Part shown: in pieces, positions 1 to 64,000 of the stretch
Position numbering within the stretch: the stretch's first letter is position 1
Layout of the letters: every line of letters begins with the position of its first letter
Source of the DNA: Bacteroidota bacterium
GTDB taxonomy: Bacteria; Bacteroidota; Bacteroidia; JAKFFM01
Assembly: GCA_036675075.1 (NCBI GenBank)
Contig: JAKFFM010000014.1
Location: 39,102-103,101 of the forward strand
Direction of reading: 5' to 3'
DNA length: 64,000 nucleotides
The notes under the pieces: generated by a model
What the model saw: the letters and a program-made list of their open reading frames with translations, nothing else
The model's database searches: none
What the model was told of the DNA's origin: nothing
Translations under genes and position numbers: made by a program

Positions 1-437
1 AAGCCAAGCGCTCTGCCATCATCAGGCGAATAGATCCTTGTAATTCCATATGCATGAAGCTCTTCAATTTCTGAAGGAAGGATCACTCCACCTCCTCCAC
101 CGAAGATGCGGATATGTGAACAGCCTCTTTCTCTGAACAGGTCATACATGTATTTGAAGTACTCCATGTGACCACCCTGGTACGATGTGATCGCAACAGC
201 ATTTGCATCTTCCTGGATCGCGCAATCAACGATCTCCTGCACACTTCGGTCATGCCCCAGATGAATCACCTCTGCTCCGCTCGACTGAATGATCCTGCGC
301 ATGATATTGATTGCAGCATCATGGCCGTCAAACAACGACGCAGCCGTAACGATACGTATCTTGTTTTTAGGAATGTATATTGTTTTTGTGGTATCCTGGA
401 TGGTTACCTGAGGATCATTTGCTGCTACAGTTGTCAT
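1..437 (-). CDS. Methylmalonyl-CoA mutase-like cobalamin(B12)-binding domain protein (partial; the C-terminus runs off the left edge of the window)
   Basis: Reverse-strand translation from the ATG at 437 reads [10 protein letters not shown]...[21 protein letters not shown]...[39 protein letters not shown]. The DGHD motif and Rossmann-like B12-binding layout are typical of the MCM C-terminal domain. The plus-strand ORF 168..593 on the opposite strand is judged spurious. Confidence 0.7.
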
Positions 438-495
438 AGGTCTTTACAATTCGGCAATACCAGCAAATTTAAGGTCTTTGACCGGTTAATCAAAA

Positions 496-1572
496 TCAGC
501 GGACCCCATACTCCAGCTTCAGGGAATCAAGAAATGAACGAAGGTTCCCGTTATGGTCATCATTCAATTCCTTTTCGAAAGACTTCAATTTAGAATCATA
601 CCTCACATAGCTGAGAAAGAATGCATTACCTGCTGAGTATGCTTTCTTCGCATAAGAATTGAACCTACGGTTATTGAAAGGATGATGCCTGATCTCCCGG
701 ACAAACTTCATGATCAGGGCCTGCTTGTTCTCTTTGGTCTTCTCTTCAGGGAGATTTAGTCTGTAGAGAGAATCGAGCTTTTTTGAATATTTCAGCGCTG
801 CGGTGGAGAAGGCTTTATGATCCGACCGTTCATCAAGGTATTCTTTCAGTTCCTTTGAATTTTTTCCATAGTGATGATCAAGAAACATGACAGCACCTTG
901 CTCACCGATAAAGCTTGCCAGGTTCTCATTGAAGGTGACATCACTTTTTACATAGATCGTTCCATGAGTAAGCTCATGAATGATAAGCTCTGCAAGCATG
1001 CCATCATTATTCCTTAGCATCTGAGACAAAACAGGATCCTTGAAGTATCCAAGCGTTGACCATCCACTCACCTTTCCAAGATCCGTATCATAGCCCTTTG
1101 CCTTTAGTTGTGCGCGTTCGATGATCCCCCGGTTCAGATTAAAAAACCCCTTGTAACCAACTTTTCCAACAACAGGAAATTTCCATTGATAGGATTTCAT
1201 TTCATAAGGTTCAGCAGCAGTCAGCACCCAGAGCAATGCCTTGCCCTTCTGGTCAAAAAATGTTGTATAGTTTTCGCTTTCATTGATACCTAGAGAATCG
1301 AATGCAAATTCGCGGATCTCCTGGATGAGCAGTAGTTTCCTTTTAACAGAATCAGGTGTGACAGGATCATTGATCACATCCGACACCGGTACAGCGCCAA
1401 GCACAATTTTCAGCTGGCCTTTACCCTGTGAAATTCCATAGACAAGTAATTGATTAAAGACAAGGGCAAGAATGAACAGCATGATCAGCATCCATTCAAG
1501 AACATAAAGAATAAAACGCTTTTTGTTATTCAAGTTTTTACTTTTGGCTGACGTGTTTTTTATTCTATCCAA
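496..1572 (-). CDS. Putative zinc aminopeptidase (HExxH metalloprotease, predicted-aminopeptidase family) with an N-terminal signal-anchor
   Basis: IIHELTHG HExxH motif. N-terminus has a positively charged stretch followed by a hydrophobic segment (KKRFILYVLEWMLIMLFILALVF). The first 50 nt overlap the divergent DUF218 gene, so the true start may be the internal Met near 1491. Confidence 0.55.
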   Translation of the reverse strand: MDRIKNTSAKSKNLNNKKRFILYVLEWMLIMLFILALVFNQLLVYGISQGKGQLKIVLGAVPVSDVINDPVTPDSVKRKLLLIQEIREFAFDSLGINESENYTTFFDQKGKALLWVLTAAEPYEMKSYQWKFPVVGKVGYKGFFNLNRGIIERAQLKAKGYDTDLGKVSGWSTLGYFKDPVLSQMLRNNDGMLAELIIHELTHGTIYVKSDVTFNENLASFIGEQGAVMFLDHHYGKNSKELKEYLDERSDHKAFSTAALKYSKKLDSLYRLNLPEEKTKENKQALIMKFVREIRHHPFNNRRFNSYAKKAYSAGNAFFLSYVRYDSKLKSFEKELNDDHNGNLRSFLDSLKLEYGVR

Positions 1573-2317
1573 AATTTTAGCCTTTCTGATTACCCCGCTG
1601 ATCTGGATCCTCGGGCTGTTAATTTATTCATTTATTCAGAAGGATGAGCGAAGACGCAGGAAGATCATTCTTATTTCCATTCTTCTGATATACATCTTTT
1701 CAAATCCGTTCATTTTTAATGAATGCATGCGCAGGTGGGAAGTGCCCCCCATAAAAGAAACGGAACTTGACACGAAGTATGATGCGGTGATCGTTCCTGG
1801 CGGATTATCCTTTTATGATAACGAAGTTGACAGAGTGCAGTTCGGACGGGGGAATGACAGGCTGATGCAGGCGATCCATCTTTATAAAAAAGGGCGTGCT
1901 TCAAAAATATTTTTCACCGGAGGGTCAGGCAGCATAACGTTCCCAGAAATGAAGGAAGCCCCGAACATCCGGAGTTTCCTCATTGAACTGGGCATTCCTG
2001 ATGAAGACATTCTCATTGAAAGTGATTCAAAGAATACAAGGGAGAATGCACTCTTTTCAAAACCAATTCTTGAAGAGAATTTTCCAGGTGGCAAATTTGT
2101 ACTTTCAACTTCCGCCTTTCATATGAGAAGAGCAATGGGATGCTTTGAAAAAGTCGGGATCAGCGCCGACGCATATAGCACCGACAGGTATTCCGGACCT
2201 TCACGCTATGAGCCCGACTTCCTGTTCATGCCCTCTCATGACATCTTCTTTAACTGGAATAACCTGATCCATGAGGTTGTAGGATACCTCATTTATAAAC
2301 TCGCAGGTTATATCTGA
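1523..2317 (+). CDS. DUF218/YdcF-SanA family membrane-associated protein
   Basis: N-terminal TM segment, then a YdcF-like core (VIVPGG...LYKKGRASKIFFTGGSGS...). Family assignment is from these motifs. Confidence 0.6.
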   Translation: MLFKFLLLADVFFILSKILAFLITPLIWILGLLIYSFIQKDERRRRKIILISILLIYIFSNPFIFNECMRRWEVPPIKETELDTKYDAVIVPGGLSFYDNEVDRVQFGRGNDRLMQAIHLYKKGRASKIFFTGGSGSITFPEMKEAPNIRSFLIELGIPDEDILIESDSKNTRENALFSKPILEENFPGGKFVLSTSAFHMRRAMGCFEKVGISADAYSTDRYSGPSRYEPDFLFMPSHDIFFNWNNLIHEVVGYLIYKLAGYI

Positions 2318-4924
2318 TCAGAGGTTTTCCAACTGCTCTTTCAATGCCTTGATCTTCGCTTCAGCATCAGCCTGCTTCTTCTTTTCATTCTCAACAACCT
2401 CTGGCTTTGCATTCGAAACGAACTTTTCATTCGCAAGCTTTGATTGCACTGATTTCAGAAAGCCCATATTGTATTCGAGCTCTTTCTGGATCCGTTCTTT
2501 CTCTGCATCAGTATCAATGGATTCTCCATAAGGAATGAAAAATTCAGAAGTTCCAACCATGAAGGTGATCGCACCCTTCGGCTTTTCCTGCAAGGTACTT
2601 ATCATGGAAAGGTTTCCGAGTCGCCTGATGATCGGATCAAAAAGAATTCCACGGTCTGAAGAGATCGTCTGCAGCTCAATCTGATCACGCATAGGAATGT
2701 TCTTCTGCTTGCGGATGTTCCTGATCGATGTCACAATTTCTGAAGCCGTGGTGAATGCCTTATTGAGATCCGTTTTCACATCTCCTCCTTTGGGCCAGGA
2801 AGACACAATGATGTCATCCCCTTCTTTCCGCTCCCTGGATAAATGCCAGATCTCTTCAGAAATAAATGGCATGAAAGGATGCAGCACCTTCAACAGATTT
2901 TCAAAGAACCCAAGAGCCTGTTCGAGCGTCTTCTTATCAACCGGCTTTTGAAAATCAGGCTTGATCATTTCGAGATACCATGCACAGTAATCATCCCACA
3001 CAAGCTTGTATGTTGACATCAATGCATCCGACATCCTATACTTTGCATAATGGTCATCGATCTCCTTCAGTGATTCATTGAATCTTGAAGAAAACCATTC
3101 ACCCGCAATCTTATTTGTTTCCGGTTGAGCCTGGTCTGTTACTTCCCATCCTTTGATCAGACGGAATGCATTCCAGATCTTGTTTGCAAAGTTTCTTCCC
3201 TGCTCACAAAGACCTTCATCAAAAAGAAGATCGTTACCTGCAGGAGAGGATAACAGCATTCCTACTCTGACACCATCAGCACCGTACTGCGCAATAAGAT
3301 CAAGCGGATCAGGGGAATTACCAAGGGATTTAGACATCTTTCTTCCCTGCTTGTCTCTAACGATACCCGTGAGGTAAACATTGGAGAATGGCTTTTGTCC
3401 GCGATATTCATATCCTGCAATGATCATTCTTGCCACCCAGAAGAAAAGGATCTCGGGAGCTGTTATCAGGTCGTTTGTAGGATAATAGTAATTGATGTCT
3501 TTATTGTCTGGATCCTTGAATCCATCGAATACAGAGATCGGCCATAACCAGGAAGAGAACCATGTATCAAGCACATCATCATCCTGGCGAAGTGATGTGA
3601 ATTTTATTCCTTTTTCACGAAGCAGATTTTCAGCTTCATCCTGAGTTTTAGCGACAACATATTCGCCTTTCTCCGTGTACCAGGCAGGAATACGCTGTCC
3701 CCACCATAGCTGACGCGAAATGCACCAGTCGTGAACATTCTCCATCCAGTGCCTGTAAGTATTGATGAACTTTTCAGGGATAAAGCGGATGTTTCCATTG
3801 AGTACATTTTCAAGAGCTGGCTGGGAGACCTTGTCCATCTTCAGAAACCACTGCATCGATAGTCTTGGTTCAATGACAGCATCAGTACGTTCCGAGTAGC
3901 CGACTTTATTTTTGATGTCTTCTGCTTTAACCAGCTGACCCATGGCATCAAGATCTTTTGCGATCTGCTTTCTTACAACGAACCTGTCCTGGCCAACATA
4001 ATGTTCAGCCACAGGAGCAAGCTTACCTTCCGGTGTAAGCACATCGATCACCTCGAGGTTGTGCTTTATTGCCAGGTTATAATCGTTGATATCGTGGGCA
4101 GGTGTAACCTTCAAAGCACCTGTTCCGAACTCCATGGTGATGTATTCATCGAAAATGATCGGAACTGAACGGTTGATGATCGGGATGATGGCTCTTTTAC
4201 CTTTCAGATGGCGGTATCTTTCATCATCAGGGTGAACACAGACAGCAGTATCAGCAAGGATGGTTTCAGGCCTGGTTGTTGCAATAGTGATCCATTCGTC
4301 CTGGCTGTCCTCTATTTTATATTTTACATAATAAAGCTTTGAATTAACCTCTTTATGGATAACTTCTTCATCGCTGACAGCCGTAAGTCCCTGAGGATCC
4401 CAGTTGACCATACGAACACCACGGTAGATCTGGCCTTTTCTGAACAGGTCGATAAAAACATCGATCACTGCGTCGCTCAGGTCAGGGTCCATTGTGAAGC
4501 GGGTACGCTCCCAGTCGCATGAAGCCCCCAGCTTTTTAAGCTGTTCCAGGATGATACCGCCATATTTTTCCTTCCACTCCCAGGCATATTTGAGAAATTC
4601 TTCCCTTGTAAGCTGTTCCTTAGAAATACCTTTCTGCTTCAGCAAGGCAACCACTTTAGCTTCCGTTGCAATTGAAGCATGGTCTGTTCCAGGGACCCAG
4701 CAGGCGTTTTTGCCCATCATCCGAGCACGACGGATCAGCACATCCTGGATCGTGTTATTCAGCATATGGCCCATGTGAAGGACACCTGTGACATTCGGAG
4801 GAGGGATTACGATCGTATAAGGCTCACGTTCATCCGGTTCAGAATGAAAATAATTCTTTTCAAGCCAGAATGAATACCATTTATCTTCAACAGCAGCAGG
4901 GTCGTAAACCTTAGGAATTTCCAT
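2318..4924 (-). CDS. valS: Valine--tRNA ligase
   Basis: 868 aa. Class-I HIGH motif (PNVTGVLHMGHMLNNTIQD) and KMSKS motif (KMSKSLGN). C-terminal coiled-coil typical of ValRS. Confidence 0.97.
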   Translation of the reverse strand: MEIPKVYDPAAVEDKWYSFWLEKNYFHSEPDEREPYTIVIPPPNVTGVLHMGHMLNNTIQDVLIRRARMMGKNACWVPGTDHASIATEAKVVALLKQKGISKEQLTREEFLKYAWEWKEKYGGIILEQLKKLGASCDWERTRFTMDPDLSDAVIDVFIDLFRKGQIYRGVRMVNWDPQGLTAVSDEEVIHKEVNSKLYYVKYKIEDSQDEWITIATTRPETILADTAVCVHPDDERYRHLKGKRAIIPIINRSVPIIFDEYITMEFGTGALKVTPAHDINDYNLAIKHNLEVIDVLTPEGKLAPVAEHYVGQDRFVVRKQIAKDLDAMGQLVKAEDIKNKVGYSERTDAVIEPRLSMQWFLKMDKVSQPALENVLNGNIRFIPEKFINTYRHWMENVHDWCISRQLWWGQRIPAWYTEKGEYVVAKTQDEAENLLREKGIKFTSLRQDDDVLDTWFSSWLWPISVFDGFKDPDNKDINYYYPTNDLITAPEILFFWVARMIIAGYEYRGQKPFSNVYLTGIVRDKQGRKMSKSLGNSPDPLDLIAQYGADGVRVGMLLSSPAGNDLLFDEGLCEQGRNFANKIWNAFRLIKGWEVTDQAQPETNKIAGEWFSSRFNESLKEIDDHYAKYRMSDALMSTYKLVWDDYCAWYLEMIKPDFQKPVDKKTLEQALGFFENLLKVLHPFMPFISEEIWHLSRERKEGDDIIVSSWPKGGDVKTDLNKAFTTASEIVTSIRNIRKQKNIPMRDQIELQTISSDRGILFDPIIRRLGNLSMISTLQEKPKGAITFMVGTSEFFIPYGESIDTDAEKERIQKELEYNMGFLKSVQSKLANEKFVSNAKPEVVENEKKKQADAEAKIKALKEQLENL

Positions 4925-5078
4925 AAACTATGCGGTATTTAAAGGCGGCAAAGGTACTAAAACAATAATTTCGCAGAAACCCGTTTTACATGGAATTTAT
5001 GGCATGGTTTCTGTAATCGGCGCCTAAAAAATAAAACGCTAATATTTAATAACTTTGCACAGCTCAAACGTTAAAAAT

Positions 5079-5531
5079 ATGATGAGGACACTACTATTTT
5101 CTTTCTTGTTTTCAGTGATCGCATTTCCGGCATTCAGCCAGGATGGCAAGCCAGCAGCAACAGCACAGATCACCTTTGAAAAAATGATCCATGATTATGG
5201 AACCATCAGCCAGGGTGCAGATGGAAACGTTGAATTCACCTTTAAAAACACAGGAAAACAGCCATTGATCATCTCAAATGCGCGGGCATCCTGTGGGTGT
5301 ACAACTCCTATCTGGCCAAAGGAACCGATCAAGCCAGGAGCATCAGGAACCATTAAAGTTGGTTATGATACCAAGCGGGTTGGTGCATTTACAAAAACCA
5401 TTACGATCACAACCAACTCACAGACACCGGAAACCGTTCTAACCATCAAGGGCCTTGTTAATGCAGCACCTGTTGAAGAAACATTCCCTGGTAAGAAAGT
5501 TGAAGGAGCAGTACCACTGGAAAGACAATAA
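5079..5531 (+). CDS. DUF1573 domain lipoprotein/secreted protein (paralog 1)
   Basis: The ORF track begins at a TTG (5055). The ATG at 5079 gives a clean signal peptide, MMRTLLFSFLFSVIAFPAFSQ. Conserved core ...KNTGKQPLIISNARASCGCTTPIWPKEPIKPG... matches the DUF1573 pattern and the next gene. Confidence 0.75.
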   Translation: MMRTLLFSFLFSVIAFPAFSQDGKPAATAQITFEKMIHDYGTISQGADGNVEFTFKNTGKQPLIISNARASCGCTTPIWPKEPIKPGASGTIKVGYDTKRVGAFTKTITITTNSQTPETVLTIKGLVNAAPVEETFPGKKVEGAVPLERQ

Positions 5532-5577
5532 AATTTTAACATAACCGATAATTATTAATCAATAACACAATTACAAC

Positions 5578-6000
5578 ATGAAAAAGATCCTTGCATCACT
5601 AGGTTTATTTATGATGGTGGCAGTTGGAGCAAATGCTCAGGAAAAGCCTGCAAACCCGAACGCACCTGAAATGAAGTTTGACAAAGAAGTATTTGAGTTC
5701 GGAACGATCAAGCAAGGTGCTACCGTTGAGCATGAGTTCAAATTCAAGAATACTGGGAAAGAGCCGTTGATCATTACACAGGCACAGGGTTCATGTGGAT
5801 GTACTGTTCCTACATGGCCAAAAGAACCGATCAAGAAAGGTGAAACAGGAATTATCAAGATCGCATTTAACTCTGCTGGTAAAATGGGTGCACAGGATAA
5901 AACAGTGACCATCACTTCCAATGCAAAGAATAATCCGGTGGTTCTTCACATCAAAGGAACCATTGAAAAGCCAGCTGAAACAGCTGCTCCTGCCAAGTAA
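5578..6000 (+). CDS. DUF1573 domain secreted protein (paralog 2)
   Basis: Signal peptide. Core KNTGKEPLIITQAQGSCGCTVPTWPKEPIKKG is nearly identical to the upstream paralog. Followed by an intrinsic terminator. Confidence 0.75.
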   Translation: MKKILASLGLFMMVAVGANAQEKPANPNAPEMKFDKEVFEFGTIKQGATVEHEFKFKNTGKEPLIITQAQGSCGCTVPTWPKEPIKKGETGIIKIAFNSAGKMGAQDKTVTITSNAKNNPVVLHIKGTIEKPAETAAPAK

Positions 6001-6024
6001 GGCAAAGGAATAATTCTTAACTTT

Positions 6025-6056
6025 GTCCCGGTCTAAAAAAGGCCGGGACTTTTTAT
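6025..6056 (+). terminator. Rho-independent terminator after the DUF1573 pair
   Basis: GTCCCGG (6025-6031), loop, CCGGGAC (6043-6049), followed by TTTTTATTTT. Confidence 0.6.
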
Positions 6057-6065
6057 TTTATAACC

Positions 6066-7289
6066 ATGCCAGCAATCTCAGAAAAAGGACACAACATGCC
6101 GTCCTCACCGATCAGGAAACTAGTTCCATATGCGGAAAAAGCCAGGAGAGAAGGAAAGACGATCTATCACCTGAATATCGGGCAACCTGATATTGAAACT
6201 CCGGAAATTATGCTTGAAGCGATCCGGAACTTCAAACCACAAATTATAGAATACAGCCATAGTGCAGGAATGGAAAGCTACAGACGAAAGCTGACCACCT
6301 ACTATAAGAAATACAACATTGATCTTGACTTTAATGAGATCATGATCACAACAGGGGGATCAGAGGCAATCGAGATTGCGATCATGACCTGTCTAAACCC
6401 AGGTGACGAGATCATTGTTCCTGAGCCTTTCTATGCCAACTACAACGGTTTCTCAACACAGGCCGACGTTAAGATCAAACCAGTAAGATCACATATTGAA
6501 AATGGTTTCGCTTTACCTCCCATCTCTGAGTTTGAAAAGGTGATCACACCGAAAACCAAAGCGATCATGATCTGTAATCCGGGAAATCCAACAGGATACC
6601 TGTATTCAAAAGAAGAGCTGGAGGCATTAAAGGAGATCGTTCTGAAACATGACCTCTACCTTTTCTCAGATGAAGTTTACAGGGAATTCTGCTATGATGG
6701 AAAAAGCTACGTTTCTGTAATGCATCTGAAAGGGATCGAAAACAATGTGGTCATGCTTGATTCAATCTCCAAGCGTTACAGCGCATGTGGAGCACGAATC
6801 GGTGCCCTTATTTCAAAAAACAAGGAAGTGATGGCAGCTGCGCTTAAGTTCGCTCAGGCACGATTAAGTCCGCCTACCTTCGGACAGGTGGCCGCTGAAG
6901 CAGCACTCGACACACCAGATTCATATTTCACTTCAGTGATCACTGAATATACAAGACGCCGCGATTACCTTATTGAAGCGTTGAATAAAATTGAAGGAGT
7001 GTTCTGTCCAAAACCGAGCGGCGCATTTTATTGCATTGCACGACTACCGATCGACAATGCCGATAAATTCTGTCAGTGGCTTCTTGAAGATTTCAGCTAT
7101 GAAAACAAAACGCTGATGCTCGCACCGGCTACCGGCTTCTATTCTGATCCATCAATCGGAGTTGATGAAGTGCGTCTTGCTTATGTTCTCAACCTTGAAT
7201 CATTGAAAAACGCAATGATATGCCTTGAGAAAGCGCTTGAAGTGTATCCTGGAAGAAAGGTCATAAAAAAAGCAGAAGCAGCACTCTGA
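6066..7289 (+). CDS. Pyridoxal-phosphate-dependent aminotransferase, class I/II (aspartate/alanine aminotransferase-like)
   Basis: 407 aa. PLP-lysine motif SISKRYSACGARIGAL. Typical fold-type I length and layout. Confidence 0.85.
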   Translation: MPAISEKGHNMPSSPIRKLVPYAEKARREGKTIYHLNIGQPDIETPEIMLEAIRNFKPQIIEYSHSAGMESYRRKLTTYYKKYNIDLDFNEIMITTGGSEAIEIAIMTCLNPGDEIIVPEPFYANYNGFSTQADVKIKPVRSHIENGFALPPISEFEKVITPKTKAIMICNPGNPTGYLYSKEELEALKEIVLKHDLYLFSDEVYREFCYDGKSYVSVMHLKGIENNVVMLDSISKRYSACGARIGALISKNKEVMAAALKFAQARLSPPTFGQVAAEAALDTPDSYFTSVITEYTRRRDYLIEALNKIEGVFCPKPSGAFYCIARLPIDNADKFCQWLLEDFSYENKTLMLAPATGFYSDPSIGVDEVRLAYVLNLESLKNAMICLEKALEVYPGRKVIKKAEAAL

Positions 7290-7291
7290 TC

Positions 7292-8467
7292 CTATTCCGC
7301 GTAAAGCAGGTATTTCTTACGCTTTTCTTTAAACTCTGACAGAGCAGGCTCCCATGATAGTCTGATCTCAGCTTCAGACTGGCCTTCCCTGATCTGTTTT
7401 TCAAGTTGATCAGTACCCGCAAGGTTTTTAAAGTAGGAGTTAAAGAATGTTTCTTTCTTCTCGCTCTCTTTGTACATTCTGATCACCCATGAAAGATCAA
7501 GCTTCTTTTCTTTCAGAATGTGTTCAGACAGATAAGTAAGGTCATAGCCATTACATAACTGTCCTTCATAAGGCGGTGTTTTTGAAGCTCCTTTAATGCT
7601 TCGGGGCGTAAATTCATAATCACCAACTTTATGTCCGGGATACCCAATGACTGTAAAGGGTTCATCAGTACCTCTACCCACGCTTACAATCGTTCCTTCG
7701 AAAAAGCACACAGAAGGATAGAGATAGATCGATCGCATGGTTGGAAGATTTGGAGAAGGCTTCACTGGCAGATCATATGTTGAACTGTGCGAGTAATTTT
7801 TACAAAGCACATAGCTGAGATTGCATTTTAAACCACCTTTCAGCCATCCCTGATCATTAGCCATGAGCGCATATTCTGCGATCGTGAGTCCATAAACAAC
7901 AGGCACAGGATCAAGGCCAACAAACGATTTGCAGTTATCATCACGCATAGGACCATCTACATAAAACCCATTTGGATTTGGACGATCCAGGATCAGGTAT
8001 GGCTTTTTAAGTTCAGCGCATGCTTCCATTACAAGCCGCATAGTGCTCACATAAGTATAGAATCTGACACCAACATCCTGCATGTCATACACCACGATAT
8101 CCACATCAGCAAGATCTGCTGGTTTGGGCTTTTGATGAGCGCCGTATAGCGAAATGATAGGAATGCCTGTCTTTTTATCTTTTCCGCTTTTAATTTTTGC
8201 ACCGGCATCTTCTGTACCTCTGAAACCATGTTCAGGGCTCATGATCTTTTTAATATTCACCTTAAGGCTCAGCAATGTATCCAGGAGGTGCGTATTGTTG
8301 ATCCTTGAAGTATGATTGGCAACAAGGGCGACACGCTTCCCCTGAAGCAATGGTAAATATTGATCAAGCTGGTATACTCCAGGCAGGATCTCCTGTGCAC
8401 GAAGAACAGAAACTGAAAAAATCAGAGCAACACAAACAAGTAAAAACCTACGAAAGCGAAATGGCAT
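7292..8467 (-). CDS. DUF1343 family protein (NamZ-like exo-beta-N-acetylmuramidase family)
   Basis: Signal peptide. N-terminal KRVALVANHTSR motif and overall length fit the DUF1343/YzbB family. Confidence 0.65.
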   Translation of the reverse strand: MPFRFRRFLLVCVALIFSVSVLRAQEILPGVYQLDQYLPLLQGKRVALVANHTSRINNTHLLDTLLSLKVNIKKIMSPEHGFRGTEDAGAKIKSGKDKKTGIPIISLYGAHQKPKPADLADVDIVVYDMQDVGVRFYTYVSTMRLVMEACAELKKPYLILDRPNPNGFYVDGPMRDDNCKSFVGLDPVPVVYGLTIAEYALMANDQGWLKGGLKCNLSYVLCKNYSHSSTYDLPVKPSPNLPTMRSIYLYPSVCFFEGTIVSVGRGTDEPFTVIGYPGHKVGDYEFTPRSIKGASKTPPYEGQLCNGYDLTYLSEHILKEKKLDLSWVIRMYKESEKKETFFNSYFKNLAGTDQLEKQIREGQSEAEIRLSWEPALSEFKEKRKKYLLYAE

Positions 8468-8522
8468 ACTATTTAAATACTAATTTTACCGAAGCCGTAA
8501 ATCTAAGGCTAATTCTGCAACG

Positions 8523-9746
8523 TTGAATTTCGAATGGTTCATAGCTAAGCATGTTATCGGCAGAAAGCTGAAAGGCAACCGTCTTTCCGGCCTTATCATA
8601 AATATTGCCATACTTGCCATCGCGCTGAGTCTTGCAGTGATGATCATCTCTGTTTCAGTGCTCCAGGGCTTTCAGACAGAGATCAAAGATAAAGTTGCGG
8701 GATTCGCATCGCACATCCAGATCAGCAACTACCAGCAGAATAATTCTTATGAATGGACACCGATAAAAAAGGATCAGCCATTCCTATCGACATTAAAGAG
8801 TGATCCTGCAATAAGGCATGTCCAGGTTTTCGCACAGAAAGCAGGGATCCTCAAAACTGAAGAGGATATGGAAGGCGTGATCCTCAAAGGGATCGGAACA
8901 GATTTCGACTGGACATTCTTTAATGATAAAGTGATCGATGGAAAATTCTTCCGTGTAAGAGAAGGAGAAAAATCTGATTCCATCGTGATCTCCAAAAAGC
9001 TTGCGAACAGGCTGGGATTAAAATTGAATGATGCGGCGAGTCTGTACTTTATTCAGCAGCCACCAAGAGTCCGTAAATTCTATATCTCAGGCATTTATGA
9101 AAGCGGACTTGAAGATTTTGACAACAAATTTCTCTTTGCGGATATTGGGCATATTCAAAAGCTCAATGACTGGGATTCCACGCTGGTGGGAGGATTTGAA
9201 ATTTTCCTCAACGATTTTTCGGCACTTGACAAGGAAGGTGAAAGGATCTATGAGATGGTCGGATATGATCTGAATGCACGGACTGTCACGGACCTTTATC
9301 CACAGATCTTTGACTGGCTTAACCTTACGGACATGAACGTTCAGGTCATTCTTATCCTGATGATCATTGTGGCAGTGATCAATATGAGTACGGCACTTCT
9401 GATCCTTATCCTCGAAAGAACAAATTTTATCGGAACACTTAAAGCACTTGGGGCTTCCAACTGGTCCATACGCAAGATCTTCCTGTATCATGCATCAGTG
9501 CTCATCAGCCGAGGATTGTTATGGGGGAATCTTGTGGGAATAGGTACCTGCTACCTTCAGCTCAAAACCGGCATGTTTGAACTTGACCAGGAAAGCTACT
9601 ATATGCAATATGTGCCCGTGCAGCTTGATGTAAGCACGATCCTCCTGCTCAATATCGGAACTCTCGTGATCTGCGTGCTGATCATGCTCCTGCCTTCCTT
9701 TCTTGTAACGAGGATCAGTCCAGTAAAAGCGATACGATTCGCCTGA
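8523..9746 (+). CDS. ABC transporter permease, FtsX/LolC-LolE family
   Basis: 407 aa. N-terminal TM, large periplasmic MacB-like domain, three C-terminal TMs (FtsX-like). Apparent TTG start at 8523 with no upstream in-frame ATG. Confidence 0.8.
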   Translation: MNFEWFIAKHVIGRKLKGNRLSGLIINIAILAIALSLAVMIISVSVLQGFQTEIKDKVAGFASHIQISNYQQNNSYEWTPIKKDQPFLSTLKSDPAIRHVQVFAQKAGILKTEEDMEGVILKGIGTDFDWTFFNDKVIDGKFFRVREGEKSDSIVISKKLANRLGLKLNDAASLYFIQQPPRVRKFYISGIYESGLEDFDNKFLFADIGHIQKLNDWDSTLVGGFEIFLNDFSALDKEGERIYEMVGYDLNARTVTDLYPQIFDWLNLTDMNVQVILILMIIVAVINMSTALLILILERTNFIGTLKALGASNWSIRKIFLYHASVLISRGLLWGNLVGIGTCYLQLKTGMFELDQESYYMQYVPVQLDVSTILLLNIGTLVICVLIMLLPSFLVTRISPVKAIRFA

Positions 9747-9765
9747 CAAGGTCGTTTCATTTTTA

Positions 9766-9773
9766 TACCTTTG
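9766..9773 (+). promoter_or_regulatory. Putative Bacteroidota sigma-A -7 box (TACCTTTG) 8 nt upstream of the cystathionine beta-synthase start
   Basis: Matches the TAnnTTTG consensus. The -33 TTG element is not evident. Confidence 0.3.
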
Positions 9774-9781
9774 CCGCCATC

Positions 9782-11137
9782 ATGTATTACAAAAACATTC
9801 TTGAAACGATTGGTAACACGCCTCTTGTTAAGCTTAACAAGGTTACCAAAGATGTAAAAGGCCTCGTACTGGCTAAAGTGGAAACTTTCAATCCGGGAAA
9901 CTCGATCAAAGACCGTATGGCTCTGAAGATGATCGAGGATGCAGAAAAATCCGGAAAGCTAAAGCCGGGCGGAACCATCATAGAAGGGACATCAGGAAAC
10001 ACCGGGATGGGCCTTGCCATCGCAGCCATTATCAAAGGCTATAAGTGCATCTTCACGACTACAGATAAGCAGTCAAAAGAAAAAGTCGATGCACTGAGAG
10101 CATTCGGAGCAGAAGTAATTGTATGCCCGACCAACGTTGATCCAGAAGATCCACGTTCATATTATTCAGTATCCTCAAGGCTTGAAAAAGAAACACCCAA
10201 TGCCTTCAAGCCAAATCAATACGACAATCCAAGCAACTCGCTGGCGCATTATGAGCAGACGGGGCCGGAGATCTGGGAACAGACTGAAGGCAAGATCACT
10301 CATCTTGTTGTTGGTGTAGGAACAGGCGGTACAATCTGCGGTACAGGAAAGTATCTGAAAGAGAAAAATCCAAACATCAAAATATTGGGTATCGATACCT
10401 ACGGATCTGTATTCAAGAAGTACAAGGAAACCGGCATCTTTGATAAAAGTGAGATCTATCCTTACATCACTGAAGGGATCGGAGAAGACTTTTTACCTGA
10501 GAATGTTGATTTCAGTGTCATCGATCATTTTGAAAAAGTGACCGATAAAGATGCTGCGATCATGACAAGAGAGATCGTAAAGAAAGAAGGCATCTTTGTG
10601 GGTAACTCAGCAGGAGCAGCCATAGCAGGACTTCTTCAGATGAAAGACCAGTTTAAAGAAGATGATGTGATCGTTGTGATCTTTCACGATCATGGTACAC
10701 GTTACCTTGGAAAGATGTTCAATGATGACTGGATGAGAGATCGCGGTTTCCTTGAAAAGCCAAAGCAGACAGCAAGAACGATCATTGAATCAAGAAAAGA
10801 TTTTTCGCTGACATCCGTCGATGCAAACCAGACAGTAGAAGAAGCATTGATGAAGATCACCCGTTCAGATATATCACAACTACCTGTGCTTAAGAATGGT
10901 GAAATGGTCGGATCTTTAAGTGAAAGTTCACTGTTCTCCAAGATCGTAGAAAATCCTTCGGTGAAAACAGCCACTGTGGAAACCATCATGGACAAGCCTT
11001 TCCCATATGTAAATGAAGACACTTCAGTAGAAGAGATCTCCGGAAAGTTTACAAAAGAGATGGGTGCTGTGGCGATCAAAAACAACGGACAGCTCGAGAT
11101 CATCACCAAACATGATATTATAAAAGCGATCATCTGA
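9782..11137 (+). CDS. Cystathionine beta-synthase (PLP-dependent CysK-like domain with a C-terminal CBS pair)
   Basis: PLP-lysine motif GNSIKDRMA, glycine loop GTSGNTG, and two CBS domains at the C-terminus. Confidence 0.85.
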   Translation: MYYKNILETIGNTPLVKLNKVTKDVKGLVLAKVETFNPGNSIKDRMALKMIEDAEKSGKLKPGGTIIEGTSGNTGMGLAIAAIIKGYKCIFTTTDKQSKEKVDALRAFGAEVIVCPTNVDPEDPRSYYSVSSRLEKETPNAFKPNQYDNPSNSLAHYEQTGPEIWEQTEGKITHLVVGVGTGGTICGTGKYLKEKNPNIKILGIDTYGSVFKKYKETGIFDKSEIYPYITEGIGEDFLPENVDFSVIDHFEKVTDKDAAIMTREIVKKEGIFVGNSAGAAIAGLLQMKDQFKEDDVIVVIFHDHGTRYLGKMFNDDWMRDRGFLEKPKQTARTIIESRKDFSLTSVDANQTVEEALMKITRSDISQLPVLKNGEMVGSLSESSLFSKIVENPSVKTATVETIMDKPFPYVNEDTSVEEISGKFTKEMGAVAIKNNGQLEIITKHDIIKAII

Positions 11138-11141
11138 TCCA

Positions 11142-11933
11142 ATGATTGAACTCCTGGATCAGACAGGTTTTACGGTCAGGCTTCACAAAAGGCCTGACCG
11201 TATTGTTTCAGTCGTACCCTCACAAACGGAACTGCTCTCGGCACTTGGACTTGATGACAGGATTGCAGGAATAACAAAGTTCTGCATCCATCCCGATCAT
11301 ATCTTCAGGAACAAGCTTCGTGTCGGAGGAACCAAGACATTGAACATTCAGAAGATCCTCGAACTGAAGCCAGATCTGGTTATTGCGAACAGAGAAGAAA
11401 ATCTTCGCGATCAGATCGAAGCTCTCCGAGAAAAGCTTCCAGTCTATGTAAGTGACATCAATGACCTCGATGCATCATTGCAGATGATCAGCCATGTCGG
11501 AGAGATCACAGGTACATCAGAGAGAGCCAATGAAATGATCAGTACCATCGCCTTTCGTTTCGGGAAGCTGAATGAAGCTATAAAAGATCAGAAGAAAATT
11601 CGTTGCATGTACCTTATCTGGAAAAGCCCGTGGATGGCTGCAGGGCAAGGTACATTCATAAACGACCTGCTTATGAGATCAGGTTTTGAGAATGTAGTTC
11701 AGGATTCACGTTATCCAGAGTTAACCGATGAGCAGATCGCAGCACTCAATCCCGATGTCGTGTTTCTTTCCTCAGAGCCCTTTCCATTTAAGGAAGCACA
11801 TAAAAATGAGCTGCTGAAACAAACAGGCTTATTTAAAGCAGAGCTTGTCGATGGAGAGGTCTTTTCATGGTACGGCAGCAGATTGTTAATAGCACCGGAA
11901 TATCTCGCTGCATTACGGCATTCGCTCGTTTAG
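11142..11933 (+). CDS. Helical-backbone (TroA/BtuF-like) periplasmic-binding-protein family protein with no obvious signal peptide
   Basis: Resembles cluster-A-II substrate-binding proteins (BtuF/FhuD-like): ...RIVSVVPSQTELLSALGL.DRIAG..., ELKPDLVIANRE. Confidence 0.5.
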   Translation: MIELLDQTGFTVRLHKRPDRIVSVVPSQTELLSALGLDDRIAGITKFCIHPDHIFRNKLRVGGTKTLNIQKILELKPDLVIANREENLRDQIEALREKLPVYVSDINDLDASLQMISHVGEITGTSERANEMISTIAFRFGKLNEAIKDQKKIRCMYLIWKSPWMAAGQGTFINDLLMRSGFENVVQDSRYPELTDEQIAALNPDVVFLSSEPFPFKEAHKNELLKQTGLFKAELVDGEVFSWYGSRLLIAPEYLAALRHSLV

Positions 11934-11970
11934 TTATATTATTAGATTTGTAGGTCTTACAAATCCGTAA

Positions 11971-14262
11971 ATGCAGGCCTGGCTACGATCGAGCGTACTT
12001 CTCATGTTCCTGCTGCTGGTACACACCTTCGCTTTCGCGCAGAAAGTTGGTGTTGTTCTTAGCGGTGGCGGCGCATCTGGCTTCGCGCATATCGGTGTAT
12101 TAAAGGCGCTTGAACAAAACAAAATCCCCATCGATTATATCGCAGGAACATCGATGGGAGGACTCGTAGCAGCTTTTTATTCAGCAGGCTATACACCTCA
12201 GCAGATCGAGCTGCTTGTACTCTCTGATGAGTTCAAAAAAGCGACTGAAGGATATCCGGAAGATCAATTCGTTTTCTATTTTAAAAAAGCCTCCACTGAC
12301 GCATCCTGGTTCACGTTCAAACTGTCGCCAGATACATCACTGCAGTCATCATTGCCAACCAACCTGATATCTCCAGTGCCAATTGATTTTCTCCTGATGG
12401 AGAAGCTCGCAGGTGCTGAAGGTGCGTCTCATAAAAACTTTGACAGTCTGTTCATCCCATTCCGATGTGTAGCAGCAGACATCATATCAAAGGAGCAGCT
12501 GATTTTCCGTAATGGCAACCTTCCAATTGCAGTGCGTGCTTCAATGGCATATCCTTTCTTTCTTAAGCCAGTCACTATAGGAAACAAGATGCTTTATGAC
12601 GGAGGACTCTATAATAATTTTCCGGTAGATGTCATGGACAATGAATTTCATCCGGACATCATCATAGGAAGCAATGTGTCATCGAGCATACCACCTCCCA
12701 GTGAAGACAACCTCATTTCACAAGTCAAGAACATCTTAGTAAACAGACATGAAAACCTTAATGTCAAGGCAAAGCTGATTGTAATCAATCCTGCAACAGA
12801 AGACCTTGGAACTTTTGATTTTTCGGATCCTATGGTCGTTATCGACGAAGGATATCAAGCGGCGATAGCGTTAACTGATTCTATCAAAGGCCAGATCAAC
12901 GGACGTGAATCAGAAGACCTTGCTCAAAAAAGATTAAAGTTCAACAGCACAAAGCCACCAGTTGTATTTGACAGCTTAACTGTGCTTGGATTAAAAAAGC
13001 ACCAGGCACATTATGTAGAAAAGCTTGTAAAAAGCAGATCATCCGTTTTCACTATCGAACAGCTAAAGCCAGAATATTTCAGACTGGCTTCAGATGAGAA
13101 GATCAGGTATGTGTATCCTGTTGCTGAATTCAAACCTAAAACTGGCTTTCATAATCTGTACCTCAAAGTGAAGAAAGAGCGGGACATCAGCATGAACTTC
13201 GGAGGCAACTTTTCATCAAAGCCGATCAACCATGCCTTTGTATCACTTAAGTATGATTACCTGCGACGTTCAGGTATCAGCATAACTGCAAACACCTATT
13301 TCGGCAAACTGTACAGTTCATCCCAGGGTCGCATCCGCATTGACTTTCCGAGCCGGTACCTGTTTTACATTGAGCCAGAGATCACGTTGAACCGCTGGGA
13401 TTATTTTAAAAGCTACGCCACGTTTTTTGAAGAAGTGCTGCCCAGCTACCTGATACAGGGAGAGAAATATGTGCAGATGAACATCGGCTTTCCTGCAGGC
13501 AACAAAACGAAAGTAATCACAGGTGCCACTGCCGCCAACCTGGAGAATTCATATTACCAGGTGAAAGTTTTTTCACTGAATGACACCGCAGATGTTACAC
13601 GATTTCAGACCTTCTCCCCTTTCCTGCTGTTTGAAAGGAATACTCTGAACAGAAAGCAGTATGCAAGTGCGGGAACAGGAATGACCTTTTCAATCAGGTA
13701 TGTTCAGGGAAATGAATCACACACAGCAGGTTCAACATCTGTGATCAAGGATCCTGTGTTTACATTTCATAAATGGGTACAGGGAAAGTTCACTTACGAA
13801 ACCTATTTTAAGCGCAGAGGATTCCTTCGCTTGGGACTTTATACAGAGCTTGTTTATTCAAGCCAGACATTCTTCAACAACTACACAGCGACACTTCTCT
13901 TTCTCCCGAGATTTCAGCCAACACCAGAGAGCAGAACGTTGTTTATAGAGAAGTACACCAATCCTGTTTACGCAGGGATAGGAAGCCGTAATGTGATGAT
14001 GCTTCCGAAAGGCTTTGAGCTAAGACTGGAAGGTTACCTGTTTGAACCATATAAAGAATTGATCAGGACACCCAACCAGCTCACGGAATATTCACAGGAG
14101 GCTTTCCTTGAACCATTTTTTGTCGCTTCATCGGCATTGGTGTATCAATCTTTTCTGGGGCCGGCCAGCTTAAGCTTTAATTACTACGGTGGAAAGGATA
14201 AACCATATAGCTTTCTTTTCAACTTCGGATACCTGATATTCAACAAACGAGCGTTAGACTAA
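11971..14262 (+). CDS. Patatin-like phospholipase fused to a C-terminal Omp85/surface-antigen beta-barrel (PlpD-like, type Vd autotransporter architecture)
   Basis: Signal peptide. Patatin motifs GGGASGFAHIGV (oxyanion hole), GTSMGG (GxSxG nucleophile) and DGG (catalytic Asp, LYDGGLYNNFP). About 450 aa of C-terminal beta-rich domain ending in an aromatic residue. Confidence 0.8.
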   Translation: MQAWLRSSVLLMFLLLVHTFAFAQKVGVVLSGGGASGFAHIGVLKALEQNKIPIDYIAGTSMGGLVAAFYSAGYTPQQIELLVLSDEFKKATEGYPEDQFVFYFKKASTDASWFTFKLSPDTSLQSSLPTNLISPVPIDFLLMEKLAGAEGASHKNFDSLFIPFRCVAADIISKEQLIFRNGNLPIAVRASMAYPFFLKPVTIGNKMLYDGGLYNNFPVDVMDNEFHPDIIIGSNVSSSIPPPSEDNLISQVKNILVNRHENLNVKAKLIVINPATEDLGTFDFSDPMVVIDEGYQAAIALTDSIKGQINGRESEDLAQKRLKFNSTKPPVVFDSLTVLGLKKHQAHYVEKLVKSRSSVFTIEQLKPEYFRLASDEKIRYVYPVAEFKPKTGFHNLYLKVKKERDISMNFGGNFSSKPINHAFVSLKYDYLRRSGISITANTYFGKLYSSSQGRIRIDFPSRYLFYIEPEITLNRWDYFKSYATFFEEVLPSYLIQGEKYVQMNIGFPAGNKTKVITGATAANLENSYYQVKVFSLNDTADVTRFQTFSPFLLFERNTLNRKQYASAGTGMTFSIRYVQGNESHTAGSTSVIKDPVFTFHKWVQGKFTYETYFKRRGFLRLGLYTELVYSSQTFFNNYTATLLFLPRFQPTPESRTLFIEKYTNPVYAGIGSRNVMMLPKGFELRLEGYLFEPYKELIRTPNQLTEYSQEAFLEPFFVASSALVYQSFLGPASLSFNYYGGKDKPYSFLFNFGYLIFNKRALD

Positions 14263-14870
14263 TGAAGATCATTTGCATAGGACGAAATTACGCGCAGCAT
14301 GCAGCTGAGCTAAAAAATGAAGTACCCTCAGAACCGGTTGTATTTCTAAAGCCTGACACAGCACTCTTAAAAGACAGAGACTTTTATATTCCAACATTTT
14401 CAAAAGATATACATCATGAGCTTGAACTTGTGATCAGGATCTCAAAGAATGGAAAATTCATTGAAGAGAAGTTTGCATCAAAGTATTACCAGGAGATCGG
14501 ATTGGGAATCGATTTTACTGCACGGGATGTCCAGGAAGAATGCAAGAAGAAAGGACTTCCCTGGGAGAAAGCAAAAGCCTTTGACAACTCTGCACCACTT
14601 GGTTCATTTATTCCTGTTGATGAGCTGAAAGACCGAAACAACATCAGGTTCACACTTCTGAAGAATGGACAAGTTCAGCAGGAAGGAGATAGCAGCCTGA
14701 TGCTTTTTCCATTTGAGAAGATCATCTCGTATGTATCACGCTATTTTACACTGAAAACCGGGGATCTGATCTTTACCGGAACTCCGGCAGGCGTATCTGC
14801 TGTAAACCAGGGAGATGTCCTGGAAGGGCTGCTAGAAGGGAAAAAATTACTCGAAATTAAAATCCGCTAA
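14262..14870 (+). CDS. Fumarylacetoacetate hydrolase (FAH) family protein
   Basis: MKIICIGRNYAQHAAEL ... LKTGDLIFTGTPAGV is a typical FAH/HpcE-like core. Start overlaps the previous stop (TAATG). Confidence 0.85.
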   Translation: MKIICIGRNYAQHAAELKNEVPSEPVVFLKPDTALLKDRDFYIPTFSKDIHHELELVIRISKNGKFIEEKFASKYYQEIGLGIDFTARDVQEECKKKGLPWEKAKAFDNSAPLGSFIPVDELKDRNNIRFTLLKNGQVQQEGDSSLMLFPFEKIISYVSRYFTLKTGDLIFTGTPAGVSAVNQGDVLEGLLEGKKLLEIKIR

Positions 14871-14887
14871 TTCTGCAAAAAACAGTC

Positions 14888-14918
14888 TTGACATTCCTGA
14901 TCTGGTGATTTAAATTTG
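14888..14918 (+). promoter_or_regulatory. Putative Bacteroidota sigma-A promoter (TTG, 20 nt spacer, TAAATTTG) for the small ORF at 14962
   Basis: TTG at 14888-14890. TAAATTTG at 14911-14918 matches the TAnnTTTG -7 consensus with appropriate spacing. Confidence 0.4.
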
Positions 14919-14961
14919 AAAGAGTCATGTTCTTTTAAGCTTATCACTAAATCAATATATC

Positions 14962-15156
14962 ATGAAAACAACTGAAAAAAGACAGGGAAGTTCAATGAAA
15001 AGTTTCGACTACTATGATTCAGAATTGAGAGTAAGAAAAGGAGTTAAAGAAAAACGAAAAGACAAGACACTCAGTAATATAAAGTCCTTCTTTCATGGAA
15101 GCAACCTTCAGGAAAGCCTTAAAATGGTTGAAGATATTGACACATTTGAAGATTAA
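14962..15156 (+). CDS. Small hypothetical protein (64 aa, highly charged)
   Basis: ATG-initiated ORF flanked by a consensus-like promoter and a strong terminator. No recognisable domain. Confidence 0.3.
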   Translation: MKTTEKRQGSSMKSFDYYDSELRVRKGVKEKRKDKTLSNIKSFFHGSNLQESLKMVEDIDTFED

Positions 15157-15172
15157 GCTTCATCCTTAAAAA

Positions 15173-15212
15173 GAAAGCCCCTTCTGACGTACAGAAGGGG
15201 CTTTCTTATTTT
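15173..15212. terminator. Bidirectional intrinsic terminator between convergent genes
   Basis: Perfect 14-bp stem GAAAGCCCCTTCTG (15173-15186) / CAGAAGGGGCTTTC (15192-15205), 5-nt loop, flanked by an A-run upstream and TTATTTT downstream. Confidence 0.8.
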
Positions 15213-15223
15213 AGTAGTTCAAG

Positions 15224-15910
15224 TCAGACATCGATCAGATAATCCTCAATAAATTCACGTACACAACCATCGCCGCCTTTACGGTCAAGTATCACATCCG
15301 CGATCGCTTTCACCTTCGCTACAGCATCCGAAGGGCATGCAGTAAAACCGCATTTCTTCATCACTTCAAGGTCATTCACATCGTCGCCGATATACGCAAC
15401 CTCTTCCCAGCCAAGAGACATCCTTTTGAGCCATGAATCAAGAATACCCAGCTTTGGATCAAGTCCGACATACGTATTTTGAACTCCCAGAAGCTTTGCT
15501 CTCGAGTTAACCAGCATGTCGTTGATCCCTGAACTTAAAAAAGCAACCTGGAATCCGGATTTCGTAAGCTTTTTAAGCGCCATACCATCGCGTGTATGAA
15601 AACGCTTGAACTCATCACCAGACTGCGTGTAGAACATACCACCTTCAGTAAGCACACCATCAACATCCAGAACCAGCAAGCGAACCTCTGGCTTCTTCAC
15701 TGCAATATCTTTTGACGTAAGACGATCAAGTGAGATACCGAAATAAGCAGCAGCAGCACGGGCGAAACTTAACGATGGTTCACGTTTTCCGGTAAGCACA
15801 TCATTGATCTCTGTCTGAGTAATAACCTGGGATGAATGAAAGTCCTTTCCTGCATCGCCTTTCAGCAACGCATCAACATTTTTCAGAAATATGCTGTGAT
15901 CAGATGACAT
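15224..15910 (-). CDS. kdsC: HAD-IIIA KdsC-family phosphatase (3-deoxy-D-manno-octulosonate-8-phosphate phosphatase-like) with an unusual ~75-aa N-terminal extension
   Basis: Core LLVLDVDGVLTEGGMFY...DG.ALKKL...AFLSS...EVAYIGDDVNDLEVM...CPSDA. Confidence 0.7.
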   Translation of the reverse strand: MSSDHSIFLKNVDALLKGDAGKDFHSSQVITQTEINDVLTGKREPSLSFARAAAAYFGISLDRLTSKDIAVKKPEVRLLVLDVDGVLTEGGMFYTQSGDEFKRFHTRDGMALKKLTKSGFQVAFLSSGINDMLVNSRAKLLGVQNTYVGLDPKLGILDSWLKRMSLGWEEVAYIGDDVNDLEVMKKCGFTACPSDAVAKVKAIADVILDRKGGDGCVREFIEDYLIDV

Positions 15911-16898
15911 TACGTCCTATGGCTTTACCAATTGGCTGAAGTGTGTTATACAGTGTGGTGAACTGGTCGAAGTCAAGCTGCTGTGAAGCATCAGATTTTG
16001 CCACCTTTGGGTTCGGATGGGTTTCGATCAACAGACCATCGACCCCCATAGCCATGGAAGCCCGGGCAAGATCAGCAACACCGTATGCATAGCCAATGGC
16101 GTGACTTGGATCGACAATGATTGGAAGATTGGTATGTTCTTTCAGGTAGGCAACACCGCAAAGATCAAGGGTGAAACGAGTCTTTGTTTCAAACGTACGG
16201 ATACCTCTTTCACAAAGCATCACATTTGGATTTCCGCCTGAAAGTACAAACTCCGCAGCCTGAACGAATTCCTGCAGGGTTGATCCGAATCCACGCTTAA
16301 GCAGCACGGGCTTACCAGACCTTGCACATCCTTTCAGAATTCCATGATCGTACATTGCTTTTGCGCCGATCTGAAGAATATCAGCATATTCGATCACTTC
16401 GTTCACATGCGTACTGTCGCGGATCTCCGTGATGATCTTTAAATCATACTTAGACCGCATTTTATCAAGCAGCTTTAATCCTTCAAGACCGAGTCCCTGG
16501 AACGTGTATGGTGATGTACGAGGCTTGAAAGCACCGGCACGCAGGATCTTTACACCAAGCTTTACACAAAGCTGAGCAGCCTGTTCGATCTGCTCTTCCG
16601 ATTCAACAGAACATGGTCCGGTAATCACTACCGTGTTGTTAGTTCCACCACCAATAGTCGCGGCCCCTATAGTAACTTTTCTTACCTCCTGCTTATACTT
16701 TCGGTTGGCAAGCTGCATATCATTATCGAATACCCAGCTGTTTTCCGCAAGCTCTTTATACTTTTCCGGTATCTCGCGCAAAGCGGATGGAGTGATCAAT
16801 ACCAGTGAATTATCCTCTTCGATCACAAAAGCCTGCAGGTCTTTAGCGAGCTCCTCTGCCCTGTTTTTATCTATTCCTGCTTTTAGCCTGATTATCAT
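15900..16898 (-). CDS. 3-deoxy-7-phosphoheptulonate (DAHP) synthase, type Ibeta with N-terminal regulatory domain
   Basis: GPCSVESEEQ and RAGAFKPRTSPYTFQGLG are the DAHPS-Ibeta signature, as opposed to the KDO8PS FDKANRSS signature. Also LLKRG, ERGIRTFE, DPSH. The ~75-aa N-terminal extension is as in Thermotoga-type AroG. Confidence 0.8.
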   Translation of the reverse strand: MIIRLKAGIDKNRAEELAKDLQAFVIEEDNSLVLITPSALREIPEKYKELAENSWVFDNDMQLANRKYKQEVRKVTIGAATIGGGTNNTVVITGPCSVESEEQIEQAAQLCVKLGVKILRAGAFKPRTSPYTFQGLGLEGLKLLDKMRSKYDLKIITEIRDSTHVNEVIEYADILQIGAKAMYDHGILKGCARSGKPVLLKRGFGSTLQEFVQAAEFVLSGGNPNVMLCERGIRTFETKTRFTLDLCGVAYLKEHTNLPIIVDPSHAIGYAYGVADLARASMAMGVDGLLIETHPNPKVAKSDASQQLDFDQFTTLYNTLQPIGKAIGRNVI

Positions 16899-17896
16899 GC
16901 TTCTCCTTTGATTAGATTATTAAATGAAAGCGCCCCTTTGAGCTTGCCTGCATCATTGATCACAGGCACGAACATCACGGGAAACTTTTTCTGTTTTATT
17001 TCTTTCAGCATCTCTGCTATGGTACAATTTTCATTGAGACAAAAAGGCTGTGGATTTAAAAGATCAGAAACCTCAAGAGTTTCAAGAGATTCAATCTTTT
17101 TAATCATTCCTCTTCTTAAATCTGCATTGCTGATCAATCCTTCAAGCTTATCATCTTCATTCACCATCAGCGTAAAGCCAAGTCTGAATTTTTCGATGGA
17201 TTCCAGCACTTCTTTTAATGGTGATTTCTTTGATATCATTGGTAATTCATCCGGGTGCAGCATGAATTCACTGATCTTTATTTCTGAATGAACAGAATCA
17301 TTGCGAAGGCGATGCAATGCGGATCCGATGAAATCTGCGTTGACAAGGAACGAACCTGAAACAACGAGGTTGATTCCCATATTTCTTAGCACGAATGAAA
17401 GCTCATCATTTATTCCACCGTCAACATGAAATGATTTTCCAGGAAACCGGTTTCTGAATGAACGGATATTCTTGTAATTCGCACTTTTAAAGCCATCACC
17501 TGTCCGGCCTGGTGTTTCCGAAGTGAATAAAAGGAAATCAAAATCACCTTTCTCTTCCAACATCTGAATGCTGGTTGTTGGCTTTATCGCGAAACCTGTT
17601 TTTGTGGCTTTCAAAGAAGGCCATCTGAATCCCTGCGGGAGTTCTTCCAATTGAAAAGCAACCATTTCAGTCGCGTCTTCCTCAATCAGGGGGATGTACT
17701 TTTCAGGTGATTGTGTGATGATATGAAGATCAATCGGCGTCTTGCAGATTGCACGTATCCTGGATATATCGGAAAATACAGCCGGATCATCATTGCAGTC
17801 GATGTGAATATAATCGACATGAAGGCTGTCAAGTTCTTTTACAAGGTCTTCGAGTTTTTTAGTCTTGTTCGAATAAACCGAAGCAGAGATTTTCAT
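16895..17896 (-). CDS. Ribulose-phosphate 3-epimerase-like (Rpe fold) domain fused to a C-terminal CBS-domain pair
   Basis: Rpe metal-binding and barrel motifs are recognisable (HIDCNDD, DLHIITQSPEKYI, TPGRTGDGF, FHVDGGIN). About 110 C-terminal residues form a CBS pair. Confidence 0.6.
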   Translation of the reverse strand: MKISASVYSNKTKKLEDLVKELDSLHVDYIHIDCNDDPAVFSDISRIRAICKTPIDLHIITQSPEKYIPLIEEDATEMVAFQLEELPQGFRWPSLKATKTGFAIKPTTSIQMLEEKGDFDFLLFTSETPGRTGDGFKSANYKNIRSFRNRFPGKSFHVDGGINDELSFVLRNMGINLVVSGSFLVNADFIGSALHRLRNDSVHSEIKISEFMLHPDELPMISKKSPLKEVLESIEKFRLGFTLMVNEDDKLEGLISNADLRRGMIKKIESLETLEVSDLLNPQPFCLNENCTIAEMLKEIKQKKFPVMFVPVINDAGKLKGALSFNNLIKGEA

Positions 17897-19362
17897 TACC
17901 TGCTATAGTTAGGAGCTTCCCTTGTGATCTGAACATCGTGCGGATGGCTTTCTCTGACACCTGCCGGAGTGACTCTGATGAATTTCGCTTTCTGAAGAGC
18001 TTTCACATCCTTTGCACCCACGTATCCCATACCTGCACGAAGCCCGCCGATCATCTGGTACATCACTTCAGACAGTGTTCCTTTGTATGGTACACGGCCT
18101 GAGATACCTTCAGGGACAAGCTTTTTGATATCATCTTCAACATCCTGGAAATAACGATCCTTTGATCCATGCTGCATCGCCTCGATCGAACCCATTCCAC
18201 GATATGATTTGAATTTTCTTCCTTCAAAGATGATTGTTTCACCCGGAGATTCTTCAACACCAGCGAACAGTGATCCCGCCATGATCGTTCCAGCACCAGC
18301 TGCAAGAGCCTTTACGATATCACCTGTGAAACGGATCCCGCCATCAGCGATGATCGGCACACCAGTTCCTTTAAGGCCCTGCGCTACATTCAGCACGGCA
18401 AACAGCTGAGGCACACCAACACCTGCGATCACACGCGTGGTGCAGATAGATCCTGGCCCAATACCTACTTTCACCGCATCAGCACCCGCTTCAACAAGCG
18501 CTTTACCAGCTTCTGCAGTCGCGATGTTACCGACAATGACCTGAAGGTCTTTGTACTTTTTCTTTACTGCTTTGAGCGTGCTGATCACACCCTTTGAATG
18601 ACCATGGGCAGTATCAATGGTGATTGCGTCTACGCTGGCATTGAAAAGAGCTTCCACGCGGTCCATCACATCAGCGGTAACACCCACAGCAGCTGCCACT
18701 CTAAGGCGGCCAAGGTGATCCTTGCAAGCATTCGGGCGAACTTTAATCTTTATGATATCCTTGTAAGTGATCAGACCTACCAGCTTATTGTTTTTCCCCA
18801 CAACAGGAAGCTTTTCGATCTTGTATTCCTGGAGTATTTCCTCGGCTTTCTTAAGATCAGTGCCTTGTTTTGTTGTGATGATATTTTCTTTTGTCATGAC
18901 TTCCCACACAGGTCTGCCATGGTTTTTTTCAAAACGCAGATCGCGGTTTGTTACAATCCCGACAAGCTCATGTTTCGCGTTGATCACAGGGATTCCACCG
19001 ATCTTGAATTCTTTCATCAGGGCCAGTGCATCGAACACAGAAGCATTTTCAAGAAGAGTGACAGGATCCATGATCATTCCACTCTCAGATCGCTTCACTT
19101 TTCGAACGTGGTCGGCCTGAGCCTGTATGCTCATGTTCTTATGAAGAACACCGATACCACCCTCCTGCGCGATCGCGATAGCAAGTTGATATTCAGTTAC
19201 AGTGTCCATTGCGGCAGACACGATAGGTGCTTTGATACGAATCTCTCTTGTGAAATTGCTTGAAATATCCACATCGCGTGGAAGAACTTCAGAGTAAGCC
19301 GGTACGAGGAGAACATCGTCGTAGGTGAGCCCTTCACCTACAAATTTGGTGGAATTTAACAT
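17896..19362 (-). CDS. guaB: IMP dehydrogenase
   Basis: 488 aa. Catalytic Cys loop [14 protein letters not shown] subdomain insertion. C-terminal flap. Confidence 0.97.
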
Positions 19363-19391
19363 AGTATTCCTTCCTTACGAAATTCATGCAA

Positions 19392-19433
19392 AGGTACGAT
19401 TTAAATACCTTACGGCAAAACTGTAATCGTACC
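19392..19433. repeat. Perfect 10-bp inverted repeat (AGGTACGATT / AATCGTACCT, 22-nt loop) spanning the stop codon of the upstream T9SS gene, 30 nt upstream of guaB
   Basis: Seen directly in the sequence. The minus-strand transcript would form a stem-loop here. No strong U-tract follows. Confidence 0.5.
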
Positions 19434-21461
19434 TCCTTTATGGAAAGGTTCTGAGTCACCCGCACGCATGAATAGGTAATATGGATAAACTCCTGTCTGA
19501 ACGATATCTCCTTTGAAATAGCCGTCCCACCCGGTTTCGGGATCATTTGTTTCAAACACCTTCTGACCTCTGCGGTCATAAATCACCAGGTTGTATTCCG
19601 TGACAGCTACAAATACATTCTCTGGTTTGAACACATCATTATGCCCGTCGCCATTCGGAGTGAACGCATTCGGGATATACAGCCTCGGCAGCTGTGTTAC
19701 ACAGACAACATCTGACTTACTTACACCTTTGAGACCATGAGGATTTCCTTCACCTTCAACAGCCTGCAGGTAATAACAGAAGTTTCCATTCATCTCGGAA
19801 AAGTCATAAACATCATCCAGGAATGATAATGAAGTATCGCTTAAAGTTGCAACAGGGCTTACTTCGAAAGATCCATTGACAGCCCGGTATAATTCATATG
19901 TCAAACCATTTCCTTCATAATCAGCGTAGCTGTTCCACTTCAGATGATTCTTGAGATCAGGATTCGCTTTCACCAGCAATTTCAGGCTCGTTCCAATGTT
20001 CGAACTTAATAGCGGATTGCCGCATGTATCAACTGCTACCAGGTAATATTTATAAACATACTTTGCAGTTTCCAGGCTGTCATCGACATAAATAAGTTCG
20101 GTGGTATTGCCAGGATGAATGGTATCTGCGAGTACATAAACCCCATCCTCCGTTGCACGCATCACATTGAAATACCTGACATCCCCCGCAGGATCAACAT
20201 ACCATTCCACCTCGACTTCTGATGCAGATATGACACTGGTCTGCTTCAGATAATTAAAATCAGGAGGCTTTGGTGTATTGATGTAAACACAGGTTTTGTT
20301 CGAAAGAGACGACCTTGTATTATCACCGGAATATGCCCGGATCACATAGCAGTATGTTTCGCCATGAGTTACGCCTGTATGTGTATATGTCGTATCATTA
20401 GAACTGATATCCGCAATGTGGGTGAATACACTGTCAGATGTTGCATAGATCGAATACTTTGTACCGGATGGCCAGTGTCGATATAATGTCCATGTTAATT
20501 CAACACCACCTGCACACGGGTTCACAACAGCAGAAAGATGGATCGACTTCTGGTAATATCGCCAGGGAGTTGTATTATAACAGCTGTCGAACGTTGCAAT
20601 AGAATACGCCTGCGACGATGCGGAGGGATCATTTACAGGATTTGCATCACGGTAAAATGTATTGTTTTGCCCGAAAACCGTATCGATATTATTTGCTGAA
20701 ACACCACCGATGTTTTTATAGATGATGTATCCTCTTACATCCCTGGATAAATTTGGCTGCCATCCCATGATCGCTTCATTTGTCAGGGTATCAACTGATA
20801 CCGAATCAAAAGAAAGCAAAGCGGGATATGTCTGGTCACGGAGCACCTTTCCAACCACATTCGAAAATGAGCTGCAGCCGGTTGAATCTCTCAGCTCGAT
20901 TTTGAAATACAGCGAATCACTGACACAAAGACTGAATACCTCCACCTCCGCACTGGTGGAAGACACCGTATCGATCATCATCCAGGGCTCCGAAGGCTTT
21001 CTTTGATAGATGTAATAGACCGGGTAAGAACTAAAAGGAGAAGGTGATTTGATTGCGTTCCAGAGAAGTGTGGCACCAAGGGGACCGTTCAACACATTGA
21101 GACGAAGTGTTTGAAGTGTATCCGAATTAGGACTGAACTGCTGACTTCCATCATTCGTTTCAACAACTACATAATATTTATAACCGGCCGTATTCGCATT
21201 CACACCATTATCGAGGTACCATGTTGTGGCAATCGAAGAAACAGTGCCAATCAAAGTAAATGAAGAAGATGCCGCAGGTGAACGGTATATCTTATAGGAT
21301 ACGAACTGTGAAACAGGTATAGCCGGAACAACCCATGAAAGCTGAACAGATCCGCTTGTACTGATTGTAATGCACGTAGGCGTTACAGGTGGTACTGAAG
21401 CAGAAAAGGCTTCCAGGTTCAGAATGAGCAGTAAGGCTGATACCAGGATTCTGAACATCAA
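19410..21461 (-). CDS. T9SS-secreted protein with a type-B C-terminal sorting domain (gliding-motility-associated CTD) and N-terminal Fn3/Ig-like repeats
   Basis: Signal peptide. C-terminus ...YIPNAFTPNGDGHNDVFKP...YDRRGQKVFETND...WDG...GVYPYYL is the CHU_C/type-B T9SS CTD signature. Repetitive beta-rich body. Confidence 0.8.
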   Translation of the reverse strand: MMFRILVSALLLILNLEAFSASVPPVTPTCITISTSGSVQLSWVVPAIPVSQFVSYKIYRSPAASSSFTLIGTVSSIATTWYLDNGVNANTAGYKYYVVVETNDGSQQFSPNSDTLQTLRLNVLNGPLGATLLWNAIKSPSPFSSYPVYYIYQRKPSEPWMMIDTVSSTSAEVEVFSLCVSDSLYFKIELRDSTGCSSFSNVVGKVLRDQTYPALLSFDSVSVDTLTNEAIMGWQPNLSRDVRGYIIYKNIGGVSANNIDTVFGQNNTFYRDANPVNDPSASSQAYSIATFDSCYNTTPWRYYQKSIHLSAVVNPCAGGVELTWTLYRHWPSGTKYSIYATSDSVFTHIADISSNDTTYTHTGVTHGETYCYVIRAYSGDNTRSSLSNKTCVYINTPKPPDFNYLKQTSVISASEVEVEWYVDPAGDVRYFNVMRATEDGVYVLADTIHPGNTTELIYVDDSLETAKYVYKYYLVAVDTCGNPLLSSNIGTSLKLLVKANPDLKNHLKWNSYADYEGNGLTYELYRAVNGSFEVSPVATLSDTSLSFLDDVYDFSEMNGNFCYYLQAVEGEGNPHGLKGVSKSDVVCVTQLPRLYIPNAFTPNGDGHNDVFKPENVFVAVTEYNLVIYDRRGQKVFETNDPETGWDGYFKGDIVQTGVYPYYLFMRAGDSEPFHKGGTITVLP

Positions 21462-21491
21462 TTGGCTTTATGTAAAAATAAGCAATTAAGC

Positions 21492-22769
21492 TCAGTCAGG
21501 GTTAACAGAACCCACAACAAGCTGGTACATGTCCGACGGATCAAGGTATTGATTCGCCAGCTTCTGAATATCTGCTGTAGTAACACGATTGATCGACTCA
21601 ATGAATCGCTGGTAATATTCCTTATCAAGCCCGTATTCAACAAGAGTTTTAAATTTATCAGAAATCGCAAAGGGGCCATCCATGCTTCTCAGAAAGACCC
21701 CCAGCATGTAATTCCTGACAAGCTCCAGCTCATCCTGACCAACGGGCTGCTCCCTTAAACGAATGATCTCTTTATATATTTCATCAATGGCAGCTTTTGT
21801 GACATCTGATCCTACTTCAGTGGTAATGAAAAACATTCCCGTCTGATGCAGTGATGCGATACTTGAACCGATACCGTATGTATAACCTTTATCCTCCCGG
21901 ATATTCGCCATGAGCCTTGACCCGAAATATCCTCCAAGAAGTGTGTTCACGACAAGCATCTGAAAGTAGTCGGAGTGGCGCCTGTTAAACAGTGGCATAC
22001 CGATCCTGATCGCACTTTGAACAGCATCCCTTTTTTCAATGAACTGCTTTTTCTGAGCTGAAGGAGTAAGCACCTGCAGCACGTCAGGTTCCGGAGTCCT
22101 GGAATTTGCTGGTTTCAGGTATGCTTCTATTAATTTCTTGTCCTCTGGAATGATCTTTCCGCTTACAAGAATTACAGCACGAGAAAGGTCATATCGTTCA
22201 GAATAGAATTGAATAACATCTTCTCTCCTTAAATTATCGTAATCCGTTTCTGTAATGTAGTGGCCATAAGGAGTTGCGCCACCGAAGATCATCTCAGAGA
22301 ATTTCAGTCTCGCAATGAAATCAACCTTTTCACTGTTGACGAGGTAACGCTGCTTGTTGTTCTTCAGAAACAGGTCAAACTCTTTTTGCGGATAAGTCGG
22401 ATTAGCCAGCATGTCCTGGAGAACCGGAAGGCATGATTCAAGGTGCTTCGAAAGACAGTAAAGGATGACCGAGGCAGTATCCTTGTTGTTGTCTGTTTCA
22501 AGAAAGGCACCCAAATAATCGAGTTTATCCGCGATCTGTTCTGCACTGTACTTCGCGGATCCTTCTTTTATATTCTGATTTGCAACAAATGAAGAAAGAG
22601 GTACTTTCTCGAATCGGTTTCCTGCAAAGAAAAGGCATTCTATCCTCAGGACATTCTGAGTGCCTGCGTTGATGTAGATGATCTCAGGAGAATTTGAAGG
22701 TCCTTTTTCCGGCTCTGGAAGCCTTATTGATCGGATATCCTGGAATGCCGGAGCTTCTGTTCTGTTCAT
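21492..22769 (-). CDS. M16-family (pitrilysin-like) peptidase subunit, apparently non-catalytic
   Basis: M16 domain layout with no HxxEH zinc motif. 4-nt overlap with the upstream M16 gene suggests translational coupling. Confidence 0.75.
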   Translation of the reverse strand: MNRTEAPAFQDIRSIRLPEPEKGPSNSPEIIYINAGTQNVLRIECLFFAGNRFEKVPLSSFVANQNIKEGSAKYSAEQIADKLDYLGAFLETDNNKDTASVILYCLSKHLESCLPVLQDMLANPTYPQKEFDLFLKNNKQRYLVNSEKVDFIARLKFSEMIFGGATPYGHYITETDYDNLRREDVIQFYSERYDLSRAVILVSGKIIPEDKKLIEAYLKPANSRTPEPDVLQVLTPSAQKKQFIEKRDAVQSAIRIGMPLFNRRHSDYFQMLVVNTLLGGYFGSRLMANIREDKGYTYGIGSSIASLHQTGMFFITTEVGSDVTKAAIDEIYKEIIRLREQPVGQDELELVRNYMLGVFLRSMDGPFAISDKFKTLVEYGLDKEYYQRFIESINRVTTADIQKLANQYLDPSDMYQLVVGSVNPD

Positions 22770-24007
22770 TTTTTCAAGGCTTTATAGTATAAGACAGAAG
22801 AATTATTCTCAACGAAAAGACTGGTAGATACCTCACGGATGTCTTCTGCAGTCACCTTTGCATAACGCTCCACTTCCATATTGATCAGGGATGCATCACC
22901 GAGCAGTTCAAAATATGCCAGGTTCATGGCTTTGTTCAGCACATTTGTTTCACCAAACACGTGTACAGACTCCACCTTATTCTTCACCTTTTGCAATTCA
23001 TCTTCAGCAACCAGTTCAGTAGTTAGTTTTTTCAGTTCCTCATCTATCGCCGCTTCAGCAACATCAAAGGTCACACCTGCAGCCAGCTTTCCCGAAACCA
23101 CAAGCAAACCTGCATCAATATCTCCTGAAACATAAGCGTTCACCTCGCTGAAGAGCTTCTTCCCTTTAACAAGGTTATTGTAAAACCTTGAAGATCTTCC
23201 ATTACTGAGGATATCCGAAATGAGATCCGTAGTGTGGAATTGCGGATCATTTCTCGCCACCATATGAAACACTTTATAGATCGAATCAACAGGAACATTT
23301 CTTTCAACTGTCAAGGTACGTTTCTCCTCCTGCCTAGGCTCCTCTTGGATCGCGCGTGTTCCTATCCTGCGTTTTTCAATATCTCCAAACCATTTTTCCG
23401 ACAGCTGCTTTACAGTATCAAGATCTGTATTGCCTGCCACCACCATGATCGCATTGTTTGGAGCATAATGACTATAAAAGAAAGCCTTTACATCATCCAT
23501 GGTTGCATTTTCGATGTGCTTAATGTCCTTGCCGATTGTCGGCCATTGGTAAGGATGCACTCTGTACGCCAGTGGCCTTAGCAGAAGCCATACATCTCCA
23601 TAAGGCTGATTGAGGTACCTCTGGCGGAATTCTTCGATAACTACACTGCGCTGCACTTCCAGGCTCTTATCAGAGAACCCGAGCTGAAGCATACGATCCG
23701 ACTCAAGCCAGAAGCCTGTTTCGAGGTTTTCCGCAGGTAGAGTTATATAGTAATTGGTGATGTCGTTGTTTGTAAACGCGTTGTTTTCACCACCGACCCT
23801 TTGTAAAGGCTCATCAAAGCTTGGTATATTTAAAGAGCCCCCGAACATGAGATGTTCGAAAAGATGCGCAAATCCTGTCTTTTCAAAATCTTCATCGCGG
23901 GCACCCACATCATACAGGATGTTGACACAAACAAGAGGTGTCGATCTGTCTTCATGGAAGATCACCTTCAGTCCGTTGTCTAATGTAAACTTGTTAAATC
24001 CGATCAT
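22766..24007 (-). CDS. M16-family zinc peptidase, catalytic subunit
   Basis: Inverted zinc-binding motif HLFEHLMF (HxxEH) near the N-terminus. M16 N- and C-domains. Confidence 0.85.
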   Translation of the reverse strand: MIGFNKFTLDNGLKVIFHEDRSTPLVCVNILYDVGARDEDFEKTGFAHLFEHLMFGGSLNIPSFDEPLQRVGGENNAFTNNDITNYYITLPAENLETGFWLESDRMLQLGFSDKSLEVQRSVVIEEFRQRYLNQPYGDVWLLLRPLAYRVHPYQWPTIGKDIKHIENATMDDVKAFFYSHYAPNNAIMVVAGNTDLDTVKQLSEKWFGDIEKRRIGTRAIQEEPRQEEKRTLTVERNVPVDSIYKVFHMVARNDPQFHTTDLISDILSNGRSSRFYNNLVKGKKLFSEVNAYVSGDIDAGLLVVSGKLAAGVTFDVAEAAIDEELKKLTTELVAEDELQKVKNKVESVHVFGETNVLNKAMNLAYFELLGDASLINMEVERYAKVTAEDIREVSTSLFVENNSSVLYYKALKK

Positions 24008-24990
24008 TAAAAGCTTATTTTTTTAAAACCTTCCTGTACCTCCAGGAATTCAGTTATAATTTCATTCAGTATTTCACCAGCAGGCTGGATATTCCTGATC
24101 ATTCCAGAAACCTGTCCAATTTCAAGCTCACCTTCATCCAGATCACCTTCGAACATGCCTTTTTTTGCTCTTGCTCTTCCTAATACTGAGGCAAGCTCTT
24201 CTTTAGTGGCACCGCGTTCTTCCGCCTGTTTAACCTGTTCGTAAAAAGCATTCTTTATTAATCTGACAGGAGTGAGCTGCTTTAAGGTTACCGTTGTATC
24301 ACCTTCATTGGACTCGATCACTTTCTTTTTAAAAGACATATGTGCGGATGATTCCAGGGATGCGACAAACCTGCTGCCAATCTGAACACCTTCAGCGCCG
24401 AGACAAAAAGCGGCAGCCATGGCAGCACCGGAACCAATGCCACCGGCTGCTATCAGGGGCAATGACGTCACTTTTCTTACCATAGGGATCAGACACATGG
24501 TGGTCGTTTCTTCCCTGCCATTGTGACCACCGGCCTCAAAACCCTCTGCAACCACAGCATCCACACCTGCTTCTTCACACTTCATGGCAAATTTGCTGTT
24601 TGAAACAACATGAACAACAGTGACCCCTTCACTTTTTAACGGCTGGGTCCAGGTTTTGGGATTTCCTGCAGAAGTGATAACGATGTTCACCTTCTCACGA
24701 AGTACAACCTCCATAAGTTCTTTAATATCAGGATATAACAGAGGAACATTGATTCCAAAAGGTTGTGATGTTGACTGTTTACATTTTTTGATATGCGCTT
24801 CAAGAATATCAGGGTACATAGAACCTGCACCGATAATTCCGAGTCCCCCTGCATTACTTACAGCAGCAGCGAGTTCCCATCCACTGCACCAGATCATCCC
24901 TGCCTGAACAACCGGATATTTTATCTTAAAAAGTTCTGTAATTCTATTCATTCTGAAACATAATCCTGAGGTAGGCAAAATTAGAAACAT
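24007..24990 (-). CDS. Nitronate monooxygenase / FabK-like enoyl-ACP reductase family (NMO, FMN-dependent TIM barrel)
   Basis: VVQAGMIWCSGWELAAAVSNAGGLGIIGAG ... VIAAGGIGSGAAMAAAFCLGAEGVQIGSRF. Confidence 0.8.
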   Translation of the reverse strand: MFLILPTSGLCFRMNRITELFKIKYPVVQAGMIWCSGWELAAAVSNAGGLGIIGAGSMYPDILEAHIKKCKQSTSQPFGINVPLLYPDIKELMEVVLREKVNIVITSAGNPKTWTQPLKSEGVTVVHVVSNSKFAMKCEEAGVDAVVAEGFEAGGHNGREETTTMCLIPMVRKVTSLPLIAAGGIGSGAAMAAAFCLGAEGVQIGSRFVASLESSAHMSFKKKVIESNEGDTTVTLKQLTPVRLIKNAFYEQVKQAEERGATKEELASVLGRARAKKGMFEGDLDEGELEIGQVSGMIRNIQPAGEILNEIITEFLEVQEGFKKISF

Positions 24991-25050
24991 AATCTGTTTC
25001 AGATATATATGTGTATTTATGCATTTAAAATCGTCGTATTGATTTTTTTC

Positions 25051-25058
25051 TAACTTTG
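25051..25058 (+). promoter_or_regulatory. Putative -7 box TAACTTTG 10 nt upstream of the ATG at 25069
   Basis: Matches TAnnTTTG. Identical octamers with the same spacing occur upstream of the starts at 5079 and 54458, and a fourth copy lies at 6018-6025 just before the DUF1573 terminator. Confidence 0.4.
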
Positions 25059-25068
25059 CGACAATTGT

Positions 25069-26016
25069 ATGCTGAGAAAACTAACCATAGTTATTCTTTT
25101 GGCATTGCTACCTTTTGCTTCAAAAGCCCAGTATAAATGGGATTTTGGCCTGGGAATCGGGGGTGCAAACTACCTCGGTGAAATGGGCGGAAAAGCTGGC
25201 ACCAGAAGAAACTTTGTTGCGGATATGAAGATTGCTGCCACCAGGCCAGCTATTGCACCCTATGTCAGGATGAAGATGGGACAAAACCTAAGCCTGAGAG
25301 GTGGATTAGCGTGGGTTAGAATATCCGGTGCAGACAGCTTATCTCTAAACCGCGGCCGTGTCGGACGTAACCTGAGCTTCCGTAATGATATCTATGAGGT
25401 ATCAGTACTTGCCGAATACAACTTCTACAGTCAGAATGACATTGCAAGATTCAACCGTAAGCGTGTTGATATAAGATCATACGCTTTTGGTGGTGCTGCT
25501 GGTTTCTACCATAACCCCGTAACTCAATACAATGGTTCATGGGTTCCTTTAAGACCACTTCATACCGAAGGCCAGACAATGGTCAACGGAAGGAAAGAAT
25601 ATTCAAAGTTCTCATTTGGTGTTCCGGTGGGTGTTGGTGTTTACTGGATCTATAACAGGGTTTACAAGCTGGGAGTAGAAGTTAACTGGAGACTTACGTT
25701 TACAGATTACCTTGATGATGTCAGCACGACCTATGTGCCTACTGAATACTTCACTGATCCAACAGCACTTGCTTTACAGAACAGACGTGGAGAAACAACT
25801 TCTCCAAATGCAGCGGGAGAAAAGAATTATGGCTACGATTATGGAAACAAGGTAGAACAGAAGCGGGGAGATCCTACACACAAAGACAACTACCTTACTA
25901 CATCGCTTACTTTCAGCTATTCGATAAGAGGAAAGAATTCCTTCTATAAATCGAAATACAACTATATCACCGGTAAACGCAAGATGCGTAAGCGTAGGGT
26001 AAGAGCGAAGTTCTAA
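25069..26016 (+). CDS. Predicted outer-membrane beta-barrel protein with a highly basic C-terminal tail
   Basis: Signal peptide. Alternating amphipathic beta-strands rich in aromatics (YKWDFGLGIGGANYLGE...). C-terminus KRKMRKRRVRAKF. Confidence 0.45.
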   Translation: MLRKLTIVILLALLPFASKAQYKWDFGLGIGGANYLGEMGGKAGTRRNFVADMKIAATRPAIAPYVRMKMGQNLSLRGGLAWVRISGADSLSLNRGRVGRNLSFRNDIYEVSVLAEYNFYSQNDIARFNRKRVDIRSYAFGGAAGFYHNPVTQYNGSWVPLRPLHTEGQTMVNGRKEYSKFSFGVPVGVGVYWIYNRVYKLGVEVNWRLTFTDYLDDVSTTYVPTEYFTDPTALALQNRRGETTSPNAAGEKNYGYDYGNKVEQKRGDPTHKDNYLTTSLTFSYSIRGKNSFYKSKYNYITGKRKMRKRRVRAKF

Positions 26017-26042
26017 CCATACACTGAAAAAAAAAGAGCTTG

Positions 26043-26078
26043 AATTTTCGAGCTCTTTTTTTTTTATACCTATCCGAT
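26043..26078. terminator. Bidirectional intrinsic terminator between the OMP gene (+) and DegT (-)
   Basis: A9-GAGCT-loop-AGCTC-T10: AAAGAGCT / AGCTCTTT stem, flanked by an A-run and a T-run. Confidence 0.7.
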
Positions 26079-26109
26079 CATTCCAGATCCATTGAATTTC
26101 CGGGATCTA

Positions 26110-27258
26110 TCACGACCTTGTATAGAATGCATACAACGCTTCTGCAATCCTCAGCTGATCTTCGAAAGTGAGTTCATGATACAGTGGCAGTCGCACCAGG
26201 CGATCGCCAAACTCAGTGGCATTAGGGAGGTGAGATTTCTGCTCGTTAGAAAAATATGGACTGAGGTGCAAAGGCAGGTAATGAAATGCAGCCCTGATTT
26301 TATGATTGTCCAGAAACCTGATAAGTGAAGTTCGTTCATCAAGTGAGCGGCATAAAATATAAAAGATATGACCACTGTTCGATGAGCCTCCGGGTAACTG
26401 AGGCAGCTGAATATACTGTTCATTCCCGAGAGGTTTCAGCAATTCATTATAAGTATTCCATTGGTTTACTCGTTTCTCCTGAATGCTCTGGATCTGTTCA
26501 AGCTGAGCGTACAGGAAGGCCGCGATAATGTCTGAAGGAAGAAAGGAAGAACCAATATCTACCCAGTTGTACTTATCAATTTCCCCTCTCGAAAATGCAG
26601 AGCGGTTTGTTCCTTTCTCCCGAATGATCTCAGCGCGATGGATGAAACGTTCATCATTTATCGCCAGCAAGCCACCTTCACCACAGATCACATTTTTTGT
26701 TTCGTGGAATGAGAACGCAGACATCGCCCCGAAACTACCAACGGGACGCCCCTTATAGGATGATTCAAGAGCAAGCGCAGCGTCTTCAATAACGAAAAGA
26801 TTATGTTCAGACGCTATAGACATGATGGAATCCATATCACAGGCAGCTCCAGCGTAATGAACAGGGACAATTGCTTTTGTGTTCCTAGTGACAAACTTTC
26901 GGACCGAATCAGGATCAATGTTCGGATGATCCCTGAGGCTGTCAGCGAATTTCACTTTCGCTCCCCGCAACAGAAATGCATTCGCTGTAGATACGAACGT
27001 AAACGAAGGCATGATCACTTCATCCCCCGGTTTGATGTCTGCAAGGATGGCACTCATCTCAAGAGCGTCGGTGCATGAAGTTGTCAGCAGAGCCCGCTTG
27101 AATCCATAACGCTTTTCAAAGAAATCATGGCATTGACGGGTGAAATGGCCATCCCCTGAGATCTTTCCATTTAATACCGCCTGTTTGATATATTCCATTT
27201 CATTTCCTGAAAGAAATGGCTTATTAAAAGGAATATATGCAGTGTTTTCTGGAGGCAT
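26110..27258 (-). CDS. DegT/DnrJ/EryC1/StrS-family PLP-dependent sugar aminotransferase
   Basis: LLTTSCTDALEMSAILADIKPGDEVIMPSFTFVSTANAF and the downstream PLP-lysine region. Last (3'-most) gene of the glycan locus. Confidence 0.9.
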   Translation of the reverse strand: MPPENTAYIPFNKPFLSGNEMEYIKQAVLNGKISGDGHFTRQCHDFFEKRYGFKRALLTTSCTDALEMSAILADIKPGDEVIMPSFTFVSTANAFLLRGAKVKFADSLRDHPNIDPDSVRKFVTRNTKAIVPVHYAGAACDMDSIMSIASEHNLFVIEDAALALESSYKGRPVGSFGAMSAFSFHETKNVICGEGGLLAINDERFIHRAEIIREKGTNRSAFSRGEIDKYNWVDIGSSFLPSDIIAAFLYAQLEQIQSIQEKRVNQWNTYNELLKPLGNEQYIQLPQLPGGSSNSGHIFYILCRSLDERTSLIRFLDNHKIRAAFHYLPLHLSPYFSNEQKSHLPNATEFGDRLVRLPLYHELTFEDQLRIAEALYAFYTRS

Positions 27259-27304
27259 TCAGTTCCGTTTTAAATAAATCAGCTTTAATAAACAGGAGAA
27301 TTCC

Positions 27305-28399
27305 TTACCTCCCTGATACCACCGGAGCCAATGCCGGCTTCCTGTCAGGATAATATTTGTCACGAAGTATCAGCATCGGTTTTTCAACTGTTTTATACAG
27401 GAGATAGCTCACCAAACAGGTGATCACAACCAGTATCAGCAATGTCAGGTAATGTGAAACACCATCGAATTTCAGCATATCCATAAATAATATTTTAACC
27501 TCCATATGAACCAGATACAAGGCGTATGAAAGCTTGCTTCCCCATAATACAAAACTATTCAGAGGCTTAAGGTATACGCTCTTCAGGCTGTTCACAGAAT
27601 TCTCGAAATATGGTAATGTGAGCATGATTAAAAAGCTCAAAATGGAGAACGAAAAGGTCCTGGTCCAAATGTAATTGTTGGTGGTATCAACAGGAGTTTT
27701 GATCATATAAATAACTGCGAAATAAACACCAAGCATGAGCACGCTTCCAAGGAATACCGGCAAGGAATTCATCTTATTAAAAAATGATGTGTATTGATAT
27801 TTAATATATGCCAGCAGAACACCAAACAACAGGGTATCCTGGCGCAGCGGAACATTCCCTACGATTCCGGCCCACTGAGTATCAGTGAAATAAACCCATG
27901 AAAATCGAAGAATATTAATTAATATAATAACAGCCGTGATGAATCCGAATATGTTCTTTGGCTTTTTTGAAATGAACTTAATAAAGAGGAACAAGCCAAC
28001 AGGCACACCTAGGTAAAACCACTCATCGATCACTAAGGTCCATGTTTCAGGATAGAAGTCAATGCCATAGAAATGGTTCTGCAGGAAAAAAACATAATAA
28101 AGAATATTCCAGCCAATGGAATGATCTATTGCAAACTTGAAGAAAAGACAGAAGTAATAAAGTGGAAGGATTCTGAACCACCTCCTCATCATAAACCTGT
28201 TCAACGAAGAACCTTCGATCTCAGGTGTCTGAAGAAGATCAGCAAACAATATTTGGCCAATCAGGAAGCCACTGATTACAAAGAGGAATTCAATTGCGAA
28301 ATAACCATAGTTAAATCCTCTAATAAAACCGTAATGAAAAGCGATTACAAGAATAATTGATAAGGTCCTGATAAGATCGATCCCGTAACTACGCTTCAT
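27305..28399 (-). CDS. Acyltransferase family 3 (OafA/YrhL-like integral membrane O-acyltransferase)
   Basis: 10-11 TM helices. N-terminal IDLIRTLSIILVIAFHYG motif. Confidence 0.8.
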   Translation of the reverse strand: MKRSYGIDLIRTLSIILVIAFHYGFIRGFNYGYFAIEFLFVISGFLIGQILFADLLQTPEIEGSSLNRFMMRRWFRILPLYYFCLFFKFAIDHSIGWNILYYVFFLQNHFYGIDFYPETWTLVIDEWFYLGVPVGLFLFIKFISKKPKNIFGFITAVIILINILRFSWVYFTDTQWAGIVGNVPLRQDTLLFGVLLAYIKYQYTSFFNKMNSLPVFLGSVLMLGVYFAVIYMIKTPVDTTNNYIWTRTFSFSILSFLIMLTLPYFENSVNSLKSVYLKPLNSFVLWGSKLSYALYLVHMEVKILFMDMLKFDGVSHYLTLLILVVITCLVSYLLYKTVEKPMLILRDKYYPDRKPALAPVVSGR

Positions 28400-28517
28400 T
28401 TTTCACTTCAAAATTTAATAATACTCAGTTTAATGACAACTGATTATATCCCTTGTGCTTCTTTCATAAATTTAAGTAAAATCCTAAAATCCTGAATGCT
28501 CTAGGCAAACGAAGATT

Positions 28518-29267
28518 TCATGACCACAGGAACTGACCTATTTTCCGCAATGGCTTCATCCAGATTGTATAAAATCTCGGCTTGAGACCATTGATCTCCC
28601 ATGCTAGGCGGTCTTCCCTGTTCGCCCGGATCCTGTTGGCAATGCTGCTGTTGCTCTTACCTCCCACCCTCATCTTGACAAGCACGCGTGGCAGGTATGC
28701 TACCCTGATCCTGAATTTATGAATGAACCTTAACATCAGCTCATAGTCTGCTGCTGATTTCAGCCTGGTATCGAAAGCACCATAATTGATATATGCGCTT
28801 CTCCTTACGAAGAACGCCGGATGAGGAGGCATCCAGCCATTTAAAAACATCCCGTGAGTGTAAGCGCCTGAGCGCCAGGTTCTGAATACAGTAAATTGCT
28901 CATCGTTCCTTACATATTCAAGATCACCATAAACTGCATCGGCTGCTGTTTCAGAAAACTTATCAGTAACGTCTGACAACACTTCATCATCTACATAAAA
29001 ATCATCTGAATTAAGAATCCCCACCACTTCACCAGTGGCAAGCTTTAATCCCTTGTTCAAGGCATCATACATGCCATTGTCTTTTTCACTGATGACTGTG
29101 GTAATACGGTCCCTGTACATATTTATGATCTCAAGTGTACCATCGGTTGACCCTCCATCGATGATGATGTATTCAAGATCCCTGTGATCCTGCATACATA
29201 CAGATTGTAAGGTTTTCCCGATCGTGGCGGAACTATTATAGCTTACCGTGATAATTGAGATCTTCAT
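28518..29267 (-). CDS. Glycosyltransferase family 2
   Basis: KISIITVSYNSSATIGKTLQSV ... EYIIIDGGSTDGT ... DDF (DxD). Confidence 0.85.
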   Translation of the reverse strand: MKISIITVSYNSSATIGKTLQSVCMQDHRDLEYIIIDGGSTDGTLEIINMYRDRITTVISEKDNGMYDALNKGLKLATGEVVGILNSDDFYVDDEVLSDVTDKFSETAADAVYGDLEYVRNDEQFTVFRTWRSGAYTHGMFLNGWMPPHPAFFVRRSAYINYGAFDTRLKSAADYELMLRFIHKFRIRVAYLPRVLVKMRVGGKSNSSIANRIRANREDRLAWEINGLKPRFYTIWMKPLRKIGQFLWS

Positions 29268-29815
29268 GACTCCCCTATCTTCCTGTCTTTAACGAATACC
29301 GCAGGATTCCCACGGTAGATCTTGTAAGGTTCGAGAACTCCTGATGCAGTGGAACCGAGAGCAAGCACCGCATGAGAATGAACGATTGTTCCAGGACCTG
29401 TCACTGACTTTGCACCAAGCCATGCACCATTTTCTATAATGATCGGCCTGACCATCAGATCAAATTCACTTTTTGAATAATCATGATTTCCTGTCAGCAA
29501 CAATGCACCCTGGGAGATACAAACGTGATCCCCAATGGTAACATCTGCAAGGTTATCGATCCACACATGCTCACCTATCCAGCAGTGATCGCCTACTTTT
29601 AGACGCCATGGAAACTTGACGGAAACATAAGGCTTGATGATCACACCCTTTCCGATCTGTGCTCCAAACATTCTCAAAAGGAAAGCCTTATAGCCTGAGC
29701 CAGGAATTGCTGAGTTTAAAAAGACAGCATTTACAAAGTGCCAAAGCACCCTCACCAGGATCGATCTACCTGGCTTATACCAATCATTATTGAACTTGTC
29801 CAGTCTTGTGATCAC
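29264..29815 (-). CDS. Left-handed beta-helix (hexapeptide) acetyltransferase, WcaF-like
   Basis: Hexapeptide repeats. N-terminal WHFVNAVFLNSAIPGSGYKAFLLRMFGAQIGKGV is typical of the colanic-acid WcaF acetyltransferase family. Confidence 0.8.
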   Translation of the reverse strand: MITRLDKFNNDWYKPGRSILVRVLWHFVNAVFLNSAIPGSGYKAFLLRMFGAQIGKGVIIKPYVSVKFPWRLKVGDHCWIGEHVWIDNLADVTIGDHVCISQGALLLTGNHDYSKSEFDLMVRPIIIENGAWLGAKSVTGPGTIVHSHAVLALGSTASGVLEPYKIYRGNPAVFVKDRKIGES

Positions 29816-29816
29816 G

Positions 29817-30941
29817 CTAACTGTAAAGGAATTTGTATGAATTTAACTCATTTTTTTCTTCCATATAGCGTTGGGCGAACGTGAAGGCACTCTTTGACAT
29901 TACATCATACGAAAGTCCGTCAAGCATCAGCATCTCCTCTATTATATACTTAAAATAATCTTCGCGACTCAATGAAATATCATATCCGATGTTCATTTCA
30001 GACAATGACCTCCATGGTGTTCTATCGCTGATGATCACAGGTGTTCCAGCGGCGAATGACTCGATGATAATATGTCCGAAATTTTCTCCAAGCGTAGTCA
30101 TGAAAAGGAAATGCGATGAAGACAAAACCTCCGGAATATCAGCAGGCTTAATGACCCCTTTGTAGATGATCTCGTGCTGCGGCATTTTATCTATCAACTC
30201 CTTGCATCGATCCCAGTATGCTTTATCATGGATTGTCCCATAGATACTGAAAACAACGGTCGATTCGATTTCACTTAACACTTCAAGTGCGTAAAGCAGA
30301 TTTTTCTCAGGGCTTATTCTTGCAACACTGACAAGCTTTAGCTTACCCTTTTCCTTACAGATATGTGCTATTGGCCGGTCATTCAGGTCAACAAGGTTAG
30401 CGGCAACATGTATCACCGCATTTCTGAAAATTTTTCGGATATCCTCTGCTTCATCTTTGTTTGTAGCATGCCATTCTACCTTCTGTGATCCGAACAGGTT
30501 GAACAATGATAGAAAGATCCTTTTTTTGGTTGCCTTAAGCGACAATGCCCCTGGAGCGAGCATACCTCTGGGAGCAATAACAATACGAGCATCATTCATC
30601 CAAAGCCTCGCGATTAAAAAAGGAAGAACAGTGAAGTATAAAGAGAACATGCTGTTGAGGTAAAGAACATCTGGCTTCCGTTCAAGAAGAAGCTTTTTCA
30701 ATGTGCCAAATGACAGCTTCGCAGCTGAAATGTAATGCAGATCTACGTTATCCTTCCTGATCCAGGTATCGGCAGCAATGCCTTCGTAGCCAGTAGTTTC
30801 ATGATAGTCGGTATTTCGTGTGATGACTGACACCCCGGCTTTTGAAGCAAGCTTCCTCACAAGGTTCACACAGGATCTTATGGGACCGCCTGCTTTAAAA
30901 CCTGGCTCATACCAATCTGCCATCACAAGCACTTTCATCAT
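29817..30941 (-). CDS. Glycosyltransferase family 4 (GT-B, Glycos_transf_1)
   Basis: C-terminal EX7E-type region TTLGENFGHIIIESFAAGTPVIISD. Confidence 0.8.
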   Translation of the reverse strand: MMKVLVMADWYEPGFKAGGPIRSCVNLVRKLASKAGVSVITRNTDYHETTGYEGIAADTWIRKDNVDLHYISAAKLSFGTLKKLLLERKPDVLYLNSMFSLYFTVLPFLIARLWMNDARIVIAPRGMLAPGALSLKATKKRIFLSLFNLFGSQKVEWHATNKDEAEDIRKIFRNAVIHVAANLVDLNDRPIAHICKEKGKLKLVSVARISPEKNLLYALEVLSEIESTVVFSIYGTIHDKAYWDRCKELIDKMPQHEIIYKGVIKPADIPEVLSSSHFLFMTTLGENFGHIIIESFAAGTPVIISDRTPWRSLSEMNIGYDISLSREDYFKYIIEEMLMLDGLSYDVMSKSAFTFAQRYMEEKNELNSYKFLYS

Positions 30942-32788
30942 TCTTCAATTGAATTTCGTTCAAGCCAGTCGCTTAAGACAACTAGATGCCAGATTCTTGT
31001 CCAGGGAATTTCCGGATCACCTCCGCGGAACTGCTCCCAAAGCCTGATCAGCTGCTCACTATAGACAAACCCATATTTTGACAGGTTCATGATCCTCGAT
31101 GCACAGAGCTCTGATAGTTCATCTTTCATCCATGATCTCCAGGGAAGAACAAAGCCCATTTTTTTCCTGTTCCATGTCTCTTCAGGGAGTAATGAACCCA
31201 TTGCATCAATCAGCAGCTTCTTTCCGGGAATGAGTGGCTTGTGTCGATCAGGCACACTCAATACAAACTCAACAAGTTCATGATCCAGAAAGGGTACACG
31301 GACTTCCAGGGCATGCGCCATGCTCATCTGGTCTGTATCTCTCAATAATACATTCTGCATGTAGTTATTGATCTCAAACTCGGAAATATAGGAAACCAGG
31401 TATCCGGGATCAAGCTTAAAGATCCTTTGCGAATGCTTTGAAGCGTGCGTCTCTTTTAACAATGACAAAGCAGCTTTCTCGGGAATAACCTGTCTGTTCA
31501 CTTTTAGAAATGCATTCAGGTCAGACCGTTCATCACGAAGAAACTGACTCATCTTTTCAGCAGTGACACCTGACCTTGTCATGGTGAGCAGTGATGCAAG
31601 CTGACCGCGCAGGATTGCAGGAACTTTTGAAATATAAGGAAGTAAAGGATGCGATGATCTTCTGAATACCGGATACCCTCCAAACAGCTCATCACCACCG
31701 AGTCCTGACAGAGCCATTGTGATACCACCTTTCTTCGTTGCTTTTGAAACAACAAAGCTGTTGGGACCGTCGCCACTTGGATGATCCATTGCTGAAAGTG
31801 CTGATGGCAGCTCATCCAGGAAGTCTGACGCTTTTAAATTTATCTGATGATGATCCGTTTTGAATTTAGAAGCGACAATGTTTGAATAAGCAGCTTCATT
31901 CATTTCCTTCTCATCAAAGGCGATCGAAAAGGTTTTCACCGGTGCTTCAGACACTTCGCTCATCAATGCGACAATGGCACTTGAGTCCACACCTCCCGAC
32001 AGGAAAGCTCCGAACGGTACATCAGCAATCATTCTCTTTTCCACCGCTTCGGATAGAAGTCTTTTAACTTCAGCGCACGTTTCTGTGTAACTTAACTTTT
32101 CAACCTCTTTTCTCCTTGTGGAAGTGCTCCAGTACACTGCCCGGGTTACATTTCCTTCTGAATCCATCACCATGCTTTCACCAGGCATAAGCATGTGAAC
32201 ATCTTTGATGATGGTTTCAGGAGCGAAAACAGTCTGGTAGATAAAGTAGTCCTTCAGCGCATTTTTGTTAAGCTTCCGTGCAACAAGGCCAGAATTAAGC
32301 AATGCCCGGATCTCTGATGCAAAAGCAACAAAGCCATTTCCCTTACAGTAATACAATGGCTTAATACCAAGGCGGTCACGCGAAACAACCAGCTCGCGTT
32401 TATCTTCATCCCAGATCGCAAACGCGAACATTCCATGAAGCTCATGAACACAGTCCTTACCCCACTTCCGGAAAGCAGCCAGGATGACCTCAGAATCCGT
32501 GTTTGAAGTATAAGGATAATCAGACAGTCTTGCTTTTAACTCACGATAATTATAGATCTCTCCATTGAACACCATGCATTGCTTCCTATCAAATGAAAAC
32601 ATAGGCTGGTGGCCTGAGGAAGTGATGTCAATGATCGAGAGTCTTCGCTGACCAAGAGAAATACCATCAGACACAAAGAGTCCTTCATCATCAGGACCAC
32701 GATGAGCAAGACAGGAATTCATTCCGGTCACTGCGCTTCGAAGCTCCGCAATGTCCTTCAACCCAATGACGCCACTAATTCCGCACAT
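30938..32788 (-). CDS. asnB: Asparagine synthetase B-type glutamine amidotransferase (WbpS-like amidotransferase of glycan loci)
   Basis: MCGISGVIG N-terminal nucleophile Cys2. PP-loop SGGVDSS in the synthetase domain. 616 aa. Confidence 0.9.
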   Translation of the reverse strand: MCGISGVIGLKDIAELRSAVTGMNSCLAHRGPDDEGLFVSDGISLGQRRLSIIDITSSGHQPMFSFDRKQCMVFNGEIYNYRELKARLSDYPYTSNTDSEVILAAFRKWGKDCVHELHGMFAFAIWDEDKRELVVSRDRLGIKPLYYCKGNGFVAFASEIRALLNSGLVARKLNKNALKDYFIYQTVFAPETIIKDVHMLMPGESMVMDSEGNVTRAVYWSTSTRRKEVEKLSYTETCAEVKRLLSEAVEKRMIADVPFGAFLSGGVDSSAIVALMSEVSEAPVKTFSIAFDEKEMNEAAYSNIVASKFKTDHHQINLKASDFLDELPSALSAMDHPSGDGPNSFVVSKATKKGGITMALSGLGGDELFGGYPVFRRSSHPLLPYISKVPAILRGQLASLLTMTRSGVTAEKMSQFLRDERSDLNAFLKVNRQVIPEKAALSLLKETHASKHSQRIFKLDPGYLVSYISEFEINNYMQNVLLRDTDQMSMAHALEVRVPFLDHELVEFVLSVPDRHKPLIPGKKLLIDAMGSLLPEETWNRKKMGFVLPWRSWMKDELSELCASRIMNLSKYGFVYSEQLIRLWEQFRGGDPEIPWTRIWHLVVLSDWLERNSIEE

Positions 32789-33839
32789 GATGAAAAGATT
32801 GTGTCAACTGTTTCACTTTGAATGCCCATGATTCCGGAGTAACCGATTGTGCCAGCTCATGGCTTCTATCACCCATCCTGAGAAGCTTATCATCCTCAAG
32901 ATTCATGGCATTGAGTAACGTTTGTTTTAAATGTTCCCTGTCACCCGCTTTGAATATAAATCCATTTTGTCCTTCCTTCACAAAGGCTGAAGCAGCTCCC
33001 ACTGCAGAGCTGCAGATCAATGGAAAACCGGCAGCAGCATATTCATGCACGACGACTCCCCAGGGCTCTGATGTACTTGGAAGAATGAATATTCCCGTAT
33101 CACGAAGGATATCCGCTTGCTGCTCAGGCTGAACAAACCCGAGATGTCGGATGGATTCATGCCTGATCTTTTCTTCAGGACCTGTACCAAGGCACCACAA
33201 CTCCCAATCTGATTGATGCTCAGTCTTCAACTCATAAAATACTTCACACAATTCCTTGACCCATTTATAGGGTACATACCTGCCTGAATAAACCAGGCGA
33301 TGCGGATAGCGCCTTGCTTTTAATTCTTTGTTATGATGGTAGATCGCTGAAAAATGATCTACATCCGCCGAATAAAATCCCTGGATGATCTGCGATGAAT
33401 GAAAGCCCATCTTCAACGCGTAATCTACCTGAGGCTCACCGGGAACCCAGCAATGATTGAAGATCCTTTTCAACGTGAATGGCGAAATCAGCGAAGCGAT
33501 GTGTTGCTTCAGACTGCCTTTCCAGTGATTATCAAAGCCCACCACGACAGGAATTCTTTTTGTGTATTTACCAGCTACCTTAAGATAATCCCGATCGATC
33601 CAGCCACTGCAATAAATGAAATCAGGATGGATCTTTTCAATCAGCTTCTCAAGTGATGATGCATCATAGTCGAAACGATCATAAACGGAAAGGCGTTGAT
33701 CGAAAGAAAACGTGAATGGTGCTTCATTGTTAACGGGCCATCTCACGACATGAACCTTGTATTCAGTATCTTCAGCAAGCTTGTTAACACAAGCCAGAAA
33801 GTATCCTGCAAGTTCGGTATAGAGGAAAAGGATGTTCAT
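32775..33839 (-). CDS. Glycosyltransferase family 4
   Basis: STSEPWGVVVHEYAAAGFPLICSSAVGA (E-X7-E motif region). Confidence 0.75.
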   Translation of the reverse strand: MNILFLYTELAGYFLACVNKLAEDTEYKVHVVRWPVNNEAPFTFSFDQRLSVYDRFDYDASSLEKLIEKIHPDFIYCSGWIDRDYLKVAGKYTKRIPVVVGFDNHWKGSLKQHIASLISPFTLKRIFNHCWVPGEPQVDYALKMGFHSSQIIQGFYSADVDHFSAIYHHNKELKARRYPHRLVYSGRYVPYKWVKELCEVFYELKTEHQSDWELWCLGTGPEEKIRHESIRHLGFVQPEQQADILRDTGIFILPSTSEPWGVVVHEYAAAGFPLICSSAVGAASAFVKEGQNGFIFKAGDREHLKQTLLNAMNLEDDKLLRMGDRSHELAQSVTPESWAFKVKQLTQSFHHVRN

Positions 33840-34909
33840 CTCTTGCCTCTTTTTAGTTTAAGAACAATAAAAAACAGTACCAATAAAGTGATGCAGGCAA
33901 TTCCAAATCCGAACCAGAAATAGTTGTGCGTGATCATCAATAACGTCAGGTATGGAAGTAACCTGAAGTTAAATTCTGGCTCTTCATGTATCGTGCTTTT
34001 CCAGAAGTTTATATCATAAGATTCTAGTGACTTTAAATCCTGGCCAGTAAGGGAAATGCACTCAAATGAAATGCGGTCATTCTTCATATTCACCTTAAGT
34101 ACAGCATCACGAGGCAGCTCCCGGATAGCAGTCTGGATATGTACGATCCCTGTACCTGGATCTTTGTCATAAAAGAATGAAACAGGAGCAGATGACATTG
34201 AACCTGACATCCAGTAAACTTCCGCCAGTTTAGAAACTTCTTTAAGTAATGGTAGAACAACACGTTCATAATTGTTGTTTCCAACCATTGTACGCGTGTT
34301 ACCAGCAAAGAGTCCATCATAGCGCTTATTCTGTTCTGCCCAGACAGGACGATGAGAAAAGACAAAAACATGTTTAACTCCGGATGTACTCACTTGCTCC
34401 AGGGCTTCACGCAGCATCCCAAGCTGCTCATCTTCGATGCTGCCATCATCAGATTCTGTATCAAGAAAAACAAAGAGAGAATTTTTAAAGATGAAGTGGC
34501 TGTATGTCTTTCCATACCATTTCACATACGCCCCTCTTCCCAGGTCATGATTTCCAACAACATTAAAGAGAGGAAAGCTGATCTTTTCAAAAAAGCTTTT
34601 GTCATAATTCTCTTTCACCTGCGGATTCAGCTCAGGAAACAGATCACCGAGGGAAACCATAAAAGATGGTTTAAAAGAATTCAGCGAGTCAATATTGCCC
34701 AGGATCGTTGAGGCCGGAAAACCGGATACGTTCGAAGATGCGCCATGGATATGTCCGGTCACTAAAAAAGTAAATCCGGCAGAATCGTATTCATTGACCG
34801 CTTTACCATTAAAGGGAGAAACCTGCGTATAGCCTGTCAGTGTAAACAGGACAAAATACATGCTGATCAATATGAACTGAAGCTTTACTCCTGCCTTACC
34901 TGACATCAA
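33836..34909 (-). CDS. Calcineurin-like metallophosphoesterase, exported (signal peptide) with a C-terminal TM anchor
   Basis: MPE motifs TGHIHG, SLGDLF and VVGNHD. C-terminal hydrophobic helix followed by KLKRGKR. Confidence 0.7.
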   Translation of the reverse strand: MMSGKAGVKLQFILISMYFVLFTLTGYTQVSPFNGKAVNEYDSAGFTFLVTGHIHGASSNVSGFPASTILGNIDSLNSFKPSFMVSLGDLFPELNPQVKENYDKSFFEKISFPLFNVVGNHDLGRGAYVKWYGKTYSHFIFKNSLFVFLDTESDDGSIEDEQLGMLREALEQVSTSGVKHVFVFSHRPVWAEQNKRYDGLFAGNTRTMVGNNNYERVVLPLLKEVSKLAEVYWMSGSMSSAPVSFFYDKDPGTGIVHIQTAIRELPRDAVLKVNMKNDRISFECISLTGQDLKSLESYDINFWKSTIHEEPEFNFRLLPYLTLLMITHNYFWFGFGIACITLLVLFFIVLKLKRGKR

Positions 34910-37436
34910 CCTGCTTTTTTACTTTCTGTTCAAAATCTTTAATGATCTTCCCATTGATCATCGCCTCTGCTCCTTCTTCAATGATGTATGGATTTTCAAT
35001 GTCTTCCGAATGAAAGCCGGTAACAGTAATTTTTGGAAGGCCGTACCCTTTATTGTTTTCAAAAGCAGTGATACCGACTCTTGCATTCTTTACAGTGAGG
35101 CCATTAATGGTACCAAAGCTCGAATTCTCAAATGCAACAGCAACCTCCGTGTTAGTAATTGTGCAATTTGTCACATAGAGCTGTGATCGCTGTTTCACAT
35201 TGATCGCCTTGCCTTTATTCTGATCAATGGTAAGATCAAATAATGATGCTGTACTTGCCACAAGATCAACCGCATTTTCATTGCATTTCTCAAAGCTGCA
35301 ACGAACGATTGTTGCATAGGAATTATTCAGATCAAAGGCATCATTAGGAAGTCCATTGAACAGGCTTTTTGAAACATTGAGCCTGCTGTCATAGGCTGTA
35401 ACAGCATCTTCGAACTTCGTACCGTCAAAAATACAGCTTACCACAGCCATAGAAGTTCCGTGCAAGTACAGAACACCAGCTTTCCCTGTGACATCTTTTT
35501 GGGAAGTTGTCTTAAACCTGATGTTCATAAAAACAGAAAGTTCTTTTTGATTTACGACAGATATCACTGAACCTGATTCCGTGTTGCAAACAATATCAGA
35601 TGTTGTTTCATGGCCACCGATGAAATAAAGTGGTGAATAGGATAACAATGAACCATTCTTTTCAAAGACCAGCTTTACTCCTTCATTCAACACAAGCTTT
35701 CTTCCTTTTGGAATTATTATTTTTTCATTGATGGTGTGAGTGCCAGGAATAAAATATAAACGATCATTCTCCTCCCTGATCATAGTAAACTTCTCATAGT
35801 TCCCTTTGGACATGGTCTCCAGACCTGCTTCAATCTCATCGGCATCCGCTTTCATGTATGAAAGTATCTCAGTCTCCTTAATTTCCTTCGAGCCTGGAAT
35901 GCGGTACAGAACATACATTGGTGTGTTGCCTTTCAATCTGGCCGAAGGAAGACTGAACGTATAATATTTAACTGCTTCATTCAGCTGCTTTGAAGGAAGA
36001 ATGATTGTAGAGTCCAGATATACTGATGAATCTCTTTTGACACCAATCAGCTCGTACGGCAGAGCTTCGAGGTTACCTACCCGGAATGTTGAAACTCCCG
36101 CGGTATCTCCCTGGTAATAGGCATTGACACCCTGAGGAGCATTAAGGATCTTACGGATCATAAACTGATTCCTGTAATACATCGTCTTCTCAAACTTCTT
36201 GTAGGGAAATGCCTTATTGAGTATAGCAAGGTTCTTTTTCAGTTCGTTCTGATGCGTCGCGAAAAAAGCATCAAGATATTCTGTCTGACTGATCCTTGTT
36301 AATGCCCTGATATATTCAGCATAGAAAGCAGGATCGCTGAATATGGTTACATGCAGGTCTTCCACCGCCTTTCCAGGTTCCAGTTTACGGAATCTGTATA
36401 AGCCGGAGATTGTGTTTGTTGGAAATACAGCAAAGCTTTCGTAAGCAACAGGTTCAAATTTCAGCGTGACAGGATTGAAGTAATATTTCACATCACTCCA
36501 GTCGAGGCTATGATATCCACCCAACAAGTCAATGATGCTGTGAAAGCGGGCAAGCTTAGGGATGTCGAACACCTGAGGCACAGTAAACCTGCCTTCTCTG
36601 AACCCATCCATCAGCGCAATGGCTTTAAGGAAATTATTCTTGTTTTCCGGATCAGAAATGAATTTGTTCTCCCGGTATGCTTCCAGCCTTGCAGACTGAA
36701 AAGAAGAGAACTCCTCCACAGGCTTTTCACGAAGCATCTCGTTATACCTGTTCACCCAATAGAGATCAGGATTAAATCTGACAAGAGGTCCTGCGAGACG
36801 CCCGTTATTTTCAAGGAGCTCTTTATCAAAGTTCTCCTCGATCGCATAGATCCCATTACTCTTCCCGTTTATATATACTTCAATGAAGCTGTAACGAAGT
36901 GCAATGATCCCTTCCTGTTTCATCAGGGCATGATAGATCCATTCATGAATATATCCTCTCGTTCCAGGATGCTGGATGGAAAAGAGCTTCATGCCTTTTA
37001 CGCTGCCCTTATCTTCAACCTTAACCCTGAATGACCATTGATCTCCCGAAATATGATCGGTCATGTGGCCTTTCAACCGGATCTTGCATTTTATCTCTTC
37101 TCCCTGGTACGTGATCGTTGCGGGAACGAAGCTACCTGGCTCATTAATGATAACGCCTCTTTTCAAAGCGATCTTTCTGTCTCTTGAGATCTTCTGGAAA
37201 TCCGGCGCTTTGATGTCCAGGTAAAGTTTTTCCGGATGGGCATTAAACGATGAGATGTAATTCGAGGATACCGTCTGGATAAAATCACCTGTACCTTCAA
37301 ATCCTTTCCTGGCAACGAACCTGCCTGTATAGATCCATCCTGCAATTAACAGCACGAGAAGTACGAGCAATGTAATAAGCATCCAGTTACGGCGCTTCCT
37401 GTTCTTTTTTGGCTGCTCTTTCTGATAGACTTTCAT
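34896..37436 (-). CDS. CotH-family atypical kinase with N-terminal signal-anchor and C-terminal right-handed beta-helix (pectin-lyase-like) region
   Basis: N-terminal TM (NWMLITLLVLLVLLIAGWIY). CotH core IRLKGHMTD...FRVK...SIQHPGTRGYIHEWIYHALM...YINGKSNGIYAIEE. The C-terminal ~350 aa are rich in N/T/G repeats, typical of parallel beta-helix. Confidence 0.7.
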   Translation of the reverse strand: MKVYQKEQPKKNRKRRNWMLITLLVLLVLLIAGWIYTGRFVARKGFEGTGDFIQTVSSNYISSFNAHPEKLYLDIKAPDFQKISRDRKIALKRGVIINEPGSFVPATITYQGEEIKCKIRLKGHMTDHISGDQWSFRVKVEDKGSVKGMKLFSIQHPGTRGYIHEWIYHALMKQEGIIALRYSFIEVYINGKSNGIYAIEENFDKELLENNGRLAGPLVRFNPDLYWVNRYNEMLREKPVEEFSSFQSARLEAYRENKFISDPENKNNFLKAIALMDGFREGRFTVPQVFDIPKLARFHSIIDLLGGYHSLDWSDVKYYFNPVTLKFEPVAYESFAVFPTNTISGLYRFRKLEPGKAVEDLHVTIFSDPAFYAEYIRALTRISQTEYLDAFFATHQNELKKNLAILNKAFPYKKFEKTMYYRNQFMIRKILNAPQGVNAYYQGDTAGVSTFRVGNLEALPYELIGVKRDSSVYLDSTIILPSKQLNEAVKYYTFSLPSARLKGNTPMYVLYRIPGSKEIKETEILSYMKADADEIEAGLETMSKGNYEKFTMIREENDRLYFIPGTHTINEKIIIPKGRKLVLNEGVKLVFEKNGSLLSYSPLYFIGGHETTSDIVCNTESGSVISVVNQKELSVFMNIRFKTTSQKDVTGKAGVLYLHGTSMAVVSCIFDGTKFEDAVTAYDSRLNVSKSLFNGLPNDAFDLNNSYATIVRCSFEKCNENAVDLVASTASLFDLTIDQNKGKAINVKQRSQLYVTNCTITNTEVAVAFENSSFGTINGLTVKNARVGITAFENNKGYGLPKITVTGFHSEDIENPYIIEEGAEAMINGKIIKDFEQKVKKQVDVR

Positions 37437-38741
37437 TTACCGGGCGACTTGCACTGCTTCCTGGTCTTTGTGAAACTCAGGGTTTGTGATAACAGTTAAG
37501 ATAATAAGAAAGATGATTGTAAGCGGGTTCAATGACCCTACCATCCATGATTCAAAAAAAGCACTGAAGGTCACAGCAAACATAATTGGAAACGACAACG
37601 GTGTCAGTTTAGCTGCCCTTATAAATGTCAGGAGATAAGACCTCATAAAGATGATCAGTCCAATCAGTCCTGTATCCATCCAGAATGTAAGGAATGAATT
37701 ATGCACTCCGCCCTGATGTCCCAGCTTTGTAAGGAGCATATAATGTTTCCTCATGTAATATTCATTATAACCAAAGCCTCTTCCTACAAAAAAGTTTGTC
37801 TGGATATGATCCCATGCAAATTTCCAGGCGACAATCCTTCCGCTTCCTTCAGATAAAGTTTCAAGTCTGAAGAACTTCTGGAGTCCCAAAGCAATGATGA
37901 TCACCTCGAAATTCTCACCCACCAACTCCGTGATGATGACAATCACGAAAAAGATGAGGAATCCCAACATCGGCGACATGAAATAAAATCTCTTTAACAA
38001 CAGGAACAAAAGAACTGCAATCATTGAGTTACGGGAGCCACAAAGAATCAGGGAGGCAATAAGGACGATATTAAAAAGCTGCCATGCCCGCTTGGAGAAG
38101 ATCGCTCCTCTCAGATGCGCAAGTGTGTGGGCAAGCGTAAATATCAAAAAGGTAAACAGTCCCAATCCGTTCGGGTTACCTAAAGGACCATTGTATCTTC
38201 CCTTTACATAAACCATTTCACGATCGACAAACATCAATACAAATCCAACGCAGAGGAATGTGAAAACAAGCATGAGAAAATCCACAAGGAACCTGTCTTT
38301 TTCCTCCCTGTAAACCCGCTGAATGTAGTTGGGGACTGATATGAACAGGAGTATGTATGATAATGTTTTCTGAATGCTTATCGGCAAGGTCACAGAAAAT
38401 GAAAGACAAAAAACCGCGAACAAAAAGAACGGCAGGAATGTTTTAAAGATCGTATTATAAGGAACGAACTTCTTACTGTCTAAAAAGAAGAACAGCGAGA
38501 ACATGACGATGTACATGTTCTTGAGAGACTTAGCAAAGAGCAGCTCAGGATCCAGCCTGTCGGAAAGGATCAGAATAAACAGGAATCCAAAGAGGATCTC
38601 CTTGTTGTACTCTTTCCTTTTTAGAAGCAGAAGGCTTGCACCGACAACAACAAATGCCAGAACATTCGAGATAATCCCGGCCAGAAGCCAGACGATCAGC
38701 ATAAAATAAAACTGCATGTTTCTTTTATAGTGATCTTTCAT
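37437..38741 (-). CDS. O-antigen ligase/polymerase family (Wzy_C) integral membrane protein
   Basis: ~11 TMs with a large periplasmic loop near the C-terminal third (…NSFLTFWMDTGLIGL…), typical of WaaL/Wzy_C proteins. Confidence 0.65.
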   Translation of the reverse strand: MKDHYKRNMQFYFMLIVWLLAGIISNVLAFVVVGASLLLLKRKEYNKEILFGFLFILILSDRLDPELLFAKSLKNMYIVMFSLFFFLDSKKFVPYNTIFKTFLPFFLFAVFCLSFSVTLPISIQKTLSYILLFISVPNYIQRVYREEKDRFLVDFLMLVFTFLCVGFVLMFVDREMVYVKGRYNGPLGNPNGLGLFTFLIFTLAHTLAHLRGAIFSKRAWQLFNIVLIASLILCGSRNSMIAVLLFLLLKRFYFMSPMLGFLIFFVIVIITELVGENFEVIIIALGLQKFFRLETLSEGSGRIVAWKFAWDHIQTNFFVGRGFGYNEYYMRKHYMLLTKLGHQGGVHNSFLTFWMDTGLIGLIIFMRSYLLTFIRAAKLTPLSFPIMFAVTFSAFFESWMVGSLNPLTIIFLIILTVITNPEFHKDQEAVQVAR

Positions 38742-38743
38742 AT

Positions 38744-40423
38744 CTATAGCTTGAATTTTTTCTGACTATACTTTTCAAGCTGCCGTGAAACAACTTCAGA
38801 ACGACGTTGCGCAAAGGTTCTGAGGATATTCACTTCCCTTTTCCAGGAATCAACTGACGACAATGTTCTCCAGCGATCAAGGTGGTGCGGCATTTCATCT
38901 TCCAGCTGATGCTCGAACCTGTTGATCAGTGCGATCACCCGTTCAGGCTTAAACGTTGACTTAAGGTGAAACCTGAATCGTTCCGTAAAGAAATCTCTGT
39001 ATGCATCATTTTCAAACAGTCCCCGCATAAGCACTCCCATATCAGACGTGTAAAGCGCCTTCTGAAACATATCGGTTTCAATTGAATTAGGCCCTGTGTA
39101 ACCGAAACCATAATCCGTATCAAACAGTATCCACTTCCATTTCCCTGATGTGCTTCCTGAGTCAGGCCGCCAGAACCTGCAGTTGTTCGCTGGCCAGTCT
39201 GAATTCGCAAAGTATATGTTCGCAATTACAAAATCAGTCAGGTTCTCAAGATCGATCTGCTCATTCACTTTCCTGAAAACACTGGTATCAGAGCAACCTT
39301 TGACACGTACCTCCGACAAAAGCTGGCTGAATGAATTCAATGAAGCTTCATTACCATCTTTCAATGTGACTGGCATTTCCAGGATCGTTACACTGTCTTT
39401 AGGCACAGAATATTTCAGTGCGAGGTACTCATTATCAACATGGTCTCTCAGGTTATGTATCCCCCAGTATTCACCATTGATATATACAATCACCGGCTGA
39501 TATCGCTGGATCTCCAGATCAAACCCCGTCATGAGAGTCTGCATGAGTTCATCACGGAACATGGTCTTGGTCCAGTCATTCCCACCGTTTCGCAATACAA
39601 ATGAATGAGTCAGGCGGGCAGAATCATTAAAAAAGCTGAACTGACGGGGCACACCCAGGTCAATGGTCAGAGATTTCTGAGCAAAGGCGCGTGTTGCATT
39701 CCCACGGATCCTTAAACCGATATGAGAAGTCAATATGCTTTTACCATTTGCGATGTATTCAACCTGTCCAGGGCGTTCAGAATCAGCTCCACGGTTGGTA
39801 TAATTTGCCGGATAATCCCACCACTTTGAATCCAGTGGCAACATGTGCCTGATGTAATACCTCTTATCCTCATAGCGCTCACCGAGCACATAAATGCCTG
39901 TCTGCTGGCTGAAAAGATCATTCTCATTTACTGTGATGGACACTATTGGAAGTTCTGACCTGTATGCACTTTGAAGGAATAATCTTGATACAGGATTAGC
40001 AAGCTTTGCATTTGCCGTCAGGTTGGAAGCTCTGAATAAAGTGGCGATACGTTCAGAATCTTCAAGAGGAGGAAACCACCGTGGAGACGTTGGAATGTAG
40101 CTCAGCTTGCCAGGTGCAACAGGTCTTTTAAAGTATAGAGGCGTTGTATAAAAATTGCTTTCAAGACCAGGAGTGCTTCCATCAATAGTATAAACAGTGC
40201 CTGGAGTATAGTTTTCAACTTTCACCCTCACAGGGAAAACATGATAACCTGATTCCGGAGATATGATCAGCTCTTTGTTAAGGCTTGCGGTGACGACAGG
40301 AGGCAGAGGATCGCCCTTGTACACAATGGAAAACAAAAAGAAAGATCCTATAATGAGAACACCAAGGACGAGAACAGCACGGGCGCTTAAGATATGTCTC
40401 CTAACAGGCTTGATGTGCTTCAT
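38744..40423 (-). CDS. CotH-family atypical kinase, membrane-anchored (second copy)
   Basis: N-terminal TM (AVLVLGVLIIGSFFLFSIVY). CotH core ...GLRIRGNATR...IDLG...VLRNGGNDWT...YINGEYWGIHNLRD... Confidence 0.7.
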   Translation of the reverse strand: MKHIKPVRRHILSARAVLVLGVLIIGSFFLFSIVYKGDPLPPVVTASLNKELIISPESGYHVFPVRVKVENYTPGTVYTIDGSTPGLESNFYTTPLYFKRPVAPGKLSYIPTSPRWFPPLEDSERIATLFRASNLTANAKLANPVSRLFLQSAYRSELPIVSITVNENDLFSQQTGIYVLGERYEDKRYYIRHMLPLDSKWWDYPANYTNRGADSERPGQVEYIANGKSILTSHIGLRIRGNATRAFAQKSLTIDLGVPRQFSFFNDSARLTHSFVLRNGGNDWTKTMFRDELMQTLMTGFDLEIQRYQPVIVYINGEYWGIHNLRDHVDNEYLALKYSVPKDSVTILEMPVTLKDGNEASLNSFSQLLSEVRVKGCSDTSVFRKVNEQIDLENLTDFVIANIYFANSDWPANNCRFWRPDSGSTSGKWKWILFDTDYGFGYTGPNSIETDMFQKALYTSDMGVLMRGLFENDAYRDFFTERFRFHLKSTFKPERVIALINRFEHQLEDEMPHHLDRWRTLSSVDSWKREVNILRTFAQRRSEVVSRQLEKYSQKKFKL

Positions 40424-41094
40424 CAGAACATGGTCTTCTCTATGCCTTCGATGTATTTCGAGTTTTTGGTAAGAAGAAAATGAATCTCCTTACCTATATT
40501 TTTGGCCTGCAGTTCATGATCATTATCGTACTTAAGCTCGATCACTGTGTTTCCACGATCCAGCTTTACCTTATTCAGAAAGAGATTATTGAACTTATTC
40601 ATCTTATAAAAGATCTGGTCATAATCTATGGTGATCCTGAACCTGTGATCAGCGGAAATGAAATATCGTCTCTTATAAGTATTCAGCAACGTTGCGTTCA
40701 GTGTTCTGCCAAGCACATCGATATAAGGTTTTGTTGGATCACCCACACACAGATCCAGTGAGTTTGTTGAAAATCCTGGTCCAATAGTAAAAGGCTTAAG
40801 CTTATAATGATGCTTATAACCCATATGACCTTTCTTAACCTTTATTTCCAGAACTGGATCCTCAACATAGCGGAACGTTTCACCATACCAGCGTATCCTG
40901 TATTTCCACCTGTTTGCCCGGCCTTCAATGTTATCGTAATAATTCTCAAAGCCAGGGGAGTCGAAATAGATGTTGTTGATCTGCCTTTCGTGGAATGCTT
41001 CGTTGAATAGAGCGGGATGGCCTTTTAACAGCTGAATGATGTCAGCATGAAAAGCTTCGGTCCTGTATTTCCTTTCAAAGCGCAGTGATTCCAA
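40423..41094 (-). CDS. VTC-domain (polyphosphate-polymerase-like, CYTH-related triphosphate-tunnel) protein
   Basis: Begins FERKYRT... (ExKY tunnel start). Its size, ~220 aa, is typical of bacterial stand-alone VTC (PF09359) proteins. 1-nt overlap with the CotH gene. Assignment rests on motif recall. Confidence 0.55.
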   Translation of the reverse strand: MESLRFERKYRTEAFHADIIQLLKGHPALFNEAFHERQINNIYFDSPGFENYYDNIEGRANRWKYRIRWYGETFRYVEDPVLEIKVKKGHMGYKHHYKLKPFTIGPGFSTNSLDLCVGDPTKPYIDVLGRTLNATLLNTYKRRYFISADHRFRITIDYDQIFYKMNKFNNLFLNKVKLDRGNTVIELKYDNDHELQAKNIGKEIHFLLTKNSKYIEGIEKTMF

Positions 41095-41098
41095 ATGA

Positions 41099-41809
41099 TC
41101 AGAAATCTCTTGAATTATCTAAAAATGAAACTGTAACCGTAGGGTCTAATGTCTGAAGCGCGACTCTTGCAGCTTCGATCTTCTTGTAATCAGTGATATC
41201 AACCAGGAGATTCAGCTCGGATCCTGTTGTTGCATGATCCATCCTTTTAAGTTTGATGCCTTCACAATGAGGTGTTAAAGCTTCAATATATTTCTCAGCT
41301 TCTACCGGTGCTCCTGTTGAGGATATCGTCACATAGATCAGCTGACCAGATTCAACACTTTCTTTTCTTGAAAGTGTGAATATAACAGCGAGAAATCCTG
41401 TAAATGCAATGATCGTAAGTATGGTAAGACCTGCACCGCAACCCAGACCGATCGCGATAGTAAGAAACAAATAAGTCAGCTCCTCAGGCTCTTTGATCGC
41501 AGCGCGGAACCTCACAATGGAAAGAGCTCCCACAAGTCCGAGGGAAAGTGCCAGTGATGACTTGACCACTGAAATGATGAACATGGTGGTGATTGCCAGA
41601 AGGACAAAGTTCTTGGCAAATGCTGTACGGTTCGAAACCGAATGTCCGTACCTCACATATACCTTGGAAAGGATATAGGATAATAAAACACAAACCAGGA
41701 AGCTGAAAATAAATACAGGCAATGATTTAAAAGAAAACCCTGCGAGATTTTCAGCGAGAAATGCTTTTAACTCGTTCATTCGATCAATTAGATTTGCAAA
41801 AATAGTCAA
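41099..41809 (-). CDS. DUF4956-like small membrane protein (4 TM) that usually accompanies VTC-domain proteins
   Basis: Four hydrophobic helices followed by a soluble C-terminal ~80-aa domain. Assignment is by genomic context (CotH/VTC/DUF4956 co-occurrence) plus topology. Confidence 0.45.
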   Translation of the reverse strand: MTIFANLIDRMNELKAFLAENLAGFSFKSLPVFIFSFLVCVLLSYILSKVYVRYGHSVSNRTAFAKNFVLLAITTMFIISVVKSSLALSLGLVGALSIVRFRAAIKEPEELTYLFLTIAIGLGCGAGLTILTIIAFTGFLAVIFTLSRKESVESGQLIYVTISSTGAPVEAEKYIEALTPHCEGIKLKRMDHATTGSELNLLVDITDYKKIEAARVALQTLDPTVTVSFLDNSRDF

Positions 41810-41830
41810 TTTTATAGGACTGGACGACAG

Positions 41831-42997
41831 TTACACGGTCCTTCGGGAGTTAAGGTAGGTCCCGACATCCGATATGAACTTTTTGATGATAACCTCCCAT
41901 CTGAATTTTGAATAGGCTTTATCGATCGAAGATGATTTCTTTTTCGCGAGTACCTCATCAGAACACTGGATGGCTTCTTTCAGGGACAAAAGCAGCTGTT
42001 CAGAGTTACCAGGATCAATAAGCCATCCATTCGATTCAGAAACCATGTCACTCACCGCACCGGTGTCCGTCGCAATGATAGCGATCCCTTTTGCCATGGC
42101 TTCAAGCAAAACAGTAGGCATGCCTTCGCTCCAGCTCGGACAAACCAATACATCAGCTTCGGAAAATTTTCGTTCAAGTGTCGTGTTATCAACCGCGCCA
42201 TGATAGAATACAGAAGAATGTCTGATCTTCACCTTATCAGGAAGCTTTCCTATAAAGTCGAATTGAAAATCAAGACCGGACAGCTTCGGCAATACTACAT
42301 TGAGTTCCTCGATTCCCTTTAATCGTTCATAGCGTCCAACAAAAAGCAGCTTTCTCTTTGATGAGCTTTTATCCTGTTTATTTTCACTGAACCATTTCTC
42401 CTCAATCCCGTTTGGAAGCATGATCATCTTTGACTGTGGAATATTCAATGATCTGTAGATCTCCTGGATCTTACCACCATAGGAAAGCACGATATCAGCA
42501 TGGTGAATGTTGTATTTCACAGGTCCGCGGAAAAGCAACTGTTCAAGCTTCCCTTTGATGCTGAAAGTTTTTTGAAACATGTTAAGCCCGTGAAAATGAA
42601 CGGCCACCGGTGGACATTTAAATCCTTTCGCCTTTTCTTCAAGAAGCTTCCAGGCTGAAAACCCCTGAGCGATGATCAGGTCAGCTGAAGAAAATTTTGT
42701 CTTTAACGCTTCAAACAAGCGTTCAGAATAGGAATAGGAATTTCTTATATAATGTCCGGGAAGCTTACCAGGAGCAGGAAACCTGAAGATCTCCTCTTCA
42801 AAACGTGAACCTCCATCAACATCAAGCAGCTCTTTTGTCTTTCCCTGTTCAGGTAATGGATCATTATGTAAAACACAATGACATAAAAGCACATCGTGGT
42901 TGTTTTTCAGAAGGTGCTTTACAAGGAAAAACGAATGATTCTGCATACCGCCGATCACGTATGGATAGATCCCGTCGGTGAGAACAATGATCTTCAC
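41831..42997 (-). CDS. Glycosyltransferase family 4
   Basis: MKIIVLTDGIYPYVIGGMQNH N-terminus. C-terminal SWSEGMPTVLLEAMAKGIAIIATDTGA. Confidence 0.8.
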   Translation of the reverse strand: MKIIVLTDGIYPYVIGGMQNHSFFLVKHLLKNNHDVLLCHCVLHNDPLPEQGKTKELLDVDGGSRFEEEIFRFPAPGKLPGHYIRNSYSYSERLFEALKTKFSSADLIIAQGFSAWKLLEEKAKGFKCPPVAVHFHGLNMFQKTFSIKGKLEQLLFRGPVKYNIHHADIVLSYGGKIQEIYRSLNIPQSKMIMLPNGIEEKWFSENKQDKSSSKRKLLFVGRYERLKGIEELNVVLPKLSGLDFQFDFIGKLPDKVKIRHSSVFYHGAVDNTTLERKFSEADVLVCPSWSEGMPTVLLEAMAKGIAIIATDTGAVSDMVSESNGWLIDPGNSEQLLLSLKEAIQCSDEVLAKKKSSSIDKAYSKFRWEVIIKKFISDVGTYLNSRRTV

Positions 42998-43848
42998 TTT
43001 TCCTGGTTGTAGGTGAGTGTCAGGCCTTCCTTAAGACTCACTGAAGGTTTCCAGCCAATCAGCTTTTCAGAAAGTGCTATTGATGCAACGGTGTCAGAGA
43101 TCTCATTGTATCTAACCTGGTTATCAGAATGAACAGGGAGTACTTTACCACTTATCTCGAAAAGTGTGTCGATGACTTGCTGAACTGAATATGACTTACC
43201 TGTACCTGCATTCATGATTGAGAACTTCTGCACTTCCATGCTTTTGATCAGGCATTCAATGAGGTCATCAATAAAGATGTAATCTCTTTTGGGGAGCAGA
43301 TCTTTGACTTTAACTTCTGTTCCTTTTTTAATCTGACCGATAATAAACGGGATCAGAAATCCTGATGGCTGGCCTGGTCCGTAAATATTAAAAGGACGGA
43401 TCACACAACCGGGCACCTGAAAGTTCCTGCTGTAAAATTCACACACTTCTTCACCAAGCTTTTTACTCAGTGCATATGGGTTGTTGGGATCAGGTAGAGC
43501 ATCTTCGCTGATCGGATTCTTCACTTTTGAACCATACACGTATGCGCTCACATAAGTATATGAAGCTTTCGTCATCCTGCAAAACTCAAGCATATTCGAA
43601 GTTCCAAGAACATTCGTACGAATGAATGCTGCAGGCTTTTCCCAGCTTAAAGGGACAAATGTGTTTGCAGCACAATGAAATACATGATCAATCTTTTTAT
43701 CCAGGAAAGTTGTGAAAGGCTCATCCCCTGAAACATCACTCATTGCTGAGGAATGGCCATAAACGGTATAGCCTTGCTTCTCGAGGCTGCTCTTAAGTTT
43801 ACTGCCAACAAAGCCGGTTACCCCGGTTACCAGAATGTTCTTTTTCAT
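42994..43848 (-). CDS. NAD-dependent epimerase/dehydratase (short extended-SDR)
   Basis: ILVTGVTGFVGSKL Rossmann motif. YALSK catalytic YxxxK. Confidence 0.8.
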   Translation of the reverse strand: MKKNILVTGVTGFVGSKLKSSLEKQGYTVYGHSSAMSDVSGDEPFTTFLDKKIDHVFHCAANTFVPLSWEKPAAFIRTNVLGTSNMLEFCRMTKASYTYVSAYVYGSKVKNPISEDALPDPNNPYALSKKLGEEVCEFYSRNFQVPGCVIRPFNIYGPGQPSGFLIPFIIGQIKKGTEVKVKDLLPKRDYIFIDDLIECLIKSMEVQKFSIMNAGTGKSYSVQQVIDTLFEISGKVLPVHSDNQVRYNEISDTVASIALSEKLIGWKPSVSLKEGLTLTYNQEK

Positions 43849-44555
43849 TCCGGAAGAAAGATGTTTTTCTTTTTCTCAAACTCTTCGATCGCCTGCATGT
43901 AATCATCCGGGCGACCTATGTCCAGCCAGTATCCGGAGAATGGTACGACCGAAACCTTCTCCCCTTTCTTTAGCATGTCAAGCATCAGCGTATCAAATCC
44001 GTACGCTTCATTATGCGGAATGTAATCCAGCACTTTTTTATTCAGCATGTAAACGCCCATGCTTACCTGGAATGTTGATTTCGGCTTCTCCTTAAATCCT
44101 GTAAGAAATCCATCTTCTGTTTCAAGGACACCGTAGAGGTTAACCTGTTCACGTACATGCGATGAAATCGTAAAGATGTTCCCGCTTTTAATATGATTGT
44201 CATGGAACCCGGCATAGTCGATCTCAGAAAGAATATCTCCATTCATCACAAGGAAATTATCAGGAAGGTCATTGATCAGGCTTAATGGCCCCATGGTACT
44301 CAAAGGTTTTTCCTCCAATGAATAATCAATGGTGATGTTCCATTTTGAACCATCTCCGAAAAACGCCTTAATTATTTCAGCCTGATGATTTACGGTTAAG
44401 GTAATGTGGTTAAAGCCAGCATGAACTAATTGCCGGATGATCACCTCCAGGATCGGGTATTCACCCACCGGCATGAGCGGCTTTGGCAAGACAACGGTAT
44501 AAGGCCTTAATCTCGTCCCTTTACCTCCTGCAAGTATGACTGCTCTTTTAGACAT
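43845..44555 (-). CDS. Sugar-1-phosphate nucleotidyltransferase (NTP_transferase; glucose-1-phosphate cytidylyltransferase-like)
   Basis: AVILAGGKGTRLRPYTVVLPKPLMPVG signature at the N-terminus. Confidence 0.8.
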   Translation of the reverse strand: MSKRAVILAGGKGTRLRPYTVVLPKPLMPVGEYPILEVIIRQLVHAGFNHITLTVNHQAEIIKAFFGDGSKWNITIDYSLEEKPLSTMGPLSLINDLPDNFLVMNGDILSEIDYAGFHDNHIKSGNIFTISSHVREQVNLYGVLETEDGFLTGFKEKPKSTFQVSMGVYMLNKKVLDYIPHNEAYGFDTLMLDMLKKGEKVSVVPFSGYWLDIGRPDDYMQAIEEFEKKKNIFLPE

Positions 44556-45540
44556 TATAGATATTGGTTTTATACTTCTTCAGGTTATCACGTTCAGTAA
44601 ACCATTCCACTGTTTTTTCCAGCCCCTGACGAAGCGTATATTCAGGTTTGAATCCTGTGAGGGAATGGATCAGTGTATTGTCACACCACAACCTGAAAAC
44701 TTCACTTTTACCCGGCCTGATCCGTTTTTCATCGACAACGAATTCAACATCGCTATTCATTACATCACGAATCAGCTCAAAAGTATCCTTGACAGAGATC
44801 TCGTAGTTCGATCCAATGTTGACCACCTGTCCGACGGCATCATCGCATTTAGCGAGTTCGATAAAGCCACGGCATGTGTCAGTTACAAAATTGAAATCAC
44901 GGGTCGGCGTGATATCACCAACCTCGATCGTTTTCTTTCCTGCAGCGATCTGACTGATGATCGTTGGTATGATGGCTCTGGCAGACTGTCGCGGGCCATA
45001 AGTATTGAATGGCCTCACAGTAATTACAGGCAGATTGAATGCATTGAAGAAGCTCATCGCCATTGCATCAGCACCGATCTTGCTCGCACTGTAAGGCGAT
45101 TGAGGTTGCAGAGGATGCTTCTCATCAATAGGAACATACATTGCGGTACCGTACACTTCACTTGTGGAGGTATGCAAAACTCTCTGGCAGCCATTTTCCC
45201 TGGCAGCCTGGCAGATGTTCAAGGTGCCTTTTACGTTTGTATCAACATAACTGTCCGGAGCTACATAGGAATAAGGAATTGCAATCAACGCAGCAAGGTG
45301 AAACACAACATCAATATCCTTCAGCAGTGTTTTGCAGAAATGAGGATCCCTGATATCACCAGTCACCACTTCAACATTCATCAATGTATCGATATCTTCA
45401 AGCCAACCCCACGAATTGAATGAATTATAAACTGCCAGCGCTCTCACCTTGCAGCCTTGCGCAACAAGGAGCTCGACCAGATGAGATCCTATGAAGCCAT
45501 CTGCTCCAGTGACAAGGACTTTTTTATTTTTTAATTCCAC
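44548..45540 (-). CDS. NAD-dependent sugar-nucleotide 4,6-dehydratase/epimerase (extended SDR)
   Basis: VLVTGADGFIGSHLVELL. YSASK catalytic YxxxK. 330 aa. Confidence 0.8.
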   Translation of the reverse strand: MELKNKKVLVTGADGFIGSHLVELLVAQGCKVRALAVYNSFNSWGWLEDIDTLMNVEVVTGDIRDPHFCKTLLKDIDVVFHLAALIAIPYSYVAPDSYVDTNVKGTLNICQAARENGCQRVLHTSTSEVYGTAMYVPIDEKHPLQPQSPYSASKIGADAMAMSFFNAFNLPVITVRPFNTYGPRQSARAIIPTIISQIAAGKKTIEVGDITPTRDFNFVTDTCRGFIELAKCDDAVGQVVNIGSNYEISVKDTFELIRDVMNSDVEFVVDEKRIRPGKSEVFRLWCDNTLIHSLTGFKPEYTLRQGLEKTVEWFTERDNLKKYKTNIYNV

Positions 45541-46729
45541 GGTTGATGGTATTACTTATTATTTCAGTAAAAATAGAGGTTTGCCGGGCTTTACCAAACT
45601 CACCTTTCATCTTTTCATATGCGTTCGCTGTGAGCTTTTCGCGAAGTGACGGGTCTGACAGGAGCTTTCGTAATGAAGATGTCAGAGATCCACTCTCATT
45701 ATCAGGATCAATGAATAAGGCTTCATGATCTTTTCTAAAAAGATCTTTCACAGATGGTGAAGATGGTGCAATGACAGGGATACCGGCCTCCGCATATTCA
45801 AACAACTTTAACGGACTGCCATACCAGTTCGTGCCGGGCATTACACCAACAGCAATCTGTTTTTTATATTCGGTCAACTCCTCTTCGTTCACAAAGCCAG
45901 GCATGATGATCCGAGAACTATATGGATGATTCATTGCAAGCTGATGAATCCGTTCCCATTCGCCTCCGTACCCTAAAAGCAACAGGTTGATGCCTGGGAA
46001 TTCTGAACCAATTGTTTCGAATGACTTAAGCAGAAGCTCTACTTTATGCCAGACAAGAAAAGATCCGATGAACCCGACGTATTTCCTTCTTTCGTTTTCA
46101 TAGGGCAAGGATATGCCTTTCCATACGATGCAGGGCATGATGGAAATGTCGCACTTCACATTGTAGCTTGATTGTACATATTTCCTCACAGGATCAGAAT
46201 AACAGATCAGGTGATCAGCATGCTCCACGGAGAAAGCTTCCGCTTTTCCGATCCTTTTCAGATACATGGATCCTGCAGGATGCATTTCAATGTATTGATG
46301 TTCAAGAGGAGAATCATAGATCAAAACCAGGGACTTCTTTGACCTTGCTTTAAGCCTTGCACCAATGGAAGAACCATAGGTCAGGAATTCTATGATGATG
46401 TCAGCATCTGCGACTATCCGTTCAGCTTCCCGGTAAATCAGTTCCTGCGCTTTGTAGTACCTGTGATCAGCCAGTGTATTGTACAGGTATGGAGCGAATT
46501 TCCTGAAGGCTTTCTTGAGCTTCGATGTCATTGAATTCCCTGTCGAGCTTTTATGAGTCGTTAACAGTCCTGCACCATCGGAAAAAGGTAAAAGAGTGAC
46601 CTGGAAACCCTGTTCAGTCAATGCATCTGAAAGCAGCAGAAGGTATTTAGCAACGGCAGAGTTTTCATTTCGGAATGAAAAGCCTGGTACGCCAATTATA
46701 AACAAAGCCTTTTTACTTTTTTCAATCAT
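45524..46729 (-). CDS. Glycosyltransferase family 4
   Basis: C-terminal GSPLKLFEYAEAGIPVIAPSS motif region. Confidence 0.75.
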   Translation of the reverse strand: MIEKSKKALFIIGVPGFSFRNENSAVAKYLLLLSDALTEQGFQVTLLPFSDGAGLLTTHKSSTGNSMTSKLKKAFRKFAPYLYNTLADHRYYKAQELIYREAERIVADADIIIEFLTYGSSIGARLKARSKKSLVLIYDSPLEHQYIEMHPAGSMYLKRIGKAEAFSVEHADHLICYSDPVRKYVQSSYNVKCDISIMPCIVWKGISLPYENERRKYVGFIGSFLVWHKVELLLKSFETIGSEFPGINLLLLGYGGEWERIHQLAMNHPYSSRIIMPGFVNEEELTEYKKQIAVGVMPGTNWYGSPLKLFEYAEAGIPVIAPSSPSVKDLFRKDHEALFIDPDNESGSLTSSLRKLLSDPSLREKLTANAYEKMKGEFGKARQTSIFTEIISNTINRGIKK

Positions 46730-47921
46730 GACCTACTCTGTCTGCTATATACATTTTCAAACGCTCCGCCTGCACCTTCCTGTGAAACTGTGAATGACCA
46801 GAAACAGAATACCGGCCTGTCGCATGATAATCAATCCTGTCGAAGCTTTCACCAAATCCGTTATCGCGGATCAGGCGGTAGAGCTCATAATGTTCACTTA
46901 CTGTTCCCGAATAAATGATGGGTTTATGAGCCCCAATGTATTCGAACACTTTTCCTGTTAAATAGCCATTGGCCGCTCCATTGAAATTCGAGAACTGCAA
47001 TACAAAGGCTGAATAATTCTGCAAGGTCATCGAAGCCTGGTATGACAGCCCTTTTATTATTTCCAGCTCCTGAATACCAGCCTCTTTAGAAGCATTGTTG
47101 AGATAGGCTATATCTGAATCATTCAGCACAGCGAAAATGAGTCGGAATTTTTTATCGAGTCCATGCTTTTTAAAGTATTTCAGGAAAGGCACCACATCTC
47201 TTTCACCATTATACAGAGATCCTGTGTAAGAGATCACTGGCAGTTCTGATGGTTTCAGTGTATCCAGAAAATTCACATCATCTTTAAAATCGTAATCCTC
47301 AAAACCATTGTAAACTACTTCTCCTTTCAGTCCTGTGAGCTTTTCAATTTGTGCCTGAAGAACCGCAGAGACGGTAACAAATCCATCCGCCTGACTGACG
47401 ATGTTCTTTTCGATCTTTTCAAAAAACATTCTGAAAATTCCGAAGTCATAATATTCAAGGCCTGAATAAAGATCCCGGTAATCGATGATCCATTTTATCT
47501 GAGGGTACTGCTTTTTGATGGATGCACCTATATGCAGGCAATCAAGAGGCCCATAGCTTGTGAGAATGTAATCATACGAGCTGAGGTCAATGTCTTGCAG
47601 CTTCGCCATTGCTTCACGGTAAAAAGTGGAAGGAGCAGCACCAATAAAATACTTCAGTTTGAATACATCGTGAAGAATAAACTGCCTGATCCTGGCCAGT
47701 CCTTTAGGCTGTCGTTCACCGTAGTTCGGATCTGGTTTCTTTTCGCCTGTGTATATGATCTGAGCATTTCCGAGAGGCAGGTCAAGATTATCAATCCATC
47801 GCGGAGCAAGAACATCCAGCCGGCTAGTCCCTTCATTCAGGTACCTCGAAAATGAACCAGTACGATGAGAAGCAATGGAATTCACAGGTGGAAAGAAATA
47901 AGTGATGAGGAGGCCTTTCAT
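46722..47921 (-). CDS. Glycosyltransferase, GT4-like (WbuB-type N-terminus)
   Basis: MKGLLITYFFPPVNSIASHRTG resembles the ITxxFPP N-terminal motif of GT4 enzymes. GT-B length. Confidence 0.6.
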   Translation of the reverse strand: MKGLLITYFFPPVNSIASHRTGSFSRYLNEGTSRLDVLAPRWIDNLDLPLGNAQIIYTGEKKPDPNYGERQPKGLARIRQFILHDVFKLKYFIGAAPSTFYREAMAKLQDIDLSSYDYILTSYGPLDCLHIGASIKKQYPQIKWIIDYRDLYSGLEYYDFGIFRMFFEKIEKNIVSQADGFVTVSAVLQAQIEKLTGLKGEVVYNGFEDYDFKDDVNFLDTLKPSELPVISYTGSLYNGERDVVPFLKYFKKHGLDKKFRLIFAVLNDSDIAYLNNASKEAGIQELEIIKGLSYQASMTLQNYSAFVLQFSNFNGAANGYLTGKVFEYIGAHKPIIYSGTVSEHYELYRLIRDNGFGESFDRIDYHATGRYSVSGHSQFHRKVQAERLKMYIADRVGHD

Positions 47922-48997
47922 ATCGCTTCTTTGATTCTGACCTGCTTTCTGTCATTCAGGCTATATGGAAATTTATCTTTTAGCTTATTGATGGGCTTCT
48001 CGAAGAAAGTCCAGGACATTGCAGCGCAGGCAATAGTCACCAGGATCTTCACAAAAGCTTCGGTGTCAATTGTACCGATCATTTGAATATTTAACAGCTG
48101 CTTTACAAATGCTACCGGGAAAATGACAAGAAGATGGTAAACATACAATCCATAACTGATCTTTCCGAGATAAAGCACGACAGGGTGTTCAGCTAAAAAC
48201 TTTACAGCAGTATGTTTGAACCCTAATGCGAATCTGGCAACAAGCACTGAAGAAAACAGCAGGAAGAAGTAGAACTTGAATGTTCCATTCACTTCTCCAA
48301 CATAGAACTCATAAAAAACTAAAGAGCAGTAGGCAACAACCAAAGGGAGAAACAGCTTTCCTGCAAGTTCAAACAGGTTTCTTCTATATCTGTTCAGATA
48401 AGCCAGTATTCCTCCAGCTGAAAGGAAGCAGACACAGGCAAATGTTCGTGCTGAAAAGAAATCATAGCCGGAGATATACAGGATCAGATTTATCACGACA
48501 ACGATCGAAAATATGGAGATCAGAACCCCAAAAGTTTTTTTATTGGCAGCGAGGAGAATAATGAGTGGCCACACAAGGTAAAATTGCTCTTCAACGGCAA
48601 GACTCCAGAAATGAGCAACCGGTGAGGATGTGAAGTGCCCAAGGAAGGCATACCTGAAATTTGAGATATAGAGGAAGTCGTAAAATGATTCATTCCGATA
48701 GGAAGGGACGGCAAAAAATACAAAAAGCAAAACCAGGTAGTAGACCGGAAAGATCCGGAGAGACCTCCTGATATAAAAAATCCTTAGCTCATCCTTTAAA
48801 GCGGTACCCTTTTCTTTTCTGTCAAGCAGAATGCCCGTGATAAGAAATCCTGAAAGAATAAAAAACAAAGGCACTCCCTGAACGCCTAACAGTAATTTGT
48901 AGATGAGTTCATCTGAATATGTGAAATGCATATGCAGGATGATTACCTGAAATGCAGCATAAAACCTTAAAGCATCCAGTTGCTTAAAATACTGCAT
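47918..48997 (-). CDS. Acyltransferase family 3 (second copy)
   Basis: Polytopic membrane protein. LDALRFYAAFQVIILHM motif. Confidence 0.8.
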   Translation of the reverse strand: MQYFKQLDALRFYAAFQVIILHMHFTYSDELIYKLLLGVQGVPLFFILSGFLITGILLDRKEKGTALKDELRIFYIRRSLRIFPVYYLVLLFVFFAVPSYRNESFYDFLYISNFRYAFLGHFTSSPVAHFWSLAVEEQFYLVWPLIILLAANKKTFGVLISIFSIVVVINLILYISGYDFFSARTFACVCFLSAGGILAYLNRYRRNLFELAGKLFLPLVVAYCSLVFYEFYVGEVNGTFKFYFFLLFSSVLVARFALGFKHTAVKFLAEHPVVLYLGKISYGLYVYHLLVIFPVAFVKQLLNIQMIGTIDTEAFVKILVTIACAAMSWTFFEKPINKLKDKFPYSLNDRKQVRIKEAI

Positions 48998-50225
48998 GCG
49001 CGTTTGGGTTTAGTGATAATAACCTGTCGCAGAAACTGCTGTAATTATTCATTGCATTAAAGTTCTGAAGCCAGAATAACTTAACACCTGATCTGAAATC
49101 ATTCATTTCATGACGGCGACTATAAACGTCATTTATGACTGCTGCCAGTTCCCCGGTTTTAAATTCTGGCTTAAGAAGGAATCCGGTTTCATTATTAACG
49201 ATCTCAGAAACACCCCCTACATTGGTTGCAGCCACCGGAATTCCAAAGCTTATCGCTTCCTGAATTGAAACAGGCAGTCCTTCACTCAGACTTACATTCA
49301 CGAATAAATCAACAGAATGACTTTTGTAAAACGTGATCACATGTTCATTCTCTACCGTCCCTGGAAAATGACATTCAATATTTTCTGGCAGGGCTGATGC
49401 ATGCTGCTTAATTTGCTCAAGCTCAGGTCCTCCGCCAAAGTGCGTCCAGTTCACTTCGATTGAGACCTGCTTTAATGCCTCCACAATACGTTCGATGCGT
49501 TTGACAGGAATTACAAAAGAGCAGGAAACAAGTGTGAACTTTCCCTTTACGTCAAGATGATTCGTCCCCTGTTCAAGAACACCAAGGTAGCATGTCGAAA
49601 TTTTAGAGCGATGCTCCGGATACCTTCTCCTCAGGTAGTTCGTTCCATCTTCAGAAACCGGGTAAACCTCTGAAACCTGAGATAGTTGAAAATTCCTGAA
49701 AGGGATCATTGAGTCTTTCCATAGCTCTTCATACAGATCAAAACGATGTGCTCTTGAAACAAACTTATCAATGACATCATTCATTTTAAGCACAGATAAA
49801 ATGGTTGCCCAATCATCAAACCAGTATGAATAATATAAAGCCTCCGATTTGTTTGCTGAATTCAACCAGTGTTCAATATGAGATGCCCGGGAAATGTTCT
49901 GGAGCAAAGAACTTTTTAAAAATGCACTATTCCTTATGAATGTTACTTTACTCCTGCTCATTATAAATTCCGAGACAAGGATCCTGATGAACAGTAAAAA
50001 AGTTGAAAACACCGTGCTCCTGGAATATCTGTAAGAACTGAAAGGTAACTGAACCTCCACATTCTCCGGTAACTCGCGACTCTCCCCTTCTTCCTTGTAC
50101 GGTACAATAATGACTTTACTAAACCTTGATGAAAGGATCTTAATTTCTGTTTCAAGAAAAGCCTCTCCACTTCCAAAAGGAAATCTGCTGGTAAACAGGA
50201 ACAAGGTAGTTGTCTTATTTTCCAC
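48984..50225 (-). CDS. Glycosyltransferase family 4
   Basis: SLSEGLPVSIQEAISFGIPVAATNVGGVSEIV (EX7E). Confidence 0.75.
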   Translation of the reverse strand: MENKTTTLFLFTSRFPFGSGEAFLETEIKILSSRFSKVIIVPYKEEGESRELPENVEVQLPFSSYRYSRSTVFSTFLLFIRILVSEFIMSRSKVTFIRNSAFLKSSLLQNISRASHIEHWLNSANKSEALYYSYWFDDWATILSVLKMNDVIDKFVSRAHRFDLYEELWKDSMIPFRNFQLSQVSEVYPVSEDGTNYLRRRYPEHRSKISTCYLGVLEQGTNHLDVKGKFTLVSCSFVIPVKRIERIVEALKQVSIEVNWTHFGGGPELEQIKQHASALPENIECHFPGTVENEHVITFYKSHSVDLFVNVSLSEGLPVSIQEAISFGIPVAATNVGGVSEIVNNETGFLLKPEFKTGELAAVINDVYSRRHEMNDFRSGVKLFWLQNFNAMNNYSSFCDRLLSLNPNAHAVF

Positions 50226-51321
50226 GACCGAGGATTTGATTAATGGTCAGCTTTAAAAAATAAACAAGCTGTCTGGATGAGAAACCACCCGCACGCCAGA
50301 ATTGTAAAACAAACCGGAGTCCGAGGGGAGCGATATAATAGAACACCCGTTTCCATCTTTCACTTACGACCTGCCTCAACGCAGCAGGATCATAAACCAT
50401 TTTCTGATCATTGTTTCTGATGATCTCCATGAAGTGATGATAAAGCTGTAGAATAAGTTCAGGATCTTTTATCTGCATCAGGCTCTGAAGGTCGAAATGA
50501 AGCAACAGAACTTCTCGGGAAGGCTTTACTGACAGCTCATCCAGAAGAAACTGAAAGAACTCATACTTCCTTTCCCGGATAAGCTCAACCTTTGAATAGG
50601 TGATGTTCTGCCCTTCAATGCGATACTTCAATAATACCTTGTCAATATTGGCAAACCTGGTATACCTCATCATTTTATACCACAAAGCATAATCTTCAAG
50701 TTCGAGAAGTTTATGTCCGTATGAATCGTTATAATTAAATGGCACACCGAATGTCAATGCATGATCCTGAATGACAGAACTTCTGATCATCACTGATGGA
50801 TGAAGAAGGAGGTTTCCAAAAAGCAGGCTGGCTTTGATTGCTGCATCACCGGTGACCACAGGCGGAAATCCGGATTCATTACCGAAGATCTCATATCCTG
50901 TTCCGCAAACACCTACATCCTTATGAGAATCCATAAAGAGAACCTGCTCCTCAAACCTTTCAGGAAGTGAAATATCATCAGCATCCATTCGTGCGATGAA
51001 TTCTGTTTTGATCAATGAAAGCCCTTTATTCAGGGTTTTCACAAGCCCTATATTCTGCTCATTCTGATGATAAATGATGCGTTCATCACTGAACTTTCTT
51101 ACAACCTGATCTGTCTGGTCTGTGGATCCGTCATTAATTATCAGTAAATGAAAGTGGGGATACGTCTGTCCGAGGATGCTGACAATAGCTTCACTGAGGT
51201 ACTTCTCAGCATTATAAACAGGCATCAGGACTGTTATCCGGGGACTCGTCAATTCGCTCACACGCTTATCCATGATGCAGGAATAACATCCGATGAATTT
51301 CTGTGAGCGTCCGTGAACCAT
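50215..51321 (-). CDS. Glycosyltransferase family 2
   Basis: ITVLMPVYNAEKYLSEAIVSILGQTY...LLIINDGSTD. The annotated start overlaps the GT11 gene by 64 nt, so the true start is probably the internal Met (MDKRV...) near 51273. Confidence 0.85.
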   Translation of the reverse strand: MVHGRSQKFIGCYSCIMDKRVSELTSPRITVLMPVYNAEKYLSEAIVSILGQTYPHFHLLIINDGSTDQTDQVVRKFSDERIIYHQNEQNIGLVKTLNKGLSLIKTEFIARMDADDISLPERFEEQVLFMDSHKDVGVCGTGYEIFGNESGFPPVVTGDAAIKASLLFGNLLLHPSVMIRSSVIQDHALTFGVPFNYNDSYGHKLLELEDYALWYKMMRYTRFANIDKVLLKYRIEGQNITYSKVELIRERKYEFFQFLLDELSVKPSREVLLLHFDLQSLMQIKDPELILQLYHHFMEIIRNNDQKMVYDPAALRQVVSERWKRVFYYIAPLGLRFVLQFWRAGGFSSRQLVYFLKLTINQILGRGK

Positions 51322-52142
51322 CTTTCCGGTGCGATGACAATCTTGTTTTTATCATTCCCCAGCCATGCGGTCCACCAGCTGAATGAGCTGTTCGGAATGA
51401 TGAAATTCCTGCAGGATCTCATGAGATAAAACTGAGAAGCACACTTTACACCGGCATAATCATCTTCCACAAAATAAGTTGGGTGATCGAATTTCAGCTG
51501 CTTCTTACACCAGCTAATGTCATCTGAAAAAACATAAACGGAAATCTTATCCGTCAATGATTCCAGGCGTTTAATGGCTTTTGAATAATAGCTTTCATCA
51601 AGCACACCATGCACTGCATTTGAAACAGGATTAGTTACAAAGTCTGTTCTACGAACATGAAGGCACAGCGCACCAGGATCTTTCCTTATTTTCTCAACGA
51701 GCTGCATCACATGTGGTGGAAAGTTTCCAGACTGTCTGAATGCCAACCTGATGTCATCCGCATGATCGATGAAATACTTTTCACTCTGGAAATAACCTTC
51801 AATGTACTGGTTGCCTTTTAACCCTGTGAATACAGGATCAAAATGAAAATGCGGCTCATGGTAATACTTGTATTCATTACCTGAGATCTTGCGAAGGATC
51901 TTTTCACCCAGACCAGGATTTTTAAAAAATCTTCTGGTTAGCTTCTGATCAGCCACCGCATATTCCAGGTTGAAAACAGGAAGATCGAAATCTCTGAATA
52001 TATAATTCTCCCTGGGAGTTCTGTCAAGAAGAAATTCAAGATCAAGGAATAACGGAGCATTGTTTCGTAATGCCAGGGATCGTGCAGCCGCATATTCAAA
52101 CATCTGATTTCCCAGGCCACCCATAAGCTTCACAACAATCAT
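51258..52142 (-). CDS. Alpha-1,2-fucosyltransferase (GT11)
   Basis: N-terminal GGLGNQMFEYAAARSLA is the GT11 signature. Confidence 0.85.
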   Translation of the reverse strand: MIVVKLMGGLGNQMFEYAAARSLALRNNAPLFLDLEFLLDRTPRENYIFRDFDLPVFNLEYAVADQKLTRRFFKNPGLGEKILRKISGNEYKYYHEPHFHFDPVFTGLKGNQYIEGYFQSEKYFIDHADDIRLAFRQSGNFPPHVMQLVEKIRKDPGALCLHVRRTDFVTNPVSNAVHGVLDESYYSKAIKRLESLTDKISVYVFSDDISWCKKQLKFDHPTYFVEDDYAGVKCASQFYLMRSCRNFIIPNSSFSWWTAWLGNDKNKIVIAPERWFTDAHRNSSDVIPASWISV

Positions 52143-52196
52143 AGGGCAGGCAGGACTAAATCAATAAACTTAAAAATCTTAAACACAGATGATATA

Positions 52197-54341
52197 TTAT
52201 TCAACAAAAAGCTTCCCGGTCTTTCTCGCTCCGGCAACATCTACATGGTAAAGGTAAATGCCGGCAGCAAGCCCATTCAGGTTCACAGTTTCTGTTGTTG
52301 AACCATTCAGATCAATTCCCTGGACTTTTTCTCCAACCATATTAAAGAGGCTGAACGTTGCTTTTGAAGATCCCAGGTCACCGATGGTGAGTGAGATCTG
52401 ACCAGCTGCAGGATTTGGCCAGAGTGCAAATGAACTCAGTATTGATTCTTCTGTTGAGATGCAAATGTCATAGGCAATGGCTATAGTGTCCGATGCACTG
52501 CAGCCCGCTGAGTTGGTGACTGTAACAAAATAATTGCCTGCTGTATTAACAGCCAGTGAGCTAGCAGTTGAACCATCATTCCAGAGATAGGTATGACCTG
52601 TATCAGCGTAAAGAATTACCGTTTGAGCATTACAGGCTATTGAATCCGGGCCCAGGTAAACCGTAGGTGAAGCTGAGACGGAGATATAATCTTCAAGAAT
52701 GAGTGTGTCTGATGTATAGGAATTCGATGTGATCAAAGTGACATCATAGGATCCCGGAACTGCATAGTTCACAGTTGGAGTATTCGAAGAAGATGTATTC
52801 GGGCTTGCACCAGGCAATATCCACTGATATGAAACCGGTGATCCATCCTGTACCGCATTTAAGGTTACATTTCCGGCATCACAAAAAGTGCTGGCGCTGG
52901 TGAATACATCCGGATCAACAGCTGGCCACAATTTAGCGATATAACCATCATATCCATTACCGGATGTTACCGTGATGGTGTCAAAATCCATCGCAGGAGC
53001 TCCGGTGTATTCTCCGCCAACATAGATGTTCCCGGTAGGATCCACTGCGAGACCTCTTGCAATTGATGAAGTGGTACCTCCTCCATTCAACTTATACCAA
53101 CGCATGTTCCCAAGCGTATCATAGGCAGTGACAAATGAATGTGGATTGCCTCCAAGAGAAATGCTTGTTCCAGACATATCCACTGCTCCGCTTAACGATC
53201 CTGTTATGAGCACCCGATGTGCGGGAGTGATTTCAATGTCATCAACTGAGACGACCCCAGGATTACCAATCGTTTTAACCCATTTAAAATTTCCGTTGCG
53301 GTCATACTTTGCGAGAAAGATATCAATCCCGGCATTTGCTGACGCAGCATCATTTCCCCAGCCAATTGAGTTTATTGTTGTTGTACCAAAAGTGAGGTTA
53401 TTTGCGAATGTTCCAGTTACATAGATGTTATCGACCGAATCCGTTGCAAGTGCATAAGGCAGATCCTGGTAAGCACCCACAGCAGTTTTTGTCCATTTGA
53501 AGTTTCCATTCACATCCAGCTTCATCAGGAACACATCACCCCACGAAGGACTGTTACCTGGAAACGTTGTGCTACCTATGTAAAGATTTCCTTTATAATT
53601 TCCTGTAACAACCAGGTCTCCCTGACGATCAATACGAATTTCATTTCCTTCACCATTGTATTGAACATTGATTGTTTTAACCCATTGACAAGTCCCGGAA
53701 GAATTGAACTTAGCGATGAAAGGGACATTCTTACCTGAAGTACCGAATGTTACTCCGTCAAAATTTGAAGGACCACTAACATGCCCTGTAACGTATGAAT
53801 TACCTGCAGTATCTGCAATGATGCTGTATCCCCGTGAATTATTCACTCCTGTTGAACCAGCTCCTTTAGCCCATAAGCATGTTCCTGAACTGTCGTATTT
53901 GGCAACGAAAATATTCCTGTTCTGATTTGTACCCACACCAATGATCGTGATGTTCCCAAACGAGGCAGTATCACAAAAGTCACCGGTGACATAAACATTG
54001 GAATTTTTGTCAGTACACACCGCCCTGCCCCAGTCAGCAAACTTTCCACCATCACGCTTCGCCCACACCAGTTCTCCATTAGCCCGGTACTTGGCAAGGA
54101 AGGCATCTGTTTCAGTCGATGATTTCCATGGGGGTGTTTGCAGATTTGAACCCCACCCGAAAGTAGAAGTTGCTTTAACACGCCCTGTCGAGAGCACATT
54201 TCCCTGGGGATCGAGTGCTACATCCCAGCAATATTCATTACCTCCGGGACGAATAGTTTGCACCCAGTTCCATTGTTGGGAAAAGGCATCTGAAACAAAA
54301 AAAAGAAAAAGCAATAGCTGCCAGAAGTAGCGTTGTTTCAT
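52197..54341 (-). CDS. T9SS cargo protein with type-A C-terminal sorting domain, SBBP-like beta-propeller repeats and a PKD/Ig-like domain
   Basis: Signal peptide. Many repeats of ...GNxYVTG.F.G...FG... (SBBP-type). C-terminus ...LWPNPAAGQISLT...ATFSLFNMVGEKV...GIYLYHVDVAG.RKTGKLFVE is the type-A por-secretion CTD. Confidence 0.75.
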   Translation of the reverse strand: MKQRYFWQLLLFLFFVSDAFSQQWNWVQTIRPGGNEYCWDVALDPQGNVLSTGRVKATSTFGWGSNLQTPPWKSSTETDAFLAKYRANGELVWAKRDGGKFADWGRAVCTDKNSNVYVTGDFCDTASFGNITIIGVGTNQNRNIFVAKYDSSGTCLWAKGAGSTGVNNSRGYSIIADTAGNSYVTGHVSGPSNFDGVTFGTSGKNVPFIAKFNSSGTCQWVKTINVQYNGEGNEIRIDRQGDLVVTGNYKGNLYIGSTTFPGNSPSWGDVFLMKLDVNGNFKWTKTAVGAYQDLPYALATDSVDNIYVTGTFANNLTFGTTTINSIGWGNDAASANAGIDIFLAKYDRNGNFKWVKTIGNPGVVSVDDIEITPAHRVLITGSLSGAVDMSGTSISLGGNPHSFVTAYDTLGNMRWYKLNGGGTTSSIARGLAVDPTGNIYVGGEYTGAPAMDFDTITVTSGNGYDGYIAKLWPAVDPDVFTSASTFCDAGNVTLNAVQDGSPVSYQWILPGASPNTSSSNTPTVNYAVPGSYDVTLITSNSYTSDTLILEDYISVSASPTVYLGPDSIACNAQTVILYADTGHTYLWNDGSTASSLAVNTAGNYFVTVTNSAGCSASDTIAIAYDICISTEESILSSFALWPNPAAGQISLTIGDLGSSKATFSLFNMVGEKVQGIDLNGSTTETVNLNGLAAGIYLYHVDVAGARKTGKLFVE

Positions 54342-54439
54342 ACTTTAAATTGTAAAGACCAATATACGAAATTTGGCGAAAGTTCCAGTGCTGTAGCCAC
54401 TGCTGCGATACGGAATGATGCAATTATTCTAACTTTGCA

Positions 54440-54447
54440 ATCTGACT
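54440..54447 (+). promoter_or_regulatory. Putative -7 box TAACTTTG 10 nt upstream of the acyltransferase start (54458)
   Basis: Lies in the divergent intergenic region 54342..54457. Same octamer and spacing as at 5050 and 25051. Confidence 0.4.
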
Positions 54448-54457
54448 CAAGGGTACC

Positions 54458-55525
54458 ATGTCGCTTAAGTATATAAAAGGATTTGACGCATTGCGTGCTG
54501 TTTCGGTTATCCTTGTCATACTTACCCATATGGGGATCTTTAATTATTTACCAGACAACTCATTTGTGAGGGAACGACTCTGGTATTTATTCTCTGGTTC
54601 AACAGGAGTTAATATTTTCTTTGCGCTTAGTGGTTTTTTAATAACACGGATCCTGCTTTCTGAAAAAAAGCAACAGGGTACAATTTCATTTAAGAATTTC
54701 TATGCCAGGAGATTTCTCAGGCTAACTCCACCATTGCTGATCTTCTTAATCATTATCAGCTGGCTTATGTCAGAAGAGCTGATCAGGTCAAACATGAAAG
54801 GATTCATGATGTCCTTCCTTTACTTATACAATTTTGTCCCACTGCAATATCATGTTACAGAACTCGGGCATACATGGTCACTTGCCATGGAAGAACAATT
54901 TTACCTGCTTTGGCCTGCTGTAATTCTTTTTTTTCCACGCTCACGAGCCCTGGCCATATCCATATTCATGATTTGCCTGTGCATCTTTTCCCTTTACATC
55001 TACCCCCACATCAGCTTCGGTTACAATGGCACCAACATTAATATGCAAGACATGTTCATGACGAGCCGCTGGTTTTTTCCGGGTGTTGGTCCTATTATAA
55101 TTGGTGCCTTTGCAGGATATGTTTCATTCGAAAATAATGGTCTGGGACTCAATAAATTCAATGGCTCGTTTATTCAACTTTTTACAGGGATGGTTCTCTT
55201 TGCAACACCGCTATTTTTCTCCAGGGAGTTGATGGATCTGGTCTTTCTCTTTCAGGCTGCAGGTATATCCATGTTCCTGATCTGGATACTGCATCATCAG
55301 GACAACCAGTTCATTTCTTTCCTGGAATGGCCTCCGTTGCTCTATATAGGAAGGATTTCTTATGGATTATATGTGTACCAGGGTATCTTCTTAAGAACAG
55401 GTCCCGGAGGTGAGTTAACAATCCAGCAATTCCCACTCAACATCGTTATTACGATCCTGCTTGCGATACTATCGTACGAGATAATTGAGAAAAAAGCACT
55501 GAAACTGAAATCAAGGTTTACCTGA
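54458..55525 (+). CDS. Acyltransferase family 3 (third copy; the only plus-strand gene in the locus)
   Basis: FDALRAVSVILVILTHMG motif. ~10 TMs. Confidence 0.8.
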   Translation: MSLKYIKGFDALRAVSVILVILTHMGIFNYLPDNSFVRERLWYLFSGSTGVNIFFALSGFLITRILLSEKKQQGTISFKNFYARRFLRLTPPLLIFLIIISWLMSEELIRSNMKGFMMSFLYLYNFVPLQYHVTELGHTWSLAMEEQFYLLWPAVILFFPRSRALAISIFMICLCIFSLYIYPHISFGYNGTNINMQDMFMTSRWFFPGVGPIIIGAFAGYVSFENNGLGLNKFNGSFIQLFTGMVLFATPLFFSRELMDLVFLFQAAGISMFLIWILHHQDNQFISFLEWPPLLYIGRISYGLYVYQGIFLRTGPGGELTIQQFPLNIVITILLAILSYEIIEKKALKLKSRFT

Positions 55526-55535
55526 TTGCAGCAGA

Positions 55536-56411
55536 TCAGGCTGAACGATCCTTTTTAAAATTCCCTTTCTTCAGATCGTAGGTAATTAAAGGAGGATTAT
55601 CATATAATTTCCTGAGGTTTATATTCCAGCCAAAAATGGTGCGAAGGAAAGGTAATCTTGTCAGGACACTTTTGTGAAACTCTATTTCTTTTAATCTTTT
55701 CAGATCACTTTCTGCAACATCAATATTCCTGAAAATTGTTTCCAGCTCCTTGTTGTAAGCCGTTTTGTCAGAGCTGAGCTGGTCTTTTCGTATCCTGAAA
55801 CCTCCAAGAAGAACATTGGCCATAAACAGCTTCGCGTCTGCTTTCATGATAAACCTTGACCAGAGCTCAGAGTCTGAAGCAAGTCTGTAGGTGGTGTTTA
55901 TATATCCACCAGCGCGTTCCCAGACCGGCCTTTTCCAGAAAGTCGATTCCTGCTGGATGACCCATGTGTTTTTTTCTGCGAGGTAATCGTATCGACCCCA
56001 TGGCATCACAGGGCCAACCCTGATAAACCTGCCTTCCTCATCGAGCGTGGTTGGCTGTCCCATTAAAAATTCGACATCAGCAAACTGATTGAAAATATCA
56101 GCGACTATGAATAGTGATTTCGGATGATAAATATCGTCTGCGTTGATCCATGCCATAATCTCGCCGGAAGTAAGCTTCAAGCCTTTATCAAGCGCATGGT
56201 ACATCCCATTATCAGGTTCAGAGATGAACAGGTGAAGCTCCTTCTCATACTTCCTGATGATCTCCACTGTTCCATCCGTGCTGCCTCCATCGATGATGAT
56301 GTATTCCAGGTTTGGGTATCCCTGGCTCAACACAGACCTAATGGTAGTTTCAATAAACTTCGCCTGATTGAATACAGGTGTAACGATCGATATCTTTGGA
56401 TAGTTCATCAT
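55536..56411 (-). CDS. Glycosyltransferase family 2 (tandem paralog A)
   Basis: MMNYPKISIVTPVFNQAKFIETTIRSVLSQGYPNLEYIIIDGGSTDGT. Confidence 0.85.
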   Translation of the reverse strand: MMNYPKISIVTPVFNQAKFIETTIRSVLSQGYPNLEYIIIDGGSTDGTVEIIRKYEKELHLFISEPDNGMYHALDKGLKLTSGEIMAWINADDIYHPKSLFIVADIFNQFADVEFLMGQPTTLDEEGRFIRVGPVMPWGRYDYLAEKNTWVIQQESTFWKRPVWERAGGYINTTYRLASDSELWSRFIMKADAKLFMANVLLGGFRIRKDQLSSDKTAYNKELETIFRNIDVAESDLKRLKEIEFHKSVLTRLPFLRTIFGWNINLRKLYDNPPLITYDLKKGNFKKDRSA

Positions 56412-56417
56412 GATTGC

Positions 56418-57212
56418 CTACTGTTTGTCCATCCATTCAGTCATGAAGAGCTTCCTCCATCCATAAATCTTCATTGCCTTTTTCCTGCGTTGCAGATAAC
56501 CAACAACATTAAATGACAACTTGCTGATGCCTAAGGTTCGCCGATAATGTTCACGCAGCTCCATCATTTCCTTACGATAAGAATCTGCAAAATGTGTTTT
56601 CTGGTTCTTGTGCCTTCTGTGACGGCCAAGCACTTTATTCACATACACAGGTTTGCATTGCATGCAGCATCTCAGGAAAAAGTCGTAATCCATGGCGAAA
56701 TGCAGCGATTCGTCCAGGTATCCGACACGTTCATGCAGTTTGTTTCTCCAGAAAATTCCTTCCTGGTTAACAAGCTGGGAACCAAATAGCATAGCTGTAA
56801 AGTCCATGAGCTTTCGGTCTGAAATTCCAATGAGCTTATCATCCGCATCAATCATATCAATTGGAGAGAAGATCATTTTTACCGAACTGTCACTGAATGC
56901 TTCAGCAATGGTATGCAGTGCTCCATCAGCGAGCATGTCGTCAGAGTTCAGCCATCCGACGATCTCACCACTTGCCTTTTTCAGGCCCTGGTTTATTGCA
57001 TCACTCTGACCATGATCTTTTTTACTTTCCCAGAACGTAATACCAGATTCGTATTTTTTAATGATGTCAACAGATCCATCCGTTGAACCACCATCCATAA
57101 TGATGTATTCAAGGTTAGGATAATTCTGTTTCAATATGGAATTGATTGTACGCTCGAGGAACTCTCCCTGGTTATAGCTGGCTGTAACGATGGTGATCTT
57201 TGGATAGTTCAT
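56418..57212 (-). CDS. Glycosyltransferase family 2 (tandem paralog B)
   Basis: MNYPKITIVTASYNQGEFLERTINSILKQNYPNLEYIIMDGGSTDGS. About 55% identical to paralog A over the N-terminal 60 aa. Confidence 0.85.
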   Translation of the reverse strand: MNYPKITIVTASYNQGEFLERTINSILKQNYPNLEYIIMDGGSTDGSVDIIKKYESGITFWESKKDHGQSDAINQGLKKASGEIVGWLNSDDMLADGALHTIAEAFSDSSVKMIFSPIDMIDADDKLIGISDRKLMDFTAMLFGSQLVNQEGIFWRNKLHERVGYLDESLHFAMDYDFFLRCCMQCKPVYVNKVLGRHRRHKNQKTHFADSYRKEMMELREHYRRTLGISKLSFNVVGYLQRRKKAMKIYGWRKLFMTEWMDKQ

Positions 57213-57992
57213 TCAGATGGTAATGTATTTAGACCAGAATTCTGGTTCATAGCGTTGCCAGGCATGGCATCCGAAAGGTAATAAACCTTTGTAATGGTAT
57301 GAAGGGTTTGTTTCAAGAGAAAATTTTAATGCCTCGTCCACCGGAGCAGCTTTATACCATGCAAATCTCTCAGTGACCACCAGGCCAAAAAAATGATCTT
57401 CATTTTCAATGAATGTATTGAACAGGAAAAAAGTATTGTTGCTTATAGTCAGATCACGAATGAGTTCCATTCTGCTTCTAAGTCCTTTTATATATTCTGC
57501 TGTCAATTCTTTTTTGGGCTTCAAATAAGAAAAGCTGAATAAGGCACGAAGCTGTGAACTGATCCTTCTCAATGAGAAGCCACCGTTTCCTACGCCTATC
57601 GCTTCCGCACCTGGCTTTGCATGATCCCATCCTTCAAACCAGGGTGCACCGATATAATCATACCCCTTTTTACACCATTGTTCCAATTCATCCCTGAATA
57701 CCCAGGCATCAAGCTGGTAAATGAGCATGTGAGAGAACGAGAAGAACTTCAGATAGAACTTTGGATGAAGCAGCAGCTTGTTGTATCCTTCAATGCTTGA
57801 AAAATAATGATCACTGAATGTGATGGTCTTGAAATTTAAACCTGAAAACTCAGATGGCAAGGTCAGGCTTTCAGGCTTTACAATAACTATCGGGTGCTTA
57901 TGGAGTACATGAAATGCCTGCTTTAATGATGCTGCCTCTGATGCAGTTAACATCTTCTGGTAAACAGGTATGACAATGCAGGGCCTGATCAT
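57213..57992 (-). CDS. Hypothetical protein of the glycan locus (possible DUF5672-like / glycosyltransferase-like fold)
   Basis: 259 aa with no TM. IVIPVYQKMLTASEAASL N-terminus resembles an uncharacterised family common in Bacteroidota polysaccharide loci. No catalytic motif recognised. Confidence 0.35.
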   Translation of the reverse strand: MIRPCIVIPVYQKMLTASEAASLKQAFHVLHKHPIVIVKPESLTLPSEFSGLNFKTITFSDHYFSSIEGYNKLLLHPKFYLKFFSFSHMLIYQLDAWVFRDELEQWCKKGYDYIGAPWFEGWDHAKPGAEAIGVGNGGFSLRRISSQLRALFSFSYLKPKKELTAEYIKGLRSRMELIRDLTISNNTFFLFNTFIENEDHFFGLVVTERFAWYKAAPVDEALKFSLETNPSYHYKGLLPFGCHAWQRYEPEFWSKYITI

Positions 57993-57994
57993 CT

Positions 57995-58825
57995 TCAGTA
58001 TCTGAAAACTCCTAACTTTCTTAATACACGAAAAATGAATTTGCCCGCTGTCTCAAATTTCCAGTCATGCAGCACTTTATATTTCTTTTCCAGAAGGTGC
58101 TTTTCCTTAAATAACATCAATGGATCAGGAAAGAACTGATCATAAAACTTTGTATGCTTCCTGTAGATGAGCTGCCTTAAATAAATTTGTTTAGACTCGT
58201 CGATCTGTCGAACCATTGACCCTGACCTGATCCGGTAATAAAAGCAAGTCTCCGGTATTTTGTAAACATTCCCTCCATCTTTCAACAGACCGATCCAGAA
58301 ACTCCAGTCTTCCCATCCATAGATCATTTCCGGGTCGTAGCCCTCCGTTTTCAAATAATCAGACCTTCTGTATAATGCCGTGCAGAAGATCTGGTTTTCA
58401 TAAGCAAAACGCTTCAGGTCGAATTCAGGAAGCTCCCAGATACCAGACATTTCTCCAAACAATTCAGCCTGGCAGTATACAATCTTTGTATCCGGCTGGC
58501 TTATCAGGACTGGCACGGCTTTTTCGAGGTAGTCCTCTGAAATAAGATCATCAGAATCCAGAGGCAGGATGAACTCACCCGATGAATTATTTATTCCAGC
58601 ATTTCTTGCTGCAGATAGCCCTGAGTTTTTTTGAAAGACACATTTAAATCGTGTGTCTCTTTCAATGAATTGATGAGCTACAATTTCCGTGTCATCAGTG
58701 CTTCCATCATTCACGATCACACATTCCCATAACGAATAACGCTGCTTTAAAACAGATTCGAGCGTTTCTGCTAAAAAGCTCCCCTGGTTATAACATGGGA
58801 CGATAACTGACACCAAACCATTCAT
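57995..58825 (-). CDS. Glycosyltransferase family 2
   Basis: VSVIVPCYNQGSFLAETLESVLKQRYSLWECVIVNDGSTDDT ... DSDD. Confidence 0.85.
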   Translation of the reverse strand: MNGLVSVIVPCYNQGSFLAETLESVLKQRYSLWECVIVNDGSTDDTEIVAHQFIERDTRFKCVFQKNSGLSAARNAGINNSSGEFILPLDSDDLISEDYLEKAVPVLISQPDTKIVYCQAELFGEMSGIWELPEFDLKRFAYENQIFCTALYRRSDYLKTEGYDPEMIYGWEDWSFWIGLLKDGGNVYKIPETCFYYRIRSGSMVRQIDESKQIYLRQLIYRKHTKFYDQFFPDPLMLFKEKHLLEKKYKVLHDWKFETAGKFIFRVLRKLGVFRY

Positions 58826-59775
58826 GACATCAGAAAAGTTTTGTATTCGGTTATGGTTACAGCGACAAACATTGATTTCCTTGGAATTTCAAACCTGTGG
58901 GAACGGTTTGTTCTATTGTTTGAAATTACTGCAAATCCAGCATGTACCCCAAGTTCATCCAGAATGCGAATTGTATCTGCATTAAAATGCTTTCCATTTA
59001 CACCATGAGGATATGCAAAAGACCGGATCTTTCTGTTCACGATTAAAGCCACCTCATCGATTGAATCTTTTATCTCCCTCAATTGTCCAGCATAATCAAG
59101 TGTCGAAAGAACCGGATGTGTTTTCGTATGTGCACCTATTGAAACAAAGTTTGATAAAGTGAACTTTCTGAGCTCTGATTCATCCATGAAAAGAGCTGAT
59201 ACTTTCTCTTTGACACCTTCAAAAGACAGACAGGCAGAGATCACTTTAAGCTGTGTAATTTGCAGTGCATTTTCATATGCGGAAGCAAGCTGCACGATCC
59301 TTTCATTTTGAATGGCAAGATCATCCAATGTCAATTCAAGCAGGGATGCAAGTTTATTAGCATATCCGTTTTCCACAGAAATCCGGATAAGATCCCACCA
59401 GGGATAAGCCTCCTTTTTAATAAATCCTGAAGTGATAAAGAAAACCGCGGGAACCTTATATTTTTCCAGTATGGGCAGCGCGTTGATCAGGTTGTCCTTG
59501 TATCCATCATCAAACGTGATCAGAACTGCATTTTCGGGAAATTTATCCTTCTCAAGGCAACGAATAAACTCCTCTTCAGAAAGTGCTTTTTTATGTTCAG
59601 CGACAAAACGAATCTGCTCTTCAAATTGATCAGGAGAAACGATCAGGTTAAAAACATCTCCCTGAAGATCAGCTACGCGATGGTAACATAGCACTTTGGG
59701 AGTGTTTACAGGCCCTGAAGTAAATAAGCTTCTGATTTTTCTGAACAAGGCTTTCATTTCCGCGCGGCGCAACAA
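58822..59775 (-). CDS. Polysaccharide deacetylase (CE4 / NodB-homology domain)
   Basis: LITFDDGYKDNL (motif 1, DD metal/acid) and HTKTHP (His motif). Confidence 0.8.
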   Translation of the reverse strand: MLRRAEMKALFRKIRSLFTSGPVNTPKVLCYHRVADLQGDVFNLIVSPDQFEEQIRFVAEHKKALSEEEFIRCLEKDKFPENAVLITFDDGYKDNLINALPILEKYKVPAVFFITSGFIKKEAYPWWDLIRISVENGYANKLASLLELTLDDLAIQNERIVQLASAYENALQITQLKVISACLSFEGVKEKVSALFMDESELRKFTLSNFVSIGAHTKTHPVLSTLDYAGQLREIKDSIDEVALIVNRKIRSFAYPHGVNGKHFNADTIRILDELGVHAGFAVISNNRTNRSHRFEIPRKSMFVAVTITEYKTFLMS

Positions 59776-60407
59776 ACAGAAACCAGGAAGTTCTTATCAT
59801 AATGATCAAGTTCCTGTTGAGTGATGTCAGATTTTGACATTCCCTGGAGAAAGCAAATGGATGTAATGAGGTTTCCATAAGAGCTGATCTCTGCCGAAGC
59901 AAATCCAGCATCTTTCGCAAGACGTTCAAGACTGTAAGGAGTAAATCTCCAGCAATCGTGCGGCTCCTCGTGATACTTCATAACAAATGGAACCGTAACA
60001 AGAAGATAACCTCCAGGCTTTAAAGCATCATAACAGTTCTTCAGCGCAGTATTCACATCAAAAATGTGCTGTAACACCTGTGTAAGAATGATGCAATCGT
60101 AATGAGAACTTTTAAGAGGAGAACCTCCAGACAAAGACAGATCACCGATGATGTTCGCATCCTTATTCTCCTTATTTATATCCAGAATATCAGATGATGT
60201 CACCTGTTTCCCGAAGCTCTTTGTGTAGATATTATTGAGCAACTCAAGGCAATTTCCCCTGATATGCTGTTCATTCCCCCGAAGGAACTTATCAATGTAA
60301 TAACGATCAACAGGAACTCCTCTGTCAAACCCCCAGTTTGAACTGACAGGTTTAAATGAACGAAGCGTTCCCCAATTCACCTTGTTTTTACTTTTCTTCC
60401 AGAACAT
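59754..60407 (-). CDS. Class I SAM-dependent methyltransferase
   Basis: LKPGGYLLVTVPF motif, small (217 aa) Methyltransf_11/23-like. Confidence 0.75.
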   Translation of the reverse strand: MFWKKSKNKVNWGTLRSFKPVSSNWGFDRGVPVDRYYIDKFLRGNEQHIRGNCLELLNNIYTKSFGKQVTSSDILDINKENKDANIIGDLSLSGGSPLKSSHYDCIILTQVLQHIFDVNTALKNCYDALKPGGYLLVTVPFVMKYHEEPHDCWRFTPYSLERLAKDAGFASAEISSYGNLITSICFLQGMSKSDITQQELDHYDKNFLVSVCCAARK

Positions 60408-60410
60408 ATA

Positions 60411-61706
60411 TTATGGTTTCCAGCGCATTCGCGATTGATGAACTTTTTCTTTCAGTTTACTATTATTCTCAGCCAGGGTATGTTGAATCTCTTCCCTGCG
60501 TGAGAGAAAGGAACGGACAATCTCAGGGAACTGATCAGTCACGGCACTTTCAAGATCGACTTTGAGATCCTGCAGGCCAAACAATTCCGTGAGGCCGTTA
60601 AATTTCTGTGTATAATGTGCGCCTTTATATAAGGGCAGAACAGGTATTCCAAGGGAAGCGGAATAGATGTAAAAATGATACGAAATGCCAAAGCAGATCT
60701 TCATTTTAGACACAAATCCTTTGATCTGTATTGCATCATAATGGCCCTTCACTTTAAAGATCCTGTCACGATTCCTGCAAAGTGAGATTACCTTTTCTAC
60801 ATCAGTACGTTCATCACTAATGCCATAATGAAACGGGATACATAGAACAGAGAGACCTGATTGTTCAATTGCTTCATCAATTATCTCAGCAATCTTCCTG
60901 TAAACTTCAGGATTCTTGAGATCCAGGTAATCGCGAAACTGAAACCCAATGTATTCTTCGGATCCTGACAATCCTTCCTGCCTGAATAGTCTGTCAATTT
61001 CACCTGGAGGAGGACAGGCTAAAGTCAAGGCATCATCACCGGTGGTTTCAACAGGAGTGGTTACACCGATCTTCCGGATGTATTGCTCTGAGATCCTTTC
61101 ACGGGTTGTTATGTCGGTAGCGGCATTCAGCGCTTGAATAAGTAATTGCCTGTCAAGGTCTGTTTTGATAGGTTCAACACTTTGACCTGAGAGGTAAAGT
61201 TTTTTTCCAGCCTTTCCTGCAAGCAGGAAGTTGAAGCACTTTTCATAGAAATACACCTTCCACAACTCATTGAGGTTCGCGCCGCCAACATCGATAATGA
61301 TATCTGATTCGCGAATTGTTCTCACCGCAACACGTACAAATTCCGGAAGGTCAGTTTGACTTTCAATGTCATTGATGTTGTTTACCAGGTTCATTCCTCT
61401 TGCAATGATCCTCTTGTTTTTGATGGTCCATTCATCCGCAAACAATTCACGTAACCAGTCAAGTCTTCCTTTAGAATAAGGAATAAAGTATTTGTTAATA
61501 GACTTGACCATCGGATATTTCACAACATCCTTAAGGTAGCTGCAAGTATCCGGCTCTTCAACGAACACCTTAATTTCAGAACCTGGAAAGAACTTCTCCA
61601 CATCATGAATCACATTAACAAGCATGGCATCATCACCAATGTTGTTAGATCCAACTCCTCCAATAACAAGTACTTTCATCCTTTCATTCATGAATTGTCC
61701 AGTCAT
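60411..61706 (-). CDS. Polysaccharide pyruvyl transferase (CsaB/WcaK family)
   Basis: MKVLVIGGVGSNNIGDDAMLVNV N-terminal signature of PS_pyruv_trans. Confidence 0.8.
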   Translation of the reverse strand: MTGQFMNERMKVLVIGGVGSNNIGDDAMLVNVIHDVEKFFPGSEIKVFVEEPDTCSYLKDVVKYPMVKSINKYFIPYSKGRLDWLRELFADEWTIKNKRIIARGMNLVNNINDIESQTDLPEFVRVAVRTIRESDIIIDVGGANLNELWKVYFYEKCFNFLLAGKAGKKLYLSGQSVEPIKTDLDRQLLIQALNAATDITTRERISEQYIRKIGVTTPVETTGDDALTLACPPPGEIDRLFRQEGLSGSEEYIGFQFRDYLDLKNPEVYRKIAEIIDEAIEQSGLSVLCIPFHYGISDERTDVEKVISLCRNRDRIFKVKGHYDAIQIKGFVSKMKICFGISYHFYIYSASLGIPVLPLYKGAHYTQKFNGLTELFGLQDLKVDLESAVTDQFPEIVRSFLSRREEIQHTLAENNSKLKEKVHQSRMRWKP

Positions 61707-63303
61707 ATGAATATTCCCCGTCGTTCAGAATGCCTTCACAAATTGTATCAAGACCTTTAAACTTTCCCGGGAGGAGGTCACTGCATGAATTAATATTAAG
61801 TGACTTTACAGCCCAGCCGTTCAGTGATAATGGTTCAAATGGAATTGCTTCCTTAAAGAACCTGAAATACATGTATCGTCGTGCGGCTTCTTTATCTGGT
61901 GTAAAGCTTAACTCCCTCTTACCAAGCTTTTCGACATATTCAAAATATTCGTCTTCGGTCTGCGGATCTATGGTAAATCCTTTATTGGAATAATGACCAT
62001 TTGCGCCGGAAGTAAGTACAGGAATATCCTCCAAAGCCATCTCAATAGCCACTGTTGAAATGTGAATCAGCCCAACATCGATCATTGGATACAGGTCAAA
62101 AGGCTTCACATTTTCATCTGGCTTGCAGAAGTAAATATTTGATGGAAGTTGTTCTGGAATGATCGATGACACCCTGTACTTTTCAGGTGTATTTGTTTCC
62201 CTGGCGTTTTCAGCAGGATGAGCCTTAATTATCAGCGAGTATGAACCATGGTTGGAAAAGTATTGAATGTTCTTTGTGATCCATTCGAACATGTCCCTGA
62301 ACACGGTTTTTTCCTTAAACATAAATCCATCCCAGGCGATGTTTGTAAACAGACAGAAAACCACATGGCCTTTCGCTTTTTCATTCCTGATGAAATCAAA
62401 GACATCAGAGCTGCTTCGCTCATCAGAAAAGAGCTTGATCGAATCATTTCTATTGTCTTTTCTTCCAGGAATGTATTTATCCAGGATTTCGTTTTCCTTC
62501 ACCCCAAGATGAACATCTTTATATTTAGGCCACAGTGCCAGGGGAAATGGTGCTGCAGGCTCATTCCTGTAAACTCTCAGGGTATTCGCTCTGTAACTGC
62601 CACCATATACATCAACTGGAATATTCAATTTCCTGCAGAGGTAAAAAACCGGTGACCATGAAATATAGATGCCATGGGAAGTAAACACTTTATCTGGTCT
62701 GGACTTCAGGAGAAGCTGATAAGTTCCTTCTGTAATCAGCAGGCAGGAATAAACATATTCACGGAACTTAGCGACGAACAACTCATTTTCAAATTCAGGC
62801 TGTGGCATTAAAAAATGCCGCACTGTCGAATTCAACGCATACAATCCAACATTGATGTCACGATATTCAAGTGACTTAAGATTTTCTAAAGGCAGGTGTT
62901 CCGCCTTGTACTTTAAATCAGCTTTAATTTCATTCGTCAGGTATTCACTGAGCAGGAGCACATCGAATCCACAATCGCTGTAAAACGCGATCGATTTTTC
63001 AAGATTATCAGCAAAAAAGCTACCGGCTACCTGATTATCCATATCATTCGCTGCAAGAGGAATGTCGCATTGAAAAATAGAAACCTTCCCTCCTCTTAAC
63101 TGCAATGCCCTGGCAATGATCGATTCCCTCCAGGCGTAAAGACCAAGAGGTTCAAACGTATAGACAAGGATCTTTGAATAAGCATTGACTTTATGATCAA
63201 CCGGGTGATTACGAGCTAATATCTTTTGAAGACCTTCCAATACAGGAGCCTCATTTATAGTCGAAGGCGAGACCTTCCTGAACAGCCTTTTAATTATGCT
63301 CAT
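61684..63303 (-). CDS. Large hypothetical protein of the glycan locus (possibly capsule-polysaccharide-biosynthesis KpsC/KpsS-like; unverified)
   Basis: 539 aa, soluble. Lies between the Wzt ABC ATPase and the pyruvyl transferase. No motif confidently recognised. Confidence 0.3.
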   Translation of the reverse strand: MSIIKRLFRKVSPSTINEAPVLEGLQKILARNHPVDHKVNAYSKILVYTFEPLGLYAWRESIIARALQLRGGKVSIFQCDIPLAANDMDNQVAGSFFADNLEKSIAFYSDCGFDVLLLSEYLTNEIKADLKYKAEHLPLENLKSLEYRDINVGLYALNSTVRHFLMPQPEFENELFVAKFREYVYSCLLITEGTYQLLLKSRPDKVFTSHGIYISWSPVFYLCRKLNIPVDVYGGSYRANTLRVYRNEPAAPFPLALWPKYKDVHLGVKENEILDKYIPGRKDNRNDSIKLFSDERSSSDVFDFIRNEKAKGHVVFCLFTNIAWDGFMFKEKTVFRDMFEWITKNIQYFSNHGSYSLIIKAHPAENARETNTPEKYRVSSIIPEQLPSNIYFCKPDENVKPFDLYPMIDVGLIHISTVAIEMALEDIPVLTSGANGHYSNKGFTIDPQTEDEYFEYVEKLGKRELSFTPDKEAARRYMYFRFFKEAIPFEPLSLNGWAVKSLNINSCSDLLPGKFKGLDTICEGILNDGEYSYDWTIHE

Positions 63304-64000
63304 AATTCACTGTTGAATTCATTGAAAAATAGCCTGCAAACCTGGTAGGGTTGAATCCAAGCTCATCCATTCCACGGTTTGAATAAACAGTGACAGGACT
63401 TATATAGTCATCCAGGATATCATAGAATTTAACGCCTTCCTTATCACCAAGCCAGAAATACGTTGGGAAAGTCCCGGGCCTGACAAGTGGATCCGTGATC
63501 TGGAGTCTTATTTTAAATTCAGCCCCTTCCTTTAAAAATGAATCTGGTACTGGATGACGGACAGAAGATACGAGGTTACCCGAAAGTCCTGATTTCAGAC
63601 CAAAGGCGATGTATGCATTCTCAGGAACCTTCTTGCAGATGATATCCGCCTCGATGGTAAATGAATGATTGTATTCGTGCCTGTAATTTTCATTTCCGAA
63701 ATCGTCCAGGATACGGATCTTTTTAAATCTCAGTTCGCCGGATCCTCTTCTGCTTGTTTCATTGTCGATCCCTGTACTTTCATCAAATTCGATCGAGTTG
63801 AGGCCATTGATATAATAGTCGACGGCCTTTTCAGCTGTGCCCTGGAAAACATTCTGGCCGTTAGAGAGCACAATCCCTTTCGTGCATAATGATGATACAG
63901 CCTGCATATTATGGCTGACAAAAAGAACGGTCCTTCCAGTCTCACTGACATCCTTCATCTTTCCAAGGCATTTTTTCTGGAATTCTGAATCACCTACTGC
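63290..64000 (-). CDS. Wzt/TagH-like polysaccharide ABC-transporter ATP-binding protein (partial: the N-terminus lies beyond the window) with a ~165-aa C-terminal extension
   Basis: Reading frame is open to the window edge. The upstream in-frame translation gives ...AVGDSEFQKKCLGKM... (D-loop region), then TGRTVLFVSHNM (H-loop). About 200 aa follow the H-loop, whereas ~35 aa is normal for ABC ATPases, consistent with a Wzt C-terminal glycan-binding domain. Confidence 0.8.
   Translation of the reverse strand, partial: AVGDSEFQKKCLGKMKDVSETGRTVLFVSHNMQAVSSLCTKGIVLSNGQNVFQGTAEKAVDYYINGLNSIEFDESTGIDNETSRRGSGELRFKKIRILDDFGNENYRHEYNHSFTIEADIICKKVPENAYIAFGLKSGLSGNLVSSVRHPVPDSFLKEGAEFKIRLQITDPLVRPGTFPTYFWLGDKEGVKFYDILDDYISPVTVYSNRGMDELGFNPTRFAGYFSMNSTVNYEHN

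What the first reader, a model, noticed from the sequence alone, without database searches (positions are those of the whole stretch)
33836..41809. CotH kinase x2, VTC domain, DUF4956 and an exported metallophosphoesterase embedded in a glycan operon
Six contiguous genes overlap or abut each other inside the minus-strand polysaccharide operon. They encode a signal-peptide metallophosphoesterase with a C-terminal TM, a signal-anchored CotH kinase with a parallel beta-helix tail, a Wzy_C/WaaL-family membrane protein, a second signal-anchored CotH, a VTC triphosphate-tunnel protein and a 4-TM DUF4956-like protein. CotH proteins are atypical protein kinases, known from Bacillus spore coat. VTC is the catalytic polyphosphate-polymerase domain of yeast Vtc4. 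No function is established for the bacterial CotH/VTC/DUF4956 trio. Both CotH copies here are predicted to face the periplasm or cell surface, and they sit next to a periplasmic phosphoesterase and a glycan ligase or polymerase. I infer a system that phosphorylates, or polyphosphate-modifies, a surface glycan or its acceptor, with the phosphoesterase as editor. This is the strongest candidate for an undescribed system in the window.
Basis: partly seen in the sequence, partly recalled or inferred. Interest (0 to 1): 0.85.

Follow-up and report, generated by a model that had tools for sequence, protein, structure and literature searches.

The report
Polyphosphate-linked exported CotH glycan cassette
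A conserved seven-gene cassette inside a surface-sugar operon pairs a yeast-type polyphosphate-making enzyme and its membrane partner with two exported kinase-like enzymes, a sugar-chain ligase and an exported phosphatase. This suggests, without proof, that these bacteria send polyphosphate across the membrane to add phosphate to a surface sugar chain.

Summary
All six minus-strand genes exist at the stated coordinates, overlap or abut, and carry the stated domains.

- **Conserved cassette.** The order DUF4956–VTC–CotH–Wzy_C–CotH/beta-helix–metallophosphoesterase–GT4 recurs in about 24 other Bacteroidota genomes at 40–50% identity, while the flanking genes differ.
- **Wider core.** VTC + DUF4956 + a roughly 860-aa CotH/beta-helix protein, often with the phosphoesterase, occurs across many bacterial phyla and in archaea, mostly beside glycan genes.
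- **VTC protein.** It keeps every Vtc4 tunnel residue examined.
- **DUF4956.** It is MgtC-like, with five predicted helices and an ACT-like domain. One 45-residue block is nearly identical from bacteria to archaea.
- **The two CotH proteins differ.** One has the canonical catalytic motifs. The beta-helix one belongs to a large subfamily in which a near-invariant His replaces the catalytic Asp.
- **Topology.** All CotH proteins are N-in signal-anchored, so they sit where ATP is not expected.

Best reading (inferred, about 0.4): VTC/DUF4956 make and hand polyphosphate across the membrane. The exported CotH enzymes use it to phosphorylate a glycan, the phosphoesterase trims it, and the WaaL-like protein ligates the product.

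The CotH/VTC/DUF4956 trio is already published beside Gram-positive pel operons, with unknown function. This cassette and the His-variant subfamily are not described in the literature I could search.

The parts
41099..41809 (-). DUF4956 membrane protein (MgtC-like): N-terminal amphipathic helix, five predicted membrane helices, C-terminal ACT-like domain. Always paired with VTC.
40423..41094 (-). Stand-alone VTC (Vtc4-type triphosphate-tunnel) protein, cytoplasmic. Candidate polyphosphate polymerase.
   Evidence: Pfam VTC at 90.5 bits. The family profile hits the yeast Vtc4 catalytic domain (3g3q, 8i6v_E) at E = 8e-8. R5, K9, R66, R68, E186, K188, K210, S212 and K213 align with Vtc4 R196, K200, R264, R266, E426, K428, K455, S457 and K458, and are invariant in 25 relatives. 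No TM segment.
38744..40423 (-). CotH-A: signal-anchored, exported CotH with canonical catalytic motifs and an N-terminal CHB_HEX_C/Fn3_assoc-type domain.
   Evidence: Pfam CotH at 183 bits plus CHB_HEX_C_1. K250, E318, D409, N414, D435 and D437 are invariant in 15-23 orthologues. Basic N-terminus followed by one TM.
37437..38741 (-). Wzy_C-family polytopic membrane protein, probably a WaaL-type ligase. It is fixed between the two CotH genes.
   Evidence: Pfam Wzy_C at 52 bits. Seven or more hydrophobic segments. It occupies the same position in about 20 orthologous cassettes. H347-N-S-x9-G358-x2-G361 fits the ligase motif H[NSQ]x9Gxx[GTY], which I recall from memory. No Wzx and no other Wzy-like ORF lie in the operon, and a Wzt_C domain lies at 63290-63958.
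34896..37436 (-). CotH-B: signal-anchored, exported protein with a CotH-like domain (His variant), a beta-sandwich and a right-handed beta-helix.
   Evidence: Pfam CotH at 37 bits plus Beta_helix at 41.6 bits. The family profile hits B. cereus CotH 5jd9 at E = 5e-12. AF2 model with pLDDT 84. Foldseek hits 5jda/5jd9 at E = 6e-12; the beta-helix resembles tailspikes, chondroitinase B, AlgE4/AlgG and pectate lyases. Signature over 51 sequences: H128 51, W134 50, S135 51, R160 51, E200/E201 51, H309 49, E328 50, E/D333 51. H309 aligns with the catalytic Asp of CotH.
33836..34909 (-). Exported metallophosphoesterase with a C-terminal membrane anchor. Candidate polyphosphatase or phosphate editor.
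   Evidence: Pfam Metallophos at 22.4 bits. GD (88-89), GNHD (119-122) and H186 are invariant in 17-37 relatives. Motif I is G-H53-x-H/Y instead of DxH. The profile hits SMPDL3A, Lmo2642 and GpdQ. A relative lies in the flank of 26 of 46 VTC loci.
32775..33839 (-). GT4 glycosyltransferase, the conserved seventh gene of the Bacteroidota cassette.
   Evidence: Pfam Glycos_transf_1 and Glyco_trans_1_4. It follows the phosphoesterase in all complete cassettes. It overlaps the phosphoesterase gene by 4 nt.

Best explanation
The seven genes form one conserved cassette that modifies a surface glycan on the outer side of the cytoplasmic membrane, using polyphosphate as the phosphate source.

**Proposed steps.**
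1. The cytoplasmic VTC protein polymerises phosphate from ATP at the inner face of the membrane.
2. Its obligatory partner DUF4956 is an MgtC-like five-helix protein with an invariant basic belt (K83, R100, R102, K106). It receives the chain and passes it, or gates its passage, to the periplasmic side. This would resemble the way the yeast VTC complex couples synthesis to translocation.
3. The two signal-anchored CotH enzymes sit where ATP is not expected. They use the exported polyphosphate to phosphorylate, or to attach a phosphate chain to, a polysaccharide. The beta-helix of CotH-B and the CHB_HEX_C-type domain of CotH-A hold that polysaccharide.
4. The exported metallophosphoesterase trims or removes polyphosphate, as the lumenal metallophosphatase Ppn2 does in the yeast vacuole.
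5. The WaaL-like Wzy_C protein ligates the glycan, which a Wzm/Wzt-type ABC transporter has exported, to its acceptor.

**Shown here:** gene content, motifs, predicted topology, folds and synteny.

**Inferred:** polyphosphate synthesis, export, use as donor, the glycan as substrate, and the order of steps.
For: - **Cassette conservation.** The order is the same in 16 complete and about 8 contig-truncated loci from other Bacteroidota, at 41-51% VTC identity. Their upstream genes differ.
- **Core linkage.** Of 46 VTC loci with at least 6 kb on both sides, 45 have DUF4956, 40 have CotH, 26 have the phosphoesterase and 28 have GT4. These loci include archaea.
- **VTC residues.** VTC keeps the Vtc4 tunnel residues. 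The Vtc4 R264A/R266A/E426N mutant is catalytically impaired. In yeast, synthesis is coupled to translocation through a channel lined with basic residues (PMC9911596).
- **DUF4956.** It has an ultra-conserved membrane block with invariant basic residues at the predicted cytoplasmic boundary.
- **CotH topology.** Nearly all of the roughly 100 CotH proteins in these loci have a basic N-terminus followed by one TM.
- **Glycan-binding domains.** The CotH-B beta-helix resembles polysaccharide lyases, epimerases and tailspikes. In Flavobacteriaceae the CotH-B-type domain and the beta-helix protein are separate genes flanking VTC-DUF4956.
- **Altered but preserved site.** The His-variant active site keeps the acidic metal ligand (E/D333 in 51 of 51) and N/D315, yet replaces the catalytic Asp. 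This indicates altered chemistry under selection rather than decay.
- **Glycan context.** Neighbours in non-cassette loci are mainly glycan genes: Wzy_C, Wzx, Bac_transf, DegT and sugar-nucleotide enzymes.
- **Yeast parallel.** Ppn2 is a lumenal metallophosphatase polyphosphatase that acts opposite VTC (PMC7381174).
- **Genetics in S. intermedius.** Deleting the CotH and DUF4956 homologues changes Pel levels and aggregation (PMC12345266).
Against: - **No donor evidence.** No result here or in the literature shows that any CotH uses polyphosphate. Characterised CotH uses ATP (PMC7821199).
- **No channel evidence.** The membrane part of DUF4956 shows no similarity to the VTC channel. Only its ACT-like domain finds structural matches. 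MgtC-family proteins are not known to be channels.
- **No product evidence.** No phosphate-bearing glycan is known from these uncultured organisms.
- **Genetics do not fit a simple pathway.** In S. intermedius the VTC deletion had no aggregation phenotype. The CotH and DUF4956 deletions shifted Pel in opposite directions. That argues against a simple linear pathway.
- **Incomplete linkage.** Six of 46 full-flank loci have no CotH in the flank: five carry the VTC-DUF4956 pair and one (L044) carries VTC alone. Only 26 of 46 have the phosphoesterase.
- **Divergent phosphoesterase.** It lacks the standard motif I Asp and the motif V His.
- **Unmodelled active-site loop.** The loop bearing His309 is poorly modelled, with pLDDT below 50.
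Confidence: 0.4

Rival explanations
1. Polyphosphate itself is the product. VTC/DUF4956 deposit polyphosphate at the cell surface or in the matrix, where it acts as a counter-ion or cross-linker for an amino-sugar-rich glycan. The CotH/beta-helix proteins bind or process the glycan (cutting, epimerising or anchoring it) rather than transfer phosphate. The phosphoesterase controls polyphosphate length.
For: - The VTC-DUF4956 pair is the tightest unit (45 of 46 loci) and occurs without CotH in 5 full-flank loci.
- The beta-helix matches lyases, epimerases and tailspikes and has near-invariant Asp residues D699, D702 and D724.
- The operon encodes a polysaccharide deacetylase, DegT and an AsnB-type amidotransferase, consistent with an amino-sugar glycan.
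- The trio accompanies the cationic Pel polymer in Gram-positives.
Against: - The CotH-like domain of the beta-helix protein keeps a precise, near-invariant constellation of polar residues across bacteria and archaea. That is hard to explain without catalysis or specific ligand binding at the kinase-like site.
- CotH-A keeps all canonical kinase motifs.
- CotH is present in 40 of 46 loci.
Confidence: 0.2
2. The CotH proteins are ATP-dependent protein kinases, like spore-coat CotH. They phosphorylate proteins of the glycan assembly and export machinery, or surface proteins. VTC/DUF4956 serve phosphate or energy homeostasis only indirectly.
For: - The only biochemically characterised CotH proteins are Ser/Thr protein kinases that use ATP.
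- Regulation of Pel synthesis by protein phosphorylation was proposed for the Gram-positive homologues.
- CotH-A has the canonical motifs.
Against: - The catalytic domains are predicted to be outside the cytoplasmic membrane in essentially all members, where no ATP supply is known.
- The accessory domains are of carbohydrate-binding or carbohydrate-processing types: beta-helix, CHB_HEX_C and Fn3_assoc.
- The widespread partner of VTC/DUF4956 is the His variant, which lacks the catalytic Asp.
- This reading gives no explanation for the obligatory linkage to a polyphosphate polymerase homologue.
Confidence: 0.15
3. VTC and DUF4956 act on the cytoplasmic side only. VTC is a triphosphate-tunnel enzyme that makes or hydrolyses polyphosphate or triphosphate. 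The MgtC-like protein, through its ACT domain, senses a metabolite and tunes that activity or the glycan machinery. In this reading the pair is a regulatory or energy-buffering device for glycan export, with no polyphosphate crossing the membrane.
For: - DUF4956 resembles MgtC in its membrane part (weakly) and in its ACT-like C-domain.
- Salmonella MgtC acts on ATP synthase and on phosphate signalling, as summarised in PMC12345266.
- The authors of the S. intermedius study suggested that the polyphosphate may stay cytoplasmic.
- The DUF4956 membrane part has no structural match to a known channel.
Against: - It does not explain why the partners are almost always exported CotH proteins and often an exported phosphoesterase.
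- It does not explain the near-identity of a 45-residue membrane block, with invariant basic residues, from bacteria to archaea.
- In yeast, the isolated Vtc4 tunnel domain is slow unless coupled to translocation.
Confidence: 0.15

Closest known systems
CotH / 'polyphosphate polymerase' (VTC) / DUF4956 (+DUF4832) accessory genes next to Gram-positive pelDEADAFG operons (Whitfield et al. 2020, PMC7112168; S. intermedius SIR_1592-1594, mBio 2025, PMC12345266), and the VTC-'tubulin'-CotH genes of C. perfringens NELoc-2 (PMC2879425)
   Same: The same three families are contiguous and attached to an exopolysaccharide locus. CotH is predicted to be secreted, VTC cytoplasmic, and DUF4956 a membrane protein with a C-terminal ACT-like domain. 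The function is unknown there too.
   Different: - Here the locus is not a Pel locus but an ABC-transporter-type glycan locus of a Bacteroidota organism.
- There are two CotH genes, one canonical and one His variant fused to a beta-helix.
- A WaaL-like gene, an exported metallophosphoesterase and a GT4 are fixed parts of the cassette.
- No DUF4832 is present.
- The mBio paper states that the three-gene synteny was not found outside Pel loci. Searches show it in many phyla and in archaea.
Yeast VTC complex (Vtc4 catalytic tunnel plus Vtc1/3/4 membrane channel) with the vacuolar polyphosphatases Ppn1 and Ppn2
   Same: The catalytic tunnel domain is homologous and keeps the residues R196, K200, R264, R266, E426 and K458. 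A membrane partner carries conserved basic residues. A metallophosphatase lies on the far side of the membrane, as Ppn2 does.
   Different: - There is no SPX domain and no fused DUF202-type membrane domain.
- The far side is the periplasm, not an acidic organelle.
- Exported kinase-like enzymes are added.
Bacillus spore-coat kinase CotH (B. cereus 5JD9/5JDA; B. subtilis D228 and D251)
   Same: Same family and fold: Pfam, profile hit at E = 5e-12, Foldseek at E = 6e-12. CotH-A keeps the D...N and DxD motifs.
   Different: - The proteins here are membrane-anchored, exported and fused to carbohydrate-type domains.
- They come from a non-sporulating Gram-negative organism.
- CotH-B has His at the catalytic Asp position and Trp at the position of the Lys that precedes the invariant Ser.
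Secretory-pathway kinases of the Fam20 type (Fam20B xylose kinase, POMK mannose kinase; the Fam20A pseudokinase / Fam20C kinase pair)
   Same: These are atypical kinase folds that work outside the cytosol. Some phosphorylate glycans, and one system pairs an active enzyme with an active-site variant. CotH is described as distantly related to Fam20C.
   Different: - They use ATP imported into the Golgi.
- No homology beyond the fold class was tested here.
WaaL O-antigen ligase / Wzy_C family
   Same: Pfam Wzy_C match, a polytopic membrane protein, and a ligase-type His motif. It is the only such gene in an operon that has a Wzt-type ABC transporter.
   Different: - It is locked between two CotH genes in a conserved cassette.
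- It has no detectable sequence match to any solved structure.
- Its donor and acceptor are unknown.
MgtC / YhiD / SapB family
   Same: Weak Pfam MgtC matches in 19 of 26 relatives. The ACT-like C-terminal domain is structurally similar to MgtC C-domains. JGI names relatives 'YhiD'.
   Different: - The matches are below the Pfam gathering score for MgtC.
- DUF4956 is a separate family that is always next to a VTC gene.
- The biochemical function of MgtC itself is not established.

Membership tests
CotH kinase family (PF08757) | Match to the family HMM above the curated threshold | tested here: met
   CotH-A scores 183 bits and CotH-B 37 bits against a cut-off of 23.8.
CotH kinase family (PF08757) | Canonical catalytic residues: the catalytic Asp (B. 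subtilis D228) and the metal-binding Asp (D251) in the D..N and DxD motifs. CotH-A tested. | tested here: met
   D409, N414, D435 and D437 are invariant in 15-23 orthologues. The motifs NSDWPANN and FDTDYGFG correspond to QNFDGFVHN and PWDYDATWG of 5jd9 as printed.
CotH kinase family (PF08757) | Canonical catalytic Asp. CotH-B tested. | tested here: not met
   The profile alignment to 5jd9 puts His309 at the catalytic Asp. His is found there in 49 of 51 relatives. The acidic metal ligand is kept (E/D333 in 51 of 51). CotH-B therefore has the CotH fold but is not a canonical CotH kinase.
CotH kinase family (PF08757) | CotH fold | tested here: met
   The AF2 model of CotH-B (pLDDT 84) matches 5jda/5jd9 at E = 6e-12, with target-normalised TM-scores of 0.63-0.65. 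CotH-A was not modelled.
CotH kinase family (PF08757) | Protein Ser/Thr kinase activity with ATP | not testable with these tools
   This needs enzyme assays.
Vtc4-type polyphosphate polymerase (VTC domain, PF09359) | Match to the VTC HMM and to the solved Vtc4 catalytic domain | tested here: met
   90.5 bits. The profile hits 3g3q and 8i6v_E at E = 8e-8.
Vtc4-type polyphosphate polymerase (VTC domain, PF09359) | Tunnel residues needed for catalysis (K200, R264, R266, E426, K458) | tested here: met
   They align with K9, R66, R68, E186 and K213, all invariant in 25 relatives. The R264A/R266A/E426N mutant is reported as catalytically impaired. The requirement for K200 and K458 is from memory (Hothorn et al. 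2009).
Vtc4-type polyphosphate polymerase (VTC domain, PF09359) | SPX sensor domain and a fused DUF202-type membrane domain forming the channel | tested here: not met
   The protein is 223 aa, has the VTC domain only and has no TM. It therefore works at most like the catalytic module, not as a VTC complex subunit.
Vtc4-type polyphosphate polymerase (VTC domain, PF09359) | Synthesis of polyphosphate from ATP | not testable with these tools
   This needs an enzyme assay.
DUF4956 (PF16316) | Match to the family HMM | tested here: met
   62 bits against a cut-off of 30.6. All 26 relatives match.
MgtC family (PF02308) | Match to the MgtC membrane-domain HMM above threshold | tested here: inconclusive
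   13.5 bits against a cut-off of 31.4 for the window protein. Nineteen of 26 relatives give weak matches, the best at E = 4e-4.
MgtC family (PF02308) | ACT-like C-terminal domain as in MgtC | tested here: met
Calcineurin-like metallophosphoesterases (PF00149) | Family HMM, and motifs II (GD), III (GNHD/E) and IV (H) | tested here: met
   22.4 bits against a cut-off of 21.5. G88-D89, G119-N120-H121-D122 and H186 are invariant. The profile hits SMPDL3A, GpdQ, Mre11 and purple acid phosphatases.
Calcineurin-like metallophosphoesterases (PF00149) | Motif I (DxH) and motif V (GH) | tested here: not met
   Motif I is G52-H53-x-H/Y55. The motif V position reads GS or GD with no His. It is a divergent member and its metal site may differ.
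WaaL-type O-antigen ligase (Wzy_C, PF04932) | Wzy_C HMM match in a polytopic membrane protein | tested here: met
   52 bits against a cut-off of 31.7. Seven or more hydrophobic segments.
WaaL-type O-antigen ligase (Wzy_C, PF04932) | Ligase motif H[NSQ]x9Gxx[GTY] in the large periplasmic loop (recalled from the literature) | tested here: met
   H347-N348-S349...G358-L-I-G361 is read from the sequence. H347, G358 and G361 are invariant in 16 orthologues. The motif definition itself is from memory.
WaaL-type O-antigen ligase (Wzy_C, PF04932) | Distinction from a Wzy polymerase: similarity to a solved WaaL, or ligase activity | tested here: inconclusive
   The profile finds no PDB sequence at E <= 1. 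The context favours a ligase: a Wzt_C domain, no Wzx and no other Wzy. Activity cannot be tested here.
Pel-associated CotH/VTC/DUF4956 accessory module | CotH, VTC and DUF4956 genes contiguous in one operon | tested here: met
Pel-associated CotH/VTC/DUF4956 accessory module | Contiguity with pelDEADAFG, and presence of DUF4832 | tested here: not met
   No PelG, PelD, PelE or DUF4832 match appears among the roughly 45 ORFs scanned between 24 and 64 kb. GT4 genes are present but are generic.

The most novel reading that the evidence does not exclude
VTC plus DUF4956 is a prokaryotic polyphosphate synthase-exporter. The His-variant CotH proteins are phosphotransferases that use polyphosphate instead of ATP. 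Together they would be a general device, found in bacteria and archaea, for powering phosphorylation of surface glycans outside the cytoplasmic membrane, with an exported metallophosphatase as the off-switch. This would give a biochemical role to bacterial VTC homologues, to one branch of the MgtC-like proteins, and to the large non-sporulation part of the CotH family.
Probability: 0.25. Interest if true: 0.9.

Novelty: new variant of a known kind. Interest (0 to 1): 0.7.

Why it matters
- **An open question becomes testable.** Bacteria are not known to have an energy-rich phosphoryl donor outside the cytoplasmic membrane, yet exported kinase-like CotH proteins are common.
- **The genes suggest an answer.** A gene set that couples such proteins to a homologue of the eukaryotic polyphosphate polymerase, to a membrane partner and to an exported phosphatase suggests a concrete answer. 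It also gives a short list of point mutants to test it.
- **Three unknowns would gain a role.** If the answer is right, bacterial VTC proteins, DUF4956/MgtC-like proteins and non-spore CotH proteins would all acquire a function. It would also reveal a new kind of glycan decoration in Bacteroidota, in the Pel biofilm systems of streptococci and clostridia, and in archaea.
- **Value even if wrong.** The seven-gene cassette and the His-variant CotH subfamily (about 2000 clusters at 50% identity) remain well-defined targets.

Tried and rejected
**Searches that found nothing useful.**
- NCBIfam gave no useful names for the six proteins.
- The CotH-A protein and its profile found no CotH in the PDB by sequence. 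Only the CHB_HEX_C-like N-terminal domain matched. The canonical motifs were therefore mapped by comparison with the 5jd9 alignment and by hhalign (probability only 58%).
- The Wzy_C profile found no solved relative.
- The sigma-70 promoter and terminator scan over 25-44.9 kb gave fewer sites than shuffled sequence. It says nothing about operon boundaries, and Bacteroidota promoters differ anyway.

**Tool and access limits.**
I therefore used two protein searches to build permitted alignments.
- Nguyen et al. 2016 (PNAS, PMC4922149) is the primary CotH paper and may discuss gene neighbourhoods. It could not be read.

**Explanations considered and rejected.**
- Chance juxtaposition is rejected by the synteny.
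- A Pel locus is rejected because no Pel-specific families are present.
- A dead pseudokinase reading of CotH-B is rejected. Its altered site is near-invariant across domains of life, and it is the only CotH in most non-cassette loci.

**Not attempted.**
- Identification of the source organism. The best genome match is only 51% identical.
- A multimer prediction, for which no tool was available.

Full report
**1.

Six minus-strand ORFs occupy 33836-41809. The junctions between them are -14, 0, +2, -1 and +4 nt. The next gene downstream, a GT4 at 32775-33839, overlaps by 4 nt.

Pfam assigns the following:

| ORF | Pfam match |
|---|---|
| 33836-34909 | Metallophos, 22.4 bits (just above the 21.5 cut-off) |
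| 34896-37436 | CotH 37 bits + Beta_helix 41.6 bits |
| 37437-38741 | Wzy_C 52 bits |
| 38744-40423 | CotH 183 bits + CHB_HEX_C_1 |
| 40423-41094 | VTC 90.5 bits |
| 41099-41809 | DUF4956 62 bits |

A hydropathy scan gives the topology:
- The phosphoesterase has an N-terminal signal-like segment and a C-terminal TM.
- Each CotH has a single TM after a very basic N-terminus, i.e. a type II signal anchor with the catalytic part outside.
- VTC has no TM.

The surrounding 40 kb is a glycan operon. It holds GT2, GT4 and GT11 genes, acyltransferases, sugar-nucleotide enzymes, DegT, an AsnB-type amidotransferase, a pyruvyl transferase and a deacetylase. A Wzt_C domain lies at the window edge. No Wzx is present, and there is no second Wzy-like protein. 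T9SS cargo genes and 42% G+C point to Bacteroidota.

**2. It is a conserved cassette, and part of something wider**

The VTC protein has about 1950 relatives at E <= 1e-5. The closest are stand-alone proteins of about 230 aa from Bacteroidota MAGs, at 44-51% identity.

Two of these relatives, looked up with their called genes, show the identical order. That order is DUF4956, VTC, CotH (CHB_HEX_C/Fn3_assoc), Wzy_C, CotH (Beta_helix), a roughly 350-aa protein, GT4, then an epimerase, DegT and AsnB. Their upstream genes differ.

A scan of one genome per species with a VTC profile returned 80 loci. I annotated them with HMMs built from the window proteins. Two architectures emerged.

*Full cassette.* It is complete in 16 loci and truncated by contig ends in about 8 more. 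All are from Bacteroidota.

*Widespread core.* The order is DUF4956, a roughly 860-900-aa CotH/beta-helix protein, then VTC, or a permuted version. The phosphoesterase is often nearby. Bacterial carriers include:
- Saprospiraceae, Flavobacteriaceae, Cyclobacteriaceae and Bacteroidales;
- Krumholzibacteriia, Planctomycetota, Gammaproteobacteria and Omnitrophota;
- Ignavibacteriales, Nannocystaceae and Vicinamibacteria.

Four archaeal assemblies also carry it: Woesearchaeota, Nanoarchaeota, Methanocella and an unclassified archaeon.

Among the 46 loci with at least 6 kb on both sides of VTC, the counts are:

| Partner | Loci |
|---|---|
| DUF4956 | 45 |
| CotH | 40 |
| Phosphoesterase | 26 |
| GT4 | 28 |

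Unassigned neighbours in the non-cassette loci are mainly glycan genes. These include Wzy_C, Wzx, Bac_transf, DegT, NTP_transferase and dTDP-sugar enzymes, plus sulfotransferases with APS kinase.

The archaeal loci sit next to Wzx, NeuB/CMP-sugar and UDP-glucose dehydrogenase genes. The Methanocella locus lies next to HMG-CoA reductase and IleRS.

**3. VTC and DUF4956**

A profile of 25 VTC relatives hits the solved yeast Vtc4 catalytic domain at E = 8e-8. In that alignment, window residues correspond to Vtc4 residues as follows:

| Window | Vtc4 |
|---|---|
| R5, K9 | R196, K200 |
| R66, R68 | R264, R266 |
| E186, K188 | E426, K428 |
| K210, S212, K213 | K455, S457, K458 |

All are invariant in the family. 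The Vtc4 R264A/R266A/E426N mutant is catalytically impaired. In yeast, synthesis is coupled to translocation through a channel whose basic residues are required (PMC9911596). The window protein lacks the SPX and membrane domains of Vtc4.

DUF4956 is a very large family, with more than 8000 hits. Residues 79-126 are almost identical from bacteria to archaea. The block reads IVKSSLALSLGLVGALSIVRFRAAIKEPEEL.YLF..IAIGLG.GA, and K83, R100, R102 and K106 are invariant.

The AF2 model (pLDDT 78) has an N-terminal amphipathic helix, five membrane helices and a ferredoxin-like C-domain. If that C-domain is cytoplasmic, R100, R102 and K106 lie at the cytoplasmic boundary.

**4. The two CotH proteins are different enzymes**

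*CotH-A (559 aa).* It keeps K250, E318, D409..N414 and D435-x-D437 invariant.

*CotH-B (846 aa).* Its family profile hits B. cereus CotH 5jd9 at E = 5e-12. In that alignment:
- The catalytic Asp of CotH aligns with His309. This Asp is 23 residues before the metal-binding Asp, the same spacing as B. subtilis D228 and D251.
- The Asn of the catalytic loop aligns with position 315.
- The metal-binding Asp aligns with position 333.

Counts over 51 relatives from bacteria and archaea:

| Position | Count |
|---|---|
| H309 | 49 |
| N/D315 | 46 |
| E/D333 | 51 |
| H128 | 51 |
| S135 | 51 |
| W134 | 50 |
| K/R133 | 48 (Gln in the window protein) |
| K139 | 47 |
| R160 | 51 |
| E200, E201 | 51 |

This is an altered active site under strong selection, not a decayed one.

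The kinase-like domain alone finds 1983 cluster representatives at E <= 1e-30 among 1.84 billion. Most are 820-900 aa long.

The AF2 model (pLDDT 84) shows four parts:
- a TM helix;
- the kinase-like domain (65-431);
- a beta-sandwich (437-526);
- a beta-helix (553-830).

Foldseek finds CotH at E = 6e-12. For the beta-helix it finds phage tailspikes, chondroitinase B, AlgE4/AlgG epimerases, pectate and alginate lyases, and WceF.

In Flavobacteriaceae the His-type kinase-like domain (430-610 aa) and an approximately 850-aa beta-helix protein are separate genes flanking VTC-DUF4956. This indicates that the two parts work together.

**5. Phosphoesterase and Wzy_C**

The phosphoesterase family keeps GD, GNHD and a downstream His. 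It has G-H-x-H/Y in place of DxH and lacks the motif V His. All members have signal sequences. Its profile is closest to SMPDL3A, Lmo2642 and GpdQ.

The Wzy_C protein carries H347-N-S-x9-G-x2-G, which fits the ligase motif I recall for WaaL. It is the only ligase or polymerase candidate in an operon that looks ABC-transporter dependent. No solved relative was found by sequence.

**6. Most likely mechanism**

*Shown:* composition, motifs, predicted topology, folds and linkage.

*Inferred:*
1. VTC polymerises phosphate from ATP at the inner face of the membrane.
2. DUF4956 takes the chain across, or gates its passage.
3. The exported CotH enzymes use it to phosphorylate a glycan. The beta-helix and CHB_HEX_C-type domains hold that glycan. 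ATP is not expected on that side of the membrane.
4. The exported metallophosphatase trims polyphosphate, as lumenal Ppn2 does opposite VTC in yeast (PMC7381174).
5. The WaaL-like protein ligates the glycan.

I put this at about 0.4.

*Against it:*
- No CotH is known to use polyphosphate.
- MgtC-like proteins are not known to be channels.
- Six of 46 full-flank loci have no CotH in the flank: five carry the VTC-DUF4956 pair and one (L044) carries VTC alone.
- In S. intermedius the VTC deletion had no aggregation phenotype. The CotH and DUF4956 deletions changed Pel in opposite directions (PMC12345266).

*Rivals:*

| Rival | Weight |
|---|---|
| Polyphosphate itself is the exported product and the CotH/beta-helix proteins only process glycan | 0.2 |
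| ATP-dependent protein kinases that regulate the machinery | 0.15 |
| A purely cytoplasmic regulatory VTC/MgtC-like pair | 0.15 |

**7. What is known**

The CotH / 'polyphosphate polymerase' / DUF4956 set was reported as accessory genes of Gram-positive pel operons (PMC7112168). It was partly tested genetically in S. intermedius. The same families lie in C. perfringens NELoc-2. No function is established.

The 2025 paper states that the synteny was not found outside Pel loci. The loci collected here show otherwise.

I found no description of three things:
- the Bacteroidota seven-gene cassette;
- the recurrent phosphoesterase;
- the His-variant CotH/beta-helix subfamily.

I could not read Nguyen et al. 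2016, which may discuss neighbourhoods.

I therefore file this as a new variant of a known but uncharacterised module. If the polyphosphate-donor reading proves right, the biochemistry would be categorically new.

**8. Limits**

- All function is inferred.
- Topology rests on hydropathy and the positive-inside rule.
- Residue correspondences rest on profile alignments. The CotH-A versus CotH-B hhalign has only 58% probability.
- The loop bearing His309 is poorly modelled.
- Many loci are MAGs, so the taxonomic labels, including the archaeal ones, depend on binning.

Noticed in passing
window 63290-63958 (-), and the whole 24-64 kb region: The ORF at the window edge is the C-terminal half of an ABC ATPase with a Wzt_C domain. 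No Wzx flippase and no second Wzy-like membrane protein occur in the operon. The glycan therefore looks ABC-transporter dependent, and the cassette's Wzy_C is the only ligase candidate.
   Followed up: partly
window 52197-54341 (-) and 19410-21461 (-): Two type IX secretion cargo proteins lie inside or beside the glycan region. One has SBBP repeats, PKD and a Por_Secre_tail. The other has fn3 and CHU_C. In Bacteroidota such cargo is often anchored to a surface glycan, so they could be acceptors.
   Followed up: no
L035, L037, L051, L058, L068, L069, L071, L076, L086 (Flavobacteriaceae and relatives): The His-type CotH domain (430-610 aa) and an approximately 850-aa beta-helix protein are separate genes on either side of VTC-DUF4956, often with the phosphoesterase in front. 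In the window these two parts are fused in CotH-B.
   Followed up: partly
L059, L064, L074, L083: The DUF4956 - CotH/beta-helix - VTC core occurs in assemblies labelled Woesearchaeota, Methanocella, Nanoarchaeota (a single-cell genome) and 'archaeon'. It sits next to Wzx, NeuB and UDP-glucose dehydrogenase genes. L074 carries two copies.
   Followed up: partly
L046 and L050 (Saprospiraceae): Four tandem CotH-B-like paralogues surround the DUF4956/VTC pair. Some of them have degraded signature residues.
   Followed up: no
window 34896-37436, residue 133: The window's CotH-B has Gln133 where 48 of 51 relatives have Lys or Arg. This is the residue aligned with the first Lys of the 'KKS' strand of B. 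cereus CotH.
   Followed up: no
L045, L053, L077, L078, L084: Full-flank loci with the VTC-DUF4956 pair but no CotH within 10 kb. Four of their VTC proteins are longer (265-298 aa); L078's is 233 aa. L044 has VTC alone, with neither DUF4956 nor CotH in the flank. The pair can evidently function without CotH.
   Followed up: no
L005 11028-11363: A small PDDEXK_3 gene is inserted between VTC and CotH-A in one otherwise intact cassette.
   Followed up: no
window 46722-47921 (-) and 61684-63303 (-): Two soluble proteins of 399 and 539 aa inside the glycan operon have no significant Pfam match. The first gives only a sub-threshold Glyco_transf_4 hit.
   Followed up: no
literature (10.1101/2021.03.12.435129): In Zetaproteobacteria, the stalk-formation cluster contains Sfz6, a protein with a CotH domain. 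A conserved five-gene cassette adjacent to the cluster encodes an ATP/ADP antiporter. This could be a different way of supplying an exported CotH with a phosphoryl donor.
   Followed up: no
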